Positions 1 through 64,000 of a DNA stretch of 64,000 nt are shown piece by piece. The DNA is from Providencia lanzhouensis. Lineage in GTDB: Bacteria > Pseudomonadota > Gammaproteobacteria > Enterobacterales > Enterobacteriaceae. The notes under the pieces were generated by a model, which worked only from the letters and a program-made list of their open reading frames with translations, made no database searches and was not told the origin of the DNA. Location of the stretch: contig NZ_CP174123.1 in the NCBI RefSeq assembly GCF_050469745.1, forward strand, positions 1 to 64,000. The letters are read 5' to 3'. How positions within the stretch are numbered: the stretch's first letter is position 1; each line of letters starts with the position of its first letter. Both the position numbers and the translations under genes were made by a program.

Positions 1-1392
1 GTGTCACTTTCGCTTTGGCAGCAATGTCTTGCCCGATTGCAGGATGAACTACCTGCCACAGAATTCAGTATGTGGATACGCCCTCTTCAAGCTGAATTAA
101 ACGATAATACACTGGCACTGTATGCCCCGAATCGTTTCGTCCTTGATTGGGTGAGAGATAAGTACATCAATAATATCAATGAATTATTGAATGACTTTTG
201 CGGTTCTGATGCCCCTGCTCTACACTTTGAAGTAGGCAATAAACCGATGACCATCGCGCCGGTGAGCCCTCAAGTACGCACTAATAATGAAATGCCTGCG
301 TTCGCCGCACCATCTGCACCAGTAAAGCCAAGTTGGGACAACTCAGCTAAAGTTCAACCAGACGTGTCATACCGTTCAAATGTGAACCCAAAACACACGT
401 TTGATAACTTCGTTGAAGGTAAATCAAACCAACTGGCTCGCGCGGCAGCGAGGCAAGTTGCTGAAAACCCTGGCGGCGCTTATAACCCACTGTTCCTTTA
501 TGGTGGAACAGGTTTAGGTAAAACGCACTTATTACACGCCGTGGGTAATAGCATAATGCAGCACAAGGCCAACGCTCGCGTGGTCTATATGCATTCTGAA
601 CGATTTGTACAAGATATGGTCAAAGCATTGCAGAATAACGCCATTGAAGAATTCAAGCGCTATTACCGTTCTGTCGATGCCTTGCTGATTGATGATATTC
701 AATTTTTTGCTAACAAAGAGCGTTCACAAGAAGAGTTTTTCCATACATTCAACGCCCTGCTTGAAGGCAATCAACAAATTATTTTGACCTCCGACCGTTA
801 TCCTAAAGAGATTAACGGCGTAGAAGATAGATTAAAGTCCCGTTTCGGCTGGGGTTTAACCGTTGCGATTGAACCACCTGAGTTAGAAACCCGTGTGGCT
901 ATTTTGATGAAAAAAGCCGATGAAAACGAAATCCAACTGCCCGGTGAAGTGGCATTTTTCATCGCAAAACGCTTACGTTCTAATGTGCGTGAGTTAGAAG
1001 GTGCATTAAACCGCGTTATTGCTAACGCGAATTTTACCGGTCGCGCTATCACTATCGATTTTGTTCGAGAAGCATTACGTGACCTATTAGCACTGCAAGA
1101 AAAGCTGGTAACTATTGATAATATTCAGAAAACTGTTGCTGAGTACTATAAAATCAAAGTCGCTGATTTACTTTCTAAACGTCGTTCTCGTTCTGTCGCT
1201 CGTCCGCGTCAGATGGCAATGGCACTGGCGAAAGAGCTGACAAACCATAGTTTACCTGAAATCGGGGATGCTTTTGGCGGTCGTGACCACACTACAGTGT
1301 TGCACGCTTGTCGTAAAATTGAACAATTACGAGAAGAAAGCCATGACATCAAAGAAGATTTTTCAAATCTAATCAGAACATTATCATCTTAA
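1..1392 (+). CDS. dnaA: Chromosomal replication initiator DnaA (GTG start at window position 1)
   Basis: The 463-aa ORF matches E. coli DnaA closely as recalled, from N-terminus ([33 protein letters not shown]...) through the AAA+ Walker A ([11 protein letters not shown]) to the C-terminal DNA-binding domain. dnaN follows immediately. Confidence 0.97.
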
Positions 1393-1397
1393 TTGCT

Positions 1398-2498
1398 ATG
1401 AAATTTATTATAGAACGCGAGCAGTTATTAAAACCGTTACAACAGGTTAGTGGCCCTTTAGGTGGACGTCCAACGTTGCCTATTTTAGGAAACCTTTTAC
1501 TTCACGTAAAAGAAGGTGCCCTGCAACTGACGGGAACCGACCTAGAAATGGAGATGATGGCCAATGTTCCGCTCACTCGTGAGCATGAAATTGGTGCCAC
1601 CACGGTGCCTGCGCGCAAGTTTTTTGATATTTGGCGTGGTTTACCGGAAGGTTCTGAAATCCAAGTCGAGCTTAATGATGACCGACTGCTTGTGCGTTCT
1701 GGACGCAGCCGTTTCTCATTATCCACTTTACCTGCTGCTGACTTCCCGAACTTAGATGACTGGCAAAGCGAAGTCGAATTCTCTCTGCCTCAATCCATAC
1801 TGAAACGTTTAATTGAAGCGACCCAGTTTTCAATGGCGCACCAAGACGTTCGTTATTACCTGAACGGCATGCTGTTTGAAACAGAAGGGCAAATGCTGAG
1901 AACTGTCTCCACAGACGGTCACCGCCTTGCAGTTTGCTCAATGGATATTGGTCAAGAATTGCCATCCCATTCTGTGATAGTACCTCGCAAAGGTGTCATG
2001 GAACTGATGCGCCTACTCGATGGTGGCGATGCGTTATTGCAGCTACAAATTGGTAGCAACAATATTCGTGCTCATGTTGGCGACTTTATCTTTACCTCTA
2101 AACTCGTTGACGGTCGCTTCCCTGACTACCGCCGCGTTCTGCCAAAAAATCCAGATAAAACCTTAGAAGCTCGCTGTGATTTGCTCAAACAAGCTTTCTC
2201 ACGCGCAGCGATTTTATCTAACGAAAAATTCCGTGGCGTACGCTTATTCTTCAGTGAAAACCAATTACGCATCACGGCGAATAACCCTGAGCAGGAAGAA
2301 GCGGAAGAGATTGTTGATGTGAATTACCAAGGTGGTGAGATGGAAATTGGCTTTAACGTCAGTTACATCCTCGACGTCTTGAACGCGCTGAAAAGCGAAA
2401 ATGTCACCCTGTTTTTAACGGATGCCGTTTCTAGCGTACAAATTGAAGATTCAGCAAGCCGCTCTGCGGTCTATGTTGTTATGCCAATGCGTTTGTAA
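1398..2498 (+). CDS. dnaN: DNA polymerase III beta sliding clamp
   Basis: 366 aa starting MKFIIEREQLLKPLQQVSGPL, the typical DnaN N-terminus. It sits 5 bp after dnaA, in the conserved dnaA-dnaN-recF-gyrB order. Confidence 0.97.
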   Translation: MKFIIEREQLLKPLQQVSGPLGGRPTLPILGNLLLHVKEGALQLTGTDLEMEMMANVPLTREHEIGATTVPARKFFDIWRGLPEGSEIQVELNDDRLLVRSGRSRFSLSTLPAADFPNLDDWQSEVEFSLPQSILKRLIEATQFSMAHQDVRYYLNGMLFETEGQMLRTVSTDGHRLAVCSMDIGQELPSHSVIVPRKGVMELMRLLDGGDALLQLQIGSNNIRAHVGDFIFTSKLVDGRFPDYRRVLPKNPDKTLEARCDLLKQAFSRAAILSNEKFRGVRLFFSENQLRITANNPEQEEAEEIVDVNYQGGEMEIGFNVSYILDVLNALKSENVTLFLTDAVSSVQIEDSASRSAVYVVMPMRL

Positions 2499-2507
2499 TC
2501 AGTCCGT

Positions 2508-3602
2508 ATGATCCTTTCGCGTTTATTGATCCGCGATTTTCGTAATATAGAAGACGCCGATCTCTCCCTTGCAACTGGGTTCAATTTTTTAATTGGACCT
2601 AATGGGAGTGGCAAAACCAGTGTACTGGAAGCAATTTATACACTTGGTCATGGACGAGCCTTTCGCAGCATTCAGGCGAATAGAGTTATCCGTCATGACC
2701 AAGAACAATTTATTTTACATGGTAAACTGGGACACTCAGACACCGAACGTAAAACATTGTCGCTGGGTTTGAGTAAAAACCGCGAAGGCGACAGCAAAGT
2801 CCGAATTGATGGCACCGACGGGCATAAAATTGCGGAACTCGCAAAGTTATTGCCAATGCAGCTCATTACCCCTGAAGGGTTTAACTTGCTGAATGGCGGT
2901 CCAAAATATCGACGTGCGTTTATCGATTGGGGATGCTTTCATAATGAAGCCCTCTTTTTTTCAACGTGGTCGGACTTAAAACGTTTGTTAAAGCAGCGGA
3001 ATGCGGCTTTACGACAAGTGACTCGTTATGAGCAAATTCGCCATTGGGATCAGCAACTCGCCCCAATTTCCGAACAAATTAGCCAATGGCGCGGCGAGTA
3101 TATTGCAGGTATCGCAGAAAATATTGAGCAAACCTGCAAACAATTTTTACCCGAATTTTCACTCTCAGTCTCTTTCCAGCGTGGTTGGGACAAAGAAATT
3201 GATTATTCAGAACAGTTAGAGCGGCAGTTTGAGCGCGATAGAGCGTTAACCTACACCGCATCGGGGCCACATAAAGCTGACCTGCGAATTCGAGCCAATG
3301 GCATTCCCGTTGAAGATATGCTCTCTCGCGGTCAACTGAAATTATTAATGTGTGCACTCAGGTTAGCGCAGGGTGAATATTTCACCCAACAGAGCGGGCA
3401 ACAATGCCTGTATCTACTGGATGATTTTGCTTCAGAACTTGATTCTGGTCGCCGGCAATTATTAGCGGCTCGACTCAAAGCTACGCAAGCACAAGTGTTT
3501 GTAAGTGCTATTACACCGGCGCAAGTCAATGATATGATTGATGCCAACAGTAAGATGTTTAGTGTAGAGCAAGGCAAAATAGAAGTTCAACCTCAGGAAT
3601 AG
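2508..3602 (+). CDS. recF: DNA replication/repair protein RecF
   Basis: 364 aa starting [19 protein letters not shown], with Walker [10 protein letters not shown] and a C-terminal ABC/SMC-type signature. Confidence 0.95.
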
Positions 3603-6035
<2,433 letters not shown>

Positions 6036-6061
6036 TCGATTTTCCAGAGAAGTTATTAAAT

Positions 6062-6093
6062 AACCCTATACTTCGGTATGGGGTTATTTTTTT
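6062..6093 (+). terminator. Rho-independent terminator after gyrB
   Basis: Stem aaccctatac / gtatggggtt with a ttcg loop, followed by a T-run (tttttttat), 27 bp after the gyrB stop. Confidence 0.6.
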
Positions 6094-6293
6094 ATTTAAT
6101 TTTAATCTTAAGCATCTATTTATTATTAATTCCAATTCAAATTTAATTAAATAAAATGACTAATTGAATTTCATTAATAGAATGAAGAATAAAAATAAAG
6201 TTTGTCTCATTTGATTTTTAATTTATAGAAAATAAAAATTACCGCATTAAGATGAAATAGATTTTACCCTCTCTAAAAATCTATAGGTCTATA

Positions 6294-9281
6294 ATGAACA
6301 AAATAACTCCTGCTGTATCGTTCAGTTTATTTGCTCTATTTAACACCCAGATTACCTTTGCAAACTCAGATTATATCGATGCCAGTAAATTCATCATTGA
6401 TCAGCGAAATCAGCGATTTGACGAACTAAAAAACCAAATCATCCCGCCGTACCCAGCCCCGCAGTCTCAAGCGGCGCAATGGGATAAAGACGTTAGCCAG
6501 CAAGCAACGCAATTAACAGGAAAGCGCAAAAAGAACGCTGAAAAAGATAAACAAAGCACACCAGAATATCTTTTTAACATTTACCTAGAATACGTATTTA
6601 ATAAAAAAGGGTTTAATTATAATGATTTTAAACAAATTAAAGCCTATAACCGTTTAAATAATTTATTCCATTTAGCCACCTTTGCAGATGACCCAATTCA
6701 AAACCGAGCTCGCTCAATGGATTTTATTCTCAAAGACTATTATTTACGTGGTCGCCCAAATCAAGTTCTCGATGATAAAGGCGAATATCTCCTAAACTAT
6801 GTCGATATTACAGGCTCTTCTTACCCAAGCGGACATACTTGGAATGGATTTAAACAAGCGGCTGTATTTGCCACAATTTTTCCAGAAAAAGGAGCTCAAT
6901 TTTTTGATAGAGCCATCGGCTACGGGGAAAGCCGTGTGATTGTCGGCGCACATTTCCCAACCGATACCATTGCCTCGCGCGCCGCCAATTATTATCTTCT
7001 CGCCCATTTACTGAAAGAGGATAAAACCGCCAATGCACTGATTAGCCAAGCCAAAGAAGTACGCCAAGAACTGAACACTCAATGCACCATCAATGAAAAA
7101 AAATGCAAACCACCAATAGGCTCACTTCCCTCTTTTAATGAAAACCTAGGTTATTACGCTAAGCAAAGTGAGCAGCCATCTCAGGCACTTCGCGTTGATC
7201 AAGTCCCTGCTGACGCCGCGTATTTGCTACGCTCTCGCTTTGCCTATCTTAATAAATCTCAATGGCAGCAAATTATTGCAGGCACCGCCTATCCCACTAA
7301 CTCTTTAGCGGGCTGGGAAGCTAAACAAAATCAACCCGAAAGCCACTGGGGGCTGATTAACTTACCGAAAGCCTATAAAGGGCCTACGCATTTCGCTGAA
7401 GATTGGGTCGTCAATCAACGGGTAACTCAAGACGACGTTGCAAACGTCGGCATTACCGATATTTGGAGTAATAACATCGATGGCAAAGGGCGGTTAATCA
7501 AACAAGGGGAAGGCTCATTAACCTTAGCTGGAATTAACCATTTTGCAGGGCTTGAAATACAGCAAGGCCGTGTGGTTTTAGTACAAGAAAACCACTTAAC
7601 AGGCCCCGTCAATGTCAAGGGTGGAAAGCTTGAGGTCAAAGACATCCTACATGCGCCAGTCAACGTCACCAATGGCACATTACAGCTCACTCACAGCATT
7701 AAAAATACAGTGACATTAAACCAAGGAGCCCAATTTATAGCTTCTGGCTTGGTTGATGACTTAGTGGTTAATAGCGGTGCTATCTTAACCCCTGGAGATA
7801 ATCTTAAAGACCCAACACGGCGTATGACGGTGAATAATACTGCTACCTTCCAACCCGGCAGTGCATTCCATGTGAGTCTTCAAACAACACACACACAGGA
7901 ATTTGATGCCCTACATGCTGGCGGTACTGTGACTATTAACGGCGGTAAGGTCAAAGTGTTCTTCGCTGAAGAATCACCGCCATTCAATGAACGTATACCA
8001 AATGAAGATGAAATTCAGGGGCGATTTCGAACCGAATACAACATTATTCGCGCCCCCAATATCCAAGGGAAATTTGATAGCATCGAACCTAACTACCTGT
8101 TTATTGGTACTACATTGAATTATGGTACTGATCCTCGCTCCCCCTCGATGAAACTGGTTACACTCAATGTCGGTCGTAGTGAGCTGGCTTTTGATTCATT
8201 TGCAAAAACGCCAAACCAAACCGCCATCGCTCACGTCCTTGAAGATCTTCCATTGAATAACACCCTGTATAAACGCTTAATTCTCAGCAAAACCACAGCA
8301 GGGGTTTACGACCTTCTTCACACTCTATCCCCACAAATTCATATCGATACCCTAGCTAGCCAATTGAATAACCATCGCCAATATCACGGTACGCTGCTGC
8401 AACAAACTCGCGTATCGGAAAACATCGTCAAAGAGCGTGGAGATAACCGTGGCAATGTGTGGGTAAATATTCCCTACCATTGGGACAGAACCCAAAGCGA
8501 TGGAAATGCTTCCGGCTTTACAAACAGCAATTATGGCGTGTTCTTAGGGACTGATAAGCATTTCTTCAATGATGACGTTATCTTTGGAATGAGCACCGGT
8601 TTTACCAAAAATTCCGTCTCTGGCGGAGTTGGTCATAGCCATAGTAACAACTATTATTTAGCCGCTTACGGTTCCCTGCAATTGGCACCAATCACCTTAC
8701 GCGCAGGGCTTGGACACACATGGCACACCATCAAGACCGATAGAACAGTCACTTCATCCATTTATTCCGATCACAATACCGCCGACTACAAAGGCAAAAC
8801 CAACCACCTGTTTATAGAAGCGACTTATCCGTGGAAATCGGCATTCATCAACGCCGAACCGTTTGCAAACTTTGCCTTTACCAATGCCGAAAGCCATGGA
8901 TTTAAAGAAAAAGGGGAAAAAACCTCGCTGGTGACAGGTCGCCAATCCCTCGATGCCACGACCACAACGCTGGGATTACGTTTAGATAACCAATGGAAAG
9001 TGGGCAATACATCCTCAATCGATGTACACGGGGAATTCGGCTGGCAGCATCAATATGATAAGCGGGAGCGTGAAATGGCTTTCCGATTCGCCCACCGAGA
9101 CCAGCTTGCACCACCGCTAAACTATCGCGGGATTAATGCGCCGAAAGATGGCATGGCTATCAAACTGGGCTCCAGCCTTCAGCTGACAGACAATTTCAAA
9201 CTGTCCATGGATTACAGCCAATTTACTGCTAAGGGATATTTAGAAAATAATCTTGATGCCAAATTGTTAGTGTCGTTTTAA
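6294..9281 (+). CDS. Autotransporter with N-terminal class A acid phosphatase (PAP2) passenger domain
   Basis: 995 aa with a signal peptide (MNKITPAVSFSLFALFNTQITFA|NS). All three class-A NSAP motifs are intact: KDYYLRGRP (KX6RP), PSGHT (PSGH) and SRVIVGAHFPTD (SRX5HX3D). A beta-helix-like repeat region (GGKLEVKD..., NGTLQLTH...) follows, then a C-terminal beta-barrel ending ...KLLVSF. The upstream intergenic region is very AT-rich. Confidence 0.85.
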   Translation: MNKITPAVSFSLFALFNTQITFANSDYIDASKFIIDQRNQRFDELKNQIIPPYPAPQSQAAQWDKDVSQQATQLTGKRKKNAEKDKQSTPEYLFNIYLEYVFNKKGFNYNDFKQIKAYNRLNNLFHLATFADDPIQNRARSMDFILKDYYLRGRPNQVLDDKGEYLLNYVDITGSSYPSGHTWNGFKQAAVFATIFPEKGAQFFDRAIGYGESRVIVGAHFPTDTIASRAANYYLLAHLLKEDKTANALISQAKEVRQELNTQCTINEKKCKPPIGSLPSFNENLGYYAKQSEQPSQALRVDQVPADAAYLLRSRFAYLNKSQWQQIIAGTAYPTNSLAGWEAKQNQPESHWGLINLPKAYKGPTHFAEDWVVNQRVTQDDVANVGITDIWSNNIDGKGRLIKQGEGSLTLAGINHFAGLEIQQGRVVLVQENHLTGPVNVKGGKLEVKDILHAPVNVTNGTLQLTHSIKNTVTLNQGAQFIASGLVDDLVVNSGAILTPGDNLKDPTRRMTVNNTATFQPGSAFHVSLQTTHTQEFDALHAGGTVTINGGKVKVFFAEESPPFNERIPNEDEIQGRFRTEYNIIRAPNIQGKFDSIEPNYLFIGTTLNYGTDPRSPSMKLVTLNVGRSELAFDSFAKTPNQTAIAHVLEDLPLNNTLYKRLILSKTTAGVYDLLHTLSPQIHIDTLASQLNNHRQYHGTLLQQTRVSENIVKERGDNRGNVWVNIPYHWDRTQSDGNASGFTNSNYGVFLGTDKHFFNDDVIFGMSTGFTKNSVSGGVGHSHSNNYYLAAYGSLQLAPITLRAGLGHTWHTIKTDRTVTSSIYSDHNTADYKGKTNHLFIEATYPWKSAFINAEPFANFAFTNAESHGFKEKGEKTSLVTGRQSLDATTTTLGLRLDNQWKVGNTSSIDVHGEFGWQHQYDKREREMAFRFAHRDQLAPPLNYRGINAPKDGMAIKLGSSLQLTDNFKLSMDYSQFTAKGYLENNLDAKLLVSF

Positions 9282-9310
9282 TCCATCAACACCACAAACA
9301 TTAACATAAT

Positions 9311-9358
9311 AAAAAATGGCACTGGAGCGTTTAATCACTCCAGTGCCATTCCTATTTT
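9311..9358. terminator. Bidirectional intrinsic terminator between the autotransporter (+) and asd (-)
   Basis: 13-bp stem aatggcactggag / ctccagtgccatt, flanked by an A-run on one side and a T-run on the other. Confidence 0.7.
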
Positions 9359-9378
9359 AGTTCGTTAAGAGAAGCGAA

Positions 9379-10485
9379 CTACAGCAGAATTCTCAACATA
9401 CGGCGCAGAGGCTCCGCAGCCCCCCACAGTAACTGATCGCCCACGGTAAACGCAGACAGATACTCAGGTCCCATGTTTAACTTACGCAGACGCCCTACTG
9501 GTGTGCTCAGAGTCCCCGTCACTGCCGCAGGAGTCAGTTCACGCATTGTAATTTCACGGTCATTCGGCACCACTTTCACCCACTCATTATGGGAAGCCAG
9601 CAGTTGCTCCACTTCATTCAGTGGCACATCTTTTTTCAGTTTCAGCGTGAATGCTTGGCTATGGCAGCGTAATGCGCCCACACGAACACATAAACCATCA
9701 ACCGGAATAATATTGCTGCCCGTTGCCAGAATTTTGTTGGTTTCTGCCTGCCCTTTCCACTCTTCGCGGCTTTGACCGTTTTCTAACGCTTTATCAATCC
9801 ACGGGATCAAACTGCCCGCTAGCGGAACACCGAACGCATCCGTTGGCATGGAACCACTGCGCGTAAAGTCTGTGACTTTTTTCTCGATTTCTAAGATGGC
9901 CGATGCCGGATTTTGCAGCTCTTTCGCCACTTGCGCGTGTAAAGAACCCATTTGTGACAACAGCTCACGCATATTGCGTGCACCCGCACCGGATGCCGCT
10001 TGATATGTAGCCACGGAAGCCCACTCAACCAAGTTATTCGCAAACAGACCGCCCAACGACATCAGCATTAAACTCACCGTACAGTTACCGCCGACGAAGG
10101 TCTTAATGCCTTTATTTAAGCCGTCTTGGATATGCTGATGGTTCACTGGGTCTAAAATAATAATCGCATCGTCTTTCATACGCAGTGCAGACGCGGCATC
10201 AATCCAGTAACCTTTCCAGCCCGCTTCACGTAATTTTGGATACACTTCATTGGTATAATCGCCGCCTTGGCAGCTAATAATAATATCCAGTGCGCTCAGT
10301 GCATCGATATCAAATGCATCTTGCAACGTGCTGCGATGACCACCAAAAACAGGCGCCTCAGCCCCATGCTGGGAGGTGGTAAAAAAGACCGGGTGAATAA
10401 CGTTAAAATCCCCTTCTTCTACCATTCTTTGCATCAATACGGAGCCGACCATTCCGCGCCAGCCAATAAACCCTACATTTTTCAT
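9379..10485 (-). CDS. asd: Aspartate-semialdehyde dehydrogenase
   Basis: Matches E. coli Asd along its length as recalled ([24 protein letters not shown]...LRRMLRILL). The ORF track starts 3 codons earlier (MKRM...); I placed the start at the Met equivalent to the E. coli start. Confidence 0.93.
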
Positions 10486-10712
10486 TCTCTTCACCCTGTC
10501 TGTTTACATACATCACCCAAAAAATTTCTATCCTCGACTTTCACTTTGCCAATCGAAGCTGGAAATTTTTCGGAAAGATAAAATTCAGAAATCATCAATC
10601 AACCGTATTAAACGTGACAAAATATGAACCAGTGTGCAAGTGAATTTCATCACTAATAGCAAGAAGATTAGTAATGACGCTAATAATTAGTAAAAACTTA
10701 TTGGTTGATAAT

Positions 10713-10740
10713 TTCCATTTTGGAAAATACTATTTTCCAA
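10713..10740. promoter_or_regulatory. Overlapping perfect palindromes upstream of mdtL (putative operator)
   Basis: tttccattttggaaa (tttcca-ttt-tggaaa) overlaps ttggaaaata-c-tattttccaa, which has 10-bp perfect arms. It lies ~70 bp upstream of the mdtL start. Confidence 0.35.
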
Positions 10741-10810
10741 TTAATCCATACATTCCATCATTCAACCCCATTAAGATTAGCGAGTTAATCCTCACAAAGT
10801 AGCGTATCTC

Positions 10811-11995
10811 ATGACCAAATATGTCCTTTTCAGTTTCTGGATCGTCCTTATCTATCCTTTGGGCGTTGACCTCCATTTAACCGGTATTCCTTATATTGCC
10901 GCCGATTTAAATGCCAATGAAAGCCAGCTCCATGTGGCATTTTCTATCTATTTAGCGGGTATGGCATCCACCATGTTAATTGCCGGATGGTGTGCCGATC
11001 ATATTGGTCGAAAACCTGTCGTTTTAGTCGGTACGATGGTATTTGCCATCGCCTCTGTGATCGCCGGAAATGCCACCTCCATTGATACCTTCTTAGTATC
11101 GCGATTCTTTCAAGGGATTGGCGCAGGTTTCTGTTATGTCGTAACCTTCGCTATTTTGCGTGATGTACTGACACCGCAGCGCCGCACCAAAGTACTCGCC
11201 GCAATGAATGGTGTGACCTGCATCGCGCCCGTGTTAGCGCCTGTCATTGGATTTGCCATTTTGCTGATTCACCATTGGTCGGTGATGTTCTACTTTATGG
11301 CGGGTTATGCGGTTATCAGTATGCTATTTTGCTTAATCTCAATTAAAGAAACTAAGCCTTCTTCAGCATCACCAGCTATGCAATCGAATGCCCAACCAGT
11401 CACAGAAGAAAAGCTATTTAGCACCTTCTTTGTCACGCGCTTGATTATTTCCTGCTTCGGCATGGGCGTGATCCTGACTTACGTGAACGTCGCCCCAATT
11501 ATCTTGATGGAAAACCTCGGTTTCACAACCGGCCAATACTCTACCGCCATGACCTTACTGGCGATGGTGAGTATGGGAACCTCATTCTTGATGCCAAAAC
11601 TGATTTCGACATTTAATAGCCATACCTTGCTCAATACAGCCCTAAGCCTGTTTCTAGTTAATGGCATCCTGCTCTTCATCTATCTGCTGGCTCTCCCACA
11701 TTTGGCGCTGCTGTACATCGTCTTCGCCTTCTGCGGTATTGGTTTCTCAATGCAGTTTGGCATCATTATGAGCCAAGCACTGTCACCATTTGCCCAAAAA
11801 GCGGGTATTGCCAGTTCTGTATTGGCCATCTCACAATTAAGCTGCGCCTCAGCGTATATTTGGGTGATGGGTGTGATGGGCGTTCCATCAATCAGTATGT
11901 TGTTAATTATCTTGCTTGCGGCGGGAATGATTGGCATGGTGTTGCTAAGAGTGCCCACCACGCAAGTCAACCAACAGGTCGCTACATGTGAATAA
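10811..11995 (+). CDS. mdtL: MFS (DHA1) multidrug efflux transporter MdtL-like
   Basis: 394 aa with 12 predicted TMS. Similar to E. coli MdtL as recalled (…GIPYIAADLNANESQLHVAFSIYLAGMA…FFQGIGAGFCYVVTFAILRDVL…). It is followed by a yidZ-like LysR gene, as in E. coli. Confidence 0.8.
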   Translation: MTKYVLFSFWIVLIYPLGVDLHLTGIPYIAADLNANESQLHVAFSIYLAGMASTMLIAGWCADHIGRKPVVLVGTMVFAIASVIAGNATSIDTFLVSRFFQGIGAGFCYVVTFAILRDVLTPQRRTKVLAAMNGVTCIAPVLAPVIGFAILLIHHWSVMFYFMAGYAVISMLFCLISIKETKPSSASPAMQSNAQPVTEEKLFSTFFVTRLIISCFGMGVILTYVNVAPIILMENLGFTTGQYSTAMTLLAMVSMGTSFLMPKLISTFNSHTLLNTALSLFLVNGILLFIYLLALPHLALLYIVFAFCGIGFSMQFGIIMSQALSPFAQKAGIASSVLAISQLSCASAYIWVMGVMGVPSISMLLIILLAAGMIGMVLLRVPTTQVNQQVATCE

Positions 11996-12953
11996 GCAAC
12001 TGCATCGATTAGACTTAAATTTACTGGTTATTCTGCAATATCTGGTGGAAGAGCGCAGTGTTAGCCTCGCAGCTAAACGCCTTGCAATCACCCCATCATC
12101 GGTCAGTAAGTCGTTGTCTAAACTGCGCCAATGGTTTGATGACCCTCTATTTATCCGCAGCCCACAAGGGCTGCTTCCTACCCCACTCATGCTACGCATT
12201 GAAAAATCACTGCCTGAGTTTTTAAATCTCTCACACTATATTGCTGAAATTCGTGATACCGAGAAACCACGAGGCATGACTTTCCGCTTAATGATGGAAG
12301 CACCGTTAAACTTAATCATGCTCCATGATTTATCCCTGAATATCCTCAATCAATATCCAGAATCCGAGGTCATTGTACGAGATTGGGATTATAACTCGTT
12401 GGCAGCACTGATTGCGGGGGATGCCGATATTGGGTTAGTCGGTCGTGAAAGTTTTCATTTATCTAGAGAGTCGATAAGCCAACTACCCGATATTCTAAAT
12501 TTCGAAGTGTTATTCACCGATAAACCTCTGGCGTTTATCCGCAGTGACCACCCCATTTTGCAAGAAGAATGGACGTTGGCAAATTACTTGAAATATCCCC
12601 ATATCAGCACTGAATTTGGCAACCGTATTCCGTGGGCGCTCGATGATTTACTGGAAACCATGGGGTTACATCGCCAAATCCATTTATCCTTTTCGACCTT
12701 TGAACAATCCCTCTTAATGGCTTCTCGCCCCGACCATAACCTTATTACAAGCTCCCCGGGCTATTGCCAACATTATGTTAATGATTTTAACCTTGATTTA
12801 GTCTGCCTTCCTCTTCCTGTTGATGACATTCTCTACCAGCAGCTCGAAATCCCTTTTTTGATGCTGTGGCACAAACGTAATTCCTATAACTCAAAAACCT
12901 TATGGTTAAGAGAGCAGATCAAAAACAGTACGCTTGAGTTTGTAACAATATAA
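11988..12953 (+). CDS. yidZ: LysR-family transcriptional regulator (YidZ-like)
   Basis: 321 aa with an N-terminal LysR HTH (LDLNLLVILQYLVEERSVSLAAKRLAITPSSVSKSLSKLR). It overlaps the mdtL stop by 8 nt, the same pairing as E. coli mdtL-yidZ. Confidence 0.8.
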   Translation: MNKQLHRLDLNLLVILQYLVEERSVSLAAKRLAITPSSVSKSLSKLRQWFDDPLFIRSPQGLLPTPLMLRIEKSLPEFLNLSHYIAEIRDTEKPRGMTFRLMMEAPLNLIMLHDLSLNILNQYPESEVIVRDWDYNSLAALIAGDADIGLVGRESFHLSRESISQLPDILNFEVLFTDKPLAFIRSDHPILQEEWTLANYLKYPHISTEFGNRIPWALDDLLETMGLHRQIHLSFSTFEQSLLMASRPDHNLITSSPGYCQHYVNDFNLDLVCLPLPVDDILYQQLEIPFLMLWHKRNSYNSKTLWLREQIKNSTLEFVTI

Positions 12954-12990
12954 AAAAACGCCATGGCAAGGAGTATGAATTGCCACGGCG
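12952..12990 (-). terminator. Intrinsic terminator of the minus-strand rpmJ2 (ykgO) gene
   Basis: On the minus strand the stem cgccgtggcaa...ttgccatggcg is followed by TTTTTTT (the A-run at 12952..12958 on the + strand), 38 bp after the ykgO stop. Confidence 0.65.
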
Positions 12991-13027
12991 AAAGCAAGGA
13001 TGCGAAGAAACAGAGAATAACGGAATA

Positions 13028-13153
13028 CTAACCTTGAACGGCTTTGAAACGAGGATTGGTTTTACAAATTACGTAGATACGACCACGACGACGCACAACT
13101 TGGCAATCAGGATGGCGCTGCTTAGCGGTTTTTAATGAGCTGAGGACTTTCAC
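13028..13153 (-). CDS. ykgO: Ribosomal protein L36 paralog, non-zinc type (RpmJ2/YkgO), 41 aa, GTG start
   Basis: Not in the ORF track (<60 aa). Minus-strand translation is [41 protein letters not shown], near-identical in pattern to E. coli YkgO ([41 protein letters not shown]...). An SD (gggag) lies 5 nt before the GTG, a Zur box lies upstream and a terminator downstream. Confidence 0.8.
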
Positions 13154-13195
13154 GGTAACTCCCAATAACTATTTAATGTAAATAAAATACAATGT

Positions 13196-13214
13196 AATGT
13201 TATAACATAACATT
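13196..13214. promoter_or_regulatory. Zur box (zinc-uptake regulator operator) upstream of ykgO
   Basis: aatgttat-aac-ataacatt is a palindrome of perfect 8-bp arms and matches the E. coli Zur-box core (TGTTATA...TATAACA). It lies ~43 bp upstream of the ykgO GTG. Confidence 0.65.
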
Positions 13215-13364
13215 CATGGGATATGACAATAATCGAATTAAAATCATCCCGCAATCATTTTTTGGGAAACTTTTGTATACTTAAGCCATTACTGACTCTC
13301 TGTCATTATTTATCAAATAGATACATTTCTATTTAATGAAATAGACCAATTTGAGGAAGATGAA

Positions 13365-14276
13365 ATGTATTACGGCTTTGACATGGGCGGCACCAAAATT
13401 GAATTAGCAGTGTTCGACCAAGCGCTCAATCAAGTGTGGCAAAAACGTGTTCCAACCCCCAAAGATGACTATCTCGCGTTGCTCAATGCTTTTCGTGATT
13501 TAACGGCTGAAGCCGATGCGCAGTTTAACTGCCAAGGTAAAATTGGCATTGGTGTTCCGGGGATCGTCAATCACGCAGAAGGCGTGGTATTTACGACCAA
13601 TGTCCCAAGCGCACAATACAAACCTTTCATTCATGACCTAACCAAGCTGTTAAATCGCCCAGTTAGAGTTGAAAATGATGCCAACTGCTTTGCCTTATCA
13701 GAAGCGTGGGATCCTGAATTCAAGCGTTACCCTAGCGTGTTAGGTTTGATTCTGGGCACTGGTGTTGGTGGCGGTTTCGTCATCAACGGCAAGGTCTTAT
13801 CAGGGAAAAATGGCATTGCTGGGGAAATCGGACACATGAACATGAGTGTTCGTGCTGCAAAATATCTCGGGGACACCGTACCTGAAATTGTCTGTGGTTG
13901 CGGTCAAACAGCCTGTTTTGAAACCTACCTTTCAGGCCCCGGTTTCGAACGTATTTATGCCGCATTTACCGGTGAGAAACGCTCTGCTATCGAGATTATT
14001 GAACGTTATCACAACGGTGACATCGCTGCGAAACAGCATGTTGAACGCTATATGATGGTGCTGGCGATGTTTATGGGGCAAGTTATTACTGTCTTTGACC
14101 CTGACTTAGTGGTGATTGGCGGCGGCTTGTCACAATTTGATGAAATTTATCGCCTATTACCGGAAATGGTACCTCAATATCTTTATGGTATTGCGAAAAT
14201 GCCCGTTATCGAAAAAGCCCGTTATGGTGCCTCTGGTGGTGCCCGTGGTGCTGCATTTTTGAACCTGGTCGATTAA
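13365..14276 (+). CDS. nagK: N-acetyl-D-glucosamine kinase (ROK family)
   Basis: 303 aa starting MYYGFDMGGTKIELAVFDQ (E. coli NagK starts MYYGFDIGGTKIALGVFD). ROK zinc motif CGCGQTACFETYLSG is present. Confidence 0.9.
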   Translation: MYYGFDMGGTKIELAVFDQALNQVWQKRVPTPKDDYLALLNAFRDLTAEADAQFNCQGKIGIGVPGIVNHAEGVVFTTNVPSAQYKPFIHDLTKLLNRPVRVENDANCFALSEAWDPEFKRYPSVLGLILGTGVGGGFVINGKVLSGKNGIAGEIGHMNMSVRAAKYLGDTVPEIVCGCGQTACFETYLSGPGFERIYAAFTGEKRSAIEIIERYHNGDIAAKQHVERYMMVLAMFMGQVITVFDPDLVVIGGGLSQFDEIYRLLPEMVPQYLYGIAKMPVIEKARYGASGGARGAAFLNLVD

Positions 14277-14346
14277 TTTTCCGCACTCATTAATACCCGT
14301 ACTTAATGTCCGCAAACTGCTCTTTCCGCACATTATTCCGCAATCG

Positions 14347-14382
14347 CATCTCTACTCTTTCGACTTATCGAGAGTAGAGATG
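14347..14382. other. Perfect 12-bp-stem hairpin in the nagK–yqiJ intergenic region, next to four spaced TCCGCA repeats (14284..14346)
   Basis: Stems catctctactct / agagtagagatg with a 12-nt loop and no flanking U-run, so it is not a canonical terminator. The repeats are ttccgcactc, gtccgcaaac, ttccgcacat and ttccgcaatc. Confidence 0.4.
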
Positions 14383-14705
14383 ACCAATACCTCAAAATCA
14401 CCAAAATATAATTGAGAATAGTTATCATCTTTGTTATTTTTAATTAAATTAGCTAATAATCAACAAGTTAAATCTTTTTTCTTTTTCAGATTAACTACAG
14501 AAAATTAACCATAGAAATCAGCGAGATAATCTAGAAACTAGACTTAGACTAGTCCTATGTTGTTAACGCGAAAAGAGCTTATGATTAACGTGGTTTTGCT
14601 CATTTTTAGATAAATTCGCGATAAAAACACAGTTAAAGGCCATACACGTAACAGACAGATACCCGCTAAAGTCACATTCAGCCACTTAACTAAAGAGAAA
14701 AATAA

Positions 14706-15344
14706 ATGAATTTGTTTTTAGAAAATTGCTTGGCTTTCCCAACCATTATCTTTAGCGGTTTACTGATTATTGTCCTGTTTTACTGGCTTTGTGCCGCTTT
14801 TGGTCTGTTAGATATTGATTTATTTAATATCGATACCGAATTGGATGCTGACGGCATCGATCTCACTGGCTTTGCTGGCTGGCTGACAAAACTTGGTTTA
14901 GCCGGAATTCCCGTCACCATTATCTTGACGCTATTCACCCTCTTCGGCTGGCTGATTAGCTACTTTGCTGCGCATTTATTCCTACGCTTTATTGATATGA
15001 CCTTGCTGCGTTACGCCGTTGGAGTCACGTCGCTAGTGATCACCGCCTTTATTTCCCTGCACTTAACCGCCATTTGCCTAAAACCCATCCGTAGCCGACT
15101 GGTTAATATTAATAAACCCAAAACGGTTCATCAGCTAATGGGAAAATTGGCAACCGTGCGCTCAGGGACTGTCACAGAACAAAATGGGGAAGCCACCTTA
15201 GAAGATGGCGGTGCGGGGCTGATTTTGCAGGTTAGAGCACCTAGCGCCGAAAATATTAAACGCGGGGATCGCGTCGTTATCATCAGTTATGACCCTCAAT
15301 CCCACAGTTACCAAGTTGTCACCGAGAACGAATTCAGGCAGTAA
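14706..15344 (+). CDS. yqiJ: NfeD-family membrane protein (YqiJ-like; N-terminal TM region plus C-terminal OB-fold)
   Basis: 212 aa with an N-terminal multi-TM segment and a soluble C-terminal beta-rich domain (…ATVRSGTVTEQNGEATLEDGGAGLILQVRAPSAENIKRGDRVVIISYDP…). It sits directly upstream of the flotillin gene, as in E. coli yqiJK. Confidence 0.75.
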   Translation: MNLFLENCLAFPTIIFSGLLIIVLFYWLCAAFGLLDIDLFNIDTELDADGIDLTGFAGWLTKLGLAGIPVTIILTLFTLFGWLISYFAAHLFLRFIDMTLLRYAVGVTSLVITAFISLHLTAICLKPIRSRLVNINKPKTVHQLMGKLATVRSGTVTEQNGEATLEDGGAGLILQVRAPSAENIKRGDRVVIISYDPQSHSYQVVTENEFRQ

Positions 15345-15418
15345 ACACAAAAAATAAACTACCTACTTTGCTAATTAATAAAGAATGACGACATCGTCAG
15401 AACCCATGGAGAAAAAAT

Positions 15419-17620
15419 ATGGATTTGGCTGAATACATGCCTTTTTTAACGGTTGTTGGGGGAGTGATCATCATCATTCTTGGGTTCTTTGGTTTATTTA
15501 AAGCCTTCTACATCAAAGTCCCTCAAGGTACCGCTCTGATTGTCAACGACATGTCGTCACAACCAAAAGTGCATTTCACGGGTGCGTTAGTGTATCCCGT
15601 TATCTACAAGAAAGAGTTTATGCGCATTTCGCTGCTGACGCTGGAAGTGGATCGCCGTGGTAAAGACGGCTTAATTTGCCAAGATAATTTACGTGCAGAT
15701 ATCACTGTTGCCTTCTATCTGCGTGTTAATGAAACCACCGAAGACGTCTTAAAAGTAGCAAAAGCCATCGGTGTTGAGCGCGCCTCTGACCATCAAGCCG
15801 TCAGCGCCCTATTCAGCGCTAAATTCTCTGAAGCCCTGAAAACGGTTGGTAAGCAATTAGAATTAGCCAAACTGTTTGAAGACCGTCAAAGCTTCCGTGA
15901 CCGTATTGTTGATGTGATTGGTAAAGACCTTAATGGTTACGCGCTAGAAGACGTAGCAATCGACTATTTAGAACAAACGCCGAAATCTGCCCTCGATCCG
16001 AATAATATTTTCGACTCCGAAGGTATTCGCAAAATCACTGAAATTACCGCTATCCACAATATCGAAACTAACCAAAAAGAGCGCGACCAAGAGTTAGCTA
16101 TCAAAAAGAAAAACGTGGAAACCCGCGAAGCGAGCTTAGCATTAGAGCGCCAACAAGCCGACGCTGAAGCCCGTCAAAAACGTGAAATTGATAATATCCG
16201 TGCACGAGAACAAGCTGAAACCCTACGCGTTCAAGAAGAAGAGCGCCTCAAGTCAGAGCAAGCGCGTATTCAAACTCAGCAAGAAATTGAAATTCGTGAA
16301 GAAAACCGCATGCGTGAAGTGGAAGTGGCTCAACAGAACCGCACCCGCGCCGTGGCTATCGAAGAAGAGCGTGTCAACCGTGCTCGCGAGCTAGAAATTG
16401 TCGCCCGTGAACGTGAAGTTGAGCTGCAACGTATTGAAAAAGAAAAAGCGCTAGAAGAAGAACGTAAAAATATCTCTAACGTGATCCGCGAACGTGTTGC
16501 CGTCGAAAAAACCGTCGCGCAGGAAGAGGAACGTATCAAGGAAGTCCGCGAAATTTCAGAAGCTGAGCGTATGAAGCAAGTCACCGTGATCAACGCCCAA
16601 GCGGAAGCTGAAGAAGCCTTAGTCCGCCAGGTGAAAAAAGCCGAAGCCGATGAAGCAAGTGCCAAGCACCGTGCAGAAGAAATCAGTACTATGGCACAAG
16701 CAGAACTGGAAGCTTCCGCCAAACAAGCTGAAGCCAAAAAACGCTTAGCGGAAGGGATTGAAGCAGAACATGCAGCATTAGGCTTAGCAGAAGCCCGTGT
16801 TCGCCAAGCCACTGCCGAAGCTGAAGAGAAAGAAGGTCTGGTTCAAGCCAATATCACCGCGGAAAAACTGTTAGCCGAAGCTCGTGGTCTGAAAGAAAAA
16901 GGCTTAACCGAAGCGCAAGTGATGGAAGCTAAAGCGAACGCCGAACGCCAGCAAGGTTTTGCCGAAGCGAAAATTCTGGAAGAAAAATTGGCAGCGCAGG
17001 CTCGTGGTGAAGAACAACAAGCCAACGCGAAAGAAAAACTGGGCTTGGCAGATGCAAAAGTCTTGGAAGAAAAACTGGCAGCCCAAGCTCGCGGTGAAGG
17101 TCAATTAGGGGCAGCGCAAGCCGAAGTGATTCGCCAGCGTCTGAAAGCGGAAGCTGACGGTCTGACTGATAAATTCCAATCTATGGATCACCTCAGTGAT
17201 ACGGCTCGTTCACATGAAGAGTTCCGTATGCGCCTTGAGAAAGAGTTCGAGCAATCCATGGCATCCATTGAAGCGAATAAAGAAATTGCTCGCGAGCAAG
17301 CGGATGTCCTGGCTGCGGCACTGAGCAAAACCAACATCGAAATTGTGGGCGGTGATGGCGACTTCTTTAACACCTTCTCCAAAGCGCTGAGCTTGGGTAA
17401 AGCCGTTGATGGGTTTATGGATAAAAGTAGCTTTGCCAAAGATAACCTTGAAAAGTTAGTCAATCGAGTCACAGAAGAGAAGAAAATTGATATCGCGTCC
17501 TTACTGCAACACCCTGAAGTCAAAGATTTAATCAATGGTTTTATGGCTGCAAAAAGCGCACCACAAACAGCGAAAAACATCGTGAACAAACCCGTGTCTT
17601 ACGATGATAACCAAAGCTAA
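15419..17620 (+). CDS. yqiK: Flotillin-like SPFH/band-7 protein (YqiK-like) with an unusually long coiled coil
   Basis: 733 aa with an N-terminal TM segment and SPFH domain (residues ~30-200). A ~450-residue E/A/R/Q/K-rich coiled coil follows and contains a 29-aa tandem duplication. E. coli YqiK is 553 aa. Confidence 0.85.
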   Translation: MDLAEYMPFLTVVGGVIIIILGFFGLFKAFYIKVPQGTALIVNDMSSQPKVHFTGALVYPVIYKKEFMRISLLTLEVDRRGKDGLICQDNLRADITVAFYLRVNETTEDVLKVAKAIGVERASDHQAVSALFSAKFSEALKTVGKQLELAKLFEDRQSFRDRIVDVIGKDLNGYALEDVAIDYLEQTPKSALDPNNIFDSEGIRKITEITAIHNIETNQKERDQELAIKKKNVETREASLALERQQADAEARQKREIDNIRAREQAETLRVQEEERLKSEQARIQTQQEIEIREENRMREVEVAQQNRTRAVAIEEERVNRARELEIVAREREVELQRIEKEKALEEERKNISNVIRERVAVEKTVAQEEERIKEVREISEAERMKQVTVINAQAEAEEALVRQVKKAEADEASAKHRAEEISTMAQAELEASAKQAEAKKRLAEGIEAEHAALGLAEARVRQATAEAEEKEGLVQANITAEKLLAEARGLKEKGLTEAQVMEAKANAERQQGFAEAKILEEKLAAQARGEEQQANAKEKLGLADAKVLEEKLAAQARGEGQLGAAQAEVIRQRLKAEADGLTDKFQSMDHLSDTARSHEEFRMRLEKEFEQSMASIEANKEIAREQADVLAAALSKTNIEIVGGDGDFFNTFSKALSLGKAVDGFMDKSSFAKDNLEKLVNRVTEEKKIDIASLLQHPEVKDLINGFMAAKSAPQTAKNIVNKPVSYDDNQS
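16967..17100 (+). repeat. 87-bp (29-codon) in-frame tandem duplication inside the flotillin coiled coil
   Basis: gcgaaaattctggaagaaaaattggcagcgcaggctcgtggtgaag (16967..17012) is matched by gcaaaagtcttggaagaaaaactggcagcccaagctcgcggtgaag (17054..17099), an 87-nt offset. Protein repeat: AKILEEKLAAQARGEEQ... / AKVLEEKLAAQARGEGQ... Confidence 0.7.
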
Positions 17621-17663
17621 TTTATCAATATTCAGGCTTTTCAAGTAAGTTTTATACCTCATC

Positions 17664-17696
17664 CCGCCAAGTTGCAGCACATAGGCAACTTGGCGG
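17664..17696 (+). terminator. Hairpin (attenuator/partial terminator) between the flotillin gene and the giant ORF
   Basis: 12-bp perfect stem ccgccaagttgc / gcaacttggcgg with loop agcacatag, followed by tttatgagcgtatcttttttt. Confidence 0.5.
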
Positions 17697-17740
17697 TTTA
17701 TGAGCGTATCTTTTTTTAAGACCAAGGAAATTCGTTAAAC

Positions 17741-20536
17741 ATGTCAGAAACCCAAGATGTGAATCGCGAACAGGAAATTCTCGACAGTGCCGTCGCGGAA
17801 GGTGGTGCGTACGAAATATTACGCAAGCGCTTAACCGAACAAGGGCAGCAACTTCACCAAAAAGCAGCTCAACTCAACGACAGCCGGTTGACTGAATTTG
17901 GTCAAAGCCAGATGGACATTATCGGGCGTATCCGTATTCGTACCGAAAATAACTGCCAAGCAAGGGACATTGTCCGTGTCGGTGACTGGCTGCTATTTGG
18001 CTATAACGTTTTTCTGGGTCTGAAAAAAGAAACTCACATTGAAGATGTTTTTTCCTTATATCAACTCACTGAAAATGAAGGTGATTTTGATGTAATCTCT
18101 GTCCCTTACGAAGAGACATTCCTCAATGATACGCGCTTTGTTCAGGATTTTACTGAGCTATATACCTATTACAAAAACACGCAATTACTGCAATTGGTCG
18201 AGCGTGATGGCAAGCTGTTAGCCAGCTTCCAAATTGGTGATCGGTTAACCGACGTGCGTGTTTTCCGCTGGTCAATTTCCAGCGATAAATCCCGCATCGA
18301 ATACATCGATAACCGGGGTGAACGTGATATCGCCCTACCCCCCACCAATGATTTCGAATGGGTACGTACTACGCGGGAAAATACCGTTAATGGACGCTAT
18401 CCTCACATTAATATTCTCGATACCGTCTTTGTGGAAACCATCGGCGGCGACCTAACCATCAAATGTGAAAATAATACCGAAGATGGGTTGGGCATATACC
18501 GCGAAGCGGTACTCGATAAAAACCAATCCCTCGATGACGCCCAAATTGAATATGCTCAGACTGGCAGCCTAATTTTACTCAAAATCTTGCCATACCGCGA
18601 AGAGAGCTGGCGCTATCTGGTTTACAACATTCTGAATCAAACCGTTCACCGTATTGATGCCATAGGGCAAGCGTGCGTGCAGTTGCCGGAAGATCACGGA
18701 ATTATCTTCCCAGGGGGTTACTACCTGCAAAACGGGGAGTACAAAACCTTCGAGCAACCAATGGATGGCATGCGTTTTCGTCGTCTGCGCCGCTCACCCA
18801 ACGGGGAAGATGTGCTGTATGTGTTTTATTCCCCGAACCAAGGTCGTATCGCCCTTTTCAATTACAATTTAATTGAACGTAAACTTGCCGTACCATTAAT
18901 CGGTCATGGTTATGCCATGCTCGAAGATGGCAAAATGGTGCTGTTCGAAGGGGAAGGTGACGAAGCCACTCGCGTTCACCCTATGCAGGTGTGGCAAACC
19001 CCATTCTATTCTGACGAATTTGCCGATAAGCAGCCGCCACGGGGTGGGTTTCTTGGGCGTATCGGTAATGCCGATTTAGTCCGCGGGATCTCCGAAATTC
19101 TCCATGTCGCCAAAGAGATTGAAGGCAACCAAGTTTCCGTTTCCCGCTATGAACAGCTCAGCCAGCAACCTAAAAACTTGCTGGATATTTTCTATTGGTT
19201 TAATGACGAACAATGCTTAGGTATTGGCAAACTCTTAAAAGAGATCGCTCAAACCAGTGAGTTGGTACTCGACGAATACGAGAAAGTCGAAAGCATCCGC
19301 CAGCAATCCGTCAAATCAATGAATGAGGCGGTCACTCGCCAACGCTCCTTACTGTCCCTCACATTGCCTGAAGGATGGACGGATATTCAACAATTTGTAG
19401 ATGGGCTAAACGCCTTAAATGCCCAACAAGGGCATCTGATTTCATTGCGAGAATTCCGCTATATGGATCTCACAAAACTCAGTGAGATGGAAAATGAAAT
19501 CACCGAAGCACAGCAACGCGTTTCCCAAGGCACTGCGCAATTTCTTGCCAGCAACAAAGCTCTGCAACCGTTTAAAACTCAGCTCGCGACCTTTGAAGAG
19601 TTAATTGAAAAAGCACAAACCAGCGCGCAGTTAGATGTCCCAATGAATGACATGGAAAAAATGTCAGCGGATTTGGACATGCTCTCTAATTTAATGGCTT
19701 CATTGAGTTTTGATGATGTCACCTTACAGACCCATATCATCGATGCCATTTCGCACATTTATGCCCAGTTAAACCAGTCCCGCGCCCGTTTGCAGCAAAA
19801 ACGTAAATCTCAAACTAGCATTGAGAGCGTGGCGCAATTTGGGGCGCAGTTCCGCCTATTTAGCCAAGGTATCACCAACGCATTATCCCTCGCGACTGAC
19901 CCAGAACGTTGTGATGATCAGTTATCCCGATTGCTGGTTCAATTAGAAGAGCTAGAAAGTCAGTTTAGCCATCACGATGAATTTCTTGATGATATTCTGG
20001 CAAAACGCGAAGAATTACTGGAAACGTTTGAATCCCATAAACAAATCCTGATTGATGACCGCCAGCGCCGTTCGCAGAATTTATTAACGGCCGCCGACCG
20101 CTTATTAGAAAGCCTTCAACGCCGTACTGTACGCTTGCAAAACCAAGATGAACTGAATGCGTTTTTTGCTACCGACCCGCTCGCACAAAAAACCCGTGAA
20201 ATCATCGAGAAACTACGAGAAATCAACGATAACGTCAAAGCTGACGATATCGATGCCAGACTCAAAGCCTCTCGTGACCAAGCCATTCGCATTTTGCGGG
20301 ATAAAACCGATATCTTTGAAGATGGCGGCAACATTATTAAGCTGGGTCGCCACCGTTTCAGTGTTAACACCCAAGAGCTTGACCTGACTATCTTGCCAAA
20401 AGATAACCAACTGTGGGTGTACCTCACCGGAACGGATTTCCAAGAACCCATTGAGAACGCCGAACTTACACAGTTGCAACCTTATTGGACAGCCAACCTT
20501 GAATCTGAATCTGATACCGTTTATCGCGCTGAATAG
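17741..20536 (+). CDS. Large coiled-coil protein, N-terminal part (931 aa), same frame as the next ORF
   Basis: No recognisable catalytic motif. It ends at a TAG (20534..20536) that lies in the same reading frame as the downstream 698-aa ORF. Confidence 0.6.
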   Translation: MSETQDVNREQEILDSAVAEGGAYEILRKRLTEQGQQLHQKAAQLNDSRLTEFGQSQMDIIGRIRIRTENNCQARDIVRVGDWLLFGYNVFLGLKKETHIEDVFSLYQLTENEGDFDVISVPYEETFLNDTRFVQDFTELYTYYKNTQLLQLVERDGKLLASFQIGDRLTDVRVFRWSISSDKSRIEYIDNRGERDIALPPTNDFEWVRTTRENTVNGRYPHINILDTVFVETIGGDLTIKCENNTEDGLGIYREAVLDKNQSLDDAQIEYAQTGSLILLKILPYREESWRYLVYNILNQTVHRIDAIGQACVQLPEDHGIIFPGGYYLQNGEYKTFEQPMDGMRFRRLRRSPNGEDVLYVFYSPNQGRIALFNYNLIERKLAVPLIGHGYAMLEDGKMVLFEGEGDEATRVHPMQVWQTPFYSDEFADKQPPRGGFLGRIGNADLVRGISEILHVAKEIEGNQVSVSRYEQLSQQPKNLLDIFYWFNDEQCLGIGKLLKEIAQTSELVLDEYEKVESIRQQSVKSMNEAVTRQRSLLSLTLPEGWTDIQQFVDGLNALNAQQGHLISLREFRYMDLTKLSEMENEITEAQQRVSQGTAQFLASNKALQPFKTQLATFEELIEKAQTSAQLDVPMNDMEKMSADLDMLSNLMASLSFDDVTLQTHIIDAISHIYAQLNQSRARLQQKRKSQTSIESVAQFGAQFRLFSQGITNALSLATDPERCDDQLSRLLVQLEELESQFSHHDEFLDDILAKREELLETFESHKQILIDDRQRRSQNLLTAADRLLESLQRRTVRLQNQDELNAFFATDPLAQKTREIIEKLREINDNVKADDIDARLKASRDQAIRILRDKTDIFEDGGNIIKLGRHRFSVNTQELDLTILPKDNQLWVYLTGTDFQEPIENAELTQLQPYWTANLESESDTVYRAE

Positions 20537-20581
20537 CTCGCGTACTCCATCATCTATGCCGCAGCAAAACGCCAAGATGGT

Positions 20582-22678
20582 TTGGATTACGACACCCTAA
20601 AAAGTGCGCTGTCTGCCCCTGAAAAAATCGACAAACTGGTGCGTGATTTTGCGGCTCCACGCTACAAAGAAGGCTACGAAAAAGGGATCCACGACCACGA
20701 CGCTATCGCGATATTGAAAAAGCTGATCCCGATTGGTGAAAGCGCGGATTTACTGCGCTTCAACCCAACAGCTCGCGCCATTGCGGCGATTTTTTGGCAT
20801 CACATTCAAAGCAACGAATACCCTGCCCAATGGCCAGAACGAGCCAGAACCGCGATGAATATCCGCCAGCTATTCAATAACGATGATGCCCTTTTAGATC
20901 TTCAAGCGGAGATCGAGGCAGATGTCAGCTTATTCCTGCAAGATAATCCAATTAATTGCCAAGCTCATGAGCAAGCTCAAGCTGCGGAATACCTCAGTTT
21001 TGCGTTAGCCAGAACGCCGATTGAATTGGTGTACAGCAAATATGCGCGGGACTTAGTGGCAGCACTACAAACGCGCTTAGAAGAAGCCCATATGTGGCTG
21101 GATTTCAATCATTCACAGCAAAACCTTGGCACTCGCTATGCTCAGCGCTGGGCGCTGTTGCAAAATTGGCTGCAAGGGCTGTGTTCGATTGACGAATTTG
21201 CACATTTACGTCCATACATTCCAGGCGCCATCGCCATTATTATCTTAGATAAAATGGCATCGGCACGTTATAGCGAAGCCGATTTATACTTTAAAGTTAC
21301 TGGATTACTGGGGGATCACCCGACAATCCACAACCAAACTCTCTCGTTAAGTTTGGATGACTTTTTCAGTCGAATGCGCGAACAGCGCAAGCAATTTATT
21401 CCAGCCTTCCGTAAATACCAAGCACTGCGTCAGCGCATTGTGAGTGAAGAGCGCAGCCGCCTAAAACTTCATGAGTTCAAAGCTAAGCCACTGAGCTCAT
21501 TTGTGCGTAACAAGCTGATCAATGACGTCTATTTACCGATTATCGGTGACAACATGGCGAAGCAAATTGGCGCTCTAGGCGAAAACAAGCGTACCGATTT
21601 AATGGGCTTGTTACTGATGATCTCCCCGCCAGGTTACGGTAAAACGACCCTGATGGAGTACGCGGCTGACCGCCTTGGTTTGATCTTTATGAAGATTAAT
21701 GGTCCTGCGCTTGGGCATGATGTGCTGTCCCTCGACCCAGAGCAAGCCCCGAATGCTACCGCCAGACAAGAGCTGGAAAAACTAAACCTCGCCCTCGAAA
21801 TGGGCAACAACGTGATGCTGTATGTGGATGATATTCAACATACTCACCCTGAATTTTTACAGAAATTTATCTCCCTGTGTGATGGAACCCGTCGCATCGA
21901 AGGGGTATGGAAAGACAAAACCAAAACCTACGATATGCGCGGTAAAAAATTCTGTGTTGTCATGGCGGGTAACCCGTATACCGAATCTGGCGAAGTGTTC
22001 CGTATCCCTGATATGCTCGCCAACCGTGCGGATATTTATAACCTGGGTGAAGTGCTCGGTGGGATGGATGATGCCTTTGCATTGAGCTACATAGAAAACA
22101 GCCTGACCTCAAACCCAGTATTAGCACCGTTGGCGCTGCGCGATTTAAATGATTTGTATTTGCTGGTGGATAAAGCCATGGGCAAATCAGTCTCCACTAA
22201 TGCACTCAGCTACCCGTATTCCGATGCGGAAGTAAATGAAATTACTGCGGTTATTTCCCGATTACTCAGCCTGCGCGATGTGGTTCTGAAGGTAAACCAG
22301 CAATATATTGCCAGTGCCGCACAGTCCGATAAATATCGAACCGAGCCGGCATTCCGCCTGCAAGGCAGCTACCGAAATATGAACAAGCTCAGCGAGAAAG
22401 TCTCTTCCGTTATGAATGATGATGAATTAGAGAGATTGCTGGATGACCATTATCTTGGGGAAGCGCAATTATTAACGACAGGTGCTGAAGAGAACTTATT
22501 GAAGCTGGCAGAATTACGCGGAAGGCTGAATGAGAAAGATGCAGCACGCTGGCAGCAAATCAAGAAAGATTTCTTGCGTAACAAAGCATTAGGTGGTGAT
22601 AATGCCGATGTGGGCGACCGCGTTGTCACTCAGCTCGCCCAACTGGTTGAAAGCGTACAATCTCTCGGACATCGATAA
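20582..22678 (+). CDS. MoxR-like AAA+ ATPase, C-terminal part of the giant ORF (ORF-track start is TTG)
   Basis: 698 aa. Walker A LMISPPGYGKTTLMEY, Walker B VMLYVDDIQ, and a MoxR/AAA_5-type sensor region VVMAGNPYTESGEVFRIPDMLANRADIY. It shares a frame with 17741..20536 (both start positions ≡ 2 mod 3), separated only by TAG plus 15 sense codons. There is no SD before the TTG. Confidence 0.6.
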   Translation: MDYDTLKSALSAPEKIDKLVRDFAAPRYKEGYEKGIHDHDAIAILKKLIPIGESADLLRFNPTARAIAAIFWHHIQSNEYPAQWPERARTAMNIRQLFNNDDALLDLQAEIEADVSLFLQDNPINCQAHEQAQAAEYLSFALARTPIELVYSKYARDLVAALQTRLEEAHMWLDFNHSQQNLGTRYAQRWALLQNWLQGLCSIDEFAHLRPYIPGAIAIIILDKMASARYSEADLYFKVTGLLGDHPTIHNQTLSLSLDDFFSRMREQRKQFIPAFRKYQALRQRIVSEERSRLKLHEFKAKPLSSFVRNKLINDVYLPIIGDNMAKQIGALGENKRTDLMGLLLMISPPGYGKTTLMEYAADRLGLIFMKINGPALGHDVLSLDPEQAPNATARQELEKLNLALEMGNNVMLYVDDIQHTHPEFLQKFISLCDGTRRIEGVWKDKTKTYDMRGKKFCVVMAGNPYTESGEVFRIPDMLANRADIYNLGEVLGGMDDAFALSYIENSLTSNPVLAPLALRDLNDLYLLVDKAMGKSVSTNALSYPYSDAEVNEITAVISRLLSLRDVVLKVNQQYIASAAQSDKYRTEPAFRLQGSYRNMNKLSEKVSSVMNDDELERLLDDHYLGEAQLLTTGAEENLLKLAELRGRLNEKDAARWQQIKKDFLRNKALGGDNADVGDRVVTQLAQLVESVQSLGHR

Positions 22679-23256
22679 TGCAAACTTGGCTAAGCCCGCG
22701 AATTAAATTACTGATTACCCTTGCGGGTTTGCTGATCGCTATTCAAATCGCCAATAGTTTAAGTGGCTACGCGCTTGTTGGGTTCGGCATCCAACCAAGA
22801 ACGCTGCACGGGCTGGTGGGGATTATCTTCGCCCCACTGATCCACGGTGATTGGGCACATCTTCTGAGTAATCTGCCGCCGTTACTGGTTTTAAGCGCCC
22901 TGCTGCTGCATGATTCCATTCGAAAATATGCTTATGCCAGCGCGTTTATTATTGTGGTTGGCGGCTTGATTGTCTGGCTAGTGGGCAGAAATGCGCTGCA
23001 CATTGGCGCTAGCGGCTGGATTTTTGGGCTTTGGGGCTTATTGATTGCCCAAGGTTTTTTCCGCCGCAAACTGTTAGATATCGTTATCGCCCTGTTAGTA
23101 CTGTTCTATTTTGGTGCGATGGCGAGCGGGTTATTGCCTGTTCACCAGCAAATATCGACAGAATCCCATATTGCCGGTGCTATCGCCGGAATTGCCTATG
23201 CATGGTTAGCCAATAAAAAATTAAAAGCGACGCCGCCGACTACCCTTTCAAAGTAA
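22678..23256 (+). CDS. Short rhomboid-family intramembrane serine protease
   Basis: 192 aa, about 6 TM. Catalytic Ser is in GASGWIFGLWG (the GxSG motif) and catalytic His in AHIAGAIAGIAYAW, the arrangement of GlpG. Its ATG overlaps the upstream stop (ATAATG). Confidence 0.8.
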   Translation: MQTWLSPRIKLLITLAGLLIAIQIANSLSGYALVGFGIQPRTLHGLVGIIFAPLIHGDWAHLLSNLPPLLVLSALLLHDSIRKYAYASAFIIVVGGLIVWLVGRNALHIGASGWIFGLWGLLIAQGFFRRKLLDIVIALLVLFYFGAMASGLLPVHQQISTESHIAGAIAGIAYAWLANKKLKATPPTTLSK

Positions 23257-23902
23257 CCCGATATACACAGCGCCCTGCGCCATCAAGCAGGTATTGCTCC
23301 CGTTCAACATTCACCTTTTCCCCTAATACTTCGCGAAATAGTGCCAATTCAGAACGGCAAAAGTTTTGGCACGCGGTTGCCGCCGCGCAGATAGGGCAAT
23401 GGTTTTCGATAAATAACCAGCTATCGCCTTCCTGCTCAACCTTCGCCATATAGCCCTCTTCGCTACGAACCTCAGCGAGTGCAGCTAAACATTGTTCTAA
23501 TGGCAGCCCTTGGCAGCGCCCCAAATATTTACTGCGACTTTCCACTTCTCGCTGTTCAATCAGTTTTTCTAGCCCCTCATCACCAAAAATGGTTTTCACT
23601 GAATCAATGAGCTGCAAAGCCAGCTGGGCATGGGTATCGGGAAAACGTTGATGTCCCAGTTCCGTTAATACCCAATTTTGCCGAGGACGCCCAGCGCCAG
23701 ATTGTGCGGTGCATTGAACACCTTCCACCAGCCCCAGTGACGTTAATTTATGGATATGCTGGCGTGCTGCTTCCCCCGTTAAACCCAGGTCATGGGCAAT
23801 CACTGCTGTGGAAACGGGTCCTTTGGTTTTGATGCAAAACAGCACCTTATCCACTGCTTGAGTGAGATTTAGATTATCAAAGTATTTACTTGCTTTATTC
23901 AT
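23240..23902 (-). CDS. Winged-helix (ArsR/MarR-like) transcriptional regulator with a Cys-rich C-terminal domain
   Basis: 220 aa. N-terminal wHTH (VSTAVIAHDLGLTGEAARQHIHKLTSLGLVE) and a C-terminal HCPICAAATACQNFC cluster. Transcribed divergently from the MFS gene at 23977. Confidence 0.65.
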   Translation of the reverse strand: MNKASKYFDNLNLTQAVDKVLFCIKTKGPVSTAVIAHDLGLTGEAARQHIHKLTSLGLVEGVQCTAQSGAGRPRQNWVLTELGHQRFPDTHAQLALQLIDSVKTIFGDEGLEKLIEQREVESRSKYLGRCQGLPLEQCLAALAEVRSEEGYMAKVEQEGDSWLFIENHCPICAAATACQNFCRSELALFREVLGEKVNVEREQYLLDGAGRCVYRVTLKG

Positions 23903-23976
23903 AGTGTAATTTTATTATCCAAGCCAATACTTGGATAATACCCTTTTCTTTACTCTTTCGTCCAGCAGGTCTGCGT

Positions 23977-25428
23977 ATGAGCAACAAAACAGTCACCGAA
24001 TCCAATAAAAACGGCACCAAATCCAATGAAACCAGTACCGAATCTCAAGGAAAATGGGCTGATTTACTCAGCGGCACCAATGCGTTATTGACGATAGCCC
24101 TCACAGGTGGCGTCGCACTTCATGCTATCAATATTTATATTGTCACCACGATTTTACCGAGTGTCGTCAATGATATTGGCGGTCTTGAATATTATGCGTG
24201 GAACACCACGCTGTTTGTGGCAACCTCCATTATTGGTTCTGCATTATCCAGTAAAGTACTGGACAGCCTAGGACCTAAACTTGCCTATCTTAGCGCTCTG
24301 TTACTGTTTTCCTTGGGCGCCATTTGGTGTGCATCCTCACCGTCCATGCTCACCTTATTGGGTGGGCGCGCCTTGCAAGGGCTTGGCGGCGGAATGTTAT
24401 TCGCGCTTAGCTATGCGCTGATCCGTATTGTCTTCACGCCAAACTTGTGGTCTCGCGCCATGGGGGTGATATCCGGTATGTGGGGGATAGCTACGTTGTG
24501 TGGTCCTGCTATTGGCGGTATTTTTGCTCAAGGGGGTCATTGGCGCTGGGCTTTTTGGGCTTTATTGCCCGTGGCGGTTGTGCTGGCAGTAATTGTTATC
24601 AACCAATTGCCGGGGAAAAAATCTCAGCAATCGCAAACAACAAAAATTCCCATTTTTGCGATTTCACTGTTAGTTATTTCCGTACTTGCTATCTCAATTG
24701 GCAGTTTATCGGAAAGCTTGCTCAGCAATCTTATCGGATTATTTATTGGTATTGCCTTACTCATCACCATTGCGCTTATTGATGGTAAAAATGGAAAGCG
24801 TTTACTCCCCACAGGGGCTTACTCCCTAAAAACTCAGCTTGGGGTTATTTTCCTGACAATGGGTTTACTGGTGGGGGGAATGACCACCGAAATTTATGTG
24901 CCTTACTTCCTGCAAACCATTCACCAGTTTTCACCATTGATGGCAGGTTATTTAACTGCCGTGATGGCAGCGGGGTGGACGGTGGGTGCTTTACTCAGCG
25001 CTAATAAAACGGGTGCCATCGTTTTACGCATCCTTAAAGCGGGTCCCGTTATCATCCTGGTATCGCTGATAATTCTAGCGGTTCTAACCCCTAATCTGGA
25101 TTTGGTTAACTCCATTCCATTATTTATTCTTTACCTACTCGCCATGATGGGAGTTGGATTAGGAATTGGCATCTGCTGGCCTCATTTAGTTCTGCGAGTA
25201 TTTAATGCGGCACCTAAAGGGGAAGAAAACTTAGCATCCTCTTCAGTGATTACGATCCAATTGTATGCAACTGCCTTATCTGCGGCATTAGTGGGCGTGG
25301 TGGTCAATAATAGCGGATTGATTAATCCTGGTGGGTTAGTTGGTGCTCAACAAGCCTCTGTCTGGTTATTTACCCTGTTTGCTATTAGCCCATTCTTGGC
25401 TGCAGTTTTAATTCGCAAAGTTAAATAA
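23977..25428 (+). CDS. MFS transporter (14-TMS, DHA2-like) with a hydrophilic N-terminal extension
   Basis: 483 aa with multiple TM helices and Gly-rich MFS motifs. Forms a divergent regulator/efflux pair with 23240..23902. Confidence 0.8.
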   Translation: MSNKTVTESNKNGTKSNETSTESQGKWADLLSGTNALLTIALTGGVALHAINIYIVTTILPSVVNDIGGLEYYAWNTTLFVATSIIGSALSSKVLDSLGPKLAYLSALLLFSLGAIWCASSPSMLTLLGGRALQGLGGGMLFALSYALIRIVFTPNLWSRAMGVISGMWGIATLCGPAIGGIFAQGGHWRWAFWALLPVAVVLAVIVINQLPGKKSQQSQTTKIPIFAISLLVISVLAISIGSLSESLLSNLIGLFIGIALLITIALIDGKNGKRLLPTGAYSLKTQLGVIFLTMGLLVGGMTTEIYVPYFLQTIHQFSPLMAGYLTAVMAAGWTVGALLSANKTGAIVLRILKAGPVIILVSLIILAVLTPNLDLVNSIPLFILYLLAMMGVGLGIGICWPHLVLRVFNAAPKGEENLASSSVITIQLYATALSAALVGVVVNNSGLINPGGLVGAQQASVWLFTLFAISPFLAAVLIRKVK

Positions 25429-25437
25429 TCAGACCAT

Positions 25438-25476
25438 AGAAGGATGCTCAATCACGAGCATCTTTCTATTTTGTTG
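25438..25476 (+). terminator. Intrinsic terminator after the MFS gene
   Basis: Stem agaaggatgctc / gagcatctttct with loop aatcac, then attttgttg. Confidence 0.65.
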
Positions 25477-25595
25477 ATTATTTTTTAAATAAAAATAATG
25501 GGTTAGAAATTTCTCTCGAAAATTCCTTATTGGTTTTAAATTCCCGTAGAGATAGACACTCAGGCCCGTGAATCATTTTTTGTCTATTAAATGAA

Positions 25596-25626
25596 AAGTG
25601 CGCCTTTATTCGGCGCACTTTTTTCT
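25596..25626. terminator. Bidirectional terminator downstream of the minus-strand DHA2 MFS gene
   Basis: Stem aagtgcgcc / ggcgcactt with loop tttattc; U-runs follow on both strands. Confidence 0.65.
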
Positions 25627-25659
25627 TAATTTTTAGACAAGGTTATTTGAACAATATTG

Positions 25660-27150
25660 TTAGGCAGTACGCTTTTGACGAAAGAAAAAAGGTAGAACCA
25701 AAATACTCACCACCAGCACGATTACAGTAGCAATCATGACAGACATAAATGCGCTATCAAATGCTATACTCGCCTGACTCACTAAGAGACTTGCACTATC
25801 TTGCGATAACCCTTCAGCCACAATTAACGCTTCATCAAGGCTATCATAGACTTTGTCTGCTACCGTTAAACCTGCCGGTAATACCAGCTTCGCGGTATAA
25901 ACTGCACTCATCAAGCCACCCATAAATGTTACACCGAGCACGCTACCTAGCTCGTAAGCCACTTCTTCAATGGATGCTGCCATTCCTGCTTTTTCATCTG
26001 GCGCATTTAACATGATGGTCGTTGATGCTGTGGTAAAAATGGCACCTAATCCGAATCCAACACAGAATAAGAATGACAGTAATACCAAGCCGGTTGAGGT
26101 TTTGAATACCCACGCAACCCCAATAACGCCCACTAGTGTGCAAATAAATCCTAAAATCATCATTAGCTTAGCGCCGACTTTATGCAGGTATATGCCCGCT
26201 AACGGAGACGCTAACACAGACGCAATCGGGATCGGAATAATGTATAACGCCGCCTCGAATGGGGTATAACCTAATACCAACTGCAAGCGCTGACTTAGCA
26301 AAAGCTCGACACCAACGATAATCACGATGGATAAAATCGCCATCATAATACCCGCAAAAAATCGAGGGTCGCCAAGTAATTTGAAATCAATCATGGGCGA
26401 TTCTGATGCTAACTGTCGACGGCTAAAAATAACCAAGAAGGCAATGCCGATAGCCCCTGCAATAAGTAACGTGAACCAATCAATATTGGCTTTTCCAAGT
26501 TCTTTCAAGGCGTAAATTGAACCAATCAGCCCCACCAAGACAAACAAAGAGCCTAAATAATCAATCGGTTGCTGCGAATTTCTCGTACTTTTTGGTATTA
26601 AAGAAAGCGCAAATGGGATCACCAACAGCACGACAGGTACGTTGATTAAAAAGACGGAGCCCCACCAGAAATGATTAAGTAATACACCGCCGACTAATGG
26701 TCCAATTGCCGCACCACCCGATGCCACTGCAGACCAAATACCAATCGCCAGTGCCCGCTCTTTCGGATCTAAAAATACTTGGCGAACAATGGCTAATGTC
26801 GCTGGCATACTAATCGCAGCACCCACCGCTAAGAAACCTCGAGATAAAATTAAGCTCAATGCACTCGGCGAAAATGCCGCGCACAGAGAAGCCAAGGCGA
26901 ATAAAGGCAGCCCAAGCATAAACATCCGCTTATGACCTACTTTATCACTTAACATACCCGCAGCAGGCAATAGCCCCGCAACCACTAGCGGGTAAGCATT
27001 CATGATCCATAATTTTTCAGACGCTGTTGCACCTAGATCATGGGTGAGCTTAGGCAGTGCGGTATATAGCACGGTGACATCAATGACGATGAGAAATAAA
27101 ACACTCGATACTAAGAGTAGAATAATCCAACGTTTATAATCTGCTATCAT
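25660..27150 (-). CDS. MFS DHA2-family (EmrB/QacA-like) 14-TMS drug:H+ antiporter
   Basis: 496 aa with typical DHA2 features. Divergent from a TetR regulator. Confidence 0.85.
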   Translation of the reverse strand: MIADYKRWIILLLVSSVLFLIVIDVTVLYTALPKLTHDLGATASEKLWIMNAYPLVVAGLLPAAGMLSDKVGHKRMFMLGLPLFALASLCAAFSPSALSLILSRGFLAVGAAISMPATLAIVRQVFLDPKERALAIGIWSAVASGGAAIGPLVGGVLLNHFWWGSVFLINVPVVLLVIPFALSLIPKSTRNSQQPIDYLGSLFVLVGLIGSIYALKELGKANIDWFTLLIAGAIGIAFLVIFSRRQLASESPMIDFKLLGDPRFFAGIMMAILSIVIIVGVELLLSQRLQLVLGYTPFEAALYIIPIPIASVLASPLAGIYLHKVGAKLMMILGFICTLVGVIGVAWVFKTSTGLVLLSFLFCVGFGLGAIFTTASTTIMLNAPDEKAGMAASIEEVAYELGSVLGVTFMGGLMSAVYTAKLVLPAGLTVADKVYDSLDEALIVAEGLSQDSASLLVSQASIAFDSAFMSVMIATVIVLVVSILVLPFFFRQKRTA

Positions 27151-27243
27151 AAAATCTTCTCAACTTGTTTAATTGATCACCTTGATGGATGATCGTGCTA
27201 TAATATAATTCCATACGTACGTATTGAAAAGAGGTTTTTTTAA

Positions 27244-27783
27244 ATGGGACGTCAACGAACAATCGATCGCGAAAAAGTGCTAGAAGCCGCAGAAGAGATT
27301 GTCATTAATCAAGGTGCTACCGCACTGACGATTGATGCAGTCGCCAAATCAATGGGGATTTCTAAAGGGGGAGTCCAATACTGCTTTGGTAACAAAGAAG
27401 CCTTAATTGATGCCATATTTGAACGCTGGAGCCACTCTTACGATGAAATTTTCAGTAAAGCAATAGCCCAAGATAACAGCCCTGAAGGTCGAGTGATTGC
27501 CCACATAAAAGCCACAGCGGATCACGATAAAACCAGTATCGCCAAAGGTGCCGCATTAATGGCTTCTCTGCTTCAAACACCTGAGTATTTAGAAAGCACC
27601 CGTAAATGGTATCGAGAACGCATTGCGCGTTTAGATTTATCAACCGAAAGTGGCAAACGCGCTAGATTGTTATTTTTAGCCACTGAAGGCACTTTTATTT
27701 TGCGCCATTTTGGTTTGATGGATATTGATGATGCAGAATGGCAATCAATATTCAGCGATATCGAAAACACGTTTAAAGTTTAG
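27244..27783 (+). CDS. TetR-family transcriptional regulator
   Basis: 179 aa; N-terminal TetR HTH (LTIDAVAKSMGISKGGVQYCFGNKEALIDAIF). Confidence 0.85.
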   Translation: MGRQRTIDREKVLEAAEEIVINQGATALTIDAVAKSMGISKGGVQYCFGNKEALIDAIFERWSHSYDEIFSKAIAQDNSPEGRVIAHIKATADHDKTSIAKGAALMASLLQTPEYLESTRKWYRERIARLDLSTESGKRARLLFLATEGTFILRHFGLMDIDDAEWQSIFSDIENTFKV

Positions 27784-27852
27784 GTGAAAATCCATTTTTG
27801 ATATATCTAACACTCTCTTTTTTATATTTTTATCTAAAAAGGAGAGTATTCA

Positions 27853-28785
27853 ATGAAGAAAATAAGTCATGAGTATACAGGTAAAATACTGCAACCACAT
27901 ATTGAACAAAACCAATCCGCTTTGGCGAAACCTAAAAATAAAAAAAACGGGTTTATAGAGAGAGTAAACAGGTTGTTTAATACCTGCTTGTTTAACACAT
28001 TGTTAAAACGCCCCAAGAAAACAAAAAATACAGAAATCATCCCTTCCCATCAAAGTTTCGTAAAGCTGACAATACCAGAGAATCCTTCTCCACAAAAAAT
28101 AGAAAAAAATACGAATTTAGCGCCTAATGATATACATATTGAGCCTATAATCGCAAAAATAGTACCAAGCGAAATAGACCAGTTCACAGAAAAGTTGCAT
28201 CGCCTCAATATCATCTTTAAAAATGATGCGTTCGGCGCTGATCATCGACCTATCTTTTTAGTCAAAAATCACTCGACATGTCGCGCGCGCTCCCTCAGCA
28301 AACACAATGAACTTGGTGAGAAGGAATATGACACGCTCACCCTCAACATGCGTCATTATCTTGGTAAAGGGGAATATGGAACCGCCTATCGCGTGGGTAA
28401 CTTTGCGATTAAAATTCCTCATCGCGATTTAAACTTTAAATACAATAAATATGCGAAATATGATCGCTGCGCCAGAGTATTAAATGAGGTAAATCAAGAT
28501 ATTAACTTTGCACGATCTACTACGCTCGCAAATGGCAATGCCATTTTAGTCACTAAGTTTATTGATGGGAGATCGATAACAGGTAAGGAGGCTTCTGGTT
28601 TTGTTGAATCCCGGGGACGCACTCTTTTTGATCATGGCTCCGAAGGCAACGTAAGAAAAGATAGGCAGAATAACCTATTTTTAATTGATGCTGATTTTGC
28701 TGCGCAACCTAACCAGCTAAATCGCACCCTGTCTATAGGTACCATTAAAATCTATAAGCGTTATGAAAATAACGATATCCATTAG
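27853..28785 (+). CDS. Protein-kinase-like protein (atypical, OspG/NleH/RIO-like motifs) in an AT-rich islet
   Basis: 310 aa. Gly-rich loop LGKGEYGTAYRV (GxGxxG), VAIK-like Lys (FAIKIP), Glu in ARVLNEV, a catalytic-loop-like DHGSEGNVRKD, and LIDADFA in the DFG position. The N-terminal ~150 aa are low-complexity and K/N-rich. Local GC is well below the neighbouring genes. Confidence 0.55.
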   Translation: MKKISHEYTGKILQPHIEQNQSALAKPKNKKNGFIERVNRLFNTCLFNTLLKRPKKTKNTEIIPSHQSFVKLTIPENPSPQKIEKNTNLAPNDIHIEPIIAKIVPSEIDQFTEKLHRLNIIFKNDAFGADHRPIFLVKNHSTCRARSLSKHNELGEKEYDTLTLNMRHYLGKGEYGTAYRVGNFAIKIPHRDLNFKYNKYAKYDRCARVLNEVNQDINFARSTTLANGNAILVTKFIDGRSITGKEASGFVESRGRTLFDHGSEGNVRKDRQNNLFLIDADFAAQPNQLNRTLSIGTIKIYKRYENNDIH

Positions 28786-28794
28786 CTTAGAATT

Positions 28795-28833
28795 AAAAAA
28801 ACCAACAACGTAATACACGCTGTTGGTTTTTGA
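28795..28833. terminator. Bidirectional terminator between the kinase-like gene (+) and the amidase-like gene (-)
   Basis: aaaaaaaccaacaacg-taatacac-gctgttggttttt; an imperfect stem flanked by A- and T-runs. Confidence 0.5.
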
Positions 28834-28846
28834 TTAATCGCGACCG

Positions 28847-29923
28847 TTATTGCTTATCATACACACTCGGTACAAACACATTTCGTCCGATCATTTTCTC
28901 GATTTGCTTATTTAAAATGGTTTCTCGGTAGTGTTTATGATTGCCTTGAGGCTCATGTAAGTAGGTATTTTTCGGGTAAATTGGCGTTTCATAAATGAGT
29001 TGAGCACATTCAGTCCGAATATCTTTCAGCCAATTACTGACCGAAGCATTGGCGCGGTGATGGCGCATCGCTTCGATATCAATCACCCCATAAACATAGG
29101 TAGAACCATTAGTATCCTCTTGTTTACCCACGATTTTACCCTTGTAGTCCACAATCAGTGAACGACCGCCACCACAGTCAATTGGCGCTTGTGTGGTTGG
29201 GAACATATACATTGAGCCAATATTCGGCGCCACAACATAGAAATTATTTTCCAACGCACGGGCGCGGTTAGAAATTTCAAACAGGTCATTTTCAGTAAAT
29301 GGCGTTGGTAATGAAGCGCGGTACACCACTTCTGCCCCATTTAATGCCAGACCACGACCGTTTTCAGGGAAGTTTCCTTCCATGGCCATCATTACCCCTA
29401 ATCGACCAATTTCAGTATCAACCACCGGCCAGAAAGATTGTAATGAACGCCCATATTTTTTTATCCACTCATCGTACAGATCATGAGGCGATGCCGAACG
29501 TTCACACGGCAACAAAGAGGACATTTTATGGTGTTTCAGGATAATGTTGCCTTTGGGATCAATAACAAACCCAACGTTAAACATAATTCCTGGCCAATCA
29601 GGATCACGAGTTTTCGCTTGCGCCATGATGTACACATTTTGAGATTTCGCTAATTCACCCAGTCTATCAGTCTCAGGGCCTGGAATATCAATAGCGCCAT
29701 CTTTTAAGAATTCAGCAATCGGTAAATCCAATGCTTCATCGTTGAAACCTTGTAAAGCACCTTCAGGGAGAACAAGTAAACGAACAGGGAGATCCAATGA
29801 AGATAGCCACAGCGCACCGTGAGATAGCTCCTCAAGATGGTCGATATTTTTCATAATATCGCTACGCGTTTTTATTCCCCACGTTGTTGGCACTAAACCC
29901 ACTACACCATATGGCTTTATCAT
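28847..29923 (-). CDS. Nitrilase-superfamily aliphatic amidase/formamidase homologue (AmiE/AmiF-like) with the catalytic Cys position occupied by Ala
   Basis: 358 aa. The catalytic Glu motif is present (LVLPEGALQGF, cf. AmiE VVFPEYSLQGI) and so is the Lys region (ILKHHKMSSLLPCE). The Cys motif reads VMMAMEGNFPE where AmiE has LIICDDGNYPE. The DNA reads ...gtaatgatggccatggaaggaaacttccctgaa... on the minus strand, so the Ala is real in this sequence. Confidence 0.7.
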   Translation of the reverse strand: MIKPYGVVGLVPTTWGIKTRSDIMKNIDHLEELSHGALWLSSLDLPVRLLVLPEGALQGFNDEALDLPIAEFLKDGAIDIPGPETDRLGELAKSQNVYIMAQAKTRDPDWPGIMFNVGFVIDPKGNIILKHHKMSSLLPCERSASPHDLYDEWIKKYGRSLQSFWPVVDTEIGRLGVMMAMEGNFPENGRGLALNGAEVVYRASLPTPFTENDLFEISNRARALENNFYVVAPNIGSMYMFPTTQAPIDCGGGRSLIVDYKGKIVGKQEDTNGSTYVYGVIDIEAMRHHRANASVSNWLKDIRTECAQLIYETPIYPKNTYLHEPQGNHKHYRETILNKQIEKMIGRNVFVPSVYDKQ

Positions 29924-30257
29924 AATAATTCTCCGATTTTATTTTCGATTTACCTGCATTTGGCATTGTTCAAAAATCAAACTCATCGAATATTATTCAT
30001 ATGTTAAATTTATGTCAAATAAATATTAAATTATACTTTTTGGATATTCACACTTAATCCATTCAATACTTCACGCTAATATTTAAAATAAAAAATCAGG
30101 CTATAAACATATTAACAATCTAGTGATTATCTTATTAGTTATAAATATAACCTCGCGTTACTTTATTTTAAAATACATAAATATCAATTAGATGAAAAAT
30201 TATTGCTATTTTTAATTTCCTCATAAAATTAATATAGGAAAACATTTTCATTCTTAA

Positions 30258-30332
30258 AAACAGAAACAAAAACTGCGAGTAAACTTAAGTTTTATTAATA
30301 TTTAATCCAAAAACAAAAACTGCAATAAATAT
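30258..30332. repeat. Two copies of an AAAAACAAAAACTGC(G/A)A(G/A)TAAA motif in the 560-bp AT-rich divergent promoter region
   Basis: aaaaacagaaacaaaaactgcgagtaaac (30258..30286) and atccaaaaacaaaaactgcaataaat (30307..30332) are direct repeats ~50 bp apart. They lie upstream of the MFS gene at 30483. Confidence 0.4.
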
Positions 30333-30482
30333 CCTATTTCTGCATTTATTGTACATTTAATTAACATTTCTATTGTGATTTAACTTAAAAAAGTAAAGTG
30401 TAATGTCGGCTTTTCAGATTTAAAAAATATACGTACTTGCCATTAAAAAAATATCGGTCGAATAACGATTAGAGAGTGATTT

Positions 30483-31775
30483 ATGACAATACAAACATCT
30501 GAAATTACATCTGTCTCCTCAAAACGCACGACCTTTAAAGTCATGTTGGTTTGCTGGCTAAGCATTTTATTTGAAGGTTATGACGTGGGGGTGATGGGTG
30601 CAGTTTTACCCACACTCTCTGAATATAAAGAGTGGAATTTAACCCCTATTGAATTAGGCGCCTTGAGCAGTTACACCCTTGTGGGAATGTTCTTCGGTGC
30701 TTTTATTATCGGAACGTTAAGCGAGTTATATGGTCGACGACGCATGCTACTAATCTGCGTTACGCTATTTTCGTCCACCATGTTAGCCACCGCTTTAGCG
30801 CCAACACCTTGGTTTTTTGGATTAATGCGTTTTATCGGCGGAATTGGACTTGGGGGCGTGATCCCCGTAGCCGCGGCTCTCACTATTGAATATTCACCAA
30901 CTGAAAAACGGTCGTTTAACTATGCCATTATGTACTCAGGCTACTCTCTGGGTATCTTATGTGCTGCGCTAGTGGCGATTGCGATTCTTAGCCAATTTGG
31001 TTGGCGTGGTGTCATGATGATAGGGTCATTGCCTTTGTTATTAATTTGGCCAATGTCCCGCCTATTGCCTGAATCTATTGAATACCTGAATAACCGAGGG
31101 CAACACGAAAAAGCGAGAAAACTGGCGGAGAAACTTGAAGTTACCTATCACGAACCTGTGAAACAAGAAAAGCAGGCTTCCCGTAGCTTAAAAGAAGTTG
31201 TCGCGATTATCTTTTCCAAAGATTACCTGCGAGCAACCTGCTGTTTTTGGGTCGCTCTGTTCTGTGGTGGCTTCATCGTTTACGGCTTAAATACGTGGCT
31301 GCCATCCATTATGCGTAAAGAAGGTTATGATCTCGGCTCCAGCTTAACATTCTTAGTGGTGTTCAGTTTATCTTCTGCGCTAGGCGGGTTATTCCTCGGG
31401 AAAGTCGCCGATAAATGTGGCGCTCGCGGTACAGTTGCATTCTTCTTTATGCTAGGTGCAATGGGTATTGGATTGATGGTCTTCAAGCAAAATATCTATA
31501 TGAATTATTTACTAGTGGGCCTCGCGGGGATTGGTTGTATTTCTGCGCCATTAATTTTGACGGGCTATGTCGCCCATTTCTATCCATCCAGTGTGCGGGC
31601 TTCTGCAACAGGTTGGACAATGAGTATTTCCCGTGTAGGTGCCATGTCTGGTCCCATGTTTGGCGCTTATATTGCCAGCCTTGGGGTCGCCAGCAGTTGG
31701 AACTTTGCCGCGTTCTCTGCGGTGACGGTAATAGGCGGTATTGCCGTAATGCTACTGCCAAGTAAACGCTTATAA
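30483..31775 (+). CDS. MFS transporter (aromatic-acid/metabolite:H+ symporter-like, 12 TMS)
   Basis: 430 aa with MFS signatures (GRRRMLLICVTLF; sugar-transporter-like loop motif). Confidence 0.75.
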   Translation: MTIQTSEITSVSSKRTTFKVMLVCWLSILFEGYDVGVMGAVLPTLSEYKEWNLTPIELGALSSYTLVGMFFGAFIIGTLSELYGRRRMLLICVTLFSSTMLATALAPTPWFFGLMRFIGGIGLGGVIPVAAALTIEYSPTEKRSFNYAIMYSGYSLGILCAALVAIAILSQFGWRGVMMIGSLPLLLIWPMSRLLPESIEYLNNRGQHEKARKLAEKLEVTYHEPVKQEKQASRSLKEVVAIIFSKDYLRATCCFWVALFCGGFIVYGLNTWLPSIMRKEGYDLGSSLTFLVVFSLSSALGGLFLGKVADKCGARGTVAFFFMLGAMGIGLMVFKQNIYMNYLLVGLAGIGCISAPLILTGYVAHFYPSSVRASATGWTMSISRVGAMSGPMFGAYIASLGVASSWNFAAFSAVTVIGGIAVMLLPSKRL

Positions 31776-31788
31776 ACCCAAAAACAAA

Positions 31789-31818
31789 ATCCCCTCGGTA
31801 ATTTCGAGGGGATTTTTA
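31789..31818. terminator. Bidirectional terminator between the MFS gene (+) and ulaD (-)
   Basis: Stem atcccctcg / cgaggggat with loop gtaattt, followed by ttttt. Confidence 0.7.
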
Positions 31819-31828
31819 TCAATACCAA

Positions 31829-32473
31829 TTACCAGAAACGAGCAATTTGTTCACGCAGAGCTTCTGCGGTGGCTTTTCCTTTTTCACCGACCAATGCGCG
31901 CCCAGCAATAAAGGCTTTGGCTTTGATACCTTCAAAAAGATGAATATCTTCCGGCACAATCCCGCCAGTTATCGACAGTTCGAGACCTAAATCAGAAAGT
32001 TGGCGCATTTTGGTGAGATCTTCAGGTCCCCAGCCCACGCCAGCGAGCTCAGCATCACGAGAACGATGGTAAATCGCCTGTTTGATCCCTAAATCTACCC
32101 AGCGCTGAGCATCGTCTAATGTCCAGTTACCATACAGCTCAATTTGGATTTCACGTCCAAATTCATCCGCCACTTTTTTACATGCCGTGATAGTGGCAAT
32201 ATGTGCCGCTGCTGAAACCGTGATCCAATCCGCACCTGCTTCGAACGCCATTTTCGATAAAATCGCACCGCCATCCGTGGTTTTCATATCGCAAACAATA
32301 ATGTGTGATGGATGATTTTTACGTAGCGTTGAAACTGCATTCATACCTTCCGCAAAAGCCAAAATAGTACCAATTTCAATCACATCAACAAAAGACTCCA
32401 CATTATCAGCAACCGCCAGCGCATCTTTCAGATTGGTTTGGTCTAATGCAATTTGAATTAAAGGTTTAGTCAT
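31829..32473 (-). CDS. ulaD: 3-keto-L-gulonate-6-phosphate decarboxylase (UlaD/SgbH)
   Basis: 214 aa, collinear with E. coli UlaD as recalled (…QIALD…DIIEVGT…YHRSRDA…ITGGI…FIAGR). Confidence 0.88.
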   Translation of the reverse strand: MTKPLIQIALDQTNLKDALAVADNVESFVDVIEIGTILAFAEGMNAVSTLRKNHPSHIIVCDMKTTDGGAILSKMAFEAGADWITVSAAAHIATITACKKVADEFGREIQIELYGNWTLDDAQRWVDLGIKQAIYHRSRDAELAGVGWGPEDLTKMRQLSDLGLELSITGGIVPEDIHLFEGIKAKAFIAGRALVGEKGKATAEALREQIARFW

Positions 32474-32523
32474 TTGATTATCCTAGTGTTTTAGATTAAA
32501 TCGGGTATCTGGTGAATAACTGC

Positions 32524-32991
32524 TTAAGCCAATGCGGCATCAATCACCTGATAGACCTCGTCTGCGCTGGTGCAGCGGCGAATTTTATCGAGATCAATCC
32601 CCGTTTCGCTCTCTTCATCATCCAGTACTTGAGTCACTTCCATTAAGCCTTCCATATGTTCATCAGAAGAACTTCCCGCGAGGGTAATAAGGACATCCAC
32701 TGGCTCACTTTCCCCATCAAATACGATCGGTTCTTTTAATGTCACCAAGGCAAATGCGGTTTTTAAAACGCCATTTTCTGGGCGGGCATGAGGTAAGGCT
32801 AAATGAGGTGCAATACAGATATAAGGGCCTAACTCTTTGACGCTGCTAATAATGGCGTCATGGTAATCCGGCAAAATCGCCCCAGATGCGATGAGCATAT
32901 CGGTGCCAATCTTAATCGCGTCCTGCCAATTATCCGCTGAGGCATGTAATTTAATGGAGTTGTTATCCATTAGAGATTGTTTGAAACCCAT
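32524..32991 (-). CDS. ulaC: PTS ascorbate-family EIIA component
   Basis: 155 aa; a PTS EIIA(Mtl/Fru-type) domain with His in the ...CIAPHLALPHARPE context; position as in ulaABC. Confidence 0.8.
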   Translation of the reverse strand: MGFKQSLMDNNSIKLHASADNWQDAIKIGTDMLIASGAILPDYHDAIISSVKELGPYICIAPHLALPHARPENGVLKTAFALVTLKEPIVFDGESEPVDVLITLAGSSSDEHMEGLMEVTQVLDDEESETGIDLDKIRRCTSADEVYQVIDAALA

Positions 32992-33057
32992 GACATTGCT
33001 CTCCTATCGTCATGGGCATACATCACTGAATCCCCATGACAAATTTAGTTATTGGAT

Positions 33058-34830
33058 TTATTTCGACTCACTAAAGTTATTATGAATAATCGCCAGTAAT
33101 TCATCGCCGAATGAGTTCGGATTTAACATATTCTGCACACCCAGTACGAATTTACCTTCCCCCGCATCCATTTCAGAAGAGAGATGCTTGGAAGAGACAA
33201 TAATGTCTGTATTCGCCAGTTTGGATTTGTAATCAGAAACAGCGCAGGAATCCATCACATGAGGGATGCCTTTGCCTTCAAGGTACTTGGCAATTTTCAT
33301 TTTCATCATCATTGATGAACCTTGCCCATTACCACACACCGCAAGAATACTGACGGGTCTAGCGCCTGTTGAAATAGGCAGTTCTGTTGGTTCAATCGGT
33401 GCATTTTCAACACTCAGCTCTACTTGTGGCTCAGCTTCCGCAGCGGCTTGCGCATCTTCTTCCGCACGTAATCTTTTCGACGCAAAGTACATGTAAACAA
33501 ACGACAGCCCAATCAAAACAAAGAAGAAATATTTGGAGAAGGAAAGCCCCTGCATCACTTGTGGGAAAACTAACGCCCAGTCAGCCATCCCCATCCAGCC
33601 ACTAAAATCCGTTCCTTGCTGGCTAAATAATGAAATCGCCCATGCAGACCCAAACACCTCAATGATCCCCATCACGAAACAGATTTTCATGACTGCTTTC
33701 CAGCCACCGAAATGGTTGGCAAATACCCCAATTGTCGCGTTGGAGAAGAACATCGGGATAAAGCCAGGAATAATCATGATCGGGGAGCTTAATCCCAACA
33801 TAATCAACACCGCAGTAAACTGCCCCAACGCTCCCCACATAAAGCCGAATACCATGGCATTAGGAGAGAAGGCGTAAATTGCCGCACAGTCAATGGCGAG
33901 TACCGCATTAGGAATAACGCGCTCGGAAATCCCTTTAAACGCTTCAGAAAGCTCGGCAACAAACATCCGCACACCGGTAACAATAATCTGGATGGCGACG
34001 GCGAATTTCAAACCGGTTTCGAGAATATAGATGGTCCAATGGGTTTTCCCTGCCATTTCTTGCAAGTTAGTTAACCCAAAGGAAAGAAGAATGATGCCGA
34101 AGAAAACAGTCATCACAATCGCGGTGGCCGCGATGCTATCATGGAAAATATGCAACCATTTCGGTAGTTTAAGATTATCAACGCTATCGTTTTTATCACC
34201 GAGTTTATGGGCAATTTTAGTGGCGACCCATGATGCGACTTGCTGCTGGTGACCGATTGAAAACCCTGCCCCACCCGTGACTGATTCCGTTGGCTTGAAC
34301 ATAATATTGGATGAAATTCCCCAATACAGCGCCATGAGAACGGCTGAGTAAATAATGGTTTCCCACATGCTGGTGCCCAGCACAAAATAGAATACCGCGA
34401 TCAACCCTGCTTGCTGGAACATGATATGTCCCGTCAGCATAATGGTTCGGATCCCCGTGATACGGCGGAAAAGCACCAAAAGAATATTAATCGCCAGTGC
34501 AATTAGAACCGTATATCCAACCCATGAATAGTTATCCCCCATGGTTTCCATGGTGGCCATCATTGAGGTATAAGGGTCGATAACTGAACCGGTAAGATGA
34601 TGATATTCTGACATTTTTGCAATGACAGGTTTGAAGCTGGAGACTAATGTATCGGCTCCAACTTGCACTAACATAAAGCCGACAATCGTTTTTATGGTTC
34701 CCTTCAGGATGGTTGTGCCATCTCTCTTTAGAAGCCAGTAGCCAATCAATGTCACTAATCCCAGTAATAACGGGGCTTTGGTCATCACTTGGCTGTAAAA
34801 AATATAGAATGAGTCATACAGAAAATCCAT
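33058..34830 (-). CDS. ulaA: PTS ascorbate-family fused EIIC-EIIB (UlaA-UlaB fusion)
   Basis: 590 aa. The N-terminal ~470 aa form a polytopic EIIC. The C-terminal ~100 aa form an EIIB with the phospho-Cys motif [15 protein letters not shown]. Confidence 0.85.
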
Positions 34831-35128
34831 ATTTTTACCCCTAAATCAAATTTAGTGTGAATTATTATCTTATTTAAAATTACATTACCCTGATCACAGA
34901 CAAGCATTCTCACGCTATAATCAAACAGTTCATCAATTCAATCACTCAAATACATTTTGTAATCATAAGTAATCACCATTTGCTCATTAATGATTATTTG
35001 AAGTGACACTTTTTGACCAGTAAAAAACCCTACATTTGTTGAGTCGATCACAACAAATATAGTAAAAATCAATATTTACATATAGTTAAAGAATTAAATT
35101 GGCATGGGTAATTTTTGAATTTAGTGAG

Positions 35129-35156
35129 TTGACAATTTTCATTATAATCATATAGA
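35129..35156 (+). promoter_or_regulatory. Candidate sigma70 promoter for ulaR
   Basis: TTGACA (35129..35134), a 16-nt spacer, then TATAGA (35151..35156), ~100 bp upstream of the ulaR ATG. Confidence 0.35.
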
Positions 35157-35257
35157 ATCAAATCCAATCATTTTGAGTCAAAAGTTATCATGGAATCGTG
35201 ATTATAATAATCATCACTAAAGACGAAAAATGATTATACAGAAATAAGGCGCTACAC

Positions 35258-36013
35258 ATGAATGAGACACAAAGACATCATGAAATATTGTCTTTATTGA
35301 AAGAAAATCAAATCATTAACGTATCTTTTATCACAAAACATTTTGATATCTCACCGGCAACTGCTCGCCGAGATATCGCCAAGCTGGATGAGCAAGGCAA
35401 ACTCAAAAAAATACGTAATGGTGCAGAGCGCATTGAAGAAAAAAGACTCAGATGGTCACCGCTGAATATCAACAGCACCGACCATTATGAAGAAAAGTCA
35501 CAAATCGCCATGAAAGCGGCAGAACTTTGCCAACCGGGAGATAGCGCTGTTATCAACTGTGGATCCACCGCATTTTTGCTAGGACAGCAACTGTGTGGAA
35601 AAGGGGTTCAGATAGTAACGAACTATTTCCCTCTCGCCAGCTACTTGATTGAAGAAGAGCATGAAGATGTGGTTCTGATTGGCGGGCAATATAACCGAAC
35701 ACAAGGTATTTTCCTCAATCCTGCATTAAGCACATTGATGGGATATGCCGGTAACTGGATGTTCACTTCAGGGAAAGGTTTAACCGAAACAGGGTTGTAC
35801 AAAACAGATATGCTGACTGCGGTCGCGGAGCAACAGATGCTCGATCGTATTGATAAATTGGTTGTCGTTGTGGATAGCTCAAAAGTCGGAAGTCGAACGG
35901 GCATGTTATTTTGCCCTACCGAAAAAATTGACTATCTCATCACCGGTAAGAATGCCGACCCGAAAATTATCAAAGCCATCGAAGCCCAAGGCACGCAAGT
36001 CATCCTTGTATAA
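35258..36013 (+). CDS. ulaR: DeoR-family repressor of the ula regulon
   Basis: 251 aa, collinear with E. coli UlaR as recalled (…ISPATARRDI.KLDE.GKLKK.RNGAE…VINCGSTAFLLG…FTSGKGLT..GLYKTDMLTA.AEQ.ML…). Confidence 0.9.
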   Translation: MNETQRHHEILSLLKENQIINVSFITKHFDISPATARRDIAKLDEQGKLKKIRNGAERIEEKRLRWSPLNINSTDHYEEKSQIAMKAAELCQPGDSAVINCGSTAFLLGQQLCGKGVQIVTNYFPLASYLIEEEHEDVVLIGGQYNRTQGIFLNPALSTLMGYAGNWMFTSGKGLTETGLYKTDMLTAVAEQQMLDRIDKLVVVVDSSKVGSRTGMLFCPTEKIDYLITGKNADPKIIKAIEAQGTQVILV

Positions 36014-36089
36014 TTAGATTAACTATCTAATTCAACGAATTAACAAATTTATTCTGTATTTCGCCTTATTTTCATTAATAAGGCGCTAA

Positions 36090-37196
<1,107 letters not shown>

Positions 37197-37218
37197 GATT
37201 GTTATCGATTAAAAAAAC

Positions 37219-37255
37219 AAAATCCGGTAAGGCATATACCCTACCGGATTTTTAT
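37219..37255. terminator. Bidirectional terminator between ulaG (+) and the anion permease (-)
   Basis: Stem aatccggtaagg / ccctaccggatt (1 mismatch), flanked by an A-run and a T-run. Confidence 0.6.
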
Positions 37256-37301
37256 TATCTTTATAAAATAGCTAACTTTATGTTAATCACCAAAATCGTG
37301 A

Positions 37302-38597
37302 TTAAGGGATCACGCCCAGCAATTTAAACCAGAAATAATCCAGAGGCACCAAGAGGAAAAAGGTCAAAATAAACAAAATCAGACACAGCCTTACGCCATC
37401 CATTAACGGCACTTTGCCCATTCCCATCGCGACAACAATCGGAGACGCTTGATAAGGCAATAAAGGTGTTGAGTAACCGATGACTTGTACCATGAGAACC
37501 GCAATTAGTGGTAAGCCCGTGGCATTAGAGAGAGATTCTGCTAACGGGGTATACAGTGCTGGAACGCCGTTTGCCGTCACCACAAAGTTTAAGCCGCTAG
37601 TCAGTCCCACTAAGCTACCAAAATCCATAAACGGGCTATTTGGATCCAGTGGCAGCATCTTTTGTAAGTAAGTACCAACCACCATTCCAACGTTGGAATA
37701 ACTCACCAATGTTGCTAGGCTCAAAATCCCTGCCACATAGATACAAGTACGGATATTCACCGCTTTAACAAACTCGTCATTGGTGACAAAACCGACTTTA
37801 GGCAGCAAGCAGAAACATGCCGCGACTAATCCCACCCATGCTGGTGAAATACCGTGTGTGGTATCCGTGATCCAGAAAAGCAATGTGACTGCCAGCACAA
37901 CACCGAGCTTTTTCTCATCGCGGCTCATTGGCGGCAAGGTTTTTTGTTCAGCCACCGGCTGCAATTTGGCAGGAAATAGAAAATAGATACACAGGACCAC
38001 CATTGCGCCTTTTATCAGCCCTAAGATTGGCATATGCAGGAACAGGTAATTCAAGTAGGAAAGTTTAAGGTGGTAAGTGGTTTCTATCGCCCCCGCCATG
38101 ACGAGGTTGGGAACGTTCGCAGGCAGCACAGTTGCAGAAAGTTGGAAGGTACCAAAACCCACCGCCAGCGCTAACCCGATACGCCCTCGGCTGCCACTTT
38201 CTAGCCCGACTTTATCTGCTATTGCCATCACAATCGGCATCAGTAATGCAATTCGCCCCATATTCGACGGCATAATAAACGCCAATCCATAGGCGAGGAT
38301 CACCACGCCAATGATCAATGAGAGCCAGGATTTTGTGAAACGCCCCGAGATATGCTGCGCAATCCGTTCCGCTAGCCCCACTTTATTGATGGCAAACCCA
38401 AGAATGAATCCGCTTAAAACGAGCCAAAATGCTTCCGAGGTGAACCCCGAGAAAATCACATTGGTTGGCGCTAGATGTAAGCATGCCGCTGCTGCTAAAA
38501 ACAGTAATGCTACTAAATATTCCGGTAGTTTTCCTGTCGCCCAAAACCCTATTGTGATTGCGATGACAACCGCACTTAACCATTCTATCTCTGCCAT
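37302..38597 (-). CDS. Anion permease (ArsB/NhaD-superfamily, YbiR-like)
   Basis: 431 aa polytopic membrane protein with an internally duplicated topology. Confidence 0.65.
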   Translation of the reverse strand: MAEIEWLSAVVIAITIGFWATGKLPEYLVALLFLAAAACLHLAPTNVIFSGFTSEAFWLVLSGFILGFAINKVGLAERIAQHISGRFTKSWLSLIIGVVILAYGLAFIMPSNMGRIALLMPIVMAIADKVGLESGSRGRIGLALAVGFGTFQLSATVLPANVPNLVMAGAIETTYHLKLSYLNYLFLHMPILGLIKGAMVVLCIYFLFPAKLQPVAEQKTLPPMSRDEKKLGVVLAVTLLFWITDTTHGISPAWVGLVAACFCLLPKVGFVTNDEFVKAVNIRTCIYVAGILSLATLVSYSNVGMVVGTYLQKMLPLDPNSPFMDFGSLVGLTSGLNFVVTANGVPALYTPLAESLSNATGLPLIAVLMVQVIGYSTPLLPYQASPIVVAMGMGKVPLMDGVRLCLILFILTFFLLVPLDYFWFKLLGVIP

Positions 38598-38771
38598 CCA
38601 CGTCGCCTTCTGCTGATTTTTATTGTTGTTTATTATTGCTCAATACTGCATCAAGAAAATTAAGTATACGTGAAATTGATAGCGAATAGATGCATGCAAA
38701 AGCAACTAATTAGCATCGGATTGTTATAGTTCAGTAGGGAAATTTTAATGGAGTGTAAGAATAGAGAAGCA

Positions 38772-38805
38772 ATAAAAAGCCGGTGTTCTTTTACAGAACA
38801 CCGGC
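38772..38805 (-). terminator. Displaced glmS rho-independent terminator (separated from glmS by the Tn7 insertion)
   Basis: Minus-strand hairpin gccggtgttct-gtaaa-agaacaccggc followed by UUUUUAUU. Removing Tn7 plus one copy of the TSD places this hairpin ~25 nt after the glmS stop codon. Confidence 0.75.
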
Positions 38806-38808
38806 TGG
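38804..38808. repeat. Left copy of the 5-bp target-site duplication GCTGG
   Basis: GCTGG immediately precedes the Tn7-L terminus TGTGGGCGGACA (38809). The identical GCTGG at 52299..52303 immediately follows Tn7-R (…GTCCGCCCACA). Confidence 0.85.
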
Positions 38809-38958
38809 TGTGGGCGGACAAAATAGTTGGGAACTGGGAGGGGTGGAAATGGAGTTTTTAAGGATTATTTAGGGAAGAGTGACAAAATAGATGGGAACTG
38901 GGTGTAGCGTCGTAAGCTAATACGAAAATTAAAAATGACAAAATAGTTTGGAACTAGA
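38809..38958. repeat. Tn7-L end with three 22-bp TnsB-binding repeats
   Basis: The three repeats are GACAAAATAGTTGGGAACTGGGA (38817..38839), GACAAAATAGATGGGAACTGGG (38881..38902) and GACAAAATAGTTTGGAACTAGA (38937..38958). Confidence 0.9.
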
Positions 38959-39744
38959 TTTCACTTATCTGGTTAACTAATCTAGCTAACCTGCCGCTCA
39001 GCTTAGTACGATCCTATATCCAACTGATCATAATCCTTTCATCAGTATCCCAAATTAAATCCCCCTCCTAGACTGCCTCACCAACACTTTACAGTGATCC
39101 CGTATTTCCGGACAGGTGATTGATTTTTTTCGCTTGTACAGGTGTTAAGCCACAGTTATCTTGATGTGGACATTATGCATTGTAATAGCCCATTAACATG
39201 CGCTAAGAGCATAAATTAATATACAGTAACAAGCATTACGAGGTGCTAATGTTTGGAAAGCAGCCTCTTCCAACTACAATAATAAGTTAACTATCCTCCA
39301 CCCACAAATAATTACAAATGACCCCTTTCCGCTATAACTCCGATCTCACCAGCGGCTCGCTACAAACCCGAGAGTGTCGCATTATTACTGGCTTGTTACT
39401 CCAAGAGCTTGATGAAGCTGCCTGGGATAAAGCCATGTATAAGGAAAATGTGCTTCAGAAACGCACGCAATCTACGGTAAGACGTATTTCTTCAGCGCTT
39501 AGAAAACGCCTAGAACACCTAAGCTCTGACTTTTGGGCTTTTGCGTTTTTATGTTAGGCATTGTCTGGCAACTGGAGGAAGTGTAATGACCATGAATGGT
39601 CACTGTGATTGACAGTATCTTGCTTAAACTTATCTGAACAATGGTAGAACTGGCTCATATTTATCCCCTCTATGATTGTTTATCTTTTTCACCATAAAAA
39701 GTATCAGGGGCTACTCAGGGCTACATAAAGATATTTATCTACTT

Positions 39745-40722
39745 TTACTGATTGATAAGTAGCATCAGTCCATCCGCAGGACTGGTGGTGCCGGCAAAAT
39801 GCTGACCCAACACATGCGTATAGATTTGCGTGGTCTTAACATCGTTATGCCCTAAGAGTTCTTGCACAGTGCGAATATCACGCCCCGCTTGTAATAGATG
39901 CGTAGCAAACGAGTGACGAAATGTATGACAAGTGACACGCTTGCTAACGATGCCTGCTTTTTGTACGGCTGCCTTCAATGCCTTTCGCGCAACGGAGTCA
40001 TGCAGATGATGGCGGCATAATTTGCCGTTATACGGGTGGTTGCAGAGCGTGCTGGAGGGAAAGACAAACATCCACGCCGCTTGTCGATAAGCAGAAGGGT
40101 ATTTGTGATCTAAAGCAAAAGGCAGCGATGGCCCTACGCCTTGTAAGTTGTCGTCTTGCTGAATAAGCCGCGCTTGCTCAATGAGTTATTTTATTGCTGG
40201 GATTAGGCGCGTGGGCAGTAGGCTGTTTCTGCTTTTCCCACCCTTACCGTCATGCACAGTGATGCAGCCATTATCAAAATCAAAATCTTTAACCCGCAAA
40301 CGCAAGCATTCATTAATGCGCAAACCTGCACCATACAGCAGCGTAAAAATAACTTGGTTGCGAGTATCCATAACCTGCAAAATGCGTTGCACTTCATTTG
40401 CAGAGATAACAGAGGGTAGCCGTCTAGGCTTGCTTGCAGGGATATAATCAATATCGCCCAACGGCTGTTGTAAAAACCTGTTGTACAAAAAAGCTAGGGC
40501 ATTTAAAGCGATTTTCTGCGTGTTTATGGCTACATGTCTGCTGTTTGCTAAGCTGGATAAAAACAGCCTGACCTCTTCACTGCCCATGGTCTGAGGATGA
40601 CGTTTTTTGTGAAACAGAATAAAACGCTTAATCCAGTGCAGGTAAGTTTTTTCAGTTTTCAGCGCATAACCTTTTTGTCGCATATCCGTGCGTATAGAAT
40701 TTAAAAATGGACTGTTAGACAT
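39745..40722 (-). pseudogene. intI2: Class 2 integron integrase intI2 with an internal in-frame stop (codon 179)
   Basis: Two same-frame ORFs carry the IntI2 sequence (MSNSPFLNSIRTDMRQKGYALKTEKTYLHWIKRF… and …[39 protein letters not shown], the tyrosine-recombinase box II). An in-frame stop at 40186..40188 separates them. The full length would be 325 aa. Confidence 0.9.
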
Positions 40723-40743
40723 AAAACGCTCCTTGTCTTGCAA

Positions 40744-41036
40744 CTGTCTGCCTATACAGCCTATTCTAGCTGGGATTTAAAAAAGTGCCTGTTTTTTACG
40801 CCTAGAGATGCTTGTTTACCGGTAGAGTTTTAATTTAATGCTAAATAAATTAAAATGTTATGAGTTCTTTGGGTGAGATAATGTGCATCGTGCAAGCAGG
40901 ATAGACGGCATGCACGATTTGTAATAACAGAGTGTCTTGTATTTTTAAAGAAAGTCTATTTAATACAAGTGATTATATTAATTAACGGTAAGCATCAGCG
41001 GGTGACAAAACGAGCATGCTTACTAATAAAATGTTA
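40744..41036 (+). other. attI2 recombination site and Pc region, joined directly to the sat2 cassette
   Basis: The region ends …AGCATGCTTACTAATAAAATGTTAGGC, with a GTTAGGC core, 8 nt before the sat2 ATG. There is no dfrA1 between attI2 and sat2. Confidence 0.7.
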
Positions 41037-41044
41037 GGCGTCAT

Positions 41045-41569
41045 ATGAAGATTTCGGTGATCCCTGAGCAGGTGGCGGAAACATTGGATGCTGAGAACCA
41101 TTTCATTGTTCGTGAAGTGTTCGATGTGCACCTATCCGACCAAGGCTTTGAACTATCTACCAGAAGTGTGAGCCCCTACCGGAAGGATTACATCTCGGAT
41201 GATGACTCTGATGAAGACTCTGCTTGCTATGGCGCATTCATCGACCAAGAGCTTGTCGGGAAGATTGAACTCAACTCAACATGGAACGATCTAGCCTCTA
41301 TCGAACACATTGTTGTGTCGCACACGCACCGAGGCAAAGGAGTCGCGCACAGTCTCATCGAATTTGCGAAAAAGTGGGCACTAAGCAGACAGCTCCTTGG
41401 CATACGATTAGAGACACAAACGAACAATGTACCTGCCTGCAATTTGTACGCAAAATGTGGCTTTACTCTCGGCGGCATTGACCTGTTCACGTATAAAACT
41501 AGACCTCAAGTCTCGAACGAAACAGCGATGTACTGGTACTGGTTCTCGGGAGCACAGGATGACGCCTAA
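41045..41569 (+). CDS. sat2: Streptothricin N-acetyltransferase
   Basis: 174 aa starting MKISVIPEQVAETLDAENHFIVREVFDV…, the Tn7 Sat2 sequence as recalled, with a GNAT fold. Confidence 0.93.
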   Translation: MKISVIPEQVAETLDAENHFIVREVFDVHLSDQGFELSTRSVSPYRKDYISDDDSDEDSACYGAFIDQELVGKIELNSTWNDLASIEHIVVSHTHRGKGVAHSLIEFAKKWALSRQLLGIRLETQTNNVPACNLYAKCGFTLGGIDLFTYKTRPQVSNETAMYWYWFSGAQDDA

Positions 41570-41623
41570 CAATTCATTCAAGCCGACACCGCTTCGCGGC
41601 GCGGCTTAATTCAGGAGTTAAAC
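41566..41623 (+). other. attC (59-be) of the sat2 cassette
   Basis: TAACAATTCATTCAAGCCGACACCGCTTCGCGGCGCGGCTTAATTCAGGAGTTAAAC with a GTTAAAC core; imperfect inverted-repeat architecture. Confidence 0.8.
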
Positions 41624-41626
41624 ATC

Positions 41627-42415
41627 ATGAGGGAAGCGGTGATCGCCGAAGTATCGACTCAACTATCAGAGGTAGTTGGCGTCATCGAGCGCCATCTCGA
41701 ACCGACGTTGCTGGCCGTACATTTGTACGGCTCCGCAGTGGATGGCGGCCTGAAGCCACACAGTGATATTGATTTGCTGGTTACGGTGACCGTAAGGCTT
41801 GATGAAACAACGCGGCGAGCTTTGATCAACGACCTTTTGGAAACTTCGGCTTCCCCTGGAGAGAGCGAGATTCTCCGCGCTGTAGAAGTCACCATTGTTG
41901 TGCACGACGACATCATTCCGTGGCGTTATCCAGCTAAGCGCGAACTGCAATTTGGAGAATGGCAGCGCAATGACATTCTTGCAGGTATCTTCGAGCCAGC
42001 CACGATCGACATTGATCTGGCTATCTTGCTGACAAAAGCAAGAGAACATAGCGTTGCCTTGGTAGGTCCAGCGGCGGAGGAACTCTTTGATCCGGTTCCT
42101 GAACAGGATCTATTTGAGGCGCTAAATGAAACCTTAACGCTATGGAACTCGCCGCCCGACTGGGCTGGCGATGAGCGAAATGTAGTGCTTACGTTGTCCC
42201 GCATTTGGTACAGCGCAGTAACCGGCAAAATCGCGCCGAAGGATGTCGCTGCCGACTGGGCAATGGAGCGCCTGCCGGCCCAGTATCAGCCCGTCATACT
42301 TGAAGCTAGGCAGGCTTATCTTGGACAAGAAGATCGCTTGGCCTCGCGCGCAGATCAGTTGGAAGAATTTGTTCACTACGTGAAAGGCGAGATCACCAAG
42401 GTAGTCGGCAAATAA
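41627..42415 (+). CDS. aadA1: Aminoglycoside (3'')(9) adenylyltransferase (streptomycin/spectinomycin resistance)
   Basis: 262 aa: MREAVIAEVSTQLSEVVGVIERHLEPTLLAVHLYGSAVDGGLKPHSDIDLLVTV…, the AadA1 sequence as recalled. Confidence 0.95.
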   Translation: MREAVIAEVSTQLSEVVGVIERHLEPTLLAVHLYGSAVDGGLKPHSDIDLLVTVTVRLDETTRRALINDLLETSASPGESEILRAVEVTIVVHDDIIPWRYPAKRELQFGEWQRNDILAGIFEPATIDIDLAILLTKAREHSVALVGPAAEELFDPVPEQDLFEALNETLTLWNSPPDWAGDERNVVLTLSRIWYSAVTGKIAPKDVAADWAMERLPAQYQPVILEARQAYLGQEDRLASRADQLEEFVHYVKGEITKVVGK

Positions 42416-42477
42416 TGTCTAACAATTCGTTCAAGCCGACGCCGCTTCGCGGCGCGGCTTAACTCAAGCGTTAGAGA
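42416..42477 (+). other. attC of the aadA1 cassette
   Basis: TGTCTAACAATTCGTTCAAGCCGACGCCGCTTCGCGGCGCGGCTTAACTCAAGCGTTAGAG with a GTTAGAG core. Confidence 0.8.
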
Positions 42478-42490
42478 GCTGGGGAAGACT

Positions 42491-42988
42491 ATGCGCGATC
42501 TGTTGAAGGTGGTTCTAAGCCTCGTACTTGCGATGGCATCGGGGCAGGCACTTGCTGACCTGCCAATTGTTTTAGTGGATGAAGCTCGTCTTCCCTATGA
42601 CTACTCCCCATCCAACTACGACATTTCTCCAAGCAACTACGACAACTCCATAAGCAATTACGACAATAGTCCATCAAATTACGACAACTCTGAGAGCAAC
42701 TACGATAATAGTTCATCCAATTACGACAATAGTCGCAACGGAAATCGTAGGCTTATATATAGCGCAAATGGGTCTCGCACTTTCGCCGGCTACTACGTCA
42801 TTGCCAACAATGGGACAACGAACTTCTTTTCCACATCTGGCAAAAGGATGTTCTACACCCCAAAAGGGGGGCGCGGCGTCTATGGCGGCAAAGATGGGAG
42901 CTTCTGCGGGGCATTGGTCGTCATAAATGGCCAATTTTCGCTTGCCCTGACAGATAACGGCCTGAAGATCATGTATCTAAGCAACTAG
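42491..42988 (+). CDS. ybeA: Tn7 orfX (ybeA) cassette ORF: signal-peptide protein with seven tandem [SP]SNYDN heptad repeats
   Basis: 165 aa with signal peptide MRDLLKVVLSLVLAMASGQALA, then SPSNYDISPSNYDNSISNYDNSPSNYDNSESNYDNSSSNYDNS. It is followed by CTAATAAAATGTTAGGC, the same 17-mer that ends attI2. Confidence 0.8.
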   Translation: MRDLLKVVLSLVLAMASGQALADLPIVLVDEARLPYDYSPSNYDISPSNYDNSISNYDNSPSNYDNSESNYDNSSSNYDNSRNGNRRLIYSANGSRTFAGYYVIANNGTTNFFSTSGKRMFYTPKGGRGVYGGKDGSFCGALVVINGQFSLALTDNGLKIMYLSN

Positions 42989-43048
42989 CCTGCTCTCTAA
43001 TAAAATGTTAGGCCTCAACATCTAGTCGCAAGCTGAGGGGAACCACTA

Positions 43049-43420
43049 GTGTCATACGAACCTCCAAGAGACGGTTACACAAACGGGTACATTGTTGATG
43101 TCATGTATGACAATCGCCCAAGTAAGTATCCAGCTGTGTTCAGAACGTACGTCCGAATTCCAGACTATGTCGAACTAGATAACGCGGAGGAGCTGGCCGA
43201 CGCAATCATTCGAGAGGTTGAGTTAAAGGAGGCATGGCTCACAAGGGTCTTGGGGAACTCAGCCGATCCTGACGCTTCTGTGGGCAAGTGGGACCGGCGC
43301 CTAGCGCAGTGCGGTGGTATTGATGAGATGTCAAGTGGGGTGCAGGCAACATACTTCAGTCCAAACGGTCAGCTGGTCGGCTTAGTGGCATACATTGATG
43401 CCGAATGGATGGATGAATAG
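43049..43420 (+). CDS. ybfA: Tn7 hypothetical protein YbfA
   Basis: 123-aa ORF at the position of ybfA in the Tn7 variable region. Confidence 0.7.
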   Translation: MSYEPPRDGYTNGYIVDVMYDNRPSKYPAVFRTYVRIPDYVELDNAEELADAIIREVELKEAWLTRVLGNSADPDASVGKWDRRLAQCGGIDEMSSGVQATYFSPNGQLVGLVAYIDAEWMDE

Positions 43421-43452
43421 CTCTGACGTTACGATTCAGGTGAGACAACCAG

Positions 43453-43776
43453 ATGGGCATTGCGTACAAGCTCAGTTGCCACCGATGTGGCTACGAGTCT
43501 GATCTTCTTTACCTAGGCCAAGGTATGGCGATGCTTCCTGAGCAAATAGTCGGAACGTGCACATGCTGCGACAATCTAACGACGATTTCTATAAATGAAA
43601 GCTACGGAGTATGCTCACTTTGTGGGGCTAAGGATCGTGTGATATTTACAAGCTATCAGCATGAGGCAAGGCCAAGAAATCCCTGCTATCTAGAGAGAAG
43701 TTTCAAATATCAATGCCCAAGATGCCATGCCTTCAGTATGGAGCCTCCGGATCTACCGGAGATGCTTTGGGACTAA
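43453..43776 (+). CDS. ybfB: Tn7 hypothetical protein YbfB (Cys-rich, probable zinc ribbons)
   Basis: 107 aa with CxxC…CxC and C…CxxC pairs (CHRCGYES…CTCCDNL…CSLCGAKD…CPRCHAF). Confidence 0.7.
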   Translation: MGIAYKLSCHRCGYESDLLYLGQGMAMLPEQIVGTCTCCDNLTTISINESYGVCSLCGAKDRVIFTSYQHEARPRNPCYLERSFKYQCPRCHAFSMEPPDLPEMLWD

Positions 43777-43829
43777 TGCTCCGCTTTGCCTCGGGTATCC
43801 GTTCGACCTATGTTTAAGAGGAAACGCAC

Positions 43830-44207
43830 GTGTCTGCCGCCAAAGCTCTTGCCTATGCACTTTGTGACAAGTTGGAAAGCAAAAAAGTTGATGAAGTCGT
43901 ACGAAATCTTGTTTCTAGCGGCTGGAATATTAGGGAAGTGGCCTGGGAAGCTTCGTCCTTTGATCATGAAATGCCCTACTTTGACACGGGGCGGGACTTC
44001 GATATTGGATTTCCTGACACGCTGTCATCCAAGATTGAGTTTTTGACCGCGAATGGATCAATCGTCCAAGCACGTGCTCGCCTGCACTTCAAGCAGGCTC
44101 TAATTTTTGCCAAGGCGTCCAAACATGTCGCCGCGCTCAAGAACTCATTGGATTACTACTATGGATCGTCTGTAATCCCCCCTCAAAACCACGGAGGCTA
44201 TTTGTAG
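43830..44207 (+). CDS. ybgA: Tn7 hypothetical protein YbgA
   Basis: 125-aa ORF in the canonical Tn7 position between ybfB and tnsE. Confidence 0.7.
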   Translation: MSAAKALAYALCDKLESKKVDEVVRNLVSSGWNIREVAWEASSFDHEMPYFDTGRDFDIGFPDTLSSKIEFLTANGSIVQARARLHFKQALIFAKASKHVAALKNSLDYYYGSSVIPPQNHGGYL

Positions 44208-44221
44208 AAAATTCCATTAAT

Positions 44222-44382
44222 ATGAACTCAAGGTGTTCCCTACGGACGAATCAGCGATGAAGGTGGTGTACCTGGCTATCCAGGCGGCGACCAAGAAATG
44301 GACGATGCCGATCCGCAACTGGAAGCCGGCCATGAACCGTTTTATGATCGAATTTGGTGACCGTTTAAATGGCCACCTTTAA
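44222..44382 (+). pseudogene. C-terminal remnant (~53 codons) of an IS256-family (mutator) transposase
   Basis: The frame translates to LKVFPTDESAMKVVYLAIQAATKKWTMPIRNWKPAMNRFMIEFGDRLNGHL*, the conserved C-terminus of IS256-family transposases. It has no N-terminal part and no start codon. Confidence 0.7.
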
Positions 44383-44437
44383 CTGACCGGCAAAAGCACT
44401 TACACAAAAGGGTTTACAGGCTCTTTCAGTCATTCCT

Positions 44438-46054
44438 TTAATGCGTAAATTGCTCTCTAACCACTCTCTCAGCCCACCCTTCCATATCCTCTCTCGATAC
44501 TTGCAGCTCCCCCAACCCCTTTGGATGATTCACCCCTCTATGCCCGTCTTGTCCATATAATTGATCAAACAAACTATTTGGCCAATTCAATGAGCTCTTC
44601 ACCACTCCACGCCGTATCTTTTCAAAATCATTCCGCCATGTTTCGCTATCAACGCCACTCAACACTTTGGTAGAAAGCATTTTCACCCCATCCGATGCAT
44701 CCACCTCTAGCAATACAAATTCACTGCCATTACGTTGCACCCCAACGGCTTTAATCACTCTTGGTGAGCCATCTTTACACAGATGTAATCGGCTACGCCC
44801 AACTTTTGGCAAAACCAAGGTTTCTTCAAAAAGCACCCGACATGCAAATTTAGTTTTTAGAATTGAAAGTAGCTCATCAAAAGCAGCAAATCGATTAGCA
44901 AAAATAGAGTTGTAATTGGTTGCATCCTGCTTCCCACCCACATCTGCCGCTGCTAGGACACCACCTAAGTGTGGCTCATCAGTACTAACCAAATTACTAT
45001 TTTCACTTGTTGTTGCTTCTTCTTTTTCTAAAATAGTTTGGCTACTTTTTCTTGCCCTGCGAGATTTTTCAATTCGACTAGGTCTACTAAAACTTATCCA
45101 TGTCGGCTCAGCCTCTATGACTCGTGTGTCTGTGTCTATATTGGCTGTTTCCTCATCGTCCAACTGTAGATGCTCATCATCAACAACTGACTCTGTTGAA
45201 ACCGCTATGTGCTGCGTACTACCATCACCTGCCTCCTTTTCCTGAAAAGAGGCATGGCTAATAGCTGTTGTGCTAGGAAGCATAGCGTTGATTTCTAAAC
45301 CTACTATTTCCTCAACTAAATAATCCTTATCCTCGTTAGAAGAACGTCCTTTTACATGTAATTTCCAACCCTGCATGGGCGGAGGGTCAAAGCTAAAGCA
45401 CCAGCTTTCAACGCCGTTCTTAATTTCTCTATTTTGTTGATAGTGCCTAAAAATACTTTCATACGAATCCATAACATCTTGATCCGAAAACAACCAAACC
45501 AAAAGCTGCACTACGGCCGACTGCTCTAACGCCCCTTTAGGAAACGATGAACTGGGTAAGATCCTTATCTCTAAATGATCTCGCTCAACCTCATACTGAA
45601 CGTCGAACTCTTGCTGTAAAGCGGTACTGCTCAAACAGCTTCGACAGAAATAGGAGTTAATTAAAAATAATGACCGAGCTAGCTCTAACTGTGGGATGTG
45701 ATAACGAGTCTTGCTATATGGTGTTTCAGCTTCGTAAATAAATGAACTCTGCGCTCCATCCTTGTTGCGTACGGAAGCAAAGGACGAGAGATTAGGAAAA
45801 TCGATTATTTTGGCTCGTTGAAGATCCGATGCTTCAAACTCAATCACACGATCCGCCTTATTTATTTGCTTTGTTGTACTGTTAACCACCTTAGCTCGAC
45901 TTAATAAAGGCAAATGAGTAAATCGAGTCCATTTCCGTTCTTGCATTGGATTAAACCAAACAAAAATACGCCACTCCTTATGACCCGAGTTACGGAATAA
46001 ATGACCAATATGTACAACCTGCACATTGTCATTAAATGTAGCTAGCCTAACCAC
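44438..46054 (-). CDS. tnsE: Tn7 target-selection protein TnsE
   Basis: 538 aa (Tn7 TnsE is 538 aa), directly downstream of tnsD with a 0-nt gap. Confidence 0.9.
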   Translation of the reverse strand: MVRLATFNDNVQVVHIGHLFRNSGHKEWRIFVWFNPMQERKWTRFTHLPLLSRAKVVNSTTKQINKADRVIEFEASDLQRAKIIDFPNLSSFASVRNKDGAQSSFIYEAETPYSKTRYHIPQLELARSLFLINSYFCRSCLSSTALQQEFDVQYEVERDHLEIRILPSSSFPKGALEQSAVVQLLVWLFSDQDVMDSYESIFRHYQQNREIKNGVESWCFSFDPPPMQGWKLHVKGRSSNEDKDYLVEEIVGLEINAMLPSTTAISHASFQEKEAGDGSTQHIAVSTESVVDDEHLQLDDEETANIDTDTRVIEAEPTWISFSRPSRIEKSRRARKSSQTILEKEEATTSENSNLVSTDEPHLGGVLAAADVGGKQDATNYNSIFANRFAAFDELLSILKTKFACRVLFEETLVLPKVGRSRLHLCKDGSPRVIKAVGVQRNGSEFVLLEVDASDGVKMLSTKVLSGVDSETWRNDFEKIRRGVVKSSLNWPNSLFDQLYGQDGHRGVNHPKGLGELQVSREDMEGWAERVVREQFTH

Positions 46055-47581
46055 TCACTCTTCCCCATAAACCATTTCCAAGAATCTTTGTGCTTCCTCA
46101 GTTATCCGCTCTTTAGATAACGTTGCACTTCTTAATAATCGCCAGCGCCTAAGCTCAACATCTTCCTGTTTAAGCTTAATAAAAGCTTGGCTAATCCGTC
46201 TAATTTGATAATCTTCCACACTCTCTGAGTAACGCTTTAAGCAAAGCGCTACCAAAGGCAGTTTCTGTAGATTTTTTGCAAGAGAGGTTCCGTTAGGAGT
46301 TTGCTTTAACAGCCAGCTCGATGTCGCTCTTGGGTGATCAAGGCTACTATCTAGACGCTTTATGATTCTTAATAGTTGTCGTACAGCAATTCGATCTCTT
46401 TGGTTCCAATCAACTCTAGGGGCGGGTGCCAGACGCTCTTGTTGATGCTGTTGATTCCAGTGAACTAGCCAATCCCTGTCATGTCGGTAAAGCCAAGCGT
46501 ATAGCACCCCACCCTCTAAAGACTGTCTTGCCGCCTTAATTCCTTGGTATTTATGCACTAGTTGCTGCCAGTCTTTATGCTTAACAGATAAATCTTCAGA
46601 GTTAGGTTGCACAGACTGGCTAACAGGTCTTGTCGTTATAGAGTGCTCAGTAAGAGCACTTGCCTGCTGTAGCGCTTCTATAACCGTTAGTTTTGGCAAT
46701 AAGGCTTGCCACACAATACTATGCTGTAAATAACTAAAGGCTTTTCTATGCTTACGGAATATACTTTTCAGCCAACACGTGTCCTTGTTCTCTGCCAACT
46801 TTAAATCCAGTTTCTCTAGTGCCTCATCACTAAAAGTCTGCCTCACTCTCTCCGCCACCAAGTCATGACGAATGTGCTTGCTTTTGGTTAGCCCTAGATC
46901 CTGCGCTAAGCGCTGATAAAACAGCGTCCACTGCTCAAGGCTTGGGGAAAGCTCTTGCGCTCGTGGAGCATCTAACAGAGGGGCTATATAAGCAGCTAGT
47001 GCTGTTAATTGAGATAGGGAGTCTTTGGGGTAGTCTGAAAGCAGCTCAGTATGACCCAAAGCCCAAAATTGATGTCGGTGATCATCTACAGCTCTATCAA
47101 AGAAGACTAAAGCACCGTGTTTTGGACAATATGGCAAAGCGGGCAAATACCAATCTCGTTGCCAAAAGGCTTCCCCATACCTATTTAGCTGAAGAGCAAC
47201 GCAATCAGGGCAGTATCTAAAGCGGTTATCGCTCTTAACTCTAGAAGCAGCGACTCCTAGCATTAAATGCACCGCACCTTGCGCTTGGTACTCCATTAAC
47301 CGAATAGCTTCGTCTCGGCGCTCCTTGCCTACAAACGGAGCATATAAAGGGAATAAGGTATGCTCATAAATAAGCTGCTGAACAGCGTAACGTCCTGTTT
47401 GATGTAGATGTCTTGCTATCACACCTAAATGCGAGGGCAGACCTAAGGTAGCGACCACCTTGCGGTTGCCATACACCTCATCCAACAGCTGCTTAGGACT
47501 AACAATCCCTTGATAAACGCCTGCCCGTGCAATAGTGCTATAAATCAGCTCATTCGAGTACGGAACAGGAAAGTTTCTCAT
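46055..47581 (-). CDS. tnsD: Tn7 attTn7/glmS-recognising target selector TnsD
   Basis: 508 aa (TnsD is 508 aa) with an N-terminal Cys/His zinc-finger region (CPDC…CPKHG). Confidence 0.92.
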   Translation of the reverse strand: MRNFPVPYSNELIYSTIARAGVYQGIVSPKQLLDEVYGNRKVVATLGLPSHLGVIARHLHQTGRYAVQQLIYEHTLFPLYAPFVGKERRDEAIRLMEYQAQGAVHLMLGVAASRVKSDNRFRYCPDCVALQLNRYGEAFWQRDWYLPALPYCPKHGALVFFDRAVDDHRHQFWALGHTELLSDYPKDSLSQLTALAAYIAPLLDAPRAQELSPSLEQWTLFYQRLAQDLGLTKSKHIRHDLVAERVRQTFSDEALEKLDLKLAENKDTCWLKSIFRKHRKAFSYLQHSIVWQALLPKLTVIEALQQASALTEHSITTRPVSQSVQPNSEDLSVKHKDWQQLVHKYQGIKAARQSLEGGVLYAWLYRHDRDWLVHWNQQHQQERLAPAPRVDWNQRDRIAVRQLLRIIKRLDSSLDHPRATSSWLLKQTPNGTSLAKNLQKLPLVALCLKRYSESVEDYQIRRISQAFIKLKQEDVELRRWRLLRSATLSKERITEEAQRFLEMVYGEE

Positions 47582-47583
47582 GG

Positions 47584-49251
47584 CTAACCTGCTTGTTTAA
47601 ATAAGCTCGCCATATCCACTATTACCCCTTTCCCTTTTAACCGTTCATGCATGGTTTTTTCAGGTTGGCGTTGTGAATAGATATAACGTAAATCCGTATC
47701 AGGTAAGCTATCCCAGTCGCTGGGCTTGACTACCTTTATAGCCGAAACCTTTTTACTCTTGGAGGGCTTTTCTAGTTCTGACACTACCGTTTCGCCTTCC
47801 ATCAACCACTGCAAAACAAGAGGCAGTAACTTTTGTCTTGTCATCGTTGGATTCTGGCTAAACGCTTTTTTAATAGTGGGAATTAACAGGCTTGAATCGT
47901 AATCCTCTTTCAGCATCAGATATAAATGACGCTGATCTTCGGTATCTAACTCTTGAAGGGCTTTTTCTTCTGGTGTTTGTTCTTGTATCGCTGCGATATC
48001 TAGCTGAAGTTGGATTAACCGTTTATCAATCTCGGGAACGACTAGATCAGAATAACGAGCAATGCGTTCTGGGATACCCGAGCGTAATGCCTCTAGCATG
48101 GGGTGCACAGGCTTTAACTCATCTTGATACACTTGCCGCAATAAACCAGCGGTAATACGCTCATTGCCTAAAGCTAGCGCACGGAGCTGAGCGAGTACAA
48201 AAAGTTTTACTACAATGTCCATCACTCCTTGGCTTAGCTCATACCACACATCACGGACCTCATCCGATAACAGCGCATCTTTGCGTTGTAAAAGCTGTAA
48301 TTGCCAAAGATTATCCGTAAAAGCGATCCACTCTTGATTGGGCTTTCCACGTTGCGTTTGTTGTATAGGATCCCAGAATATAGCTCCAAACCCTGCCCCT
48401 CTACGTGCAGACCGCAAATCAGCCTCAAAAATCTCTCGTGCTTTAGGGGTACCAATCAACATCACTGGTACGCCAATAATATTCACCATCGTCACAAAAA
48501 AGTTCAGCATCTCTTGAGATCCACCCGAACGAGAGCGGCTTAAATGCTGAATTTCATCAATAACCAACAACCCTAAAGCATGTGCATTGGCTATTTGCGA
48601 CATCAAAGCCAACATGGTTTCTATACCATGACGTTTTAAGCCATAACGACGCTCATAGTTCGAGCCCAAGGCTCGATCCAACGCTCTGAAAAAATTCAAG
48701 CAGATTTCTTTTAGCGAACCATTATGCGAGCAGTCTATTTTCAAATACACCACCTGCTCTACATTGAGTTCACGATGGTAAATCACCTGAGGATACGTGG
48801 CTAGAATACGATGAAGAGAGGTCGTCTTCCCACTACCAGAACAACCAATTAACAATAAGCTTTGTGCCGTAGATCGTGCCTCCTCAAAGCGAAATGTCTC
48901 CAACTCTCCCGTTTGAACACGCTCATAACCATTTTGTAAATGCTTTTGTAAATCTCCTGTTTTAGGATTTCTGCCTACGTAGCCACCTCGAATCATGACC
49001 GAAATACGCTCACTTAGTAGCAAATGCGTACCTAATGGCTGAAAATAGTCATCTGGAATACGACAAATGGTATGAGCTCTGATAACACGGGACTTTTGCA
49101 AGTCAGAGGAAGTAAGCTGTAAAGAGGATTTCAGTGATGCAGCACTATTCACTGACTCTTGTAATGGTGGTAAGGCCTCGATAAAAGGATTATCACGATA
49201 AGCCTCTACCCCCGTATCACGATAAACTGCTTGAATCCGGGTAGCACTCAT
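47584..49251 (-). CDS. tnsC: Tn7 AAA+ regulator TnsC
   Basis: 555 aa with Walker [10 protein letters not shown] and Walker B LLVIDEIQ. Confidence 0.93.
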
Positions 49252-51356
49252 GACTCATCCTTTTCTGGTGGATCCTGAAATAATTCAGGCACGTATGTGG
49301 GTAGGCTGTAATCTTCTTGATCATCCGCTTCCACTGCGTTGAAAGGAATAACTTTAGCCTCATCACCTGAAGAGCTTGGCTTCAAATGCTCCGCACGTTT
49401 TTTACGCTCCGAGGTCACGGCTTCTTTTTTATTAGTTTTAATCTGCTTAATGCGTGTTGATTTGGGCTCAGTAGTACTGGGCGTTAACTTATTCGCTTTC
49501 TGAATGGTTTGCTGAATAAACGCCTCAAGCTCCCTGCGTTTAGTTAACTCATCCTGCTTCGCATTGGCTTTATTGTGTTTTTCTTGTGCTTGTATATCCC
49601 AAACCTCCCAAAATGAGAGACCTTTAAACTGCCGACTACGTTCCGTCAGATTACAGCGCCAAAATACACGGCTGCCAACTTGCGGAAACAAATAAATCGT
49701 ATCAACCAGCACTGGGTCATAAGCCGCTTCTAAATGTTGAGGTCTAGCTATATCAGTGCTCCGCTGCAACCAACCCTCACGCAGAATCTCTGACCCCGAG
49801 TAATACAAACCCCACAAATTAACGCCAAATGAAGAAATAGAGACCTTTCGGCGAGGCAGTAACGCTACTCGCAACTGCTCTTGCTCCACAGCCCTTAAAC
49901 TACCTGTACGATGCTGCATACCCCATTGCCATAGCTGGACAGGAATAGACGGTAAATCTGTAGGAAAATCAGCATCTCGATCGTATTTATCCATCACCAG
50001 ATGGTTATTTCTGAATAAGATCGTACGCAAAATAATTTGTGTGAACTCAAATACCGACAGAGATGCATCTAACCTATAGTCTGTTTCACCATGGCTTTTG
50101 ATCCGACTGCCCTCTACAATGCCAGGTGCAAAGGACTTAAACTCGGCTTGTAGTGTTCTAAAAGTGCTTTCCACTATGCCTTTAGCATCGCCACGTCTAG
50201 GTGGAGCACTTTCCACTCGCACATTAAAACTAGAAACTAAGGCTTCGACCTGATGACTCATTAATTCGCCACGGTCCGCTAGCAACACATCTGGCAAACC
50301 TACACACGGCCAGTCTGAGCTACTAATCTCAATATCATGCTGGGCACAAATGGCCGTTTTGTCAGAGCAAGCATTTACAAAAGCCTGCATCGCCACCACA
50401 TAAGACGGATTTTCAAAGCCGATATAAAAGCCCGTGATCATCCGACTAAACACATCAATCACAATGTAAAGCGTTGGTCTTCCTATGATTTTTTGGCGAT
50501 CATGATGATCCACTAAATAAATATCAGCAATCGTGGCATCAATCTCATAACGACTCCCAGGGCCTAACGCCTGAGAAGTGGCTGTACTACTTAAGGGTCG
50601 TACGTCTTTTTTATATACCCCTGCTTTAACTCTAGACTTTAAGCGCTGAGCTTTAGGGTATTCTCGATCATAAAAATAACGAAACTGACGTAGTGTTGGG
50701 TAATCCTCTTGGGGAATGCGAGGAAAATACTGAGCAAACAAGTCCACAAATCGTCTATAGGCAACGGTGGTCTTTGTACCTTTTTGATTTAACAGGTGCT
50801 TTTCTATGGTCAACCTAAAAAGGCGTTCAATCTCGGGCGTTACCTTGGTTCCTTCACCCTTACCATATTCTCTGGCTCGGCCAATCTTTGCTGTTCCTGT
50901 CGCTGAACGTCTTTCCCCTGGTGCTCCGCTGTTTTTGTAGTCAGGAATTAATGCATTAGGCGTTTGACCACGCTGCCAGTAACGGCGTAACAACTTATAA
51001 ACTGTAGCCTTAGTAACCTTATGTTCTTGGACCACATGCTCAACGAGTTCGCTTCTGACTTTAGGGTCGAAACGATCCTTACTATTAATAATAGGAAGAA
51101 TTTTTCGATAATCCTCCTCGCGCTTCTGGAAGCTGACAGAATCTACAGACGGCTCTTCTAAATCAAGATGTACATAAGGGTCATCAGTTCTAACTAAGCG
51201 GCCTTCATCTAAATACTGCATTAGCAACAACTCAGCCCTAGCTTGTGGAACTCCTTTATCAGCGCTTATTTGCATCCAGACAACTTGGCCATCCTCTATA
51301 GCCAAAATGCGATACGGATCATTATCAAATAGCACAACCTCATTAATTTGCCACAT
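49248..51356 (-). CDS. tnsB: Tn7 transposase TnsB (DDE/RNase H-fold, binds the 22-bp end repeats)
   Basis: 702 aa (TnsB is 702 aa); overlaps tnsC by 4 nt and tnsA by 14 nt, as in Tn7. Confidence 0.93.
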
Positions 51357-52164
51357 AGCGCAACTCCTCCATATTCACTACTTGGCTAATACAGAGATCT
51401 GCACACTTATTTGCCCTGAAAGACTTATAAATATTGAACTTAATAAAACCATTTGCGGTTAAGGCTCGTATCTCACTCAATGTTTTGCCTAACTCCAAAT
51501 CATAAGCAATATCAACCTGCTTACAGACATTGATAATGTTTTCATCTCCTTTTTCTTGCAGGATATGGGCCAATGGGGATAGTTGTGCTAAAAGCTCCGC
51601 AGAAACTTCTTCTGTTTTCACTGAATAAAGCCATTCAATATTTTCTTTTACTACGGGATTTATTTCTTTATCAGTAAAAATGAACCAAGGAATTTGCTTT
51701 TGCTGCCAATAGCGACGCTCTAGTTCTAGTTTTTCTAAGGTACGCTCGTCTTGTAAGGCTGCTGCAGGTTTGACTTGAATAGCAAACTGCTCAAAAGGAC
51801 CATCTTTGCAGTCCACTAAAAAATCAGTAGACATAACCTGATCTACACCACGAATAACAGGATGCTTAATACCACTATCTATTGCAATCTGCCTGGTATC
51901 ACTAGGTAATAAGGGGAACTGCTCGCGTATATCTAGCACGCTGCTCTCCCACTCAAGACTGAGAAAAACAGCAAGCTCTAAGTCAGATAGCAAATGATGG
52001 ACTCGTCCCGTCTTATGAGAATAAATACGGTGGGAACGACCTGAAGAAGGAACTTCTTGTACTGTTAGCCATGGAATATAGTCTTTACCATGCCCTTGGC
52101 CACGCCCCTCTTTAATACGACGGGCAATTTGCACTTCAGAAAATGAAGAGTTTGCTTTAGCCAT
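51343..52164 (-). CDS. tnsA: Tn7 endonuclease TnsA
   Basis: 273 aa: MAKANSSFSEVQIARRIKEGRGQGHGKDYIPWLTVQEVPSSGRSHRIYS…, the Tn7 TnsA sequence as recalled. Confidence 0.95.
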   Translation of the reverse strand: MAKANSSFSEVQIARRIKEGRGQGHGKDYIPWLTVQEVPSSGRSHRIYSHKTGRVHHLLSDLELAVFLSLEWESSVLDIREQFPLLPSDTRQIAIDSGIKHPVIRGVDQVMSTDFLVDCKDGPFEQFAIQVKPAAALQDERTLEKLELERRYWQQKQIPWFIFTDKEINPVVKENIEWLYSVKTEEVSAELLAQLSPLAHILQEKGDENIINVCKQVDIAYDLELGKTLSEIRALTANGFIKFNIYKSFRANKCADLCISQVVNMEELRYVAN

Positions 52165-52198
52165 AACAAAAGTCCAGTATGCTTTTTCACAGCATAAC

Positions 52199-52298
52199 TG
52201 GACTGATTTCAGTTTACAACTATTCTGTCTAGTTTAAGACTTTATTGTCATAGTTTAGATCTATTTTGTTCAGTTTAAGACTTTATTGTCCGCCCACA
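52199..52298. repeat. Tn7-R end with contiguous TnsB-binding repeats
   Basis: …CAGTTTACAACTATTCTGTCTAGTTTAAGACTTTATTGTCATAGTTTAGATCTATTTTGTTCAGTTTAAGACTTTATTGTCCGCCCACA ends at 52298. GCTGG follows. Confidence 0.9.
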
Positions 52299-52323
52299 GC
52301 TGGATTTTTAAATCAGAACGAGA

Positions 52324-54156
52324 TTACTCAACAGTCACTGATTTTGCTAAGTTACGCGGCTGATCCACGTCAGTTCCTTTGATTAACGCAACATGGTAAG
52401 AGAGCAGTTGCAGAGGAACAGTGTAGAAAATTGGTGCGATTAACTCTTCCACATGCGGCAGGGGAACAATTTTCATGTTTTCACTTGCCACAAAACCAGC
52501 ATCTTGGTCAGCGAACACATACAGCAGACCACCACGCGCGCGAACTTCTTCAATGTTAGATTTCAGTTTTTCTAACAGTTCGTTGTTCGGAGCAACGATG
52601 ATAACTGGCATATCTGCATCAATTAACGCTAATGGTCCATGTTTTAATTCGCCCGCTGCATACGCTTCGGCGTGGATATACGAAATCTCTTTCAGTTTCA
52701 GTGCGCCTTCAACGGCGATAGGGAACTGATCACCACGACCTAAGAACAGTGCGTGGTTTTTGTCTGAGAAATCTTCAGCTAACGCTTCAATCACTTTGTC
52801 TTGAGACAGCATGCTTTCAATACGCGCAGGCAGTGCGTGAAGCGCATGAGCAATACGCTCTTCCAGTTCTGGGTTTGCCCCTTTCAGGCGTCCCATATAC
52901 GCCACCAGCATCAACAATACCGTTAACTGGGTTGTGAATGCTTTGGTGGAAGCAACGCCAATTTCCGCACCCGCTTTGGTCATCAGCGAAAACTCAGATT
53001 CGCGGACTAATGAAGATGCGCCAACGTTACAAATCGCCAGGGACGTTAAGTAACCCAGTTCTTTAGACAAGCGTAAAGCGGCTAAAGTATCTGCCGTTTC
53101 CCCTGATTGGGAAATGGTGATCATCAAGCTGCCTTTACGATGTGCCGGTTTACGGTAGCGGTATTCAGACGCAATTTCCACGTCACAAGGAATACCCGCC
53201 AATGATTCAAACCAGTAACGCGCAACCATACCAGCGTTGTACGAGGTTCCGCAGGCAACGATTTGGATATGGTCAACTTTGGACAGAATTTCGCTGGCTT
53301 TTGGACCTAACTCGCTAAGGTCGATACCATTATCTTGGTTAAAACGCCCTTCGAGGGTGTTTTTAATCGCCATTGGCTGTTCATAGATCTCTTTTTGCAT
53401 GTAATGGCGGTATGCGCCTTTATCACCTGCATCGTATTGAACATTCGATTCGATTTGCTCACGTTCAACTGGTGCGCCTTGCTTATCAAAAATACGCACA
53501 GTGCGACGAGTAACTTCCGCAATATCCCCTTCTTCTAAGTAGATAAAACGGCGAGTCACAGGCAATAATGCCAGTTGGTCAGAAGCTAAGAAGTTTTCGC
53601 CAACACCCAGACCGATAACCAACGGGCTACCTGAACGTGCTGCGACTAATAATTCTGGGTTGCGGCTATCCATAATTACGGTGCCATAAGCGCCACGTAA
53701 TTGTGGGATCACGCGCTGAACCACTTCCAGCAATGTGCCACCTTGCTGCTGTTCATGATGAACAAGGTGTGCAATCACTTCAGTGTCAGTGTCTGAACTA
53801 AAGATATAGCCAAGTTTTTTCAGCTCTTCTTTCAGTTCTAAATAGTTCTCAATAATTCCGTTATGAACAACGGCAATGTAACCCGAGGTATGAGGGTGAG
53901 CGTTACGCTCGCTTGGAATACCATGAGTCGCCCAGCGGGTATGCGCGATACCAGTTCCACCAGAAACCGGATTCTTTTCTGCTTCTTCCGCCAGCATTTG
54001 CACTTTACCGACTTCACGTAAGCGTTGCAGATGACCTTCGTGATCAACCACCGCCATACCCGCTGAGTCATAACCACGGTATTCTAAACGGCGAAGACCT
54101 TCTAACAGAATTTCCGCGATATCACGTTGTGCGACAGCACCAACAATTCCACACAT
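52324..54156 (-). CDS. glmS: Glutamine--fructose-6-phosphate aminotransferase
   Basis: 610 aa: [12 protein letters not shown]… with an N-terminal Ntn-glutaminase Cys and tandem SIS domains. The stop lies 25 bp before Tn7-R. Confidence 0.97.
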
Positions 54157-54417
54157 ATTAAGTTATTCCTAAATAAAGGGGTTATTCCCCTCTTATTGTC
54201 GCAACCTGATTATTGTTCAGCTTTCGCTGTTCCCCAGCCTTGTAGAAACGGGGAATTTTATTGTTTTGTTTGTTTGCTACTTTGTAGCGATTTTTATATT
54301 AAAAGATACTGACCGACATTGCTTAGACTGCTAATTCTTAGATAACTAATTCGTTCATAGCTAATCATAGGAGAGACTTGAATATCTCTCCTCTATATTT
54401 ACTTATGTTTTATTTAC

Positions 54418-55806
54418 TTATTTTTTCTTTACTGGGCGCTGCCAGTTTTTAATGTGTGTCTGTTTCACGCGGCTCACTACCAGCTCACCTTCGTTAATAT
54501 CACGAGTGACCGTGGTACCAGCGCCAATGGTTGCGCCATTAGCCACACACACAGGAGCAACTAACTGAGTGTCAGAGCCAACAAACACATCATCACCAAT
54601 AACCGTTTTAAATTTATTCACACCATCATAATTACAGGTGATCGTGCCCGCACCAATATTCACATTACTACCAATCTGAGCATCACCCAGATAGCTTAAG
54701 TGACCCGCTTTAGAGCCTAAGCCCAGCGTGGCATTTTTCATTTCAACAAAGTTACCCACATGGGATTTCGCTGCTAATTTAGCACCAGGGCGTAAACGAG
54801 CGAAAGGTCCAACAGTACATTCCGTGGATAATTCAGAATTTTCAATCACTGAGTATGGGCTGATAATTGAGTTATCGCCAATCACACAGTTTTTTAGTAC
54901 GCAGCCTGTTTGGATCTGAACGTTATTACCCAGCGTCACGTTACCTTCGATGATCACGTTGGTGTCGATCACCACATCGCGACCGTGAGTTAAGGTTCCG
55001 CGAATATCAAAACGCGCAGGATCAATCAACATCACACCCGCTAACAGTAATTTTTCAGCTTGTTCTTTTTGGTAGATGCGCTCTAACGCAGCTAATTGCA
55101 GACGGTTATTAACCCCTTCCATTTCACTGAGATGGCTTGGGTGAACGGTCGCAATTTTGTTACCTTCTTTATGAGCAAGAGCAATGATGTCGGTAATGTA
55201 GTATTCACCTTGGGCATTGTTATTGTTCAGTTGGCTCAGCCAGCGGTTAAAGTCTTTTCCGCTTGCAACCATAATACCGGTGTTGATTTCTTGGATTTTA
55301 CGCTGTTCTTCACTGGCATCTTTCTGTTCGATGATACCAACGACTTCGCCGTTTTCGCGGATAATGCGACCATAACCGGCTGGGTTATCTAGGATAACAG
55401 TGAGTAAGCCAATGCCGCCTTCTGGCTTAGCTTCTACCAGTCGTTGTAATGTGTCTTTAGCGATCAAAGGTACATCGCCATAAAGCATGACAATATCTTC
55501 ATCATCTTGGAAGTGAGGAGCGGCTTGCTGCATCGCGTGGCCAGTACCCAGTTGCTCTGCTTGCAGAACCCAATTGAGGTTTTGTTCACCCAGTTTTTCT
55601 TTCAGTAAATCACCGCCATGTCCGTATACCAGATGAATATCCGACGCACCGATTGATTTCGCTGTATCAATCACATGCTGAACCATTGGTTTACCTGCGA
55701 GTAAATGCAGAACTTTAGGTAAGTCTGAATACATCCGTGTGCCTTTACCGGCAGCTAAAATCACGACACTTTTTCTTTGCACAGTCATATTTTCCTGAAA
55801 CTCCAA
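54418..55806 (-). CDS. glmU: Bifunctional GlcNAc-1-P uridyltransferase / GlcN-1-P acetyltransferase
   Basis: 462-aa ORF matching E. coli GlmU as recalled (…[22 protein letters not shown]… with left-handed beta-helix hexapeptide repeats). The true start may be the Met at ORF residue 7. Confidence 0.95.
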
Positions 55807-55863
55807 CTTTGGGGTGAAAGTAAACCTATTTCCTGTATAAATTACTACATATTTCGCACAAAT

Positions 55864-55898
55864 AAAAAAGCCAGTTAGTCAAACTAACTGGCTTTTTC
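55864..55898. terminator. Terminator after atpC
   Basis: Stem aaagccagttag / ctaactggcttt, flanked by A- and T-runs, 14 bp past the atpC stop. Confidence 0.7.
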
Positions 55899-55911
55899 TA
55901 TATTGCTATCA

Positions 55912-56337
55912 TTACATAAGCTTTTTAGTTAACTCGATAACTCGAAGTTTCGCTATTGCTTTTGCAAGTTCTGCTGATGCCTGAGCATAATCAACATCGC
56001 CGTGTGCTTTGCGGACATGTTCTTCCGCTTTGCGTTTAGCTTCCACTGCACGAGCTTCGTCTAAATCTTTACCACGGATCGCTGTATCAGCGAGTACGAT
56101 AACACCTGTTGGTTGAACTTCTAAAATACCGCCGGAGAGGTAAATTAGCTCTTCTTCACCAAACTGCTTCGTAATGCGTACCATGCCCGGTTTTATGGCA
56201 GTCAGCAGCGGGGTATGCTGCGGATAAATCCCCAACTCACCTTCACTACCTGTCACCTGAATTTTTTGTACTAAGCCTTCAAACATCTGTTTTTCCGCGC
56301 TTACTACTTTCAGGTAGTATGTCATTGCAGCTACCAT
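55912..56337 (-). CDS. atpC: ATP synthase F1 epsilon subunit
   Basis: Matches E. coli AtpC as recalled (…[35 protein letters not shown]…). Start is either the first or the second Met. Confidence 0.93.
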
Positions 56338-56358
56338 ATCAACCTCTCGTCAGATGGA

Positions 56359-57768
<1,410 letters not shown>

Positions 57769-57775
57769 CTAGCTG

Positions 57776-58639
57776 TTAAACCGCGGCAGCACCAGAAACG
57801 ATCTCGGTCAGTTCCTGAGTAATGCTGGCCTGACGAGCTTTGTTGTAAACCAACTGCAACTCTTTGATCAGGTTTCCACCGTTATCTGTAGCGGCTTTCA
57901 TCGCTACCATTCGAGCGGCCTGCTCACTAGCTAGGTTTTCAACGACGCCCTGATAAACCTGCGACTCGATATAACGACGCAGCAGGGTATCCAGCAACGC
58001 CTTAGGATCGGGTTCATATAAATAATCCCAAGATTTCTTCTTCAGTGTTTCGTCATCGCTTGCAGGCAATGGCAGTAACTGAAGAATCGTTGGCTCTTGA
58101 GACATTGTATTGACGAACTTGTTGTTCACCACATACAGTTTATCTAAACGCCCTTCATCATAGGCTTGTAGCATAGAGTTAACCGGGCCAATCAGGTCAG
58201 AAAGGGTCGGGTTATCCCCCATTCCGGTTACTTGTGAAACGACATTGCCGCCTACAGAACCGAAGAATGCTACCGCTTTAGAACCGATTAAAGCCAAATC
58301 AACCTGAACGTTTTTCTCAGACCACGTTTTCATATCTGCTAGCAGTTTTTTGAACAGGTTAACGTTCAAACCACCACACAGACCACGGTCTGTTGAAACA
58401 ACCAAATACCCGACGCGCTTAACTTCGCGCTCTTCGAGATATGGGTGTTTATATTCCAGATTACCTAATGCAAGGTGACCAATCACACTGCGCATGGTTT
58501 CTGCATAAGGACGGCTGGCCGCCATGCGTTCCTGCGTTTTACGCATTTTGGACGCCGCGACCATTTCCATCGCTTTAGTGATCTTCTGTGTGTTTTGCAC
58601 ACTTCCAATCTTGGAACGTATCTCTTTTGCGCCGGCCAT
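57776..58639 (-). CDS. atpG: ATP synthase F1 gamma subunit
   Basis: 287 aa starting [11 protein letters not shown]…. Confidence 0.95.
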
Positions 58640-58694
58640 TTCTGCTTCTCCTTATTAACCAGACGGCCCATAAAAATTCACGGGCCGAATAGTA

Positions 58695-60236
58695 TTACCA
58701 GGACTGGGTGGCTTTGAATGACTCGAGCAGTTTATTCAACTTAGCTTCGATATCATCGTTATATTTGCCCGCCAGACCAATTTCGTTCATAAGGTCAGCA
58801 TGCTCGCGCTGTGCAAATGAAACTAATGCAGCTTCGAATGCACCAATTTTTGCTAACTCAACATCGTCCAGATATCCACGTTCTGCAGCGAACAGAGACA
58901 GTGCCTGCTCTGCTACTGACATTGGTGCATACTGTTTCTGTTTCAGCAGTTCAGTTACTTTCTGACCGTGGCTCAACTGTTTACGAGTTGCGTCATCGAG
59001 GTCGGAAGCAAACTGAGCAAACGCTGCCAGTTCACGGTATTGAGCCAGTGCTGTACGGATACCACCAGACAGTTTCTTAATGATTTTAGTCTGAGCAGCA
59101 CCACCAACACGAGATACTGAAATACCTGGGTTAACCGCTGGACGAATACCAGAGTTAAACAGGTTAGATTCCAGGAAGATCTGACCATCAGTAATCGAAA
59201 TTACGTTTGTTGGTACGAATGCAGAAACGTCACCCGCTTGAGTTTCAATGATTGGCAGAGCAGTCAATGAACCAGTTTTACCTTTCACTTCACCTTTAGT
59301 GAATGCTTCTACGTAATCAGCGTTAACACGAGCAGCACGCTCAAGTAAACGGGAGTGCAGATAGAAAACATCACCTGGGTATGCTTCACGTCCTGGTGGA
59401 CGACGCAGCAACAGTGAAATTTGACGGTATGCGACAGCCTGTTTAGACAGGTCATCATAAACGATCAGAGCATCTTCACCGCGGTCACGGAAATATTCAC
59501 CCATCGCGCAACCAGAGTATGGTGCTAAGTATTGCAGTGCAGCTGATTCAGATGCAGTTGCAACAACAACGATAGTGTTTTCCAGTGCGCCGTGTTCTTC
59601 GAGTTTACGTACTACGTTAGAGATAGTTGATGCTTTCTGCCCGATAGCAACGTAAACACATTTGATGCCAGAATCACGCTGGTTGATGATTGCATCGATC
59701 GCCAGAGCTGTTTTACCAGTTTGACGGTCACCGATGACAAGCTCACGCTGGCCACGGCCGATTGGAATCATCGCATCGACTGATTTATAACCAGTCTGTA
59801 CAGGTTGATCAACTGATTGACGGTCGATAACACCCGGAGCAATAACTTCTACAGGAGAGAAGCCATCGTGCTCAACAGGACCTTTACCATCAATTGGTTG
59901 ACCCAGTGTATTCACTACACGTCCTAACAGGCCACGGCCTACTGGAACTTCAAGAATACGACCAGTACATTTAACTTTCATGCCTTCTGCTAAGTCAGCA
60001 TAAGGACCCATAACAACCGCACCAACAGAGTCACGCTCTAAGTTCAGTGCAATTGCGTAACGGTTGCCAGGCAGTGCGATCATTTCACCCTGCATGACTT
60101 CGGCTAAACCGTGAATACGAATGATACCGTCGTTAACGGAAACAATCGTACCTTCATTGTGAGCTTCACTCACAACATCGAACTGAGCAATACGCTGTTT
60201 GATCAGTTCGCTGATTTCGGTGGAATTCAGTTGCAT
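58695..60236 (-). CDS. atpA: ATP synthase F1 alpha subunit
   Basis: 513 aa: [16 protein letters not shown]… with the P-loop GDRQTGKT. Confidence 0.97.
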
Positions 60237-60250
60237 ATGCTCCAGTCCCC

Positions 60251-60784
60251 TTAAGACTGCAAGACGTCAGTTAAACGCTCTAAGCGACCGCGGACACTAC
60301 CGTCAATGACGAGGTCTCCCGCACGAATGATCACTCCAGCAATAACAGACTTGTCAATTTTGCAATTCAGCTTAACTTTGCGTGACAGACGTTTTTCCAT
60401 CGCGGCAGAAATTTTAGCTGACTGCTGTTCACTCAGTTCGTTCGCAGAAAGAACATCAACTTCAACAGTTGATTCCAGCGTATCGCGCAATTGGATAAAT
60501 TGAGCTAATACTTCTGGCATCGTTGTTAAACGACCGTTTTCCGCCATAACACGAATCAGATTTTGAACATGCTCGTCAATTTCATCTCCACAAACAGAGA
60601 TAAACGTTTTAGCTAATGTTTCTGGTGCAATAGAACCAGAAAGCAGCTCACCAACCTGTTCATTGCGCGTCACCTCAGAGGTGAAGGCCAGCATTTCCTG
60701 CCATTTAGCAACAGCTTGGTTTTCCACAGCAAAGTCAAAAGCTGCTTTGGCGTAGGGGCGAGCTACAGTAGCGATTTCAGACAT
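60251..60784 (-). CDS. atpH: ATP synthase F1 delta subunit
   Basis: 177 aa starting [19 protein letters not shown]…. Confidence 0.95.
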
Positions 60785-60796
60785 GCCCCTCCCTCC

Positions 60797-61267
60797 TTAC
60801 AGTTCAGCGACTAGTTTATCAACGATGTCGCTGTTAGCAGCTTCATCCACGGAACGTTCGATGATCTTCTCGGCACCTGCGATAGCAAGCATCGCAACCT
60901 GTTTACGTAACTCTTCACGTGCACGTTTACGCTCAGCATCAATTTCAGCTTGCGCTTGTGCTACGATTTTTGCACGTTCTGCTTCTGCTTCCGCTTTAGC
61001 TTCATCAATCATTTGAGTGCGTTGTTTATTCGCTTGTTCAATGATGATTTGAGCTTCAGCTTTCGCTTTTTTCAGTCGGTCGGTTGCGTCGGTTTGCGCC
61101 AGTTCCAGGTTCTTTTTAGCACGTTCTGCGGAAGATAAACCGTCAGCAATTTCTTTTTGACGTTTTTCTATGGCCGCCATAATCGGTGGCCATACATACT
61201 TCATACAGAACAAAACAAACAGGACAAACGCGATAGCCTGGCCGAGGATTGTTGCATTTAGATTCAC
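60797..61267 (-). CDS. atpF: ATP synthase Fo subunit b
   Basis: The GTG start at 61267 gives [28 protein letters not shown]…, 156 aa, matching E. coli AtpF as recalled, with an SD aagagg 8 nt upstream. The ORF-track TTG start at 61273 is less likely. Confidence 0.9.
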
Positions 61268-61324
61268 AGACAATACCTCTTATTTATTAGTTAGTTAATG
61301 TTCTTAATGTGTGCCGAACGTTAA

Positions 61325-61582
<258 letters not shown>

Positions 61583-61611
61583 TCAGTTAATACAATTATT
61601 GATTAATAAAA

Positions 61612-62463
<852 letters not shown>

Positions 62464-62838
62464 TTACCGTTTTACAACGGCTGGTGCAACAATCTGAACA
62501 ATCAGCACCGCTAAATAGGTCAAACCCAGTGGTGTTATTGACGCTTTAAACACACCAAAAGCAACAACTAAGACAGTAATAGTTGTCACAACCTTTAACC
62601 CTGCTCCTAATGCAAAGAACCAGGCAATGCGGACAGGTTCATCCTCTTCTTTTGCTTTTTCAAAGCGTGATAGCAGCATAAATACGATATTAGGTAACCA
62701 GCATGCTAACCCACCAGCAAGAGCAGAGGCCCCCCATTCTATACTATTTGCACAGAAAGCCCCACTGAGGATTACAAAAGTTATTAACTGAATAGACAGT
62801 TGCTTAGAAGCATTACTGCCATAAAGGGAAACAGACAT
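62464..62838 (-). CDS. atpI: ATP synthase protein I
   Basis: 124-aa hydrophobic protein at the head of the atp operon. Confidence 0.85.
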   Translation of the reverse strand: MSVSLYGSNASKQLSIQLITFVILSGAFCANSIEWGASALAGGLACWLPNIVFMLLSRFEKAKEEDEPVRIAWFFALGAGLKVVTTITVLVVAFGVFKASITPLGLTYLAVLIVQIVAPAVVKR

Positions 62839-63428
62839 AACTTTGTGTACTCCCAGCTCTCTCAGCCTAAGAAACGCTAAGGGTTGTAATAAAACTGCCT
62901 TTGCTTAAATGTGTCAAGAGACAAAAACGTGCAAATTATACGGGCAGGCGAAATGAATTCAATCAGTAAGTAGCGAAAAGGTGAATAAATATTTAATTTT
63001 TTCGAGATAGCGCAGAATTAAGACAGGTAGGATTAATAATTTATTAACGATTCGTCGCCTAAAAATAACTTTATGTGATTAAGATCACAACAAATCTTAA
63101 TCTCTTGATTAATAACCACACTCTTTATCCGGTTAGAACCCTATTTTTAAGCCATAAATCAAATAATTAAATTTGTTATTTTTTAGGCAAAAAAATGAAA
63201 AAATAATTTGGATATTTCATTATTAATGCTAAAACGATTTAGTAATAATATTAGATTAGGAATATTATTACGATTAATGTGATTATTTTTGATATATATT
63301 CGTTAATATTCTGTAAATAACAAGTGAATTTAAATTATCTTTATTTTAATTATATATAAAAATAGCCGTAACATTGTAAATGTACGGCTACCGCTCTAAA
63401 AGATAAAATAATTTTACTAGAAACTACG

Positions 63429-64000
63429 TTATTTTTTGAATAATTTAACCAAGTGACGCTGTTCGTCTAATTCTGGAATTTTTAGCTCTGTAATGGACTC
63501 AACTTCAAATCCTTCAGGTAGCTGTGTGAGTTCTTCGTTACGAACCACACCTTTTAACGCATAAAAGCGCCCTTCCCTTGCAGGAAGATGGTGGCACCAA
63601 CTCAGCATATCGTTGAGTGATGCAAAGGCTCTGCTAATTACGCCATCAAATCCATCTTCAACAGGGTACTCTTCCACTCGAGATTGAACTGGCTCAATGT
63701 TAGTTAGCCCTAACTCATGCTGAACCTGTTTTAGGAAGCGTATACGCTTCCCTAAGCTATCCAATAAAACAAAGTGAGCATCAGGTCGTACAATCGCTAA
63801 AGGTACGCCAGGAAGCCCTGGGCCCGTTCCTACATCGATAAACTTGTCACCCTTAAGGTGATCGTTCACCACGATGCTGTCCATGATGTGGCGAACTAAC
63901 ATTTGTTCCGGCTCACGTACCGACGTTAAATTGTACGCTTTATTCCATTTGTGCAATAAACCAACATAATCAACTAACTGCTGTTTTTGCTTGCCAGTCA
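63429..64000 (-). CDS. rsmG: 16S rRNA (guanine527-N7)-methyltransferase RsmG (GidB); N-terminus runs past the window edge
   Basis: …[31 protein letters not shown]…[42 protein letters not shown]… matches E. coli RsmG from residue ~30 onward. The reading frame continues to position 64000. Confidence 0.9.

Follow-up and report, generated by a model that had tools for sequence, protein, structure and literature searches.

What kind of protein is encoded between gyrB and asd in Providencia lanzhouensis, and does the AT-rich DNA in front of the gene mark it as a silenced, horizontally acquired one? We analysed a 64,000-nucleotide stretch of the genome (NZ_CP174123.1:1-64000), which is called the window below. 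The gene (6294..9281, + strand, ATG start, by ORF call) lies between gyrB (3618..6035, + strand) and asd (9379..10494, - strand), and its 995-aa product is identical to WP_430247884.1 (Providencia sp. PAZ2 / 'P. lanzhouensis'). A sequence-only reading of the locus had described an autotransporter whose passenger opens with an intact PAP2 domain, and domain matches, motifs and the structural model all confirmed this. The product is most probably a MapA-like autotransporter of the classical type (Va), that is, a cell-surface non-specific acid phosphatase.

A class A-type acid phosphatase head with intact catalytic motifs

On inspection, the N-terminus looks like a typical Sec leader, in agreement with the sequence-only reading. 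It is made up of MNK, the hydrophobic core ITPAVSFSLFALF and NTQITFA followed by NS, so the signal peptide would cover aa 1-23 (6294..6362, + strand) with predicted cleavage after TFA; AlphaFold gave pLDDT values below 50 at aa 1-18. The next part, aa 24-270 (6363..7103, + strand), was identified by Pfam, PDB and Foldseek matches as an all-helical class A-type acid phosphatase (PAP2) domain. Pfam PAP2 matched aa 145-235 (E 1.2e-12, 48.1 bits vs a cut-off of 27.2), and the PDB sequence matches of the head were the acid phosphatases PhoN and PhoC and the P. aeruginosa enzyme, with E values from 1e-7 to 3e-11. The Foldseek TM-scores of the head, normalised to the target, were 0.73 for 7f17, 0.67-0.69 for 1iw8 and 0.64 for 9qci, all with probability 1.00.

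The signature of class A acid phosphatases is KX6RP-(X12-54)-PSGH-(X31-54)-SRX5HX3D. Translation and alignment located motif 1 (phosphate binding) at 6732..6758 as K147-DYYLRG-R154-P155, motif 2 (general acid His) at 6825..6836 as P178-S-G-H181, followed by T, and motif 3 (nucleophilic His220) at 6930..6965 as S213-R214-VIVGA-H220-FPT-D224, all on the + strand. The spacers between them were 22 and 31 residues, both inside the limits given in the literature (12-54 and 31-54). Across 63 homologues, P155 was invariant and K147 and R154 were at least 90% conserved in motif 1; P178, S179 and H181 were invariant and G180 was at least 90% conserved in motif 2; and S213, R214, H220 and D224 were all invariant in motif 3. 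Direct reading and homologue conservation thus agreed with the earlier statement that the three motifs are intact. No other part of the protein was as well conserved as the head, which had 43-50% identity vs 28-38% for the stalk.

The same signature and all-helical fold are shared with PhoN of Salmonella, PhoC of Morganella and the Escherichia blattae enzyme (2a96, 9qci, 1d2t, 7f17; target-normalised TM-scores 0.64-0.74). Classical class A acid phosphatases are oligomers; they are free periplasmic proteins of about 25 kDa that lack the junction of about 100 aa, whereas the Providencia head tops a 995-aa outer-membrane protein. Head, junction, stalk and barrel were fused in one ORF, which is not the free secreted form of about 25-27 kDa, and the NCBIfam PhoC equivalog scored only 41 bits vs a cut-off of 430. 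The head would therefore be a class A-like enzyme and not a PhoC or PhoN orthologue.

A junction, a beta-helical stalk and a type Va barrel

Behind the head, alignment and model outlined a conserved junction module at aa 271-370 (7104..7403, + strand), with a Cys264/Cys271 pair placed just ahead of it. Ten junction residues (C271, L311, L312, R315, Y318, L319, T331, W352, L357 and G363) were invariant in 63 sequences, and AlphaFold pLDDT was 84-95 over most of the module. Its C-terminal part resembled the junction of fusolisin (NCBIfam, aa 309-434; PDB 8axg, aa 349-437). The beta-helical stalk, aa 371-630 (7404..8183, + strand), begins with a PATR repeat (Pfam, aa 401-428), was strand-rich over aa 371-628 in the AlphaFold model and matched the Ssp passenger 8e7f in Foldseek; an NCBIfam EprS-like match covered aa 453-977 (E 1.2e-82). 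AlphaFold secondary structure then gave a helical linker at aa 631-719 (8184..8450, + strand), including a long helix at 681-710 that should lie within the pore of the barrel.

The C-terminal beta-barrel, aa 720-995 (8451..9278, + strand), matched the autotransporter beta-domain PF03797 (aa 722-975, E 3.2e-49) and TIGR01414, and the protein ends in ...LLVSF, i.e. with an aromatic residue, Phe. Target-normalised TM-scores of the barrel were 0.88 to NalP (1uyn) and 0.77 to EspP (2qom), and barrel plus helix matched the translocators of NalP, EspP and BrkA. The whole AlphaFold model had a mean pLDDT of 88.5 and a pTM of 0.69, and in Foldseek its parts had separate counterparts, namely class A acid phosphatases for the head, Ssp for the stalk and autotransporter barrels for the C-terminal part. 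The domain search proposed in the sequence-only reading thus gave significant matches for both PAP2 and PF03797, and Pfam, AlphaFold and Foldseek upheld the described order of a beta-helical stalk and a barrel with a final Phe. Judged by sequence and model, the leader, beta-helix, linker and barrel would make this protein a classical (type Va) autotransporter.

Comparison with MapA and with other autotransporters

The architecture had been called unusual, and this was overstated: the design has been known since 2008 from MapA, the acid phosphatase autotransporter of Moraxella catarrhalis (Hoopman et al. 2008, J Bacteriol 190:1459; cited in PMC9289746, PMC3419190 and PMC5424252), and PAP2 is combined with an autotransporter domain in 65 or more clusters formed at 90% identity. 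In the passages that deal with it, MapA has a leader of 23 aa, a region (aa 24-279) similar to class A non-specific acid phosphatases and His233 as active-site His (PMC5424252), and is placed among the non-SPATE protease autotransporters (PMC3419190). PMC9289746 still lists no characterised member of this functional class apart from MapA. Our literature search for PAP2 or phosphatase autotransporters found only MapA and none in Proteus or Providencia; 'PAP2' text matches in PMC10303873 were rejected, as they refer to the vector pAP20.

The MapA cluster was recognised by its source name, 'acid phosphatase autotransporter [Moraxella catarrhalis]'. BLASTP aligned aa 13-488 of the Providencia protein with MapA at 35% identity (E 2e-81); in this alignment H233 of MapA fell on H220 and every catalytic residue was matched. 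MapA is reported to localise to the outer membrane and to be absent from culture supernatant, and its H233A variant reportedly loses activity. The order of parts was the same in both proteins (23-aa leader, class A-type PAP2 head, junction, beta-helix, C-terminal barrel). BLAST gave no alignment to MapA past aa 488, and identity in the MAFFT alignment of stalk, linker and barrel was 14-15%. The C-terminal half of MapA was unmatched by PF03797 and the NCBIfam autotransporter models, whereas that of the Providencia protein was strongly EprS/Ssp-like; the hosts also belong to different families (Moraxellaceae vs Morganellaceae). The two proteins would thus have the same kind of architecture, with a scaffold that is either of a different lineage or extremely diverged. 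Because BLAST detects no similarity to MapA in stalk and barrel, MapA is an uncertain guide to whether the passenger is retained or released.

The scaffold was closer to that of the subtilase autotransporters EprS (P. aeruginosa), Ssp (Serratia marcescens), fusolisin and NalP, of which 8e7f, 8axg and 1uyn were the matched PDB entries. Junction, beta-helix, linker and barrel were homologous, but these proteins carry an S8 protease domain where the Providencia protein has the PAP2 phosphatase, so autoprocessing is probably absent. The top Foldseek barrel matches (3kvn, 9oqa) were the esterase EstA and the aminopeptidase AaaA, in which a hydrolase is likewise displayed by a type Va barrel, but with catalytic folds unrelated to PAP2. 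In EstA and AaaA the enzyme fills the whole passenger and no beta-helix is present (PMC9289746).

The AT-rich upstream region

The intergenic region between gyrB and the autotransporter gene (6036..6293, 258 bp) had been described as about 80% AT, and composition analysis gave 79% AT (20.9% GC). A gyrB intrinsic terminator with a 14-bp stem, a 4-nt loop and a T-run was detected by the terminator scan at 6058..6097 (+ strand), and P. alcalifaciens and P. rustigianii have kept the hairpin, with a compensatory change at one base pair of its stem. The 200 bp of AT-rich DNA past this terminator would then be the promoter region of the autotransporter gene. The whole region was 79-83% identical to its counterparts in these two species, which exceeds the identity at third codon positions of the ORF (69-77%). 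A consensus scan gave one weak candidate sigma-70 promoter on the + strand, ATGACT-16 nt-TAGAAT (6156..6183, 9/12 matches), whose -10-like element was kept as TAGAAT/CAGAAT in the two sister species; promoter-like sites were fewer in the region than in its shuffles. A short Shine-Dalgarno-like AGG was read 6 nt 5' of the ATG (6285..6287, + strand), and the surrounding block TCTATAGGTCTATAATGAACA was invariant across the three species.

No Pho box (CTGTCATAWAWCTGTCAY) with up to 3 mismatches was found in the whole window, so control by PhoB, and with it a role in phosphate starvation, has no regulatory support. Partial CTGTCAT-like half-sites were noticed by eye, without statistics, upstream of some orthologues. 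Rfam scans of the window at gathering thresholds and of 5900-6500 at E up to 1 returned nothing meaningful, i.e. no known riboswitch or sRNA in the AT-rich region. At the other end of the gene, the terminator scan found a hairpin with an 18-bp stem (9312..9353) in the gap to asd, which converges on the autotransporter gene. It was scored on the - strand, while on the + strand the stem is followed only by a short T-run (TATTTTA); it is a good terminator for asd and is probably shared with the autotransporter gene.

Weighing the alternatives

The sequence-only reading had further suggested H-NS control on curved-looking AT-rich upstream DNA and a horizontal origin; that the gene was recently acquired in this way and is silenced by H-NS we now regard as unlikely. 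The upstream region is in the lowest 0.6% of 258-bp windows by GC content within the 64-kb window, and it contains 23 A-tracts vs 16.2 +/- 2.7 in shuffles. DNA upstream of the orthologues in other Providencia, in Proteus and in Acinetobacter was likewise AT-rich in each genus examined (18-26% GC), and the family is patchy across phyla, the P. burhodogranariea copy being grouped with Acinetobacter copies at a different locus. The A-tracts, however, had no 10-11 bp phasing (score 0.154 vs a shuffle mean of 0.288, reached or exceeded by 94% of shuffles), so the description as curved DNA is unsupported. The H-NS high-affinity motif was not in excess in 6036..6293 (1 match vs 1.26 expected), the gyrB terminator with its T-run accounts for about 60 bp of this stretch, and three other intergenic stretches of the window were equally AT-rich. 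Beyond AT-richness, neither the phasing of the A-tracts nor the motif counts gave a signal for control by H-NS. The coding sequence itself resembled its surroundings (ORF GC 44.0% vs 44.3% in the window; GC3 42% vs 45% in gyrB), no integrase, transposase, tRNA or other mobility gene was found at its flanks, and the gene order gyrB-gene-asd recurred in seven further Providencia genomes. The gyrB terminator, the unphased A-tracts, the ordinary GC content of the ORF and the shared synteny leave a recent horizontal origin unsupported. A PADLOC scan of the neighbouring cluster of unknown genes gave no match.

Other alternatives concern the protein. Members of the PAP2 superfamily act as lipid-phosphate phosphatases, nucleotidases or haloperoxidases, so the head could be specialised as a lipid-phosphate phosphatase, an ecto-nucleotidase or a vanadate-dependent haloperoxidase whose specificity is shaped by the junction; a lipid phosphatase might act on host or own-envelope substrates such as LPA, S1P, lipid A or C55-PP. 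A weak NCBIfam match to the undecaprenyl-diphosphatase SepP (E 0.022), the many invariant junction residues and the reuse of the second PAP2 half with the junction in proteins of other architectures fit this idea, but the best sequence and fold matches were all soluble class A acid phosphatases (PhoN, PhoC), the model lacks the transmembrane helices that lipid phosphatases have, and MapA is described as an acid phosphatase in the passages cited above, which makes a specialised enzyme quite doubtful. Release of the passenger as a soluble extracellular phosphatase, instead of its display, appears improbable as well. Members with an EprS/Ssp/NalP-like scaffold are usually processed, and the linker here could be cut by outer-membrane proteases, but the processing in those members is done by their subtilase domain, which is missing here (no PF00082), no SPATE-type Asn-Asn cleavage motif was evident in the linker, and MapA is reported to be an outer-membrane protein that is not released into the supernatant. 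Some database records name members of the orthologue clusters 'Extracellular serine protease precursor' or 'subtilase-type serine protease', in line with the EprS-like match. This match was confined to aa 453-977 and reached 278 bits vs a cut-off of 1700; a serine protease, which has next to no probability, was ruled out because the protein has no peptidase S8 domain and its N-terminal domain is PAP2.

Proposed mechanism of the surface acid phosphatase

We infer that the protein functions most plausibly as an acid phosphatase on the cell surface, and it would work as follows. The 23-aa leader would direct passage through Sec, after which the C-terminal part of about 275 aa would be inserted and form a 12-strand-type barrel whose pore contains helix 681-710. 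The passenger would be threaded outward, its beta-helix (aa ~371-630) would fold outside the cell, and the junction and the all-helical PAP2 domain would be placed at the tip. By class A chemistry, His220, supported by Asp224, would attack the phosphomonoester and form a phospho-histidine, with Lys147, Arg154, Ser179, Gly180 and Arg214 holding the phosphate and His181 protonating the leaving group. Since the protein has neither a protease domain nor a known cleavage motif, the enzyme probably remains anchored in the outer membrane, which is what has been reported of MapA. Its likely role would be to act on organic phosphoesters outside the cell and so free phosphate or dephosphorylated nutrients. 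In evolutionary terms, the enzyme head has the position that the protease has on the stalk-and-barrel scaffold of the EprS/Ssp/fusolisin subtilase autotransporters.

Distribution and evolution

Homologues with PAP2 and barrel were found in Providencia, Proteus, Serratia, Acinetobacter, Pseudomonas, Bartonella, Rhizobium and Pasteurellaceae, and those of Proteus, Pseudomonas, Bartonella and Rhizobium also matched the EprS-type scaffold. Clustering at 50% identity gave about 29 PAP2-autotransporter clusters among 1.84 billion representatives. The seven Providencia genomes in which the site downstream of gyrB was also occupied were P. alcalifaciens, P. rustigianii, P. rettgeri, P. heimbachae, P. 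vermicola, Je.9.19 and Me31A. Three allele classes that were only 37-49% identical occupied this one site, while the genes on either side were 93-99% identical, and one Providencia class was nearer to the Proteus copies, which sit at another locus.

These patterns suggest a more far-reaching picture, which taken as a whole we hold to be rather unlikely. The site downstream of gyrB may be a hot spot of Providencia at which a surface phosphatase evolves under strong diversifying selection or is swapped out time and again. Divergent alleles with an invariant junction could point to a surface factor exposed to host or phage and directed at a specific target, such as phospho-signals of the host or nucleotides outside the cell, and not to a housekeeping phosphate scavenger. 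The family could have arisen when a PAP2 head was substituted for the protease head on a subtilase-autotransporter scaffold.

The Providencia gene is an uncharacterised example of a kind of architecture described in 2008 and common in many Gram-negative bacteria, which corrects the tempting view of phosphatase-headed autotransporters as new. The wrong serine protease names carried by orthologues in public records can be recognised as such. As a Morganellaceae member on another, subtilase-type scaffold, the protein would be a useful second model for the role of surface acid phosphatases, and the extreme divergence at a fixed, origin-proximal locus offers a neat opportunity to study how surface proteins evolve.

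Domain composition and conservation of the PAP2 autotransporter

The window gene is a real, intact and well-conserved one for an acid phosphatase autotransporter of the MapA type. The ORF (6294..9281, + strand) has 995 codons. In its product Pfam placed PAP2 at aa 145-235 with E 1.2e-12 and the autotransporter beta-domain at aa 722-975 with E 3.2e-49, the domain pair proposed in an earlier sequence-only reading, and between them a PATR repeat at aa 401-428. The translation also contained the three phosphatase motifs quoted in that reading, which are 22 and 31 residues apart, together with the Sec leader (MNK, hydrophobic core, TFA/NS) and the C-terminal Phe that it had described. Among the NCBIfam models, PhoC matched the protein in part, and an EprS-like match was long (aa 453-977, E 1.2e-82) and far under the equivalog cut-off. 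WP_430247884.1 of Providencia sp. PAZ2 ("P. lanzhouensis") was identical to the window protein.

A homologue search over 5.8 billion proteins returned 103 matches, and PF01569 and PF03797 occurred together in almost all of the top ~70 clusters. The closest relatives, with 75-96% identity, were from Providencia zhijiangensis, P. rustigianii and P. alcalifaciens; a middle group with 35-45% identity came from other Providencia, Proteus, Serratia, Acinetobacter, Ignatzschineria and a Plautia symbiont; and a distant group (Pseudomonas, Bartonella, Rhizobium, Burkholderiaceae, Nicoletella and Moraxella) had 25-40% identity over part of the length. Scanning of species-representative genomes gave the same spread plus Psychrobacter, Rodentibacter, Herbaspirillum, Agrobacterium and Carnimonas. 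When head and junction (aa 24-400) were used in an exhaustive HMMER search of 1.84 billion representatives, 29 clusters at 50% identity were found with E <= 1e-30, nearly all of them 830-1400 aa long. The PAP2 autotransporter family is small but well attested.

In the 63-sequence alignment, P155, P178, S179, H181, S213, R214, H220 and D224 were invariant, and K147, R154 and G180 were conserved in at least 90%. A Cys pair was kept as well (C271 invariant, C264 at least 90% conserved), and the fixed positions extended into the junction (L311, L312, R315, Y318, L319, T331, W352, L357, G363, D389 and W391). The conservation of the catalytic residues marks the PAP2 head as an enzyme under purifying selection and not a decayed domain.

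Some relatives had other arrangements. Cluster P0147 (1943 aa) and the ORF of about 1800 aa at a Psychrobacter pygoscelis locus (L021) were much longer, and in P0147, which had two matched stretches, the PAP2-plus-junction module was internal (aa 976-1341), so the head is joined to other passenger modules in some lineages. In further clusters of metagenomic proteins (P0075, P0077, P0083 and P0093; P0090 and P0095) a related PAP2 was fused to a VanY-type D-Ala-D-Ala carboxypeptidase (PF01427) or a Fibrobacter-type domain (PF09603). The second half of PAP2 with the junction was a module common to actinobacterial and Lactobacillus proteins (loci L032-L077).

Homology to MapA

One homologue cluster (P0066; 940 aa, 1252 member sequences) was Moraxella catarrhalis MapA, named "acid phosphatase autotransporter" at source. 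According to PMC5424252, which cites Hoopman et al. 2008, MapA is an acid phosphatase of the outer membrane: its leader has 23 aa, residues 24-279 resemble class A non-specific acid phosphatases and include the active-site His233, and residues 672-940 form a conventional autotransporter beta-domain. Two reviews give MapA as the acid-phosphatase autotransporter (PMC9289746, PMC3419190); the former treats it as the only member of its class to have been characterised, a "Type 2" protein with the N-terminal catalytic domain on a beta-helix, and the latter places it in a cluster with non-SPATE protease autotransporters. BLASTP aligned aa 13-488 of the window protein to MapA at 35% identity (E 2e-81), and SRVIVGAH233FPTD of MapA fell exactly over S213...H220...D224. 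The design called an unusual architecture in the sequence-only reading was already known, and the window protein is homologous to MapA, its type example. We found no literature on Providencia or Proteus members of the PAP2 autotransporter family.

Predicted structure and the subtilase-type transport unit

The full-length AlphaFold2 model, built on the 63-sequence alignment, was confident (mean pLDDT 88.5, pTM 0.69). Behind a disordered leader came an all-helical domain (aa ~24-270), then a well-ordered junction in which loops and helices are mixed (aa ~271-370), and then a beta-helix (aa ~371-628); helices at 633-710, one of them long (681-710), led to a barrel (aa 720-995). Foldseek found separate PDB matches for barrel, stalk and head: the barrel resembled EstA, AaaA, EspP, NalP, Hbp, BrkA and AIDA-I, with a TM-score normalised to target of 0.88 for NalP; the stalk resembled the Serratia Ssp passenger (8e7f); and the head resembled class A acid phosphatases (7f17, 0.73; 1iw8, 0.67-0.69; PhoC 9qci, 0.64; same normalisation). 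A PDB search by sequence found these acid phosphatases as well (E 3e-11 to 5e-6), with Ssp and fusolisin matching the junction and stalk.

An EprS-type stalk and barrel was found in the window protein and in its Proteus, Pseudomonas, Bartonella and Rhizobium relatives (E 1e-82 to 1e-128), and the junction at aa 309-437 was similar to the fusolisin segment between subtilase domain and beta-helix. Most simply, the same phosphatase head would occupy the place of the protease on a subtilase-autotransporter scaffold, a reading that agrees with the clustering of MapA in PMC3419190. MapA itself differed in this part: it had no BLAST alignment with the window protein past residue ~490, and in the multiple alignment identity was 37-38% over head and junction but only 14-15% over stalk and barrel. 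The C-terminal half of MapA was recognised neither by PF03797 nor by any NCBIfam autotransporter model, and the Nicoletella relative matched a BafA-type model. The transport unit of the window protein, judged from these comparisons, appears to be of the subtilase type and not of the MapA type. In public records some orthologues (cluster members P0107 and P0108) are named "subtilase-type serine protease" or "Extracellular serine protease precursor", because their stalk and barrel are EprS/Ssp-like; the protease identity is wrong, as no S8 domain is present.

Genomic location and origin

The window begins with dnaA, dnaN, recF and gyrB, so the region is origin-proximal and chromosomal. gyrB ends at 6035 and is followed by a 258-bp spacer and the autotransporter ORF, which is convergent with asd (9379..10494, - strand); beyond asd lie an MFS gene resembling mdtL and a LysR gene. 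A public contig showed the same gene order around the autotransporter gene. The five co-directional ORFs at 14706-23256 (+ strand; 212, 733, 931, 698 and 192 aa) were almost without annotation: the sole Pfam matches were DUF3686 ("ATPase involved in DNA repair") and DUF7902 in the 931-aa protein, the 192-aa protein had a weak rhombosortase-like match, and PADLOC and NCBIfam otherwise gave none. The first two of these genes also followed a ROK kinase gene in P. rettgeri (locus L005).

To determine synteny, the retrieved loci were searched by tblastn with four window proteins: GyrB, Asd, the MdtL-like protein and LysR. The gene lay directly 3' of gyrB in P. alcalifaciens, P. rustigianii, P. rettgeri, P. 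heimbachae, P. vermicola, Providencia sp. Je.9.19 and sp. Me31A. ORF GC was 44.0% (window 44.3%), GC3 was 42% (gyrB 45%), and no mobility genes flanked the autotransporter gene. The matching composition, the lack of mobility flanks and the site shared with these Providencia genomes mean that the gene is old at the gyrB site within Providencia, and the horizontal origin proposed earlier was unsupported as a recent acquisition. The P. burhodogranariea copy was at a different site and grouped with Acinetobacter copies, and the Proteus copy was at another locus, adjoining a two-partner-secretion/CDI-type locus. In Proteus terrae (L002-L004, 11258-18934) the gene adjoined IS fragments and this TPS/CDI-like locus, which contained a 4427-aa TPS/PT-VENN protein and orphan PT-VENN and SymE-like genes. 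P. rettgeri had a sulfatase gene and one for a DUF1622 protein between the autotransporter gene and asd (L005, 11108-13113) that were absent from the window, so the content of the gyrB-asd segment varies within the genus.

Comparison of window 6294-9281 with L005, L008, L009, L014 and L020 showed three protein versions at the gyrB-downstream site: window/alcalifaciens/rustigianii, rettgeri/heimbachae/Je.9.19 and vermicola/Me31A. Between-class identity was 37-49% for the autotransporter, compared with 94-97% for GyrB and 93-99% for Asd, and the Proteus copies, at 51-58%, were more similar to the rettgeri class than the other Providencia classes were. The three classes may have come from very fast surface-protein evolution, or from in-situ replacement by recombination via the conserved flanks, and a crude neighbour-joining tree fails to separate the two.

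AT-rich spacer

The spacer (6036..6293) was indeed AT-rich, with 20.9% GC versus 44.3% in the window, and just 0.6% of equal-length windows were this AT-rich. DNA of this kind is preferred by H-NS. A-tracts were enriched (23 versus 16.2 +/- 2.7 in shuffles), yet they showed no 10-11 bp phasing relative to shuffles, and the H-NS high-affinity motif was not over-represented in the spacer. The sequence-only observation was therefore borne out in its domains, motifs, leader, terminal Phe and AT-rich spacer, and failed in calling the region curved-DNA-like. The gyrB terminator (6058..6097) lay within the first ~60 bp, and a weak sigma-70-like site (6156..6183) was the sole promoter candidate; no Pho box was found in the window with <= 3 mismatches, and no Rfam element in the whole window or in 5900-6500. 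In two sister species the spacer was 79-83% identical, slightly above the 69-77% of ORF third codon positions, which fits a constrained promoter region. DNA upstream of every orthologue examined was AT-rich at any locus (18-26% GC). The AT-richness upstream of the window gene is genuine and, for promoters of this gene family, unremarkable. Three further intergenic stretches of the window were equally AT-rich (minimum 258-bp GC 18-25%), upstream of an MFS transporter gene (29871-30549), upstream of a DeoR regulator gene (34841-35349) and beside gidB (62951-63519), so extreme intergenic AT-richness is not special to the autotransporter locus.

Functional assignment

With good confidence, the protein most probably exposes a class A-type phosphomonoesterase at the surface of the cell, both activity and localisation being predictions. 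The PAP2 autotransporter design is already known, and the Providencia protein is an additional, so far uncharacterised member of the MapA kind with what appears to be a subtilase-type unit.

Follow-up and report, generated by a model that had tools for sequence, protein, structure and literature searches.

Does the Providencia locus at positions 14706 to 23256 of the window, the whole 64-kb stretch of DNA that was analyzed, represent the yqiJ-yqiK unit of E. coli enlarged by further genes, as the initial annotation supposed, or does it belong to another type of operon, and what might its products do together? The reading frames listed in that annotation were all recovered on a single strand (+): a YqiJ/YuaF-type gene (14706-15344; 212 aa), a flotillin-like gene (15419-17620; 733 aa), the first part of a giant ATPase gene (17741-20536; 931 aa), its second part in the same frame (20582-22678; 698 aa) and a rhomboid gene (22678-23256; 192 aa). 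The spacings between successive genes are 74 nt, 120 nt that include a hairpin, and -1 nt. The nagK gene is located upstream.

Conservation of gene order

Gene order was surveyed in a sample of 80 GTDB species loci, each judged where the contig reaches far enough. The YqiJ-like, flotillin-like and giant ATPase genes follow one another in the same order and on the same strand in all of the loci with sufficient sequence, and the YqiJ-like gene is immediately 5′ of the flotillin-like gene throughout. This constancy bears out the proposal that the four genes belong to a real conserved unit. As the order of the trio is invariant, and the giant ATPase gene lies alongside the flotillin gene in 80 of 80 loci, the locus is not the E. 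coli unit with additions. In 44 of 70 loci a PspA_IM30 gene stands immediately upstream, in most cases with a DUF2170/YjfI gene in front of it; 29 loci have a PLD-like gene, and others contain TelA, MscS-like and M90 peptidase genes. No PspA, YjfI or PLD homologs were detected anywhere in the 64-kb window. The window operon is a short form, with a dedicated rhomboid gene but no YjfI-PspA pair or PLD gene.

Relationship to described operons

An operon with the same three-gene architecture and an association with PspA was described by comparative genomics in a purely computational study that proposed sub-membrane assembly and remodeling as its role (Ravi, Anantharaman, Aravind, Gennaro et al., mSystems 2024; PMC11237479). 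Its arrangement, CesT/Tir - PspA - YqiJ/YuaF - Band-7/flotillin - β-propeller/coiled-coil AAA+, matches the window in core gene order and domain architectures, whereas the YjfI-PspA pair and the PLD gene are missing from the window; 'abbreviated' operons without the PspA pair, which is the form in the window, were recognized in the same work (Ravi et al., 2024; PMC11237479). The word rhomboid was not found in the text of that article or in one text supplement (PMC11237479).

The bacABCDEF operon of P. aeruginosa ('biofilm-associated cluster', PA3732-PA3727) is expressed as one transcript according to RT-PCR that included the flotillin-ATPase junction (PMC10948618). Levels of the PspA-like BacB protein rise upon osmotic shock, biofilm, rhamnolipid and virulence are lost in bacA and bacB (PA3731) mutants, and loss of swarming was reported for the bacB mutant (PMC10948618); the published phenotypes concern bacA and bacB, and not the ATPase gene. 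BacC, BacD and BacE correspond in the same order to the YqiJ-like, flotillin-like and giant ATPase proteins of the window, but YjfI (BacA) and PspA (BacB) are encoded upstream, the PLD-like BacF is encoded downstream, and there is no rhomboid. A sigma-54 promoter has been proposed for the bac operon, whereas no such site was observed upstream of the window operon. The N-terminal half of the window ATPase shares 68% identity with its P. aeruginosa counterpart (P0013), and other Pseudomonas relatives show 63-65% identity across both halves. We infer from the order of the genes beside yaeQ-recJ-lasB that the DUF3686 protein is BacE, and from this order and 71% identity to a PLDc_2 protein that the PLD-like protein is BacF. 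Both matches employ the PAO1 gene numbering, in which we take BacE to be PA3728. Searches of the literature with PA3728 returned passing mentions only, with no dedicated study among the matches. The operon type is widespread, but barely studied. The initial annotation did not recognize the combination as a described system, which is incorrect for the core trio (Ravi et al., 2024, PMC11237479; bacC-bacD-bacE) and holds for the rhomboid link: a dedicated rhomboid in the flotillin/ATPase operon is a new part that apparently was not noted earlier.

The YqiJ-like and flotillin-like proteins

The product of the first gene (14706..15344, +), the BacC counterpart, is probably a YqiJ/YuaF-type membrane protein of the short NfeD-like kind with a C-terminal OB-fold. 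The match of this protein to the Pfam YqiJ_N model (17.1 bits, E = 0.0063) falls below the cutoff of 23, and BLASTP with E. coli YqiJ yielded 23% identity with E = 0.029. When the family profile was aligned with E. coli YqiJ, hhalign returned a probability of 91% (E = 1e-6). An identical protein carries the names DUF1449 and OB-fold-containing protein in Providencia (NCBI) records.

The second gene (15419..17620, +) specifies a flotillin-like SPFH protein, the BacD/PaFlo3 counterpart, with an N-terminal membrane anchor, an SPFH region and a long Glu/Ala-rich coiled coil. The protein shares 28% identity with E. coli YqiK over 454 aa (BLASTP, E = 2e-44), and hhalign aligned the two with a probability of 99.9% across 391 columns that reflect SPFH and coiled-coil similarity. 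An identical protein is named 'flotillin family protein'. The window protein has no match to Pfam Band_7 (PF01145) or Flot (PF15975) at E <= 0.01, a single weak Flot match (E = 0.022) was obtained among 27 members of the flotillin-like family, and the family profile retrieved no SPFH structure from PDB sequences. The flotillin assignment rests on the pairwise and profile comparisons with YqiK. The yqiJ-yqiK genes of E. coli K-12 likewise encode a membrane OB-fold protein and then a membrane-anchored SPFH/coiled-coil protein, and homology to the window pair is detectable, but sibD/ibsD come next and there is no ATPase gene. Judged from these alignments, the first two genes of the operon are only distantly related to yqiJ and yqiK of E. 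coli and are not their orthologs. The window flotillin is a YqiK paralog that travels with the giant ATPase, and the YqiJ/flotillin pair constitutes a lineage separate from that of E. coli.

The hairpin listed in the initial annotation (17664..17696, +), between the flotillin-like and ATPase genes, is GC-rich and followed by a T-rich tract. Its stem is a perfect 12 bp, and the 125-nt intergenic RNA has a folding energy of -32.8 kcal/mol, which corresponds to z = -4.9 compared to shuffled sequences. The hairpin was not called by a simple terminator scan. A hairpin and T-tract of different sequence is situated at the same site in most other aligned Morganellaceae, with a conserved ribosome-binding site, AAGGAAAT, downstream of the hairpin. 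The element probably acts as a partial terminator and thereby determines how much flotillin is made relative to the ATPase.

The giant ATPase

The giant ATPase gene (17741..22678, +), the BacE/PA3728 counterpart, comprises 1,645 codons in one frame that is interrupted in this strain by one internal stop. It had been viewed as two same-frame ORFs totaling ~1,645 residues; the frame and length were correct, but this is one gene split by a TAG codon, and a single ORF of 1,645-1,900 aa is present in 77 of 79 relatives with a complete gene. The accompanying statement that no motif is recognizable ahead of the C-terminal ATPase was overturned by Pfam searches, which located DUF3686 (PF12458; 17852..19195, +; residues 38-485) with E = 5e-201 over model positions 2-448 of 448, and DUF7902 (PF25472; residues 606-690) with E = 3.5e-25. 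The DUF3686 region is a predicted β-propeller: residues 59-420 are β-rich in an AlphaFold model with pLDDT of 84.6, and Foldseek retrieved generic β-propellers at E about 1e-5. DUF7902 is part of a long helical and coiled-coil region (19196..20311, +), and helices span residues 425-857 in the predicted structure. The Pfam search revealed no protease domain in either half, in agreement with the earlier description of a non-protease protein. Both Pfam models followed by one AAA+ module place the protein in a DUF3686/DUF7902 family for which 401 representatives of 50%-identity clusters were collected (E <= 1e-30, co-linear, full-length proteins of 1,600-2,036 aa). More than 2,000 homologs across many phyla bear the NCBI label 'DNA repair ATPase'. 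With about 50% identity maintained across phyla, the family is compact and highly conserved.

The AAA+ core extends across 21584..22126 (+), with Walker A at 21623-21649 (+), Walker B at 21818-21838 (+) and the sensor-1/Arg-finger region at 21965-22039 (+). The motifs SPPGYGKTT, LYVDDIQ and AGNPYTESGEVFRIPDMLANRADIY that had been read from the sequence initially are all found in the translation. The nearest solved folds in structural comparisons are the MoxR ATPases NorQ and CbbQ, and Pfam AAA_5 scores 27.3 bits (cutoff 22), with similar scores for AAA_22 and AAA (E about 1e-6). The comparison with E. coli RavA was insignificant (hhalign probability 8%), and when PDB sequences were searched by profile, the alignments covered the Walker A region alone, the best being to p97/NVL. 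Unlike NorQ, CbbQ and RavA, the window module follows about 1,250 residues of the same polypeptide, and its Walker A to β2 region resembles classical AAA. MoxR ATPases usually have a VWA-domain partner, whereas none is encoded near the window module: a Pfam scan found no VWA domain in the locus genes or in nine conserved flank gene families. Walker B is hhhhDD, not hhhhDE, throughout the giant ATPase family, and the rate of ATP hydrolysis is therefore uncertain.

A premature stop codon in the ATPase gene

The TAG at 20534..20536 (+) is the sole internal stop in the 1,645-codon frame. It replaces a conserved Tyr (TAC) at codon 932, where the family consensus is VYRAEYLA, within a predicted flexible linker (pLDDT <55 at residues 920-931). 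The codon differs by one C-to-G change at 20536 from the TAC in five aligned conspecific Providencia loci, and the gene is intact, with 1,645 aa, in eight of eight conspecific loci. Locus L167 differs from the window at 4 of 8,551 bases, among them the stop-codon base. On these comparisons, the nonsense codon is strain-specific and fresh. The first in-frame restart after the TAG is a TTG at 20582 that lacks an obvious ribosome-binding site. Most likely the AAA+ half is removed in this strain, and translation of the coupled rhomboid gene is probably lowered.

The chances are about even that the locus is partly dead, with the TAG marking a recent pseudogene in this strain, or that the TAG is a sequencing error in an intact gene. 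This explanation is consistent with the single base change from the intact conspecific genes and with the poor restart codon. In addition, neither the 931-aa nor the 698-aa product is found in a collection of 15 billion proteins in which the three flanking proteins have exact matches. If the gene is pseudogenized, the function that the system serves in the species is not performed in this strain. However, both halves are intact apart from the TAG, and a read error is possible in a single assembly. Moreover, the gene is disrupted in just two more of the 81 loci, L001 (+2 nt) and L008 (-1 nt), and in both the break falls within about 30 codons of the codon-932 point in the predicted flexible linker. 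Three breaks so close to one linker hint that a two-piece protein may be tolerated.

The rhomboid protease

The final gene (22678..23256, +) encodes a minimal rhomboid intramembrane serine protease of 192 aa (Pfam Rhomboid, PF01694, E = 2.9e-19). The GASG motif recorded in the initial annotation was found, with Ser112 at 23011-23013 (+), but the motif of the catalytic His164 (23167-23169, +) is SHIAG instead of AHIAG. Residues H56, H61, N65, G110, S112, G113 and H164 are invariant in 29 members of the rhomboid family and A111 is nearly so. Judged by these conserved residues, the protein is predicted to be catalytically competent. The reported overlap of its ATG with the upstream stop was verified as one base in common with the TAA (CGATAATGC; TAATG).

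Of 76 species, 27 have a rhomboid gene directly 3′ of the ATPase gene, 25 of them within 30 nt and 17 with an overlap. Viewed from the rhomboid subfamily, 39 of 60 metagenomic loci place the gene either after the ATPase gene (26) or after YjfI-PspA (13). There is a two-way statistical link between the rhomboid subfamily and the flotillin/ATPase system. The gene is lacking in 49 of the 76 operons and 21 of the 60 subfamily members are located elsewhere, four of these beside nagK with the trio absent; the protease is therefore accessory and not essential. These same counts, and its absence from P. aeruginosa, would fit a rhomboid that is a mere neighbor with an unrelated substrate, captured by chance or for shared expression. 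In keeping with this, the flotillin anchor sequence has no feature that separates operons with and without the rhomboid, so that no substrate can be named. Nevertheless, such an incidental association is improbable: the overlap with the ATPase stop is present in both Morganellaceae and Pseudomonas, the spacing is 3-28 nt in Cellvibrio, Hahella and others, one subfamily is found in two different PspA-type operons, and pairwise rhomboid divergence tracks that of the ATPase (rho = 0.76).

Function of the operon

We lean toward the reading that a conserved envelope-stress operon, the PspA-associated flotillin/AAA+ module (bacCDE), is represented in Providencia by this locus, combined with a rhomboid. 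Its function is probably envelope-stress membrane remodeling, and the role in membrane stress considered in the initial annotation fits the neighboring PspA, YjfI, PLD and TelA genes.

A membrane-acting anti-phage defense system composed of the four genes, which also had been suggested, is very unlikely. Genes for a large ATPase, a protease and membrane proteins side by side are reminiscent of some abortive-infection systems, and PspA originally was found as a phage-shock protein. However, none of the five products matched a PADLOC family at E <= 0.01, and housekeeping genes flank the operon, which is positioned between nagK and a SufR-like regulator in chromosomal synteny that is conserved across Providencia. 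Furthermore, the base composition of the locus is similar to that of the flanks, and the conservation of the ATPase across phyla is unlike that of fast-evolving defense genes. The idea that the giant protein is a DNA-repair ATPase is the least credible: NCBI and Pfam name it so and there are weak RuvB matches that do not extend beyond the region of Walker A (NCBIfam E = 0.0016; hhalign, 43 columns; Foldseek E = 1.6e-5), but Pfam finds no DNA-binding or nuclease domain, all conserved neighbors are membrane or envelope-stress proteins, and no paper that ties the family to repair was found in the literature searched. Supporting evidence for either function was not found with Pfam, PADLOC or the gene neighborhood.

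In an envelope-stress operon, the YqiJ-like and flotillin-like proteins would form a large SPFH cage around a membrane patch on the cytoplasmic face of the inner membrane, with flotillin produced in excess over the ATPase due to the proposed action of the hairpin between the genes. The giant protein may dock onto the cage via its β-propeller and coiled coil, and the MoxR-like AAA+ ring, driven by ATP, would assemble, remodel or dismantle this cage, or else polymers of coiled-coil proteins such as PspA in operons that have them. The rhomboid may cleave the scaffold's own anchors or transmembrane segments of proteins in the patch, which would allow their removal.

The mitochondrial SLP2-PARL-YME1L complex and bacterial HflK/C-FtsH also unite an SPFH scaffold with an ATPase, and the former alone includes a rhomboid. 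In contrast to these assemblies, the window ATPase has no M41-type peptidase domain, has a fold nearest to MoxR and not FtsH, and possesses a β-propeller and a coiled coil of roughly 430 residues. The resemblance to these assemblies is one of analogous parts and not of homologous whole systems, and the window assembly is putative. A tentative extension, which we regard as doubtful, is that the rhomboid subfamily is an unrecognized working part of YjfJ-type PspA (ESCRT-III-like) and flotillin systems and, with the cage and the giant ATPase, forms a hub that parallels in bacteria the SPFH-rhomboid-AAA hub of mitochondria, in which membrane anchors would be clipped by the rhomboid within the cage and the fragments extracted or recycled by the ATPase. 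If this were true, the three independent breaks clustered in the linker would indicate that the ATPase half and the half with propeller and coiled coil are workable as separate subunits.

Organization of the Locus

The region between positions 14706 and 23256 of the window contains five open reading frames on the forward strand that specify 212, 733, 931, 698, and 192 amino acids, respectively. The first two encode YqiJ-like (14706–15344) and flotillin-like (15419–17620) proteins, and the last encodes a rhomboid (22678–23256) whose ATG overlaps the upstream TAA by one base. The 698-aa frame is also that of the 931-aa frame: when translated through, positions 17741–22678 form 1,645 codons with a single internal stop, TAG at 20534–20536. 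Thus, what the initial annotation treated as two same-frame ORFs is a single 1,645-codon gene for a giant ATPase that is cut by TAG, but is intact in eight conspecific loci. Re-reading of the sequence recovered the coordinates, reading frames, quoted motifs, rhomboid start overlap, and hairpin described previously, except that the rhomboid possesses the GASG serine as proposed but has SHIAG, not AHIAG, as its histidine motif.

The spacer between the flotillin-like and ATPase genes (17621–17740) includes a hairpin with a perfect 12-bp stem at 17664–17696, and folding of the intergenic RNA gave z = -4.9 compared with shuffled sequences. A hairpin of different sequence with a T-tract occupies the same spacer position in most other Morganellaceae aligned, with equivalents in homologous loci L001, L002, L003, L022, and L040, such that the position is kept and the sequence is replaced between species. 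The alignment also revealed a conserved ribosome-binding site, AAGGAAAT, downstream of the hairpin and before the ATPase ATG. As hairpin and T-tract recur at the same position with unrelated sequence, the pattern suggests a conserved partial terminator that would let the scaffold outnumber the ATPase. Sigma-70-like and terminator-like matches within the locus were in no excess over the shuffled expectation, and a sigma-54 promoter, as proposed for bacA of P. aeruginosa, was absent from positions 14277–14705 upstream.

The nagK gene is located upstream of the trio of YqiJ-like, flotillin-like, and ATPase genes in the window. At the other end, a gene for a SufR-like helix-turn-helix regulator (23240–23902, reverse strand) converges on the rhomboid gene, with the 3′ ends overlapping by 17 nt (23240–23256), and beyond it lies a divergent gene for a DHA2-type MFS efflux protein (23977–25428). 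The latter two genes are syntenic in other Providencia.

Conservation of the Core Trio

A scan of GTDB with one genome per species confirmed at least 590 candidate stretches, the best 80 loci of which were analyzed. Among these best 80, the YqiJ-like, flotillin-like, and giant ATPase genes follow each other in that order on one strand in every contig that reaches far enough, including those from Morganellaceae, Xenorhabdus, Gilliamella, Pseudomonas, Lysobacteraceae, Stenotrophomonas, Cellvibrio, Hahella, Longimicrobium, and others. In E. coli K-12, sibD/ibsD are next after the yqiJK pair, whereas the pair in the window represents a separate lineage that is followed by the giant ATPase gene. 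Because the trio order holds in every locus reaching far enough, the locus is not E. coli yqiJK with additions. The earlier description of an extended E. coli unit consequently does not stand: the ATPase gene adjoins the separate flotillin lineage in 80 of 80 sampled species loci (best 80 of at least 590).

Clustering of flanking ORFs combined with Pfam searches showed that the trio is immediately preceded by genes for DUF2170/YjfI and PspA_IM30 proteins, PspA being found in 44 of 70 loci. A gene for a 229-aa PLD-like protein is downstream of the ATPase gene in many loci (29 with a match), and subsets of loci possess TelA, a zinc-ribbon protein, an M90 peptidase with a SEC-C motif, an MscS-like channel, or YaeQ. 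The window and other Morganellaceae are without the YjfI-PspA pair, and no PspA, YjfI, or PLD homologues were detected across the entire 64-kb window. The place of the rhomboid is taken by a 255-aa coiled-coil protein in Stenotrophomonas and Lysobacter, with TelA next in four of the five listed loci. Other replacement partners are an M90 (MtfA-like) peptidase with a SEC-C motif, an MscS-like channel, and a 180-aa zinc-ribbon protein. Loci with replacement partners are L059, L061, L047, L054, and L081; L062 and L057; and L060 and L068.

The trio operon was described by Ravi et al. (2024; PMC11237479), and abbreviated operons without PspA are widely distributed (PMC11237479). The bacABCDEF operon of P. 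aeruginosa (PA3732–PA3727), in which bacCDE are the counterparts of the trio, is transcribed as one unit as judged by RT-PCR and a sigma-54 site has been proposed (PMC10948618). Osmotic shock raises the level of the PspA-like BacB protein. Mutation of either bacA or bacB (PA3731) leads to loss of biofilm, rhamnolipid, and virulence, and loss of swarming was reported for the bacB mutant (PMC10948618). As far as the core trio is concerned, the view that this combination had not been described before is therefore incorrect (PMC11237479; PMC10948618), and the main surprise of the initial annotation is already in the literature. The two loci share the same core genes, but P. aeruginosa is without the rhomboid and the window is without the PspA pair. 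On a P. aeruginosa contig, the position of PspA is occupied by a partial ORF, after which come ORFs of 213 and 688 aa and a 1,627-aa DUF3686 protein. Next are a 230-aa protein, with 71% identity to a PLDc_2 protein, then YaeQ, RecJ, and, in the place of lasB, an M4 peptidase. We take this order to correspond to PA3731–PA3724 from PAO1 gene numbering. In literature searches, PA3728 (bacE) was mentioned in eight papers, none of which is devoted to it, and no paper on DUF3686 or on ‘DNA repair ATPase’ combined with flotillin was disclosed.

Association of the Rhomboid with the Operon

The rhomboid matched the Pfam Rhomboid model (E = 2.9e-19), and residues H56, H61, N65, the GASG serine, and H164 are invariant in 29 rhomboid relatives. 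Assignment as a rhombosortase was rejected (28.6 bits with the NCBIfam model vs. a cut-off of 84). A homologous rhomboid gene is directly downstream of the ATPase gene on the same strand in 27 of 76 evaluable species loci, 25 of these being ≤30 nt from the ATPase gene and 17 having a start that overlaps the ATPase stop. The gene is present in Providencia, Moellerella, Leminorella, Limnobaculum, Xenorhabdus, many Pseudomonas, Cellvibrio, and Hahella, and is lacking in P. aeruginosa, Gilliamella, and Lysobacteraceae. The reverse test was conducted with 80 metagenomic loci of the rhomboid subfamily, 60 of which had at least 1.5 kb upstream and were counted. The rhomboid gene was directly after the ATPase gene in 26 loci, directly after YjfI-PspA in 13, and elsewhere in 21. 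The YjfI-PspA-adjoining genes are within yjfIJKLMC-type operons in the loci examined. As the subfamily follows either the ATPase gene or YjfI-PspA, the same minimal rhomboid is found in YjfJ-type PspA operons of both classes.

The association, which is evident in both directions, is statistical and not obligate. The alternative that the rhomboid is a mere neighbor of the operon is less well supported. Pairwise divergence of the rhomboid and the ATPase correlated with rho = 0.76 in 27 taxa, for which shared species phylogeny alone would suffice, and flotillin N-terminal anchors revealed no substrate signature, being alike in operons with and without the rhomboid. The word “rhomboid” is unmentioned in the text of Ravi et al. 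and in one of its supplements (PMC11237479), and a literature search on bacterial rhomboid, flotillin, and PspA returned unrelated eukaryotic papers only. The association of the rhomboid with the trio appears to be a new element.

Loci in which the rhomboid gene is directly after yjfI-pspA include L095, L117, L122, L123, L152, L154, and L156 (~8001–8570 in most). A gene for a K+-channel-like protein of 345 aa is next in most, and then YjfK, YjfL, YjfM, and YjfC look-alikes as judged by eye. These loci would be a second PspA operon class, again with an unreported rhomboid. In four metagenomic loci (L083, L084, L087, and L088; ~6989–8579), nagK is followed directly by a rhomboid gene without the trio, the products being 54–57% identical to the rhomboid of the window. 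Because this synteny equals the window order minus the trio, the trio has been either inserted at this site or lost from it.

Properties of the Flotillin-like, YqiJ-like, and Giant ATPase Proteins

The 733-aa flotillin-like protein is clearly homologous to E. coli YqiK by sequence comparison, with 28% identity over 454 aa (E = 2e-44) and an hhalign probability of 99.9%. Pfam provided no match for the protein, Band_7 was not found in 27 family members, and comparison with PDB sequences, singly or as a family profile, elicited no match. This flotillin lineage is missed by the Pfam Band_7/Flot models and by PDB profile comparison; automated SPFH surveys by domain probably undercount it. The 212-aa protein, named DUF1449/OB-fold protein by NCBI, aligned with YqiJ with an hhalign probability of 91% (BLASTP E = 0.029), and is thus probably a remote YqiJ relative.

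The giant ATPase matched Pfam DUF3686 end to end (E = 5e-201), then DUF7902, and then generic AAA models. A word-indexed search produced >2,000 homologues in many phyla, mostly labeled ‘DNA repair ATPase’, and an exhaustive search of 1.84 billion cluster representatives yielded 401 co-linear matches at E ≤ 1e-30. Full-length members of 1,600–2,036 aa, with ~50% identity across phyla, describe a family that by these comparisons is compact and strongly constrained. The Pseudomonas protein (L013–L021, L025, and L073) is ~100 residues longer at the C-terminus (~1,750 vs. 1,645 aa in Morganellaceae), and its ORF ends at ~15220–15275 in these loci with the rhomboid start overlapping the stop as ATGA.

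The AlphaFold model of the 931-aa N-terminal half (pLDDT 84.6) comprises a helix, a β-rich region (residues 59–420), ~430 residues of long helices, and a small β domain, with confidence dropping over the final dozen residues. The β region retrieved only generic β-propellers with Foldseek, and a PDB sequence search with the N-terminal half returned nothing useful. The 698-aa C-terminal half (pLDDT 78) was modeled as a ~300-residue helical domain followed by one AAA+ core. The fold supports the ‘MoxR/AAA_5-type’ label applied previously, but membership is matched only weakly by sequence (hhalign probability of 8% with E. coli RavA), and the stretch from Walker A to β2 resembles classical AAA. 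The Walker B motif (21818–21838) is hhhhDD with the Asp-Asp pair invariant family-wide, compared to the usual Asp-Glu, which may denote slow or regulated ATP hydrolysis. A function in DNA repair is implied only by the database name, which draws on similarity of Walker A to that of RuvB; the NCBIfam RuvB Walker A matches are spurious, and this role is less well supported. A Pfam scan detected no peptidase, nuclease, or DNA-binding domains in the protein. The label ‘DNA repair ATPase’ almost certainly misleads and should not be carried into further annotations.

Interruption of the Giant ATPase Gene

When ten homologues are aligned, the TAG codon coincides with the nearly invariant Tyr of the motif VYRAEYLA. 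Records from P. alcalifaciens-group Providencia include proteins identical to the flotillin-like, YqiJ-like, and rhomboid products of the window, and the 931- and 698-aa products had no match among 15 billion proteins. The intact 1,645-aa gene is present in all eight loci of other strains with an identical rhomboid, and TAC is at the equivalent position in the five of these that were aligned as nucleotides. Locus L167 differs from the window at four of 8,551 positions, with the TAG site among them. As conspecific loci read TAC or carry the whole gene, the species state is evidently intact, and the ATPase gene is broken in the window strain, through either a mutation that arose very recently in that strain alone or an error in sequencing. 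Readthrough or recoding of TAG was rejected in view of TAC at that codon in conspecific strains. The earliest in-frame restart after TAG is TTG at 20582, without an obvious ribosome-binding site, and the start of the rhomboid gene is coupled to where the long ORF ends. Thus, it is a reasonable inference that less of the AAA+ half and less rhomboid would be made in the window strain.

Three disrupted giant genes were noted among 81 loci including the window: the nonsense codon at 20534–20536, a +2 nt insertion in L001 (~8125–8160), and a -1 nt deletion in Xenorhabdus szentirmaii L008 (~12700–12811). The breaks are at most about 30 codons apart, in the low-confidence linker (codons ~905–932) between the propeller/coiled-coil and AAA+ halves in the AlphaFold model. 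The chance of such clustering is roughly 1e-3 by our estimate for random breaks placed uniformly. The pattern hints that a two-piece protein is tolerated, with assembly errors a possible source; besides a tolerated split of the gene, a mutational hot spot or coincidence could account for it.

Proposed Function and Implications

SPFH/flotillin cages and PspA polymers are now regarded as general membrane-maintenance devices. The giant ATPase is an obvious candidate for the missing energy-dependent step by which bacteria would load, remodel, or empty these structures because it is strongly conserved beside one flotillin lineage (best 80 of at least 590 loci). The YqiJ-like and flotillin-like proteins would form an SPFH cage on the inner membrane face; such cages have been solved for other SPFH/NfeD pairs according to work cited in PMC13086221. 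The ATPase would dock via the propeller and coiled coil, a MoxR-like ring would power assembly, remodeling, or disassembly with ATP, and the rhomboid may cleave membrane-spanning segments in or around the cage. Bacteria are said to be without a Vps4-like ATPase for PspA (PMC7619361). The flotillin cage is more likely than PspA to be the direct client, as the ATPase is always with the flotillin (best 80 of at least 590 loci) and PspA is in only 44 of 70. Phage defense, an option raised in the initial annotation, is less well supported given that PADLOC returned no match, the core synteny is conserved, and evolution is slow.

The core is a known but barely characterized kind of system, the rhomboid link appears to be new, and the ATPase gene is broken in the window strain. 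The locus is real and well observed, and of moderate interest overall. Its practical relevance is modest but real, since biofilm and virulence traits are lost when the homologous operon of P. aeruginosa is mutated. The rhomboid link offers a second handle, on proteins that may be processed within the cage and on a possible bacterial parallel to the mitochondrial SPFH-rhomboid-AAA arrangement, and together with the giant ATPase is a worthwhile experimental target.

Follow-up and report, generated by a model that had tools for sequence, protein, structure and literature searches.

The 64,000-nucleotide stretch of the Providencia lanzhouensis genome analysed here (contig NZ_CP174123.1, positions 1 to 64,000; hereafter the window) carries a cluster of four genes on the + strand, the third of which is interrupted by an in-frame stop codon. 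Specifically, i) the first gene (14706..15344) encodes a 212-aa protein, probably a membrane protein to judge from a weak Pfam match to YqiJ_N that falls below threshold (E 0.006; 17.1 bits, where the cut-off is 23), and keeps its place in the gene order of all relatives; ii) the second (15419..17620) encodes a 733-aa protein named 'flotillin family protein' or YqiK-like in the sources, which has no Pfam or NCBIfam match and occurs in identical form in at least 23 other assemblies; iii) the third, interrupted gene spans 17741..22678; and iv) the fourth (22678..23256) encodes a rhomboid protease of 192 aa (Pfam Rhomboid, 2.9e-19) whose ATG overlaps the TAA of the preceding gene by one base (TAATG) behind a weak Shine-Dalgarno sequence (-3.2 kcal/mol). 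PADLOC, run on the products of all four genes, detected no defence system, and a promoter and terminator scan of 14.2-24.0 kb returned counts at or below shuffle expectation.

The initial annotation had described a TAG dividing one long frame, followed by 15 sense codons and a TTG that the ORF track chose as a start despite the lack of a Shine-Dalgarno sequence, with an out-of-frame ATG nearby, and the sequence bears out each of these points. The TAG at 20534..20536 separates ORF 17741..20536 from ORF 20582..22678, both on the + strand and in the same frame (20582-17741 = 2841 = 3 x 947), and the joined frame comprises 1,645 codons followed by a natural TAA stop. Behind the TAG lie the 15 sense codons LAYSIIYAAAKRQDG and then the TTG (20582..20584, + strand), picked by a mechanical ORF finder but in origin an internal leucine codon of the ancestral gene; its predicted duplex with the anti-Shine-Dalgarno sequence has an energy of -0.7 kcal/mol, compared with -2.4 to -9.2 kcal/mol for 14 accepted gene starts in the window (10 of them at -4.0 or stronger) and with -5.4 kcal/mol at 17741, where the N-terminal ORF has a recognisable Shine-Dalgarno sequence. 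Over the following 600 nt no in-frame ATG, GTG, or TTG codon surpasses -4.0 kcal/mol, and the ATG at 20577 opens a mini-ORF of 7 codons ending at TAA 20598-20600. Since the feature is a single site, the existence of the TAG is not something to be weighed against chance; we have judged it instead by comparison with relatives, and the outcome is unambiguous.

The translation, the Pfam domains, and a comparison with a 1,645-aa P. alcalifaciens protein (P0001), from which the window copy differs at 3 residues including the stop, together identify 17741-22678 as the Providencia copy, or orthologue, of a DUF3686-DUF7902-AAA+ protein called 'DNA repair ATPase' in databases. The N-terminal ORF (931 aa, + strand) contains DUF3686 (PF12458; residues 38-485, positions 17852-19195, E 5.2e-201 over the full length of the model) and DUF7902 (PF25472; residues 606-690, positions 19556-19810, E 3.5e-25). 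The remaining 713 codons (20537..22678, + strand) match the Pfam models AAA_5, AAA, and AAA_22, with the AAA+ module at 21611-21991, a Walker A motif PPGYGKTT at residues 1296-1303 (21626-21649), and a Walker B motif VMLYVDDIQ at residues 1358-1366 (21812-21838); most residues of both motifs are invariant in the homologue alignment. The AAA+ module is still encoded, and it sits after the stop. In an AlphaFold2 model of residues 841-1645, a helical domain with a pLDDT of about 90 reaches to about 21460, and residue 932 falls within its first helix, 929-942; on this model the lost Tyr932 stands where a domain predicted with confidence begins, and not in a linker. The 'DNA repair' in the family name is an annotation label, and the function of the ATPase family is not established. 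No paper was found in a literature search for DUF3686, nothing relevant in a search combining flotillin, rhomboid, and "DNA repair ATPase", no match in a PDB sequence search with the intact protein, and nothing at E <= 1e-3 in a Foldseek search of the PDB with the model of residues 841-1645. The Foldseek resemblance to RuvB, NorQ/CbbQ, and Cdc6 was weak and of a kind generic to AAA+ proteins, and it pointed to no closer family.

The initial annotation had also proposed a single ancestral gene of about 1,645 codons, and suggested aligning orthologues to see whether they are uninterrupted and keep a sense codon at this position; they are, and they do. Among the best 120 of 6,711 homologues found at E <= 1e-20, all 120 are single ORFs (1,644-1,918 aa in 119 and 1,577 aa in one), and residue 932 is tyrosine in 113 and phenylalanine in the other 7. 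The surrounding columns are near-invariant in these same 120 proteins (Y928 in 119; R929, E931, and L933 in all 120), so that the stop breaks a conserved motif, VYRAE[Y/F]LAYS (20519..20548, + strand), and the lost tyrosine belongs to its near-invariant core, YRAE[Y/F]LA. At the DNA level the motif could be found at 49 of 51 species-representative loci, where codon 932 is TAT in 24, TAC in 23, and TTC in 2, and the only interruptions of the ORF at the 51 loci are contig ends and, in one Xenorhabdus locus, a frameshift. Codon 932 is a sense codon in every relative, both at the 49 species loci with the motif and in 12 close strains.

A natural two-gene form of the family, with a ribosome-binding site of its own for the AAA+ part, would have argued for a genuine division of the gene, and none was found at the 51 species loci or among the best 150 representatives, clustered at 50% identity, of the C-terminal half. 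At least 1,500 aa in length, with about 920 residues upstream of the match, are 72 of these 150, and the N-termini of the shorter entries lie anywhere between -426 and +804 relative to the site and do not cluster at it. While family members are single polypeptides of about 1,650-1,750 aa, the window copy is cut at codon 932 and all its relatives are single ORFs, and we therefore regard the window locus as a disrupted member of the family, that is, a pseudogene.

Conservation of the neighborhood extends beyond Providencia to P. aeruginosa. A P. aeruginosa protein (P0083) has the same domain order (PF12458, PF25472, and the AAA+ module) and 64% identity over its full length, and both in the Providencia relatives and in P. 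aeruginosa the ATPase gene is immediately preceded by two genes, one encoding about 212 aa and the other a flotillin-like product of about 700 aa (about 690-733 aa across the two loci). The order in P. aeruginosa is DUF2170, PspA-like, 213 aa, 688 aa, 1,746 aa, PLD-like, YaeQ, recJ, and M4 protease, the 213-aa gene occupying the position of the 212-aa gene of Providencia. The two loci differ in that Providencia has a rhomboid gene downstream where P. aeruginosa has the PLD-like gene, has no PspA-like gene immediately upstream, and, in the window, has an ATPase gene cut at codon 932. Counting from lasB as PA3724 and recJ as PA3725, we take the P. aeruginosa counterpart to be PA3728, adjoining the bac cluster PA3729-PA3732. 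PA3730 and PA3729 are proteins of 23 kDa and 76 kDa (PMC2587700), sizes that match the 213-aa and 688-aa genes of the P. aeruginosa locus. An Arc-pathway paper was discarded as a lead on the cluster, PA3729 being there merely a background protein in pull-downs and the paper thus irrelevant.

Close relatives of the strain narrow the change to a single base. The intact 1,645-codon gene is present in about 20 near-identical Providencia assemblies, direct reading of the bases at 12 loci, 11 of which are near-identical, gave TAC for codon 932 every time, and the base at 20536 differs from that of every one of the 20 relatives covering the position. Ten assemblies with an identical flotillin-like protein encode the intact 1,645-aa product, as do 9 of 10 with an identical rhomboid protein, the tenth being cut by a contig end. 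One relative (L001) differs from the window by 26 substitutions and no indels over 13.3 kb and has TAC at the site of the TAG; the nearest (L061) differs at only 2 bases of the 4,938-nt gene, 19249 and 20536, the latter C to G. Against strain DSM 30120 the N-terminal part has a dN/dS of 0.02 and the C-terminal part one of 0.014, indicating that both halves of the gene are strongly constrained in the species. Only two bases of the gene are private to the window among the first 12 relatives, too few for a dN/dS test of decay after the stop; Q1225K, considered as a window-specific sign of relaxed selection, was dropped because it is common to L055, L060, and L061 and the column is variable.

We conclude that a private C-to-G transversion at 20536 has very probably turned TAC (Tyr932) into an amber TAG (20534..20536, + strand) within a gene of 1,645 codons, an ordinary, recent, and gene-inactivating event. 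The initial annotation had left open a nonsense mutation, a sequencing error, and a stop that is read through; the substitution is by far the most likely of the three, and programmed read-through is not supported. The locus has the two hallmarks of a nonsense pseudogene, in that the stop stands where relatives keep a conserved sense codon and the part downstream of it has no translation signals of its own. Ribosomes would stop at codon 932 and release a 931-residue fragment, the expected product of the mutant allele, which would keep DUF3686, DUF7902, and the coiled-coil region and would be without the helical domain and the AAA+ motor; a fragment so reduced would probably have lost the ATPase function, making the locus a young pseudogene. 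Full-length protein would be at most a trickle, arising from near-cognate read-through of a UAG followed by C. Translation of the rhomboid gene is probably coupled to that of the ATPase gene, its ATG overlapping the natural stop behind a weak Shine-Dalgarno sequence, and would then probably be reduced too. As to Rho-dependent polarity, the highest C/G ratio in 78-nt windows downstream of the premature stop is 1.9, which does not reach the 95th percentile for the whole window (2.1), and there is no clear rut-like site, so that the start/stop overlap is what speaks for polarity on the rhomboid gene.

It is unlikely that the strain truly has TAC and that position 20536 was miscalled as G in the consensus. 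None of the relatives examined shares the allele, and an exact look-up in the protein collection found no record of the 931-aa product, of four candidate C-terminal products, or of a private TetR variant; the genome of the window thus seems to be absent from the collection, from which it follows both that these negatives say nothing about how others have annotated the gene and that the G has no confirmation from an independent assembly of the same strain. Moreover, the isolated private substitutions near the locus and outside recombination patches are all non-silent (13206, intergenic; 20536, nonsense; 27417, Ile/Met; none synonymous), a pattern that fits very recent mutations as well as it fits errors and comprises far too few sites to decide between them. 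Against an error, the record looks finished, beginning at dnaA-dnaN-recF-gyrB; the comparison with L001 is free of indels; in the 40.5 kb where at least 8 relatives could be compared there is just one private indel, of one base and not within a listed ORF, and no private frameshift in a gene; the genes flanking the ATPase gene match those of relatives in length; and position 20536 lies neither in a homopolymer nor, as far as we can read from the sequence, in a methylation motif (GATC or CCWGG). Once the recombined patches are set aside, private SNPs number about 10 per 40 kb, which is far above the substitution error rate usual in polished assemblies.

We consider it quite unlikely that the amber allele is anything but a dead end, either because read-through of UAG-C or an amber suppressor tRNA encoded elsewhere in the genome gives a low, possibly condition-dependent level of full-length ATPase, or because loss of the AAA+ half is adaptive in a host-associated lineage. 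PA3728 is among the genes repeatedly mutated in cystic-fibrosis isolates (PMC8190622), the equation of that gene with the P. aeruginosa counterpart being our own identification.

Very unlikely is the narrower possibility that the stop is leaky or suppressed to the point that near-cognate tRNAs or an amber suppressor tRNA supply enough full-length ATPase to matter, as in a 'pseudo-pseudogene'. The closest precedents are bacterial pseudogenes that arose by one nonsense mutation, among them the translated pseudo-pseudogenes described by Feng et al. 2022 (PMC9122581) in Salmonella Typhi and Paratyphi A, which, like the gene described here, have a single in-frame stop in an otherwise intact and recently functional gene. 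Among the Salmonella pseudogenes with proteomic read-through the stop is UAG in 68.6%, and at the +4 position cytosine is enriched (37.5%) and uracil depleted (PMC9122581), so that the UAG-C of the window is a combination over-represented in that set; a supF-type suppressor, moreover, would presumably put the original tyrosine back. In contrast, the base at -1 is A here whereas C is enriched in the Salmonella set, the mutation is a C-to-G transversion of a tyrosine codon where those of Salmonella are mostly C-to-T and G-to-A transitions, and protein levels from the Salmonella pseudogenes are low (PMC9122581). A stop that occurs in no relative cannot be a selected, programmed signal, and there is no stimulatory RNA structure (fold z-score 0.03) and no RNA family in an Rfam scan of the window, results that speak against a recoding signal such as a stable structure behind the stop or a SECIS or PYLIS-like element. 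Nor is the codon reassigned, as TAG ends 9 of 48 large ORFs selected in the window (TAA ends 37 and TGA 2), and a tRNA scan found no tRNA gene in the window. Programmed recoding, as in selenocysteine UGA, pyrrolysine UAG, and leaky viral stops, does resemble the present case in having an in-frame stop with a long open frame behind it, but the stop described here lacks conservation and a structure behind it, is a codon other than UGA, and belongs to a type that terminates other genes of the window. With neither conservation of the stop nor an accompanying signal, programmed read-through is not supported, while unprogrammed trace read-through at UAG-C is possible.

That the N-terminal and AAA+ modules are separate functional proteins, the second made by ribosomes that re-initiate at TTG 20582 or at some other start within the gene, is extremely unlikely: two long ORFs do stay open, and terminating ribosomes sometimes re-initiate close to a stop without a Shine-Dalgarno sequence, but neither the TTG nor any in-frame start within 600 nt has such a sequence, the nearest downstream ATG is out of frame and soon closed, the stop interrupts an invariant motif and a predicted helix rather than a linker, no relative is split at codon 932, and the 150 C-terminal representatives include no class of proteins of about 700 aa starting at the site.

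With the private nonsense mutation as our preferred reading, the two ORFs are best annotated together, as a single disrupted gene or pseudogene that contains an internal stop, and the 698-aa "AAA+ protein" that begins with the TTG should be kept from spreading through databases. To find a nonsense mutation private to one isolate is routine in itself. The strain would also be a naturally occurring knock-out or truncation mutant for an ATPase that is large, widespread, and functionally uncharacterised, and could be handy for study of the cluster of flotillin-like, ATPase, and, in the Providencia loci examined, rhomboid genes; were the amber allele leaky or adaptive, the strain would still be a natural mutant with which to probe this uncharacterised cluster.

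The window contains a second interrupted gene, intI2, the class 2 integron integrase gene of Tn7 (39745-40743, minus strand), which also has an internal stop. As in the ATPase gene, one in-frame stop yields two ORFs in the same frame (...IPAIK*LIEQ...), and the two halves match positions 1-173 and 216-315 of the integron-integrase model. The intI2 stop is a fixed and long-known feature of Tn7-type class 2 integrons and travels with the element, unlike the stop in the ATPase gene, which occurs in a single strain and in none of the relatives.

The ORFs at 17741..20536 (931 amino acids) and 20582..22678 occupy a single reading frame, with a TAG at 20534-20536 between them. The joined frame (17741..22678, plus strand; 1,645 codons, the stop being codon 932) encodes DUF3686 at its N-terminus (PF12458, E 5e-201), then DUF7902, and at its C-terminus an AAA+ module with Walker A (PPGYGKTT, residues 1296-1303) and Walker B (VMLYVDDIQ, residues 1358-1366) motifs. 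In a 5.8-billion-protein collection, 6,711 sequences qualify as homologues at E <= 1e-20. Each of the 120 listed is a single protein (119 span 1,644-1,918 residues and one has 1,577); the list is headed by Providencia alcalifaciens, and the usual source name is "DNA repair ATPase". "DNA repair" is an annotation label and not an established function of the family; a literature search for DUF3686 found no paper mentioning it, PADLOC matched none of the four proteins of the gene cluster described below, a PDB sequence search with the intact ATPase gave no match, and a Foldseek search with the ATPase model gave no significant one.

Comparison with relatives bears out the initial annotation, which had read the two ORFs as one ancestral gene: orthologues are single ORFs with a sense codon where the window has its stop. 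Specifically, i) the stop falls within a near-invariant motif, Y-R-A-E-[Y/F]-L-A, in the 120-homologue alignment, where its column holds Tyr in 113 sequences and Phe in the other 7; ii) among 51 loci from a scan limited to a single genome for each species, 24 have TAT, 23 TAC, and 2 TTC, and the ORFs are unbroken over about 1,650-1,870 codons except for loci ending at a contig edge and one frameshifted Xenorhabdus szentirmaii locus; iii) the 1,645-residue homologue P0001 differs from the window translation only at Tyr932 (stop in the window), R1136H, and K1225Q, and its contig from the window DNA by 26 substitutions and no indel over 13.3 kb, with TAC opposite TAG; and iv) about 20 more near-identical Providencia assemblies were retrieved by exact match to the flotillin-like and rhomboid proteins of the window, and all that cover the locus carry an intact 1,645-residue gene. 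TAC was present in all 12 loci whose bases were read directly, those of DSM 30120 and 11 near-identical strains; the nearest relative, the Logan assembly of SRR30592933, differs at 2 bases of the 4,938-nt gene, 19249 (synonymous) and 20536, and the G at 20536 is unlike all 20 relatives covering the site. Given the intact ORFs and sense codon of the relatives, the ancestral state was one gene and the event a single C-to-G transversion, very probably an ordinary amber mutation, TAC to TAG, private to this strain.

In X. szentirmaii DSM 16338, the representative genome for its species, a frameshift interrupts the orthologue (L041, about 8,700-8,745) around residues 895-914, not far from the Providencia stop position. 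The collection also includes an intact X. szentirmaii protein (P0037, 1,647 residues); the frameshift is an independent disruption, or else a sequencing error. A contig labeled as the actinomycete Phytomonospora sp. NPDC050363 (NZ_JBFAKK010000027.1) encodes a homologue with 90% identity to the Providencia ATPase, probably through contamination of its assembly.

The main alternative to mutation is a base-call error at 20536, and here the grounds are indirect, although they favor a real mutation. Exact look-ups of the strain's own proteins returned no record in the searchable collection. Within the 40.5 kb of the window covered by at least 8 relatives, no gene has a private frameshift; a private indel occurs once, a single base that falls in no listed ORF. 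Window-private substitutions are found mainly in two recombination-like patches, and about ten isolated ones lie outside them. Genuine private SNPs are thus far commoner than the substitution errors expected in a polished assembly. We estimate roughly that a few per cent of random substitutions in coding sequence give a stop. The patches, at 9,451-10,035 (asd) and 30,546-33,560, are dense clusters of private substitutions which look imported by recombination because their flanks are almost identical to relatives; in asd most of them lie a multiple of three bases apart, which fits third codon positions. The window opens with dnaA, dnaN, recF, and gyrB, so it represents the initial 64 kb of a finished chromosome from a strain of the P. 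alcalifaciens group. Values of dN/dS against DSM 30120 are 0.02 and 0.014 for the two gene halves; with both under such strong purifying selection within the species, the gene is normally functional and the lesion must be young.

A genuine two-gene arrangement can be rejected, given the lack of a Shine-Dalgarno sequence, a break within a folded region, and the absence of a protein class starting at the junction among the best 150 representatives. The sequence confirms that from the TAG to the TTG at 20582 there are 15 sense codons (LAYSIIYAAAKRQDG), that the out-of-frame ATG at 20577 opens a mere 7-codon mini-ORF, and that the TTG has no Shine-Dalgarno: the 16S rRNA 3′ end, paired with the 17 nt upstream of every candidate start, gives -0.7 kcal/mol here and +0.4 to -4.0 kcal/mol for the remaining in-frame ATG, GTG, and TTG codons of the next 600 nt, compared with -2.4 to -9.2 kcal/mol for 14 accepted gene starts in the window (10 at -4.0 or stronger). 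Residues 841-1645 of the intact protein were modeled with AlphaFold2 (35-sequence alignment, mean pLDDT 70); residue 932 lies in helix 929-942, the first of a helical domain that is predicted with pLDDT around 90 and extends to about residue 1240, ahead of the AAA+ core. Helix placement and motif conservation together show that the stop cuts a folded, constrained region and not a linker between domains, where a natural gene split could be tolerated. When the downstream 713 residues were run with HMMER against the full set of 1.84 billion cluster representatives, 420 proteins matched at E <= 1e-30; of the best 150, 72 have at least 1,500 residues, and in these the match is preceded by a median of 920 residues. 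The shorter entries begin anywhere from 426 residues inside the site to 804 before it, spread evenly, and no class starts at the junction. We read the shorter entries as fragments off short contigs.

Programmed read-through can be rejected since i) no relative carries the stop, so a signal around it cannot be the product of selection; ii) shuffled sequence gives folds as stable as that of the surrounding 141 nt (z-score 0.03), and scans of the window found no Rfam family and no tRNA gene; and iii) TAG is a normal terminator in the window (37 TAA, 9 TAG, and 2 TGA among 48 selected large ORFs). The stop is followed by C, and UAG-C is the leak-prone context; Salmonella pseudogenes with proteomic evidence of read-through have UAG in 68.6%, +4 C enriched and +4 U depleted, and low protein levels (PMC9122581). 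A trace of full-length ATPase is therefore plausible, but would be incidental.

The expected product in this strain is a 931-residue fragment that lacks both the helical domain and the ATPase motor, and the two ORFs should be annotated as one disrupted gene. The rhomboid ATG overlaps the natural ATPase stop (TAATG) and its Shine-Dalgarno is weak (-3.2 kcal/mol); loss of upstream ribosomes probably lowers rhomboid translation. No clear rut-like C-rich tract was found.

The ATPase is the third gene of a conserved plus-strand cluster, after a 212-residue protein with a weak YqiJ_N match (14706..15344) and a 733-residue protein (15,419-17,620), and before the rhomboid protease (22678..23256). Sources call the second protein "flotillin family protein" or YqiK, a name without profile support here because no Pfam or NCBIfam model matched at E <= 0.01. 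In Pseudomonas aeruginosa the gene order around the orthologue (64% identity) is DUF2170, PspA-like, 213 residues, 688 residues, ATPase, PLD-like, YaeQ, recJ, M4 protease. Since lasB is PA3724 and recJ PA3725, this order makes the orthologue PA3728, adjoining the biofilm-associated cluster PA3729-PA3732. Published sizes of the P. aeruginosa cluster proteins fit this placement (PMC2587700), and one paper lists PA3728, an ATPase, as mutated in three longitudinal studies of cystic fibrosis (PMC8190622).

Elsewhere in the window, a 310-residue ORF without a Pfam match (27,853-28,785), downstream of a TetR gene, is called at 310, 290, or 211 residues in close strains, and the MFS transporter gene at 30483-31775 is called as two genes (205 and 221 residues) in GCA_000527275.1 (18,887-20,166 of locus L090), another strain-private disruption in the same neighborhood. 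About 13.7 kb of DNA (38,597-52,324) downstream of glmS (52324-54156, minus strand) is extra relative to ten close relatives, where glmS directly abuts a 431-residue Na/sulfate-symporter-family gene. The insert, at the classic Tn7 integration site just downstream of glmS (attTn7), is a Tn7-type transposon encoding TnsA (273 residues), a TnsB-size ORF (702, no Pfam match), TnsC (555), TnsD (508), and TnsE (538). Its class 2 integron carries sat2 (41045-41569) and aadA1 (41627-42415), with no dfrA1-sized ORF between integrase and sat2. The integrase (39,745-40,743, minus strand) is a second window gene split by a single in-frame stop (...IPAIK*LIEQ...), the well-known internal stop of intI2, into halves matching integron-integrase model positions 1-173 and 216-315.
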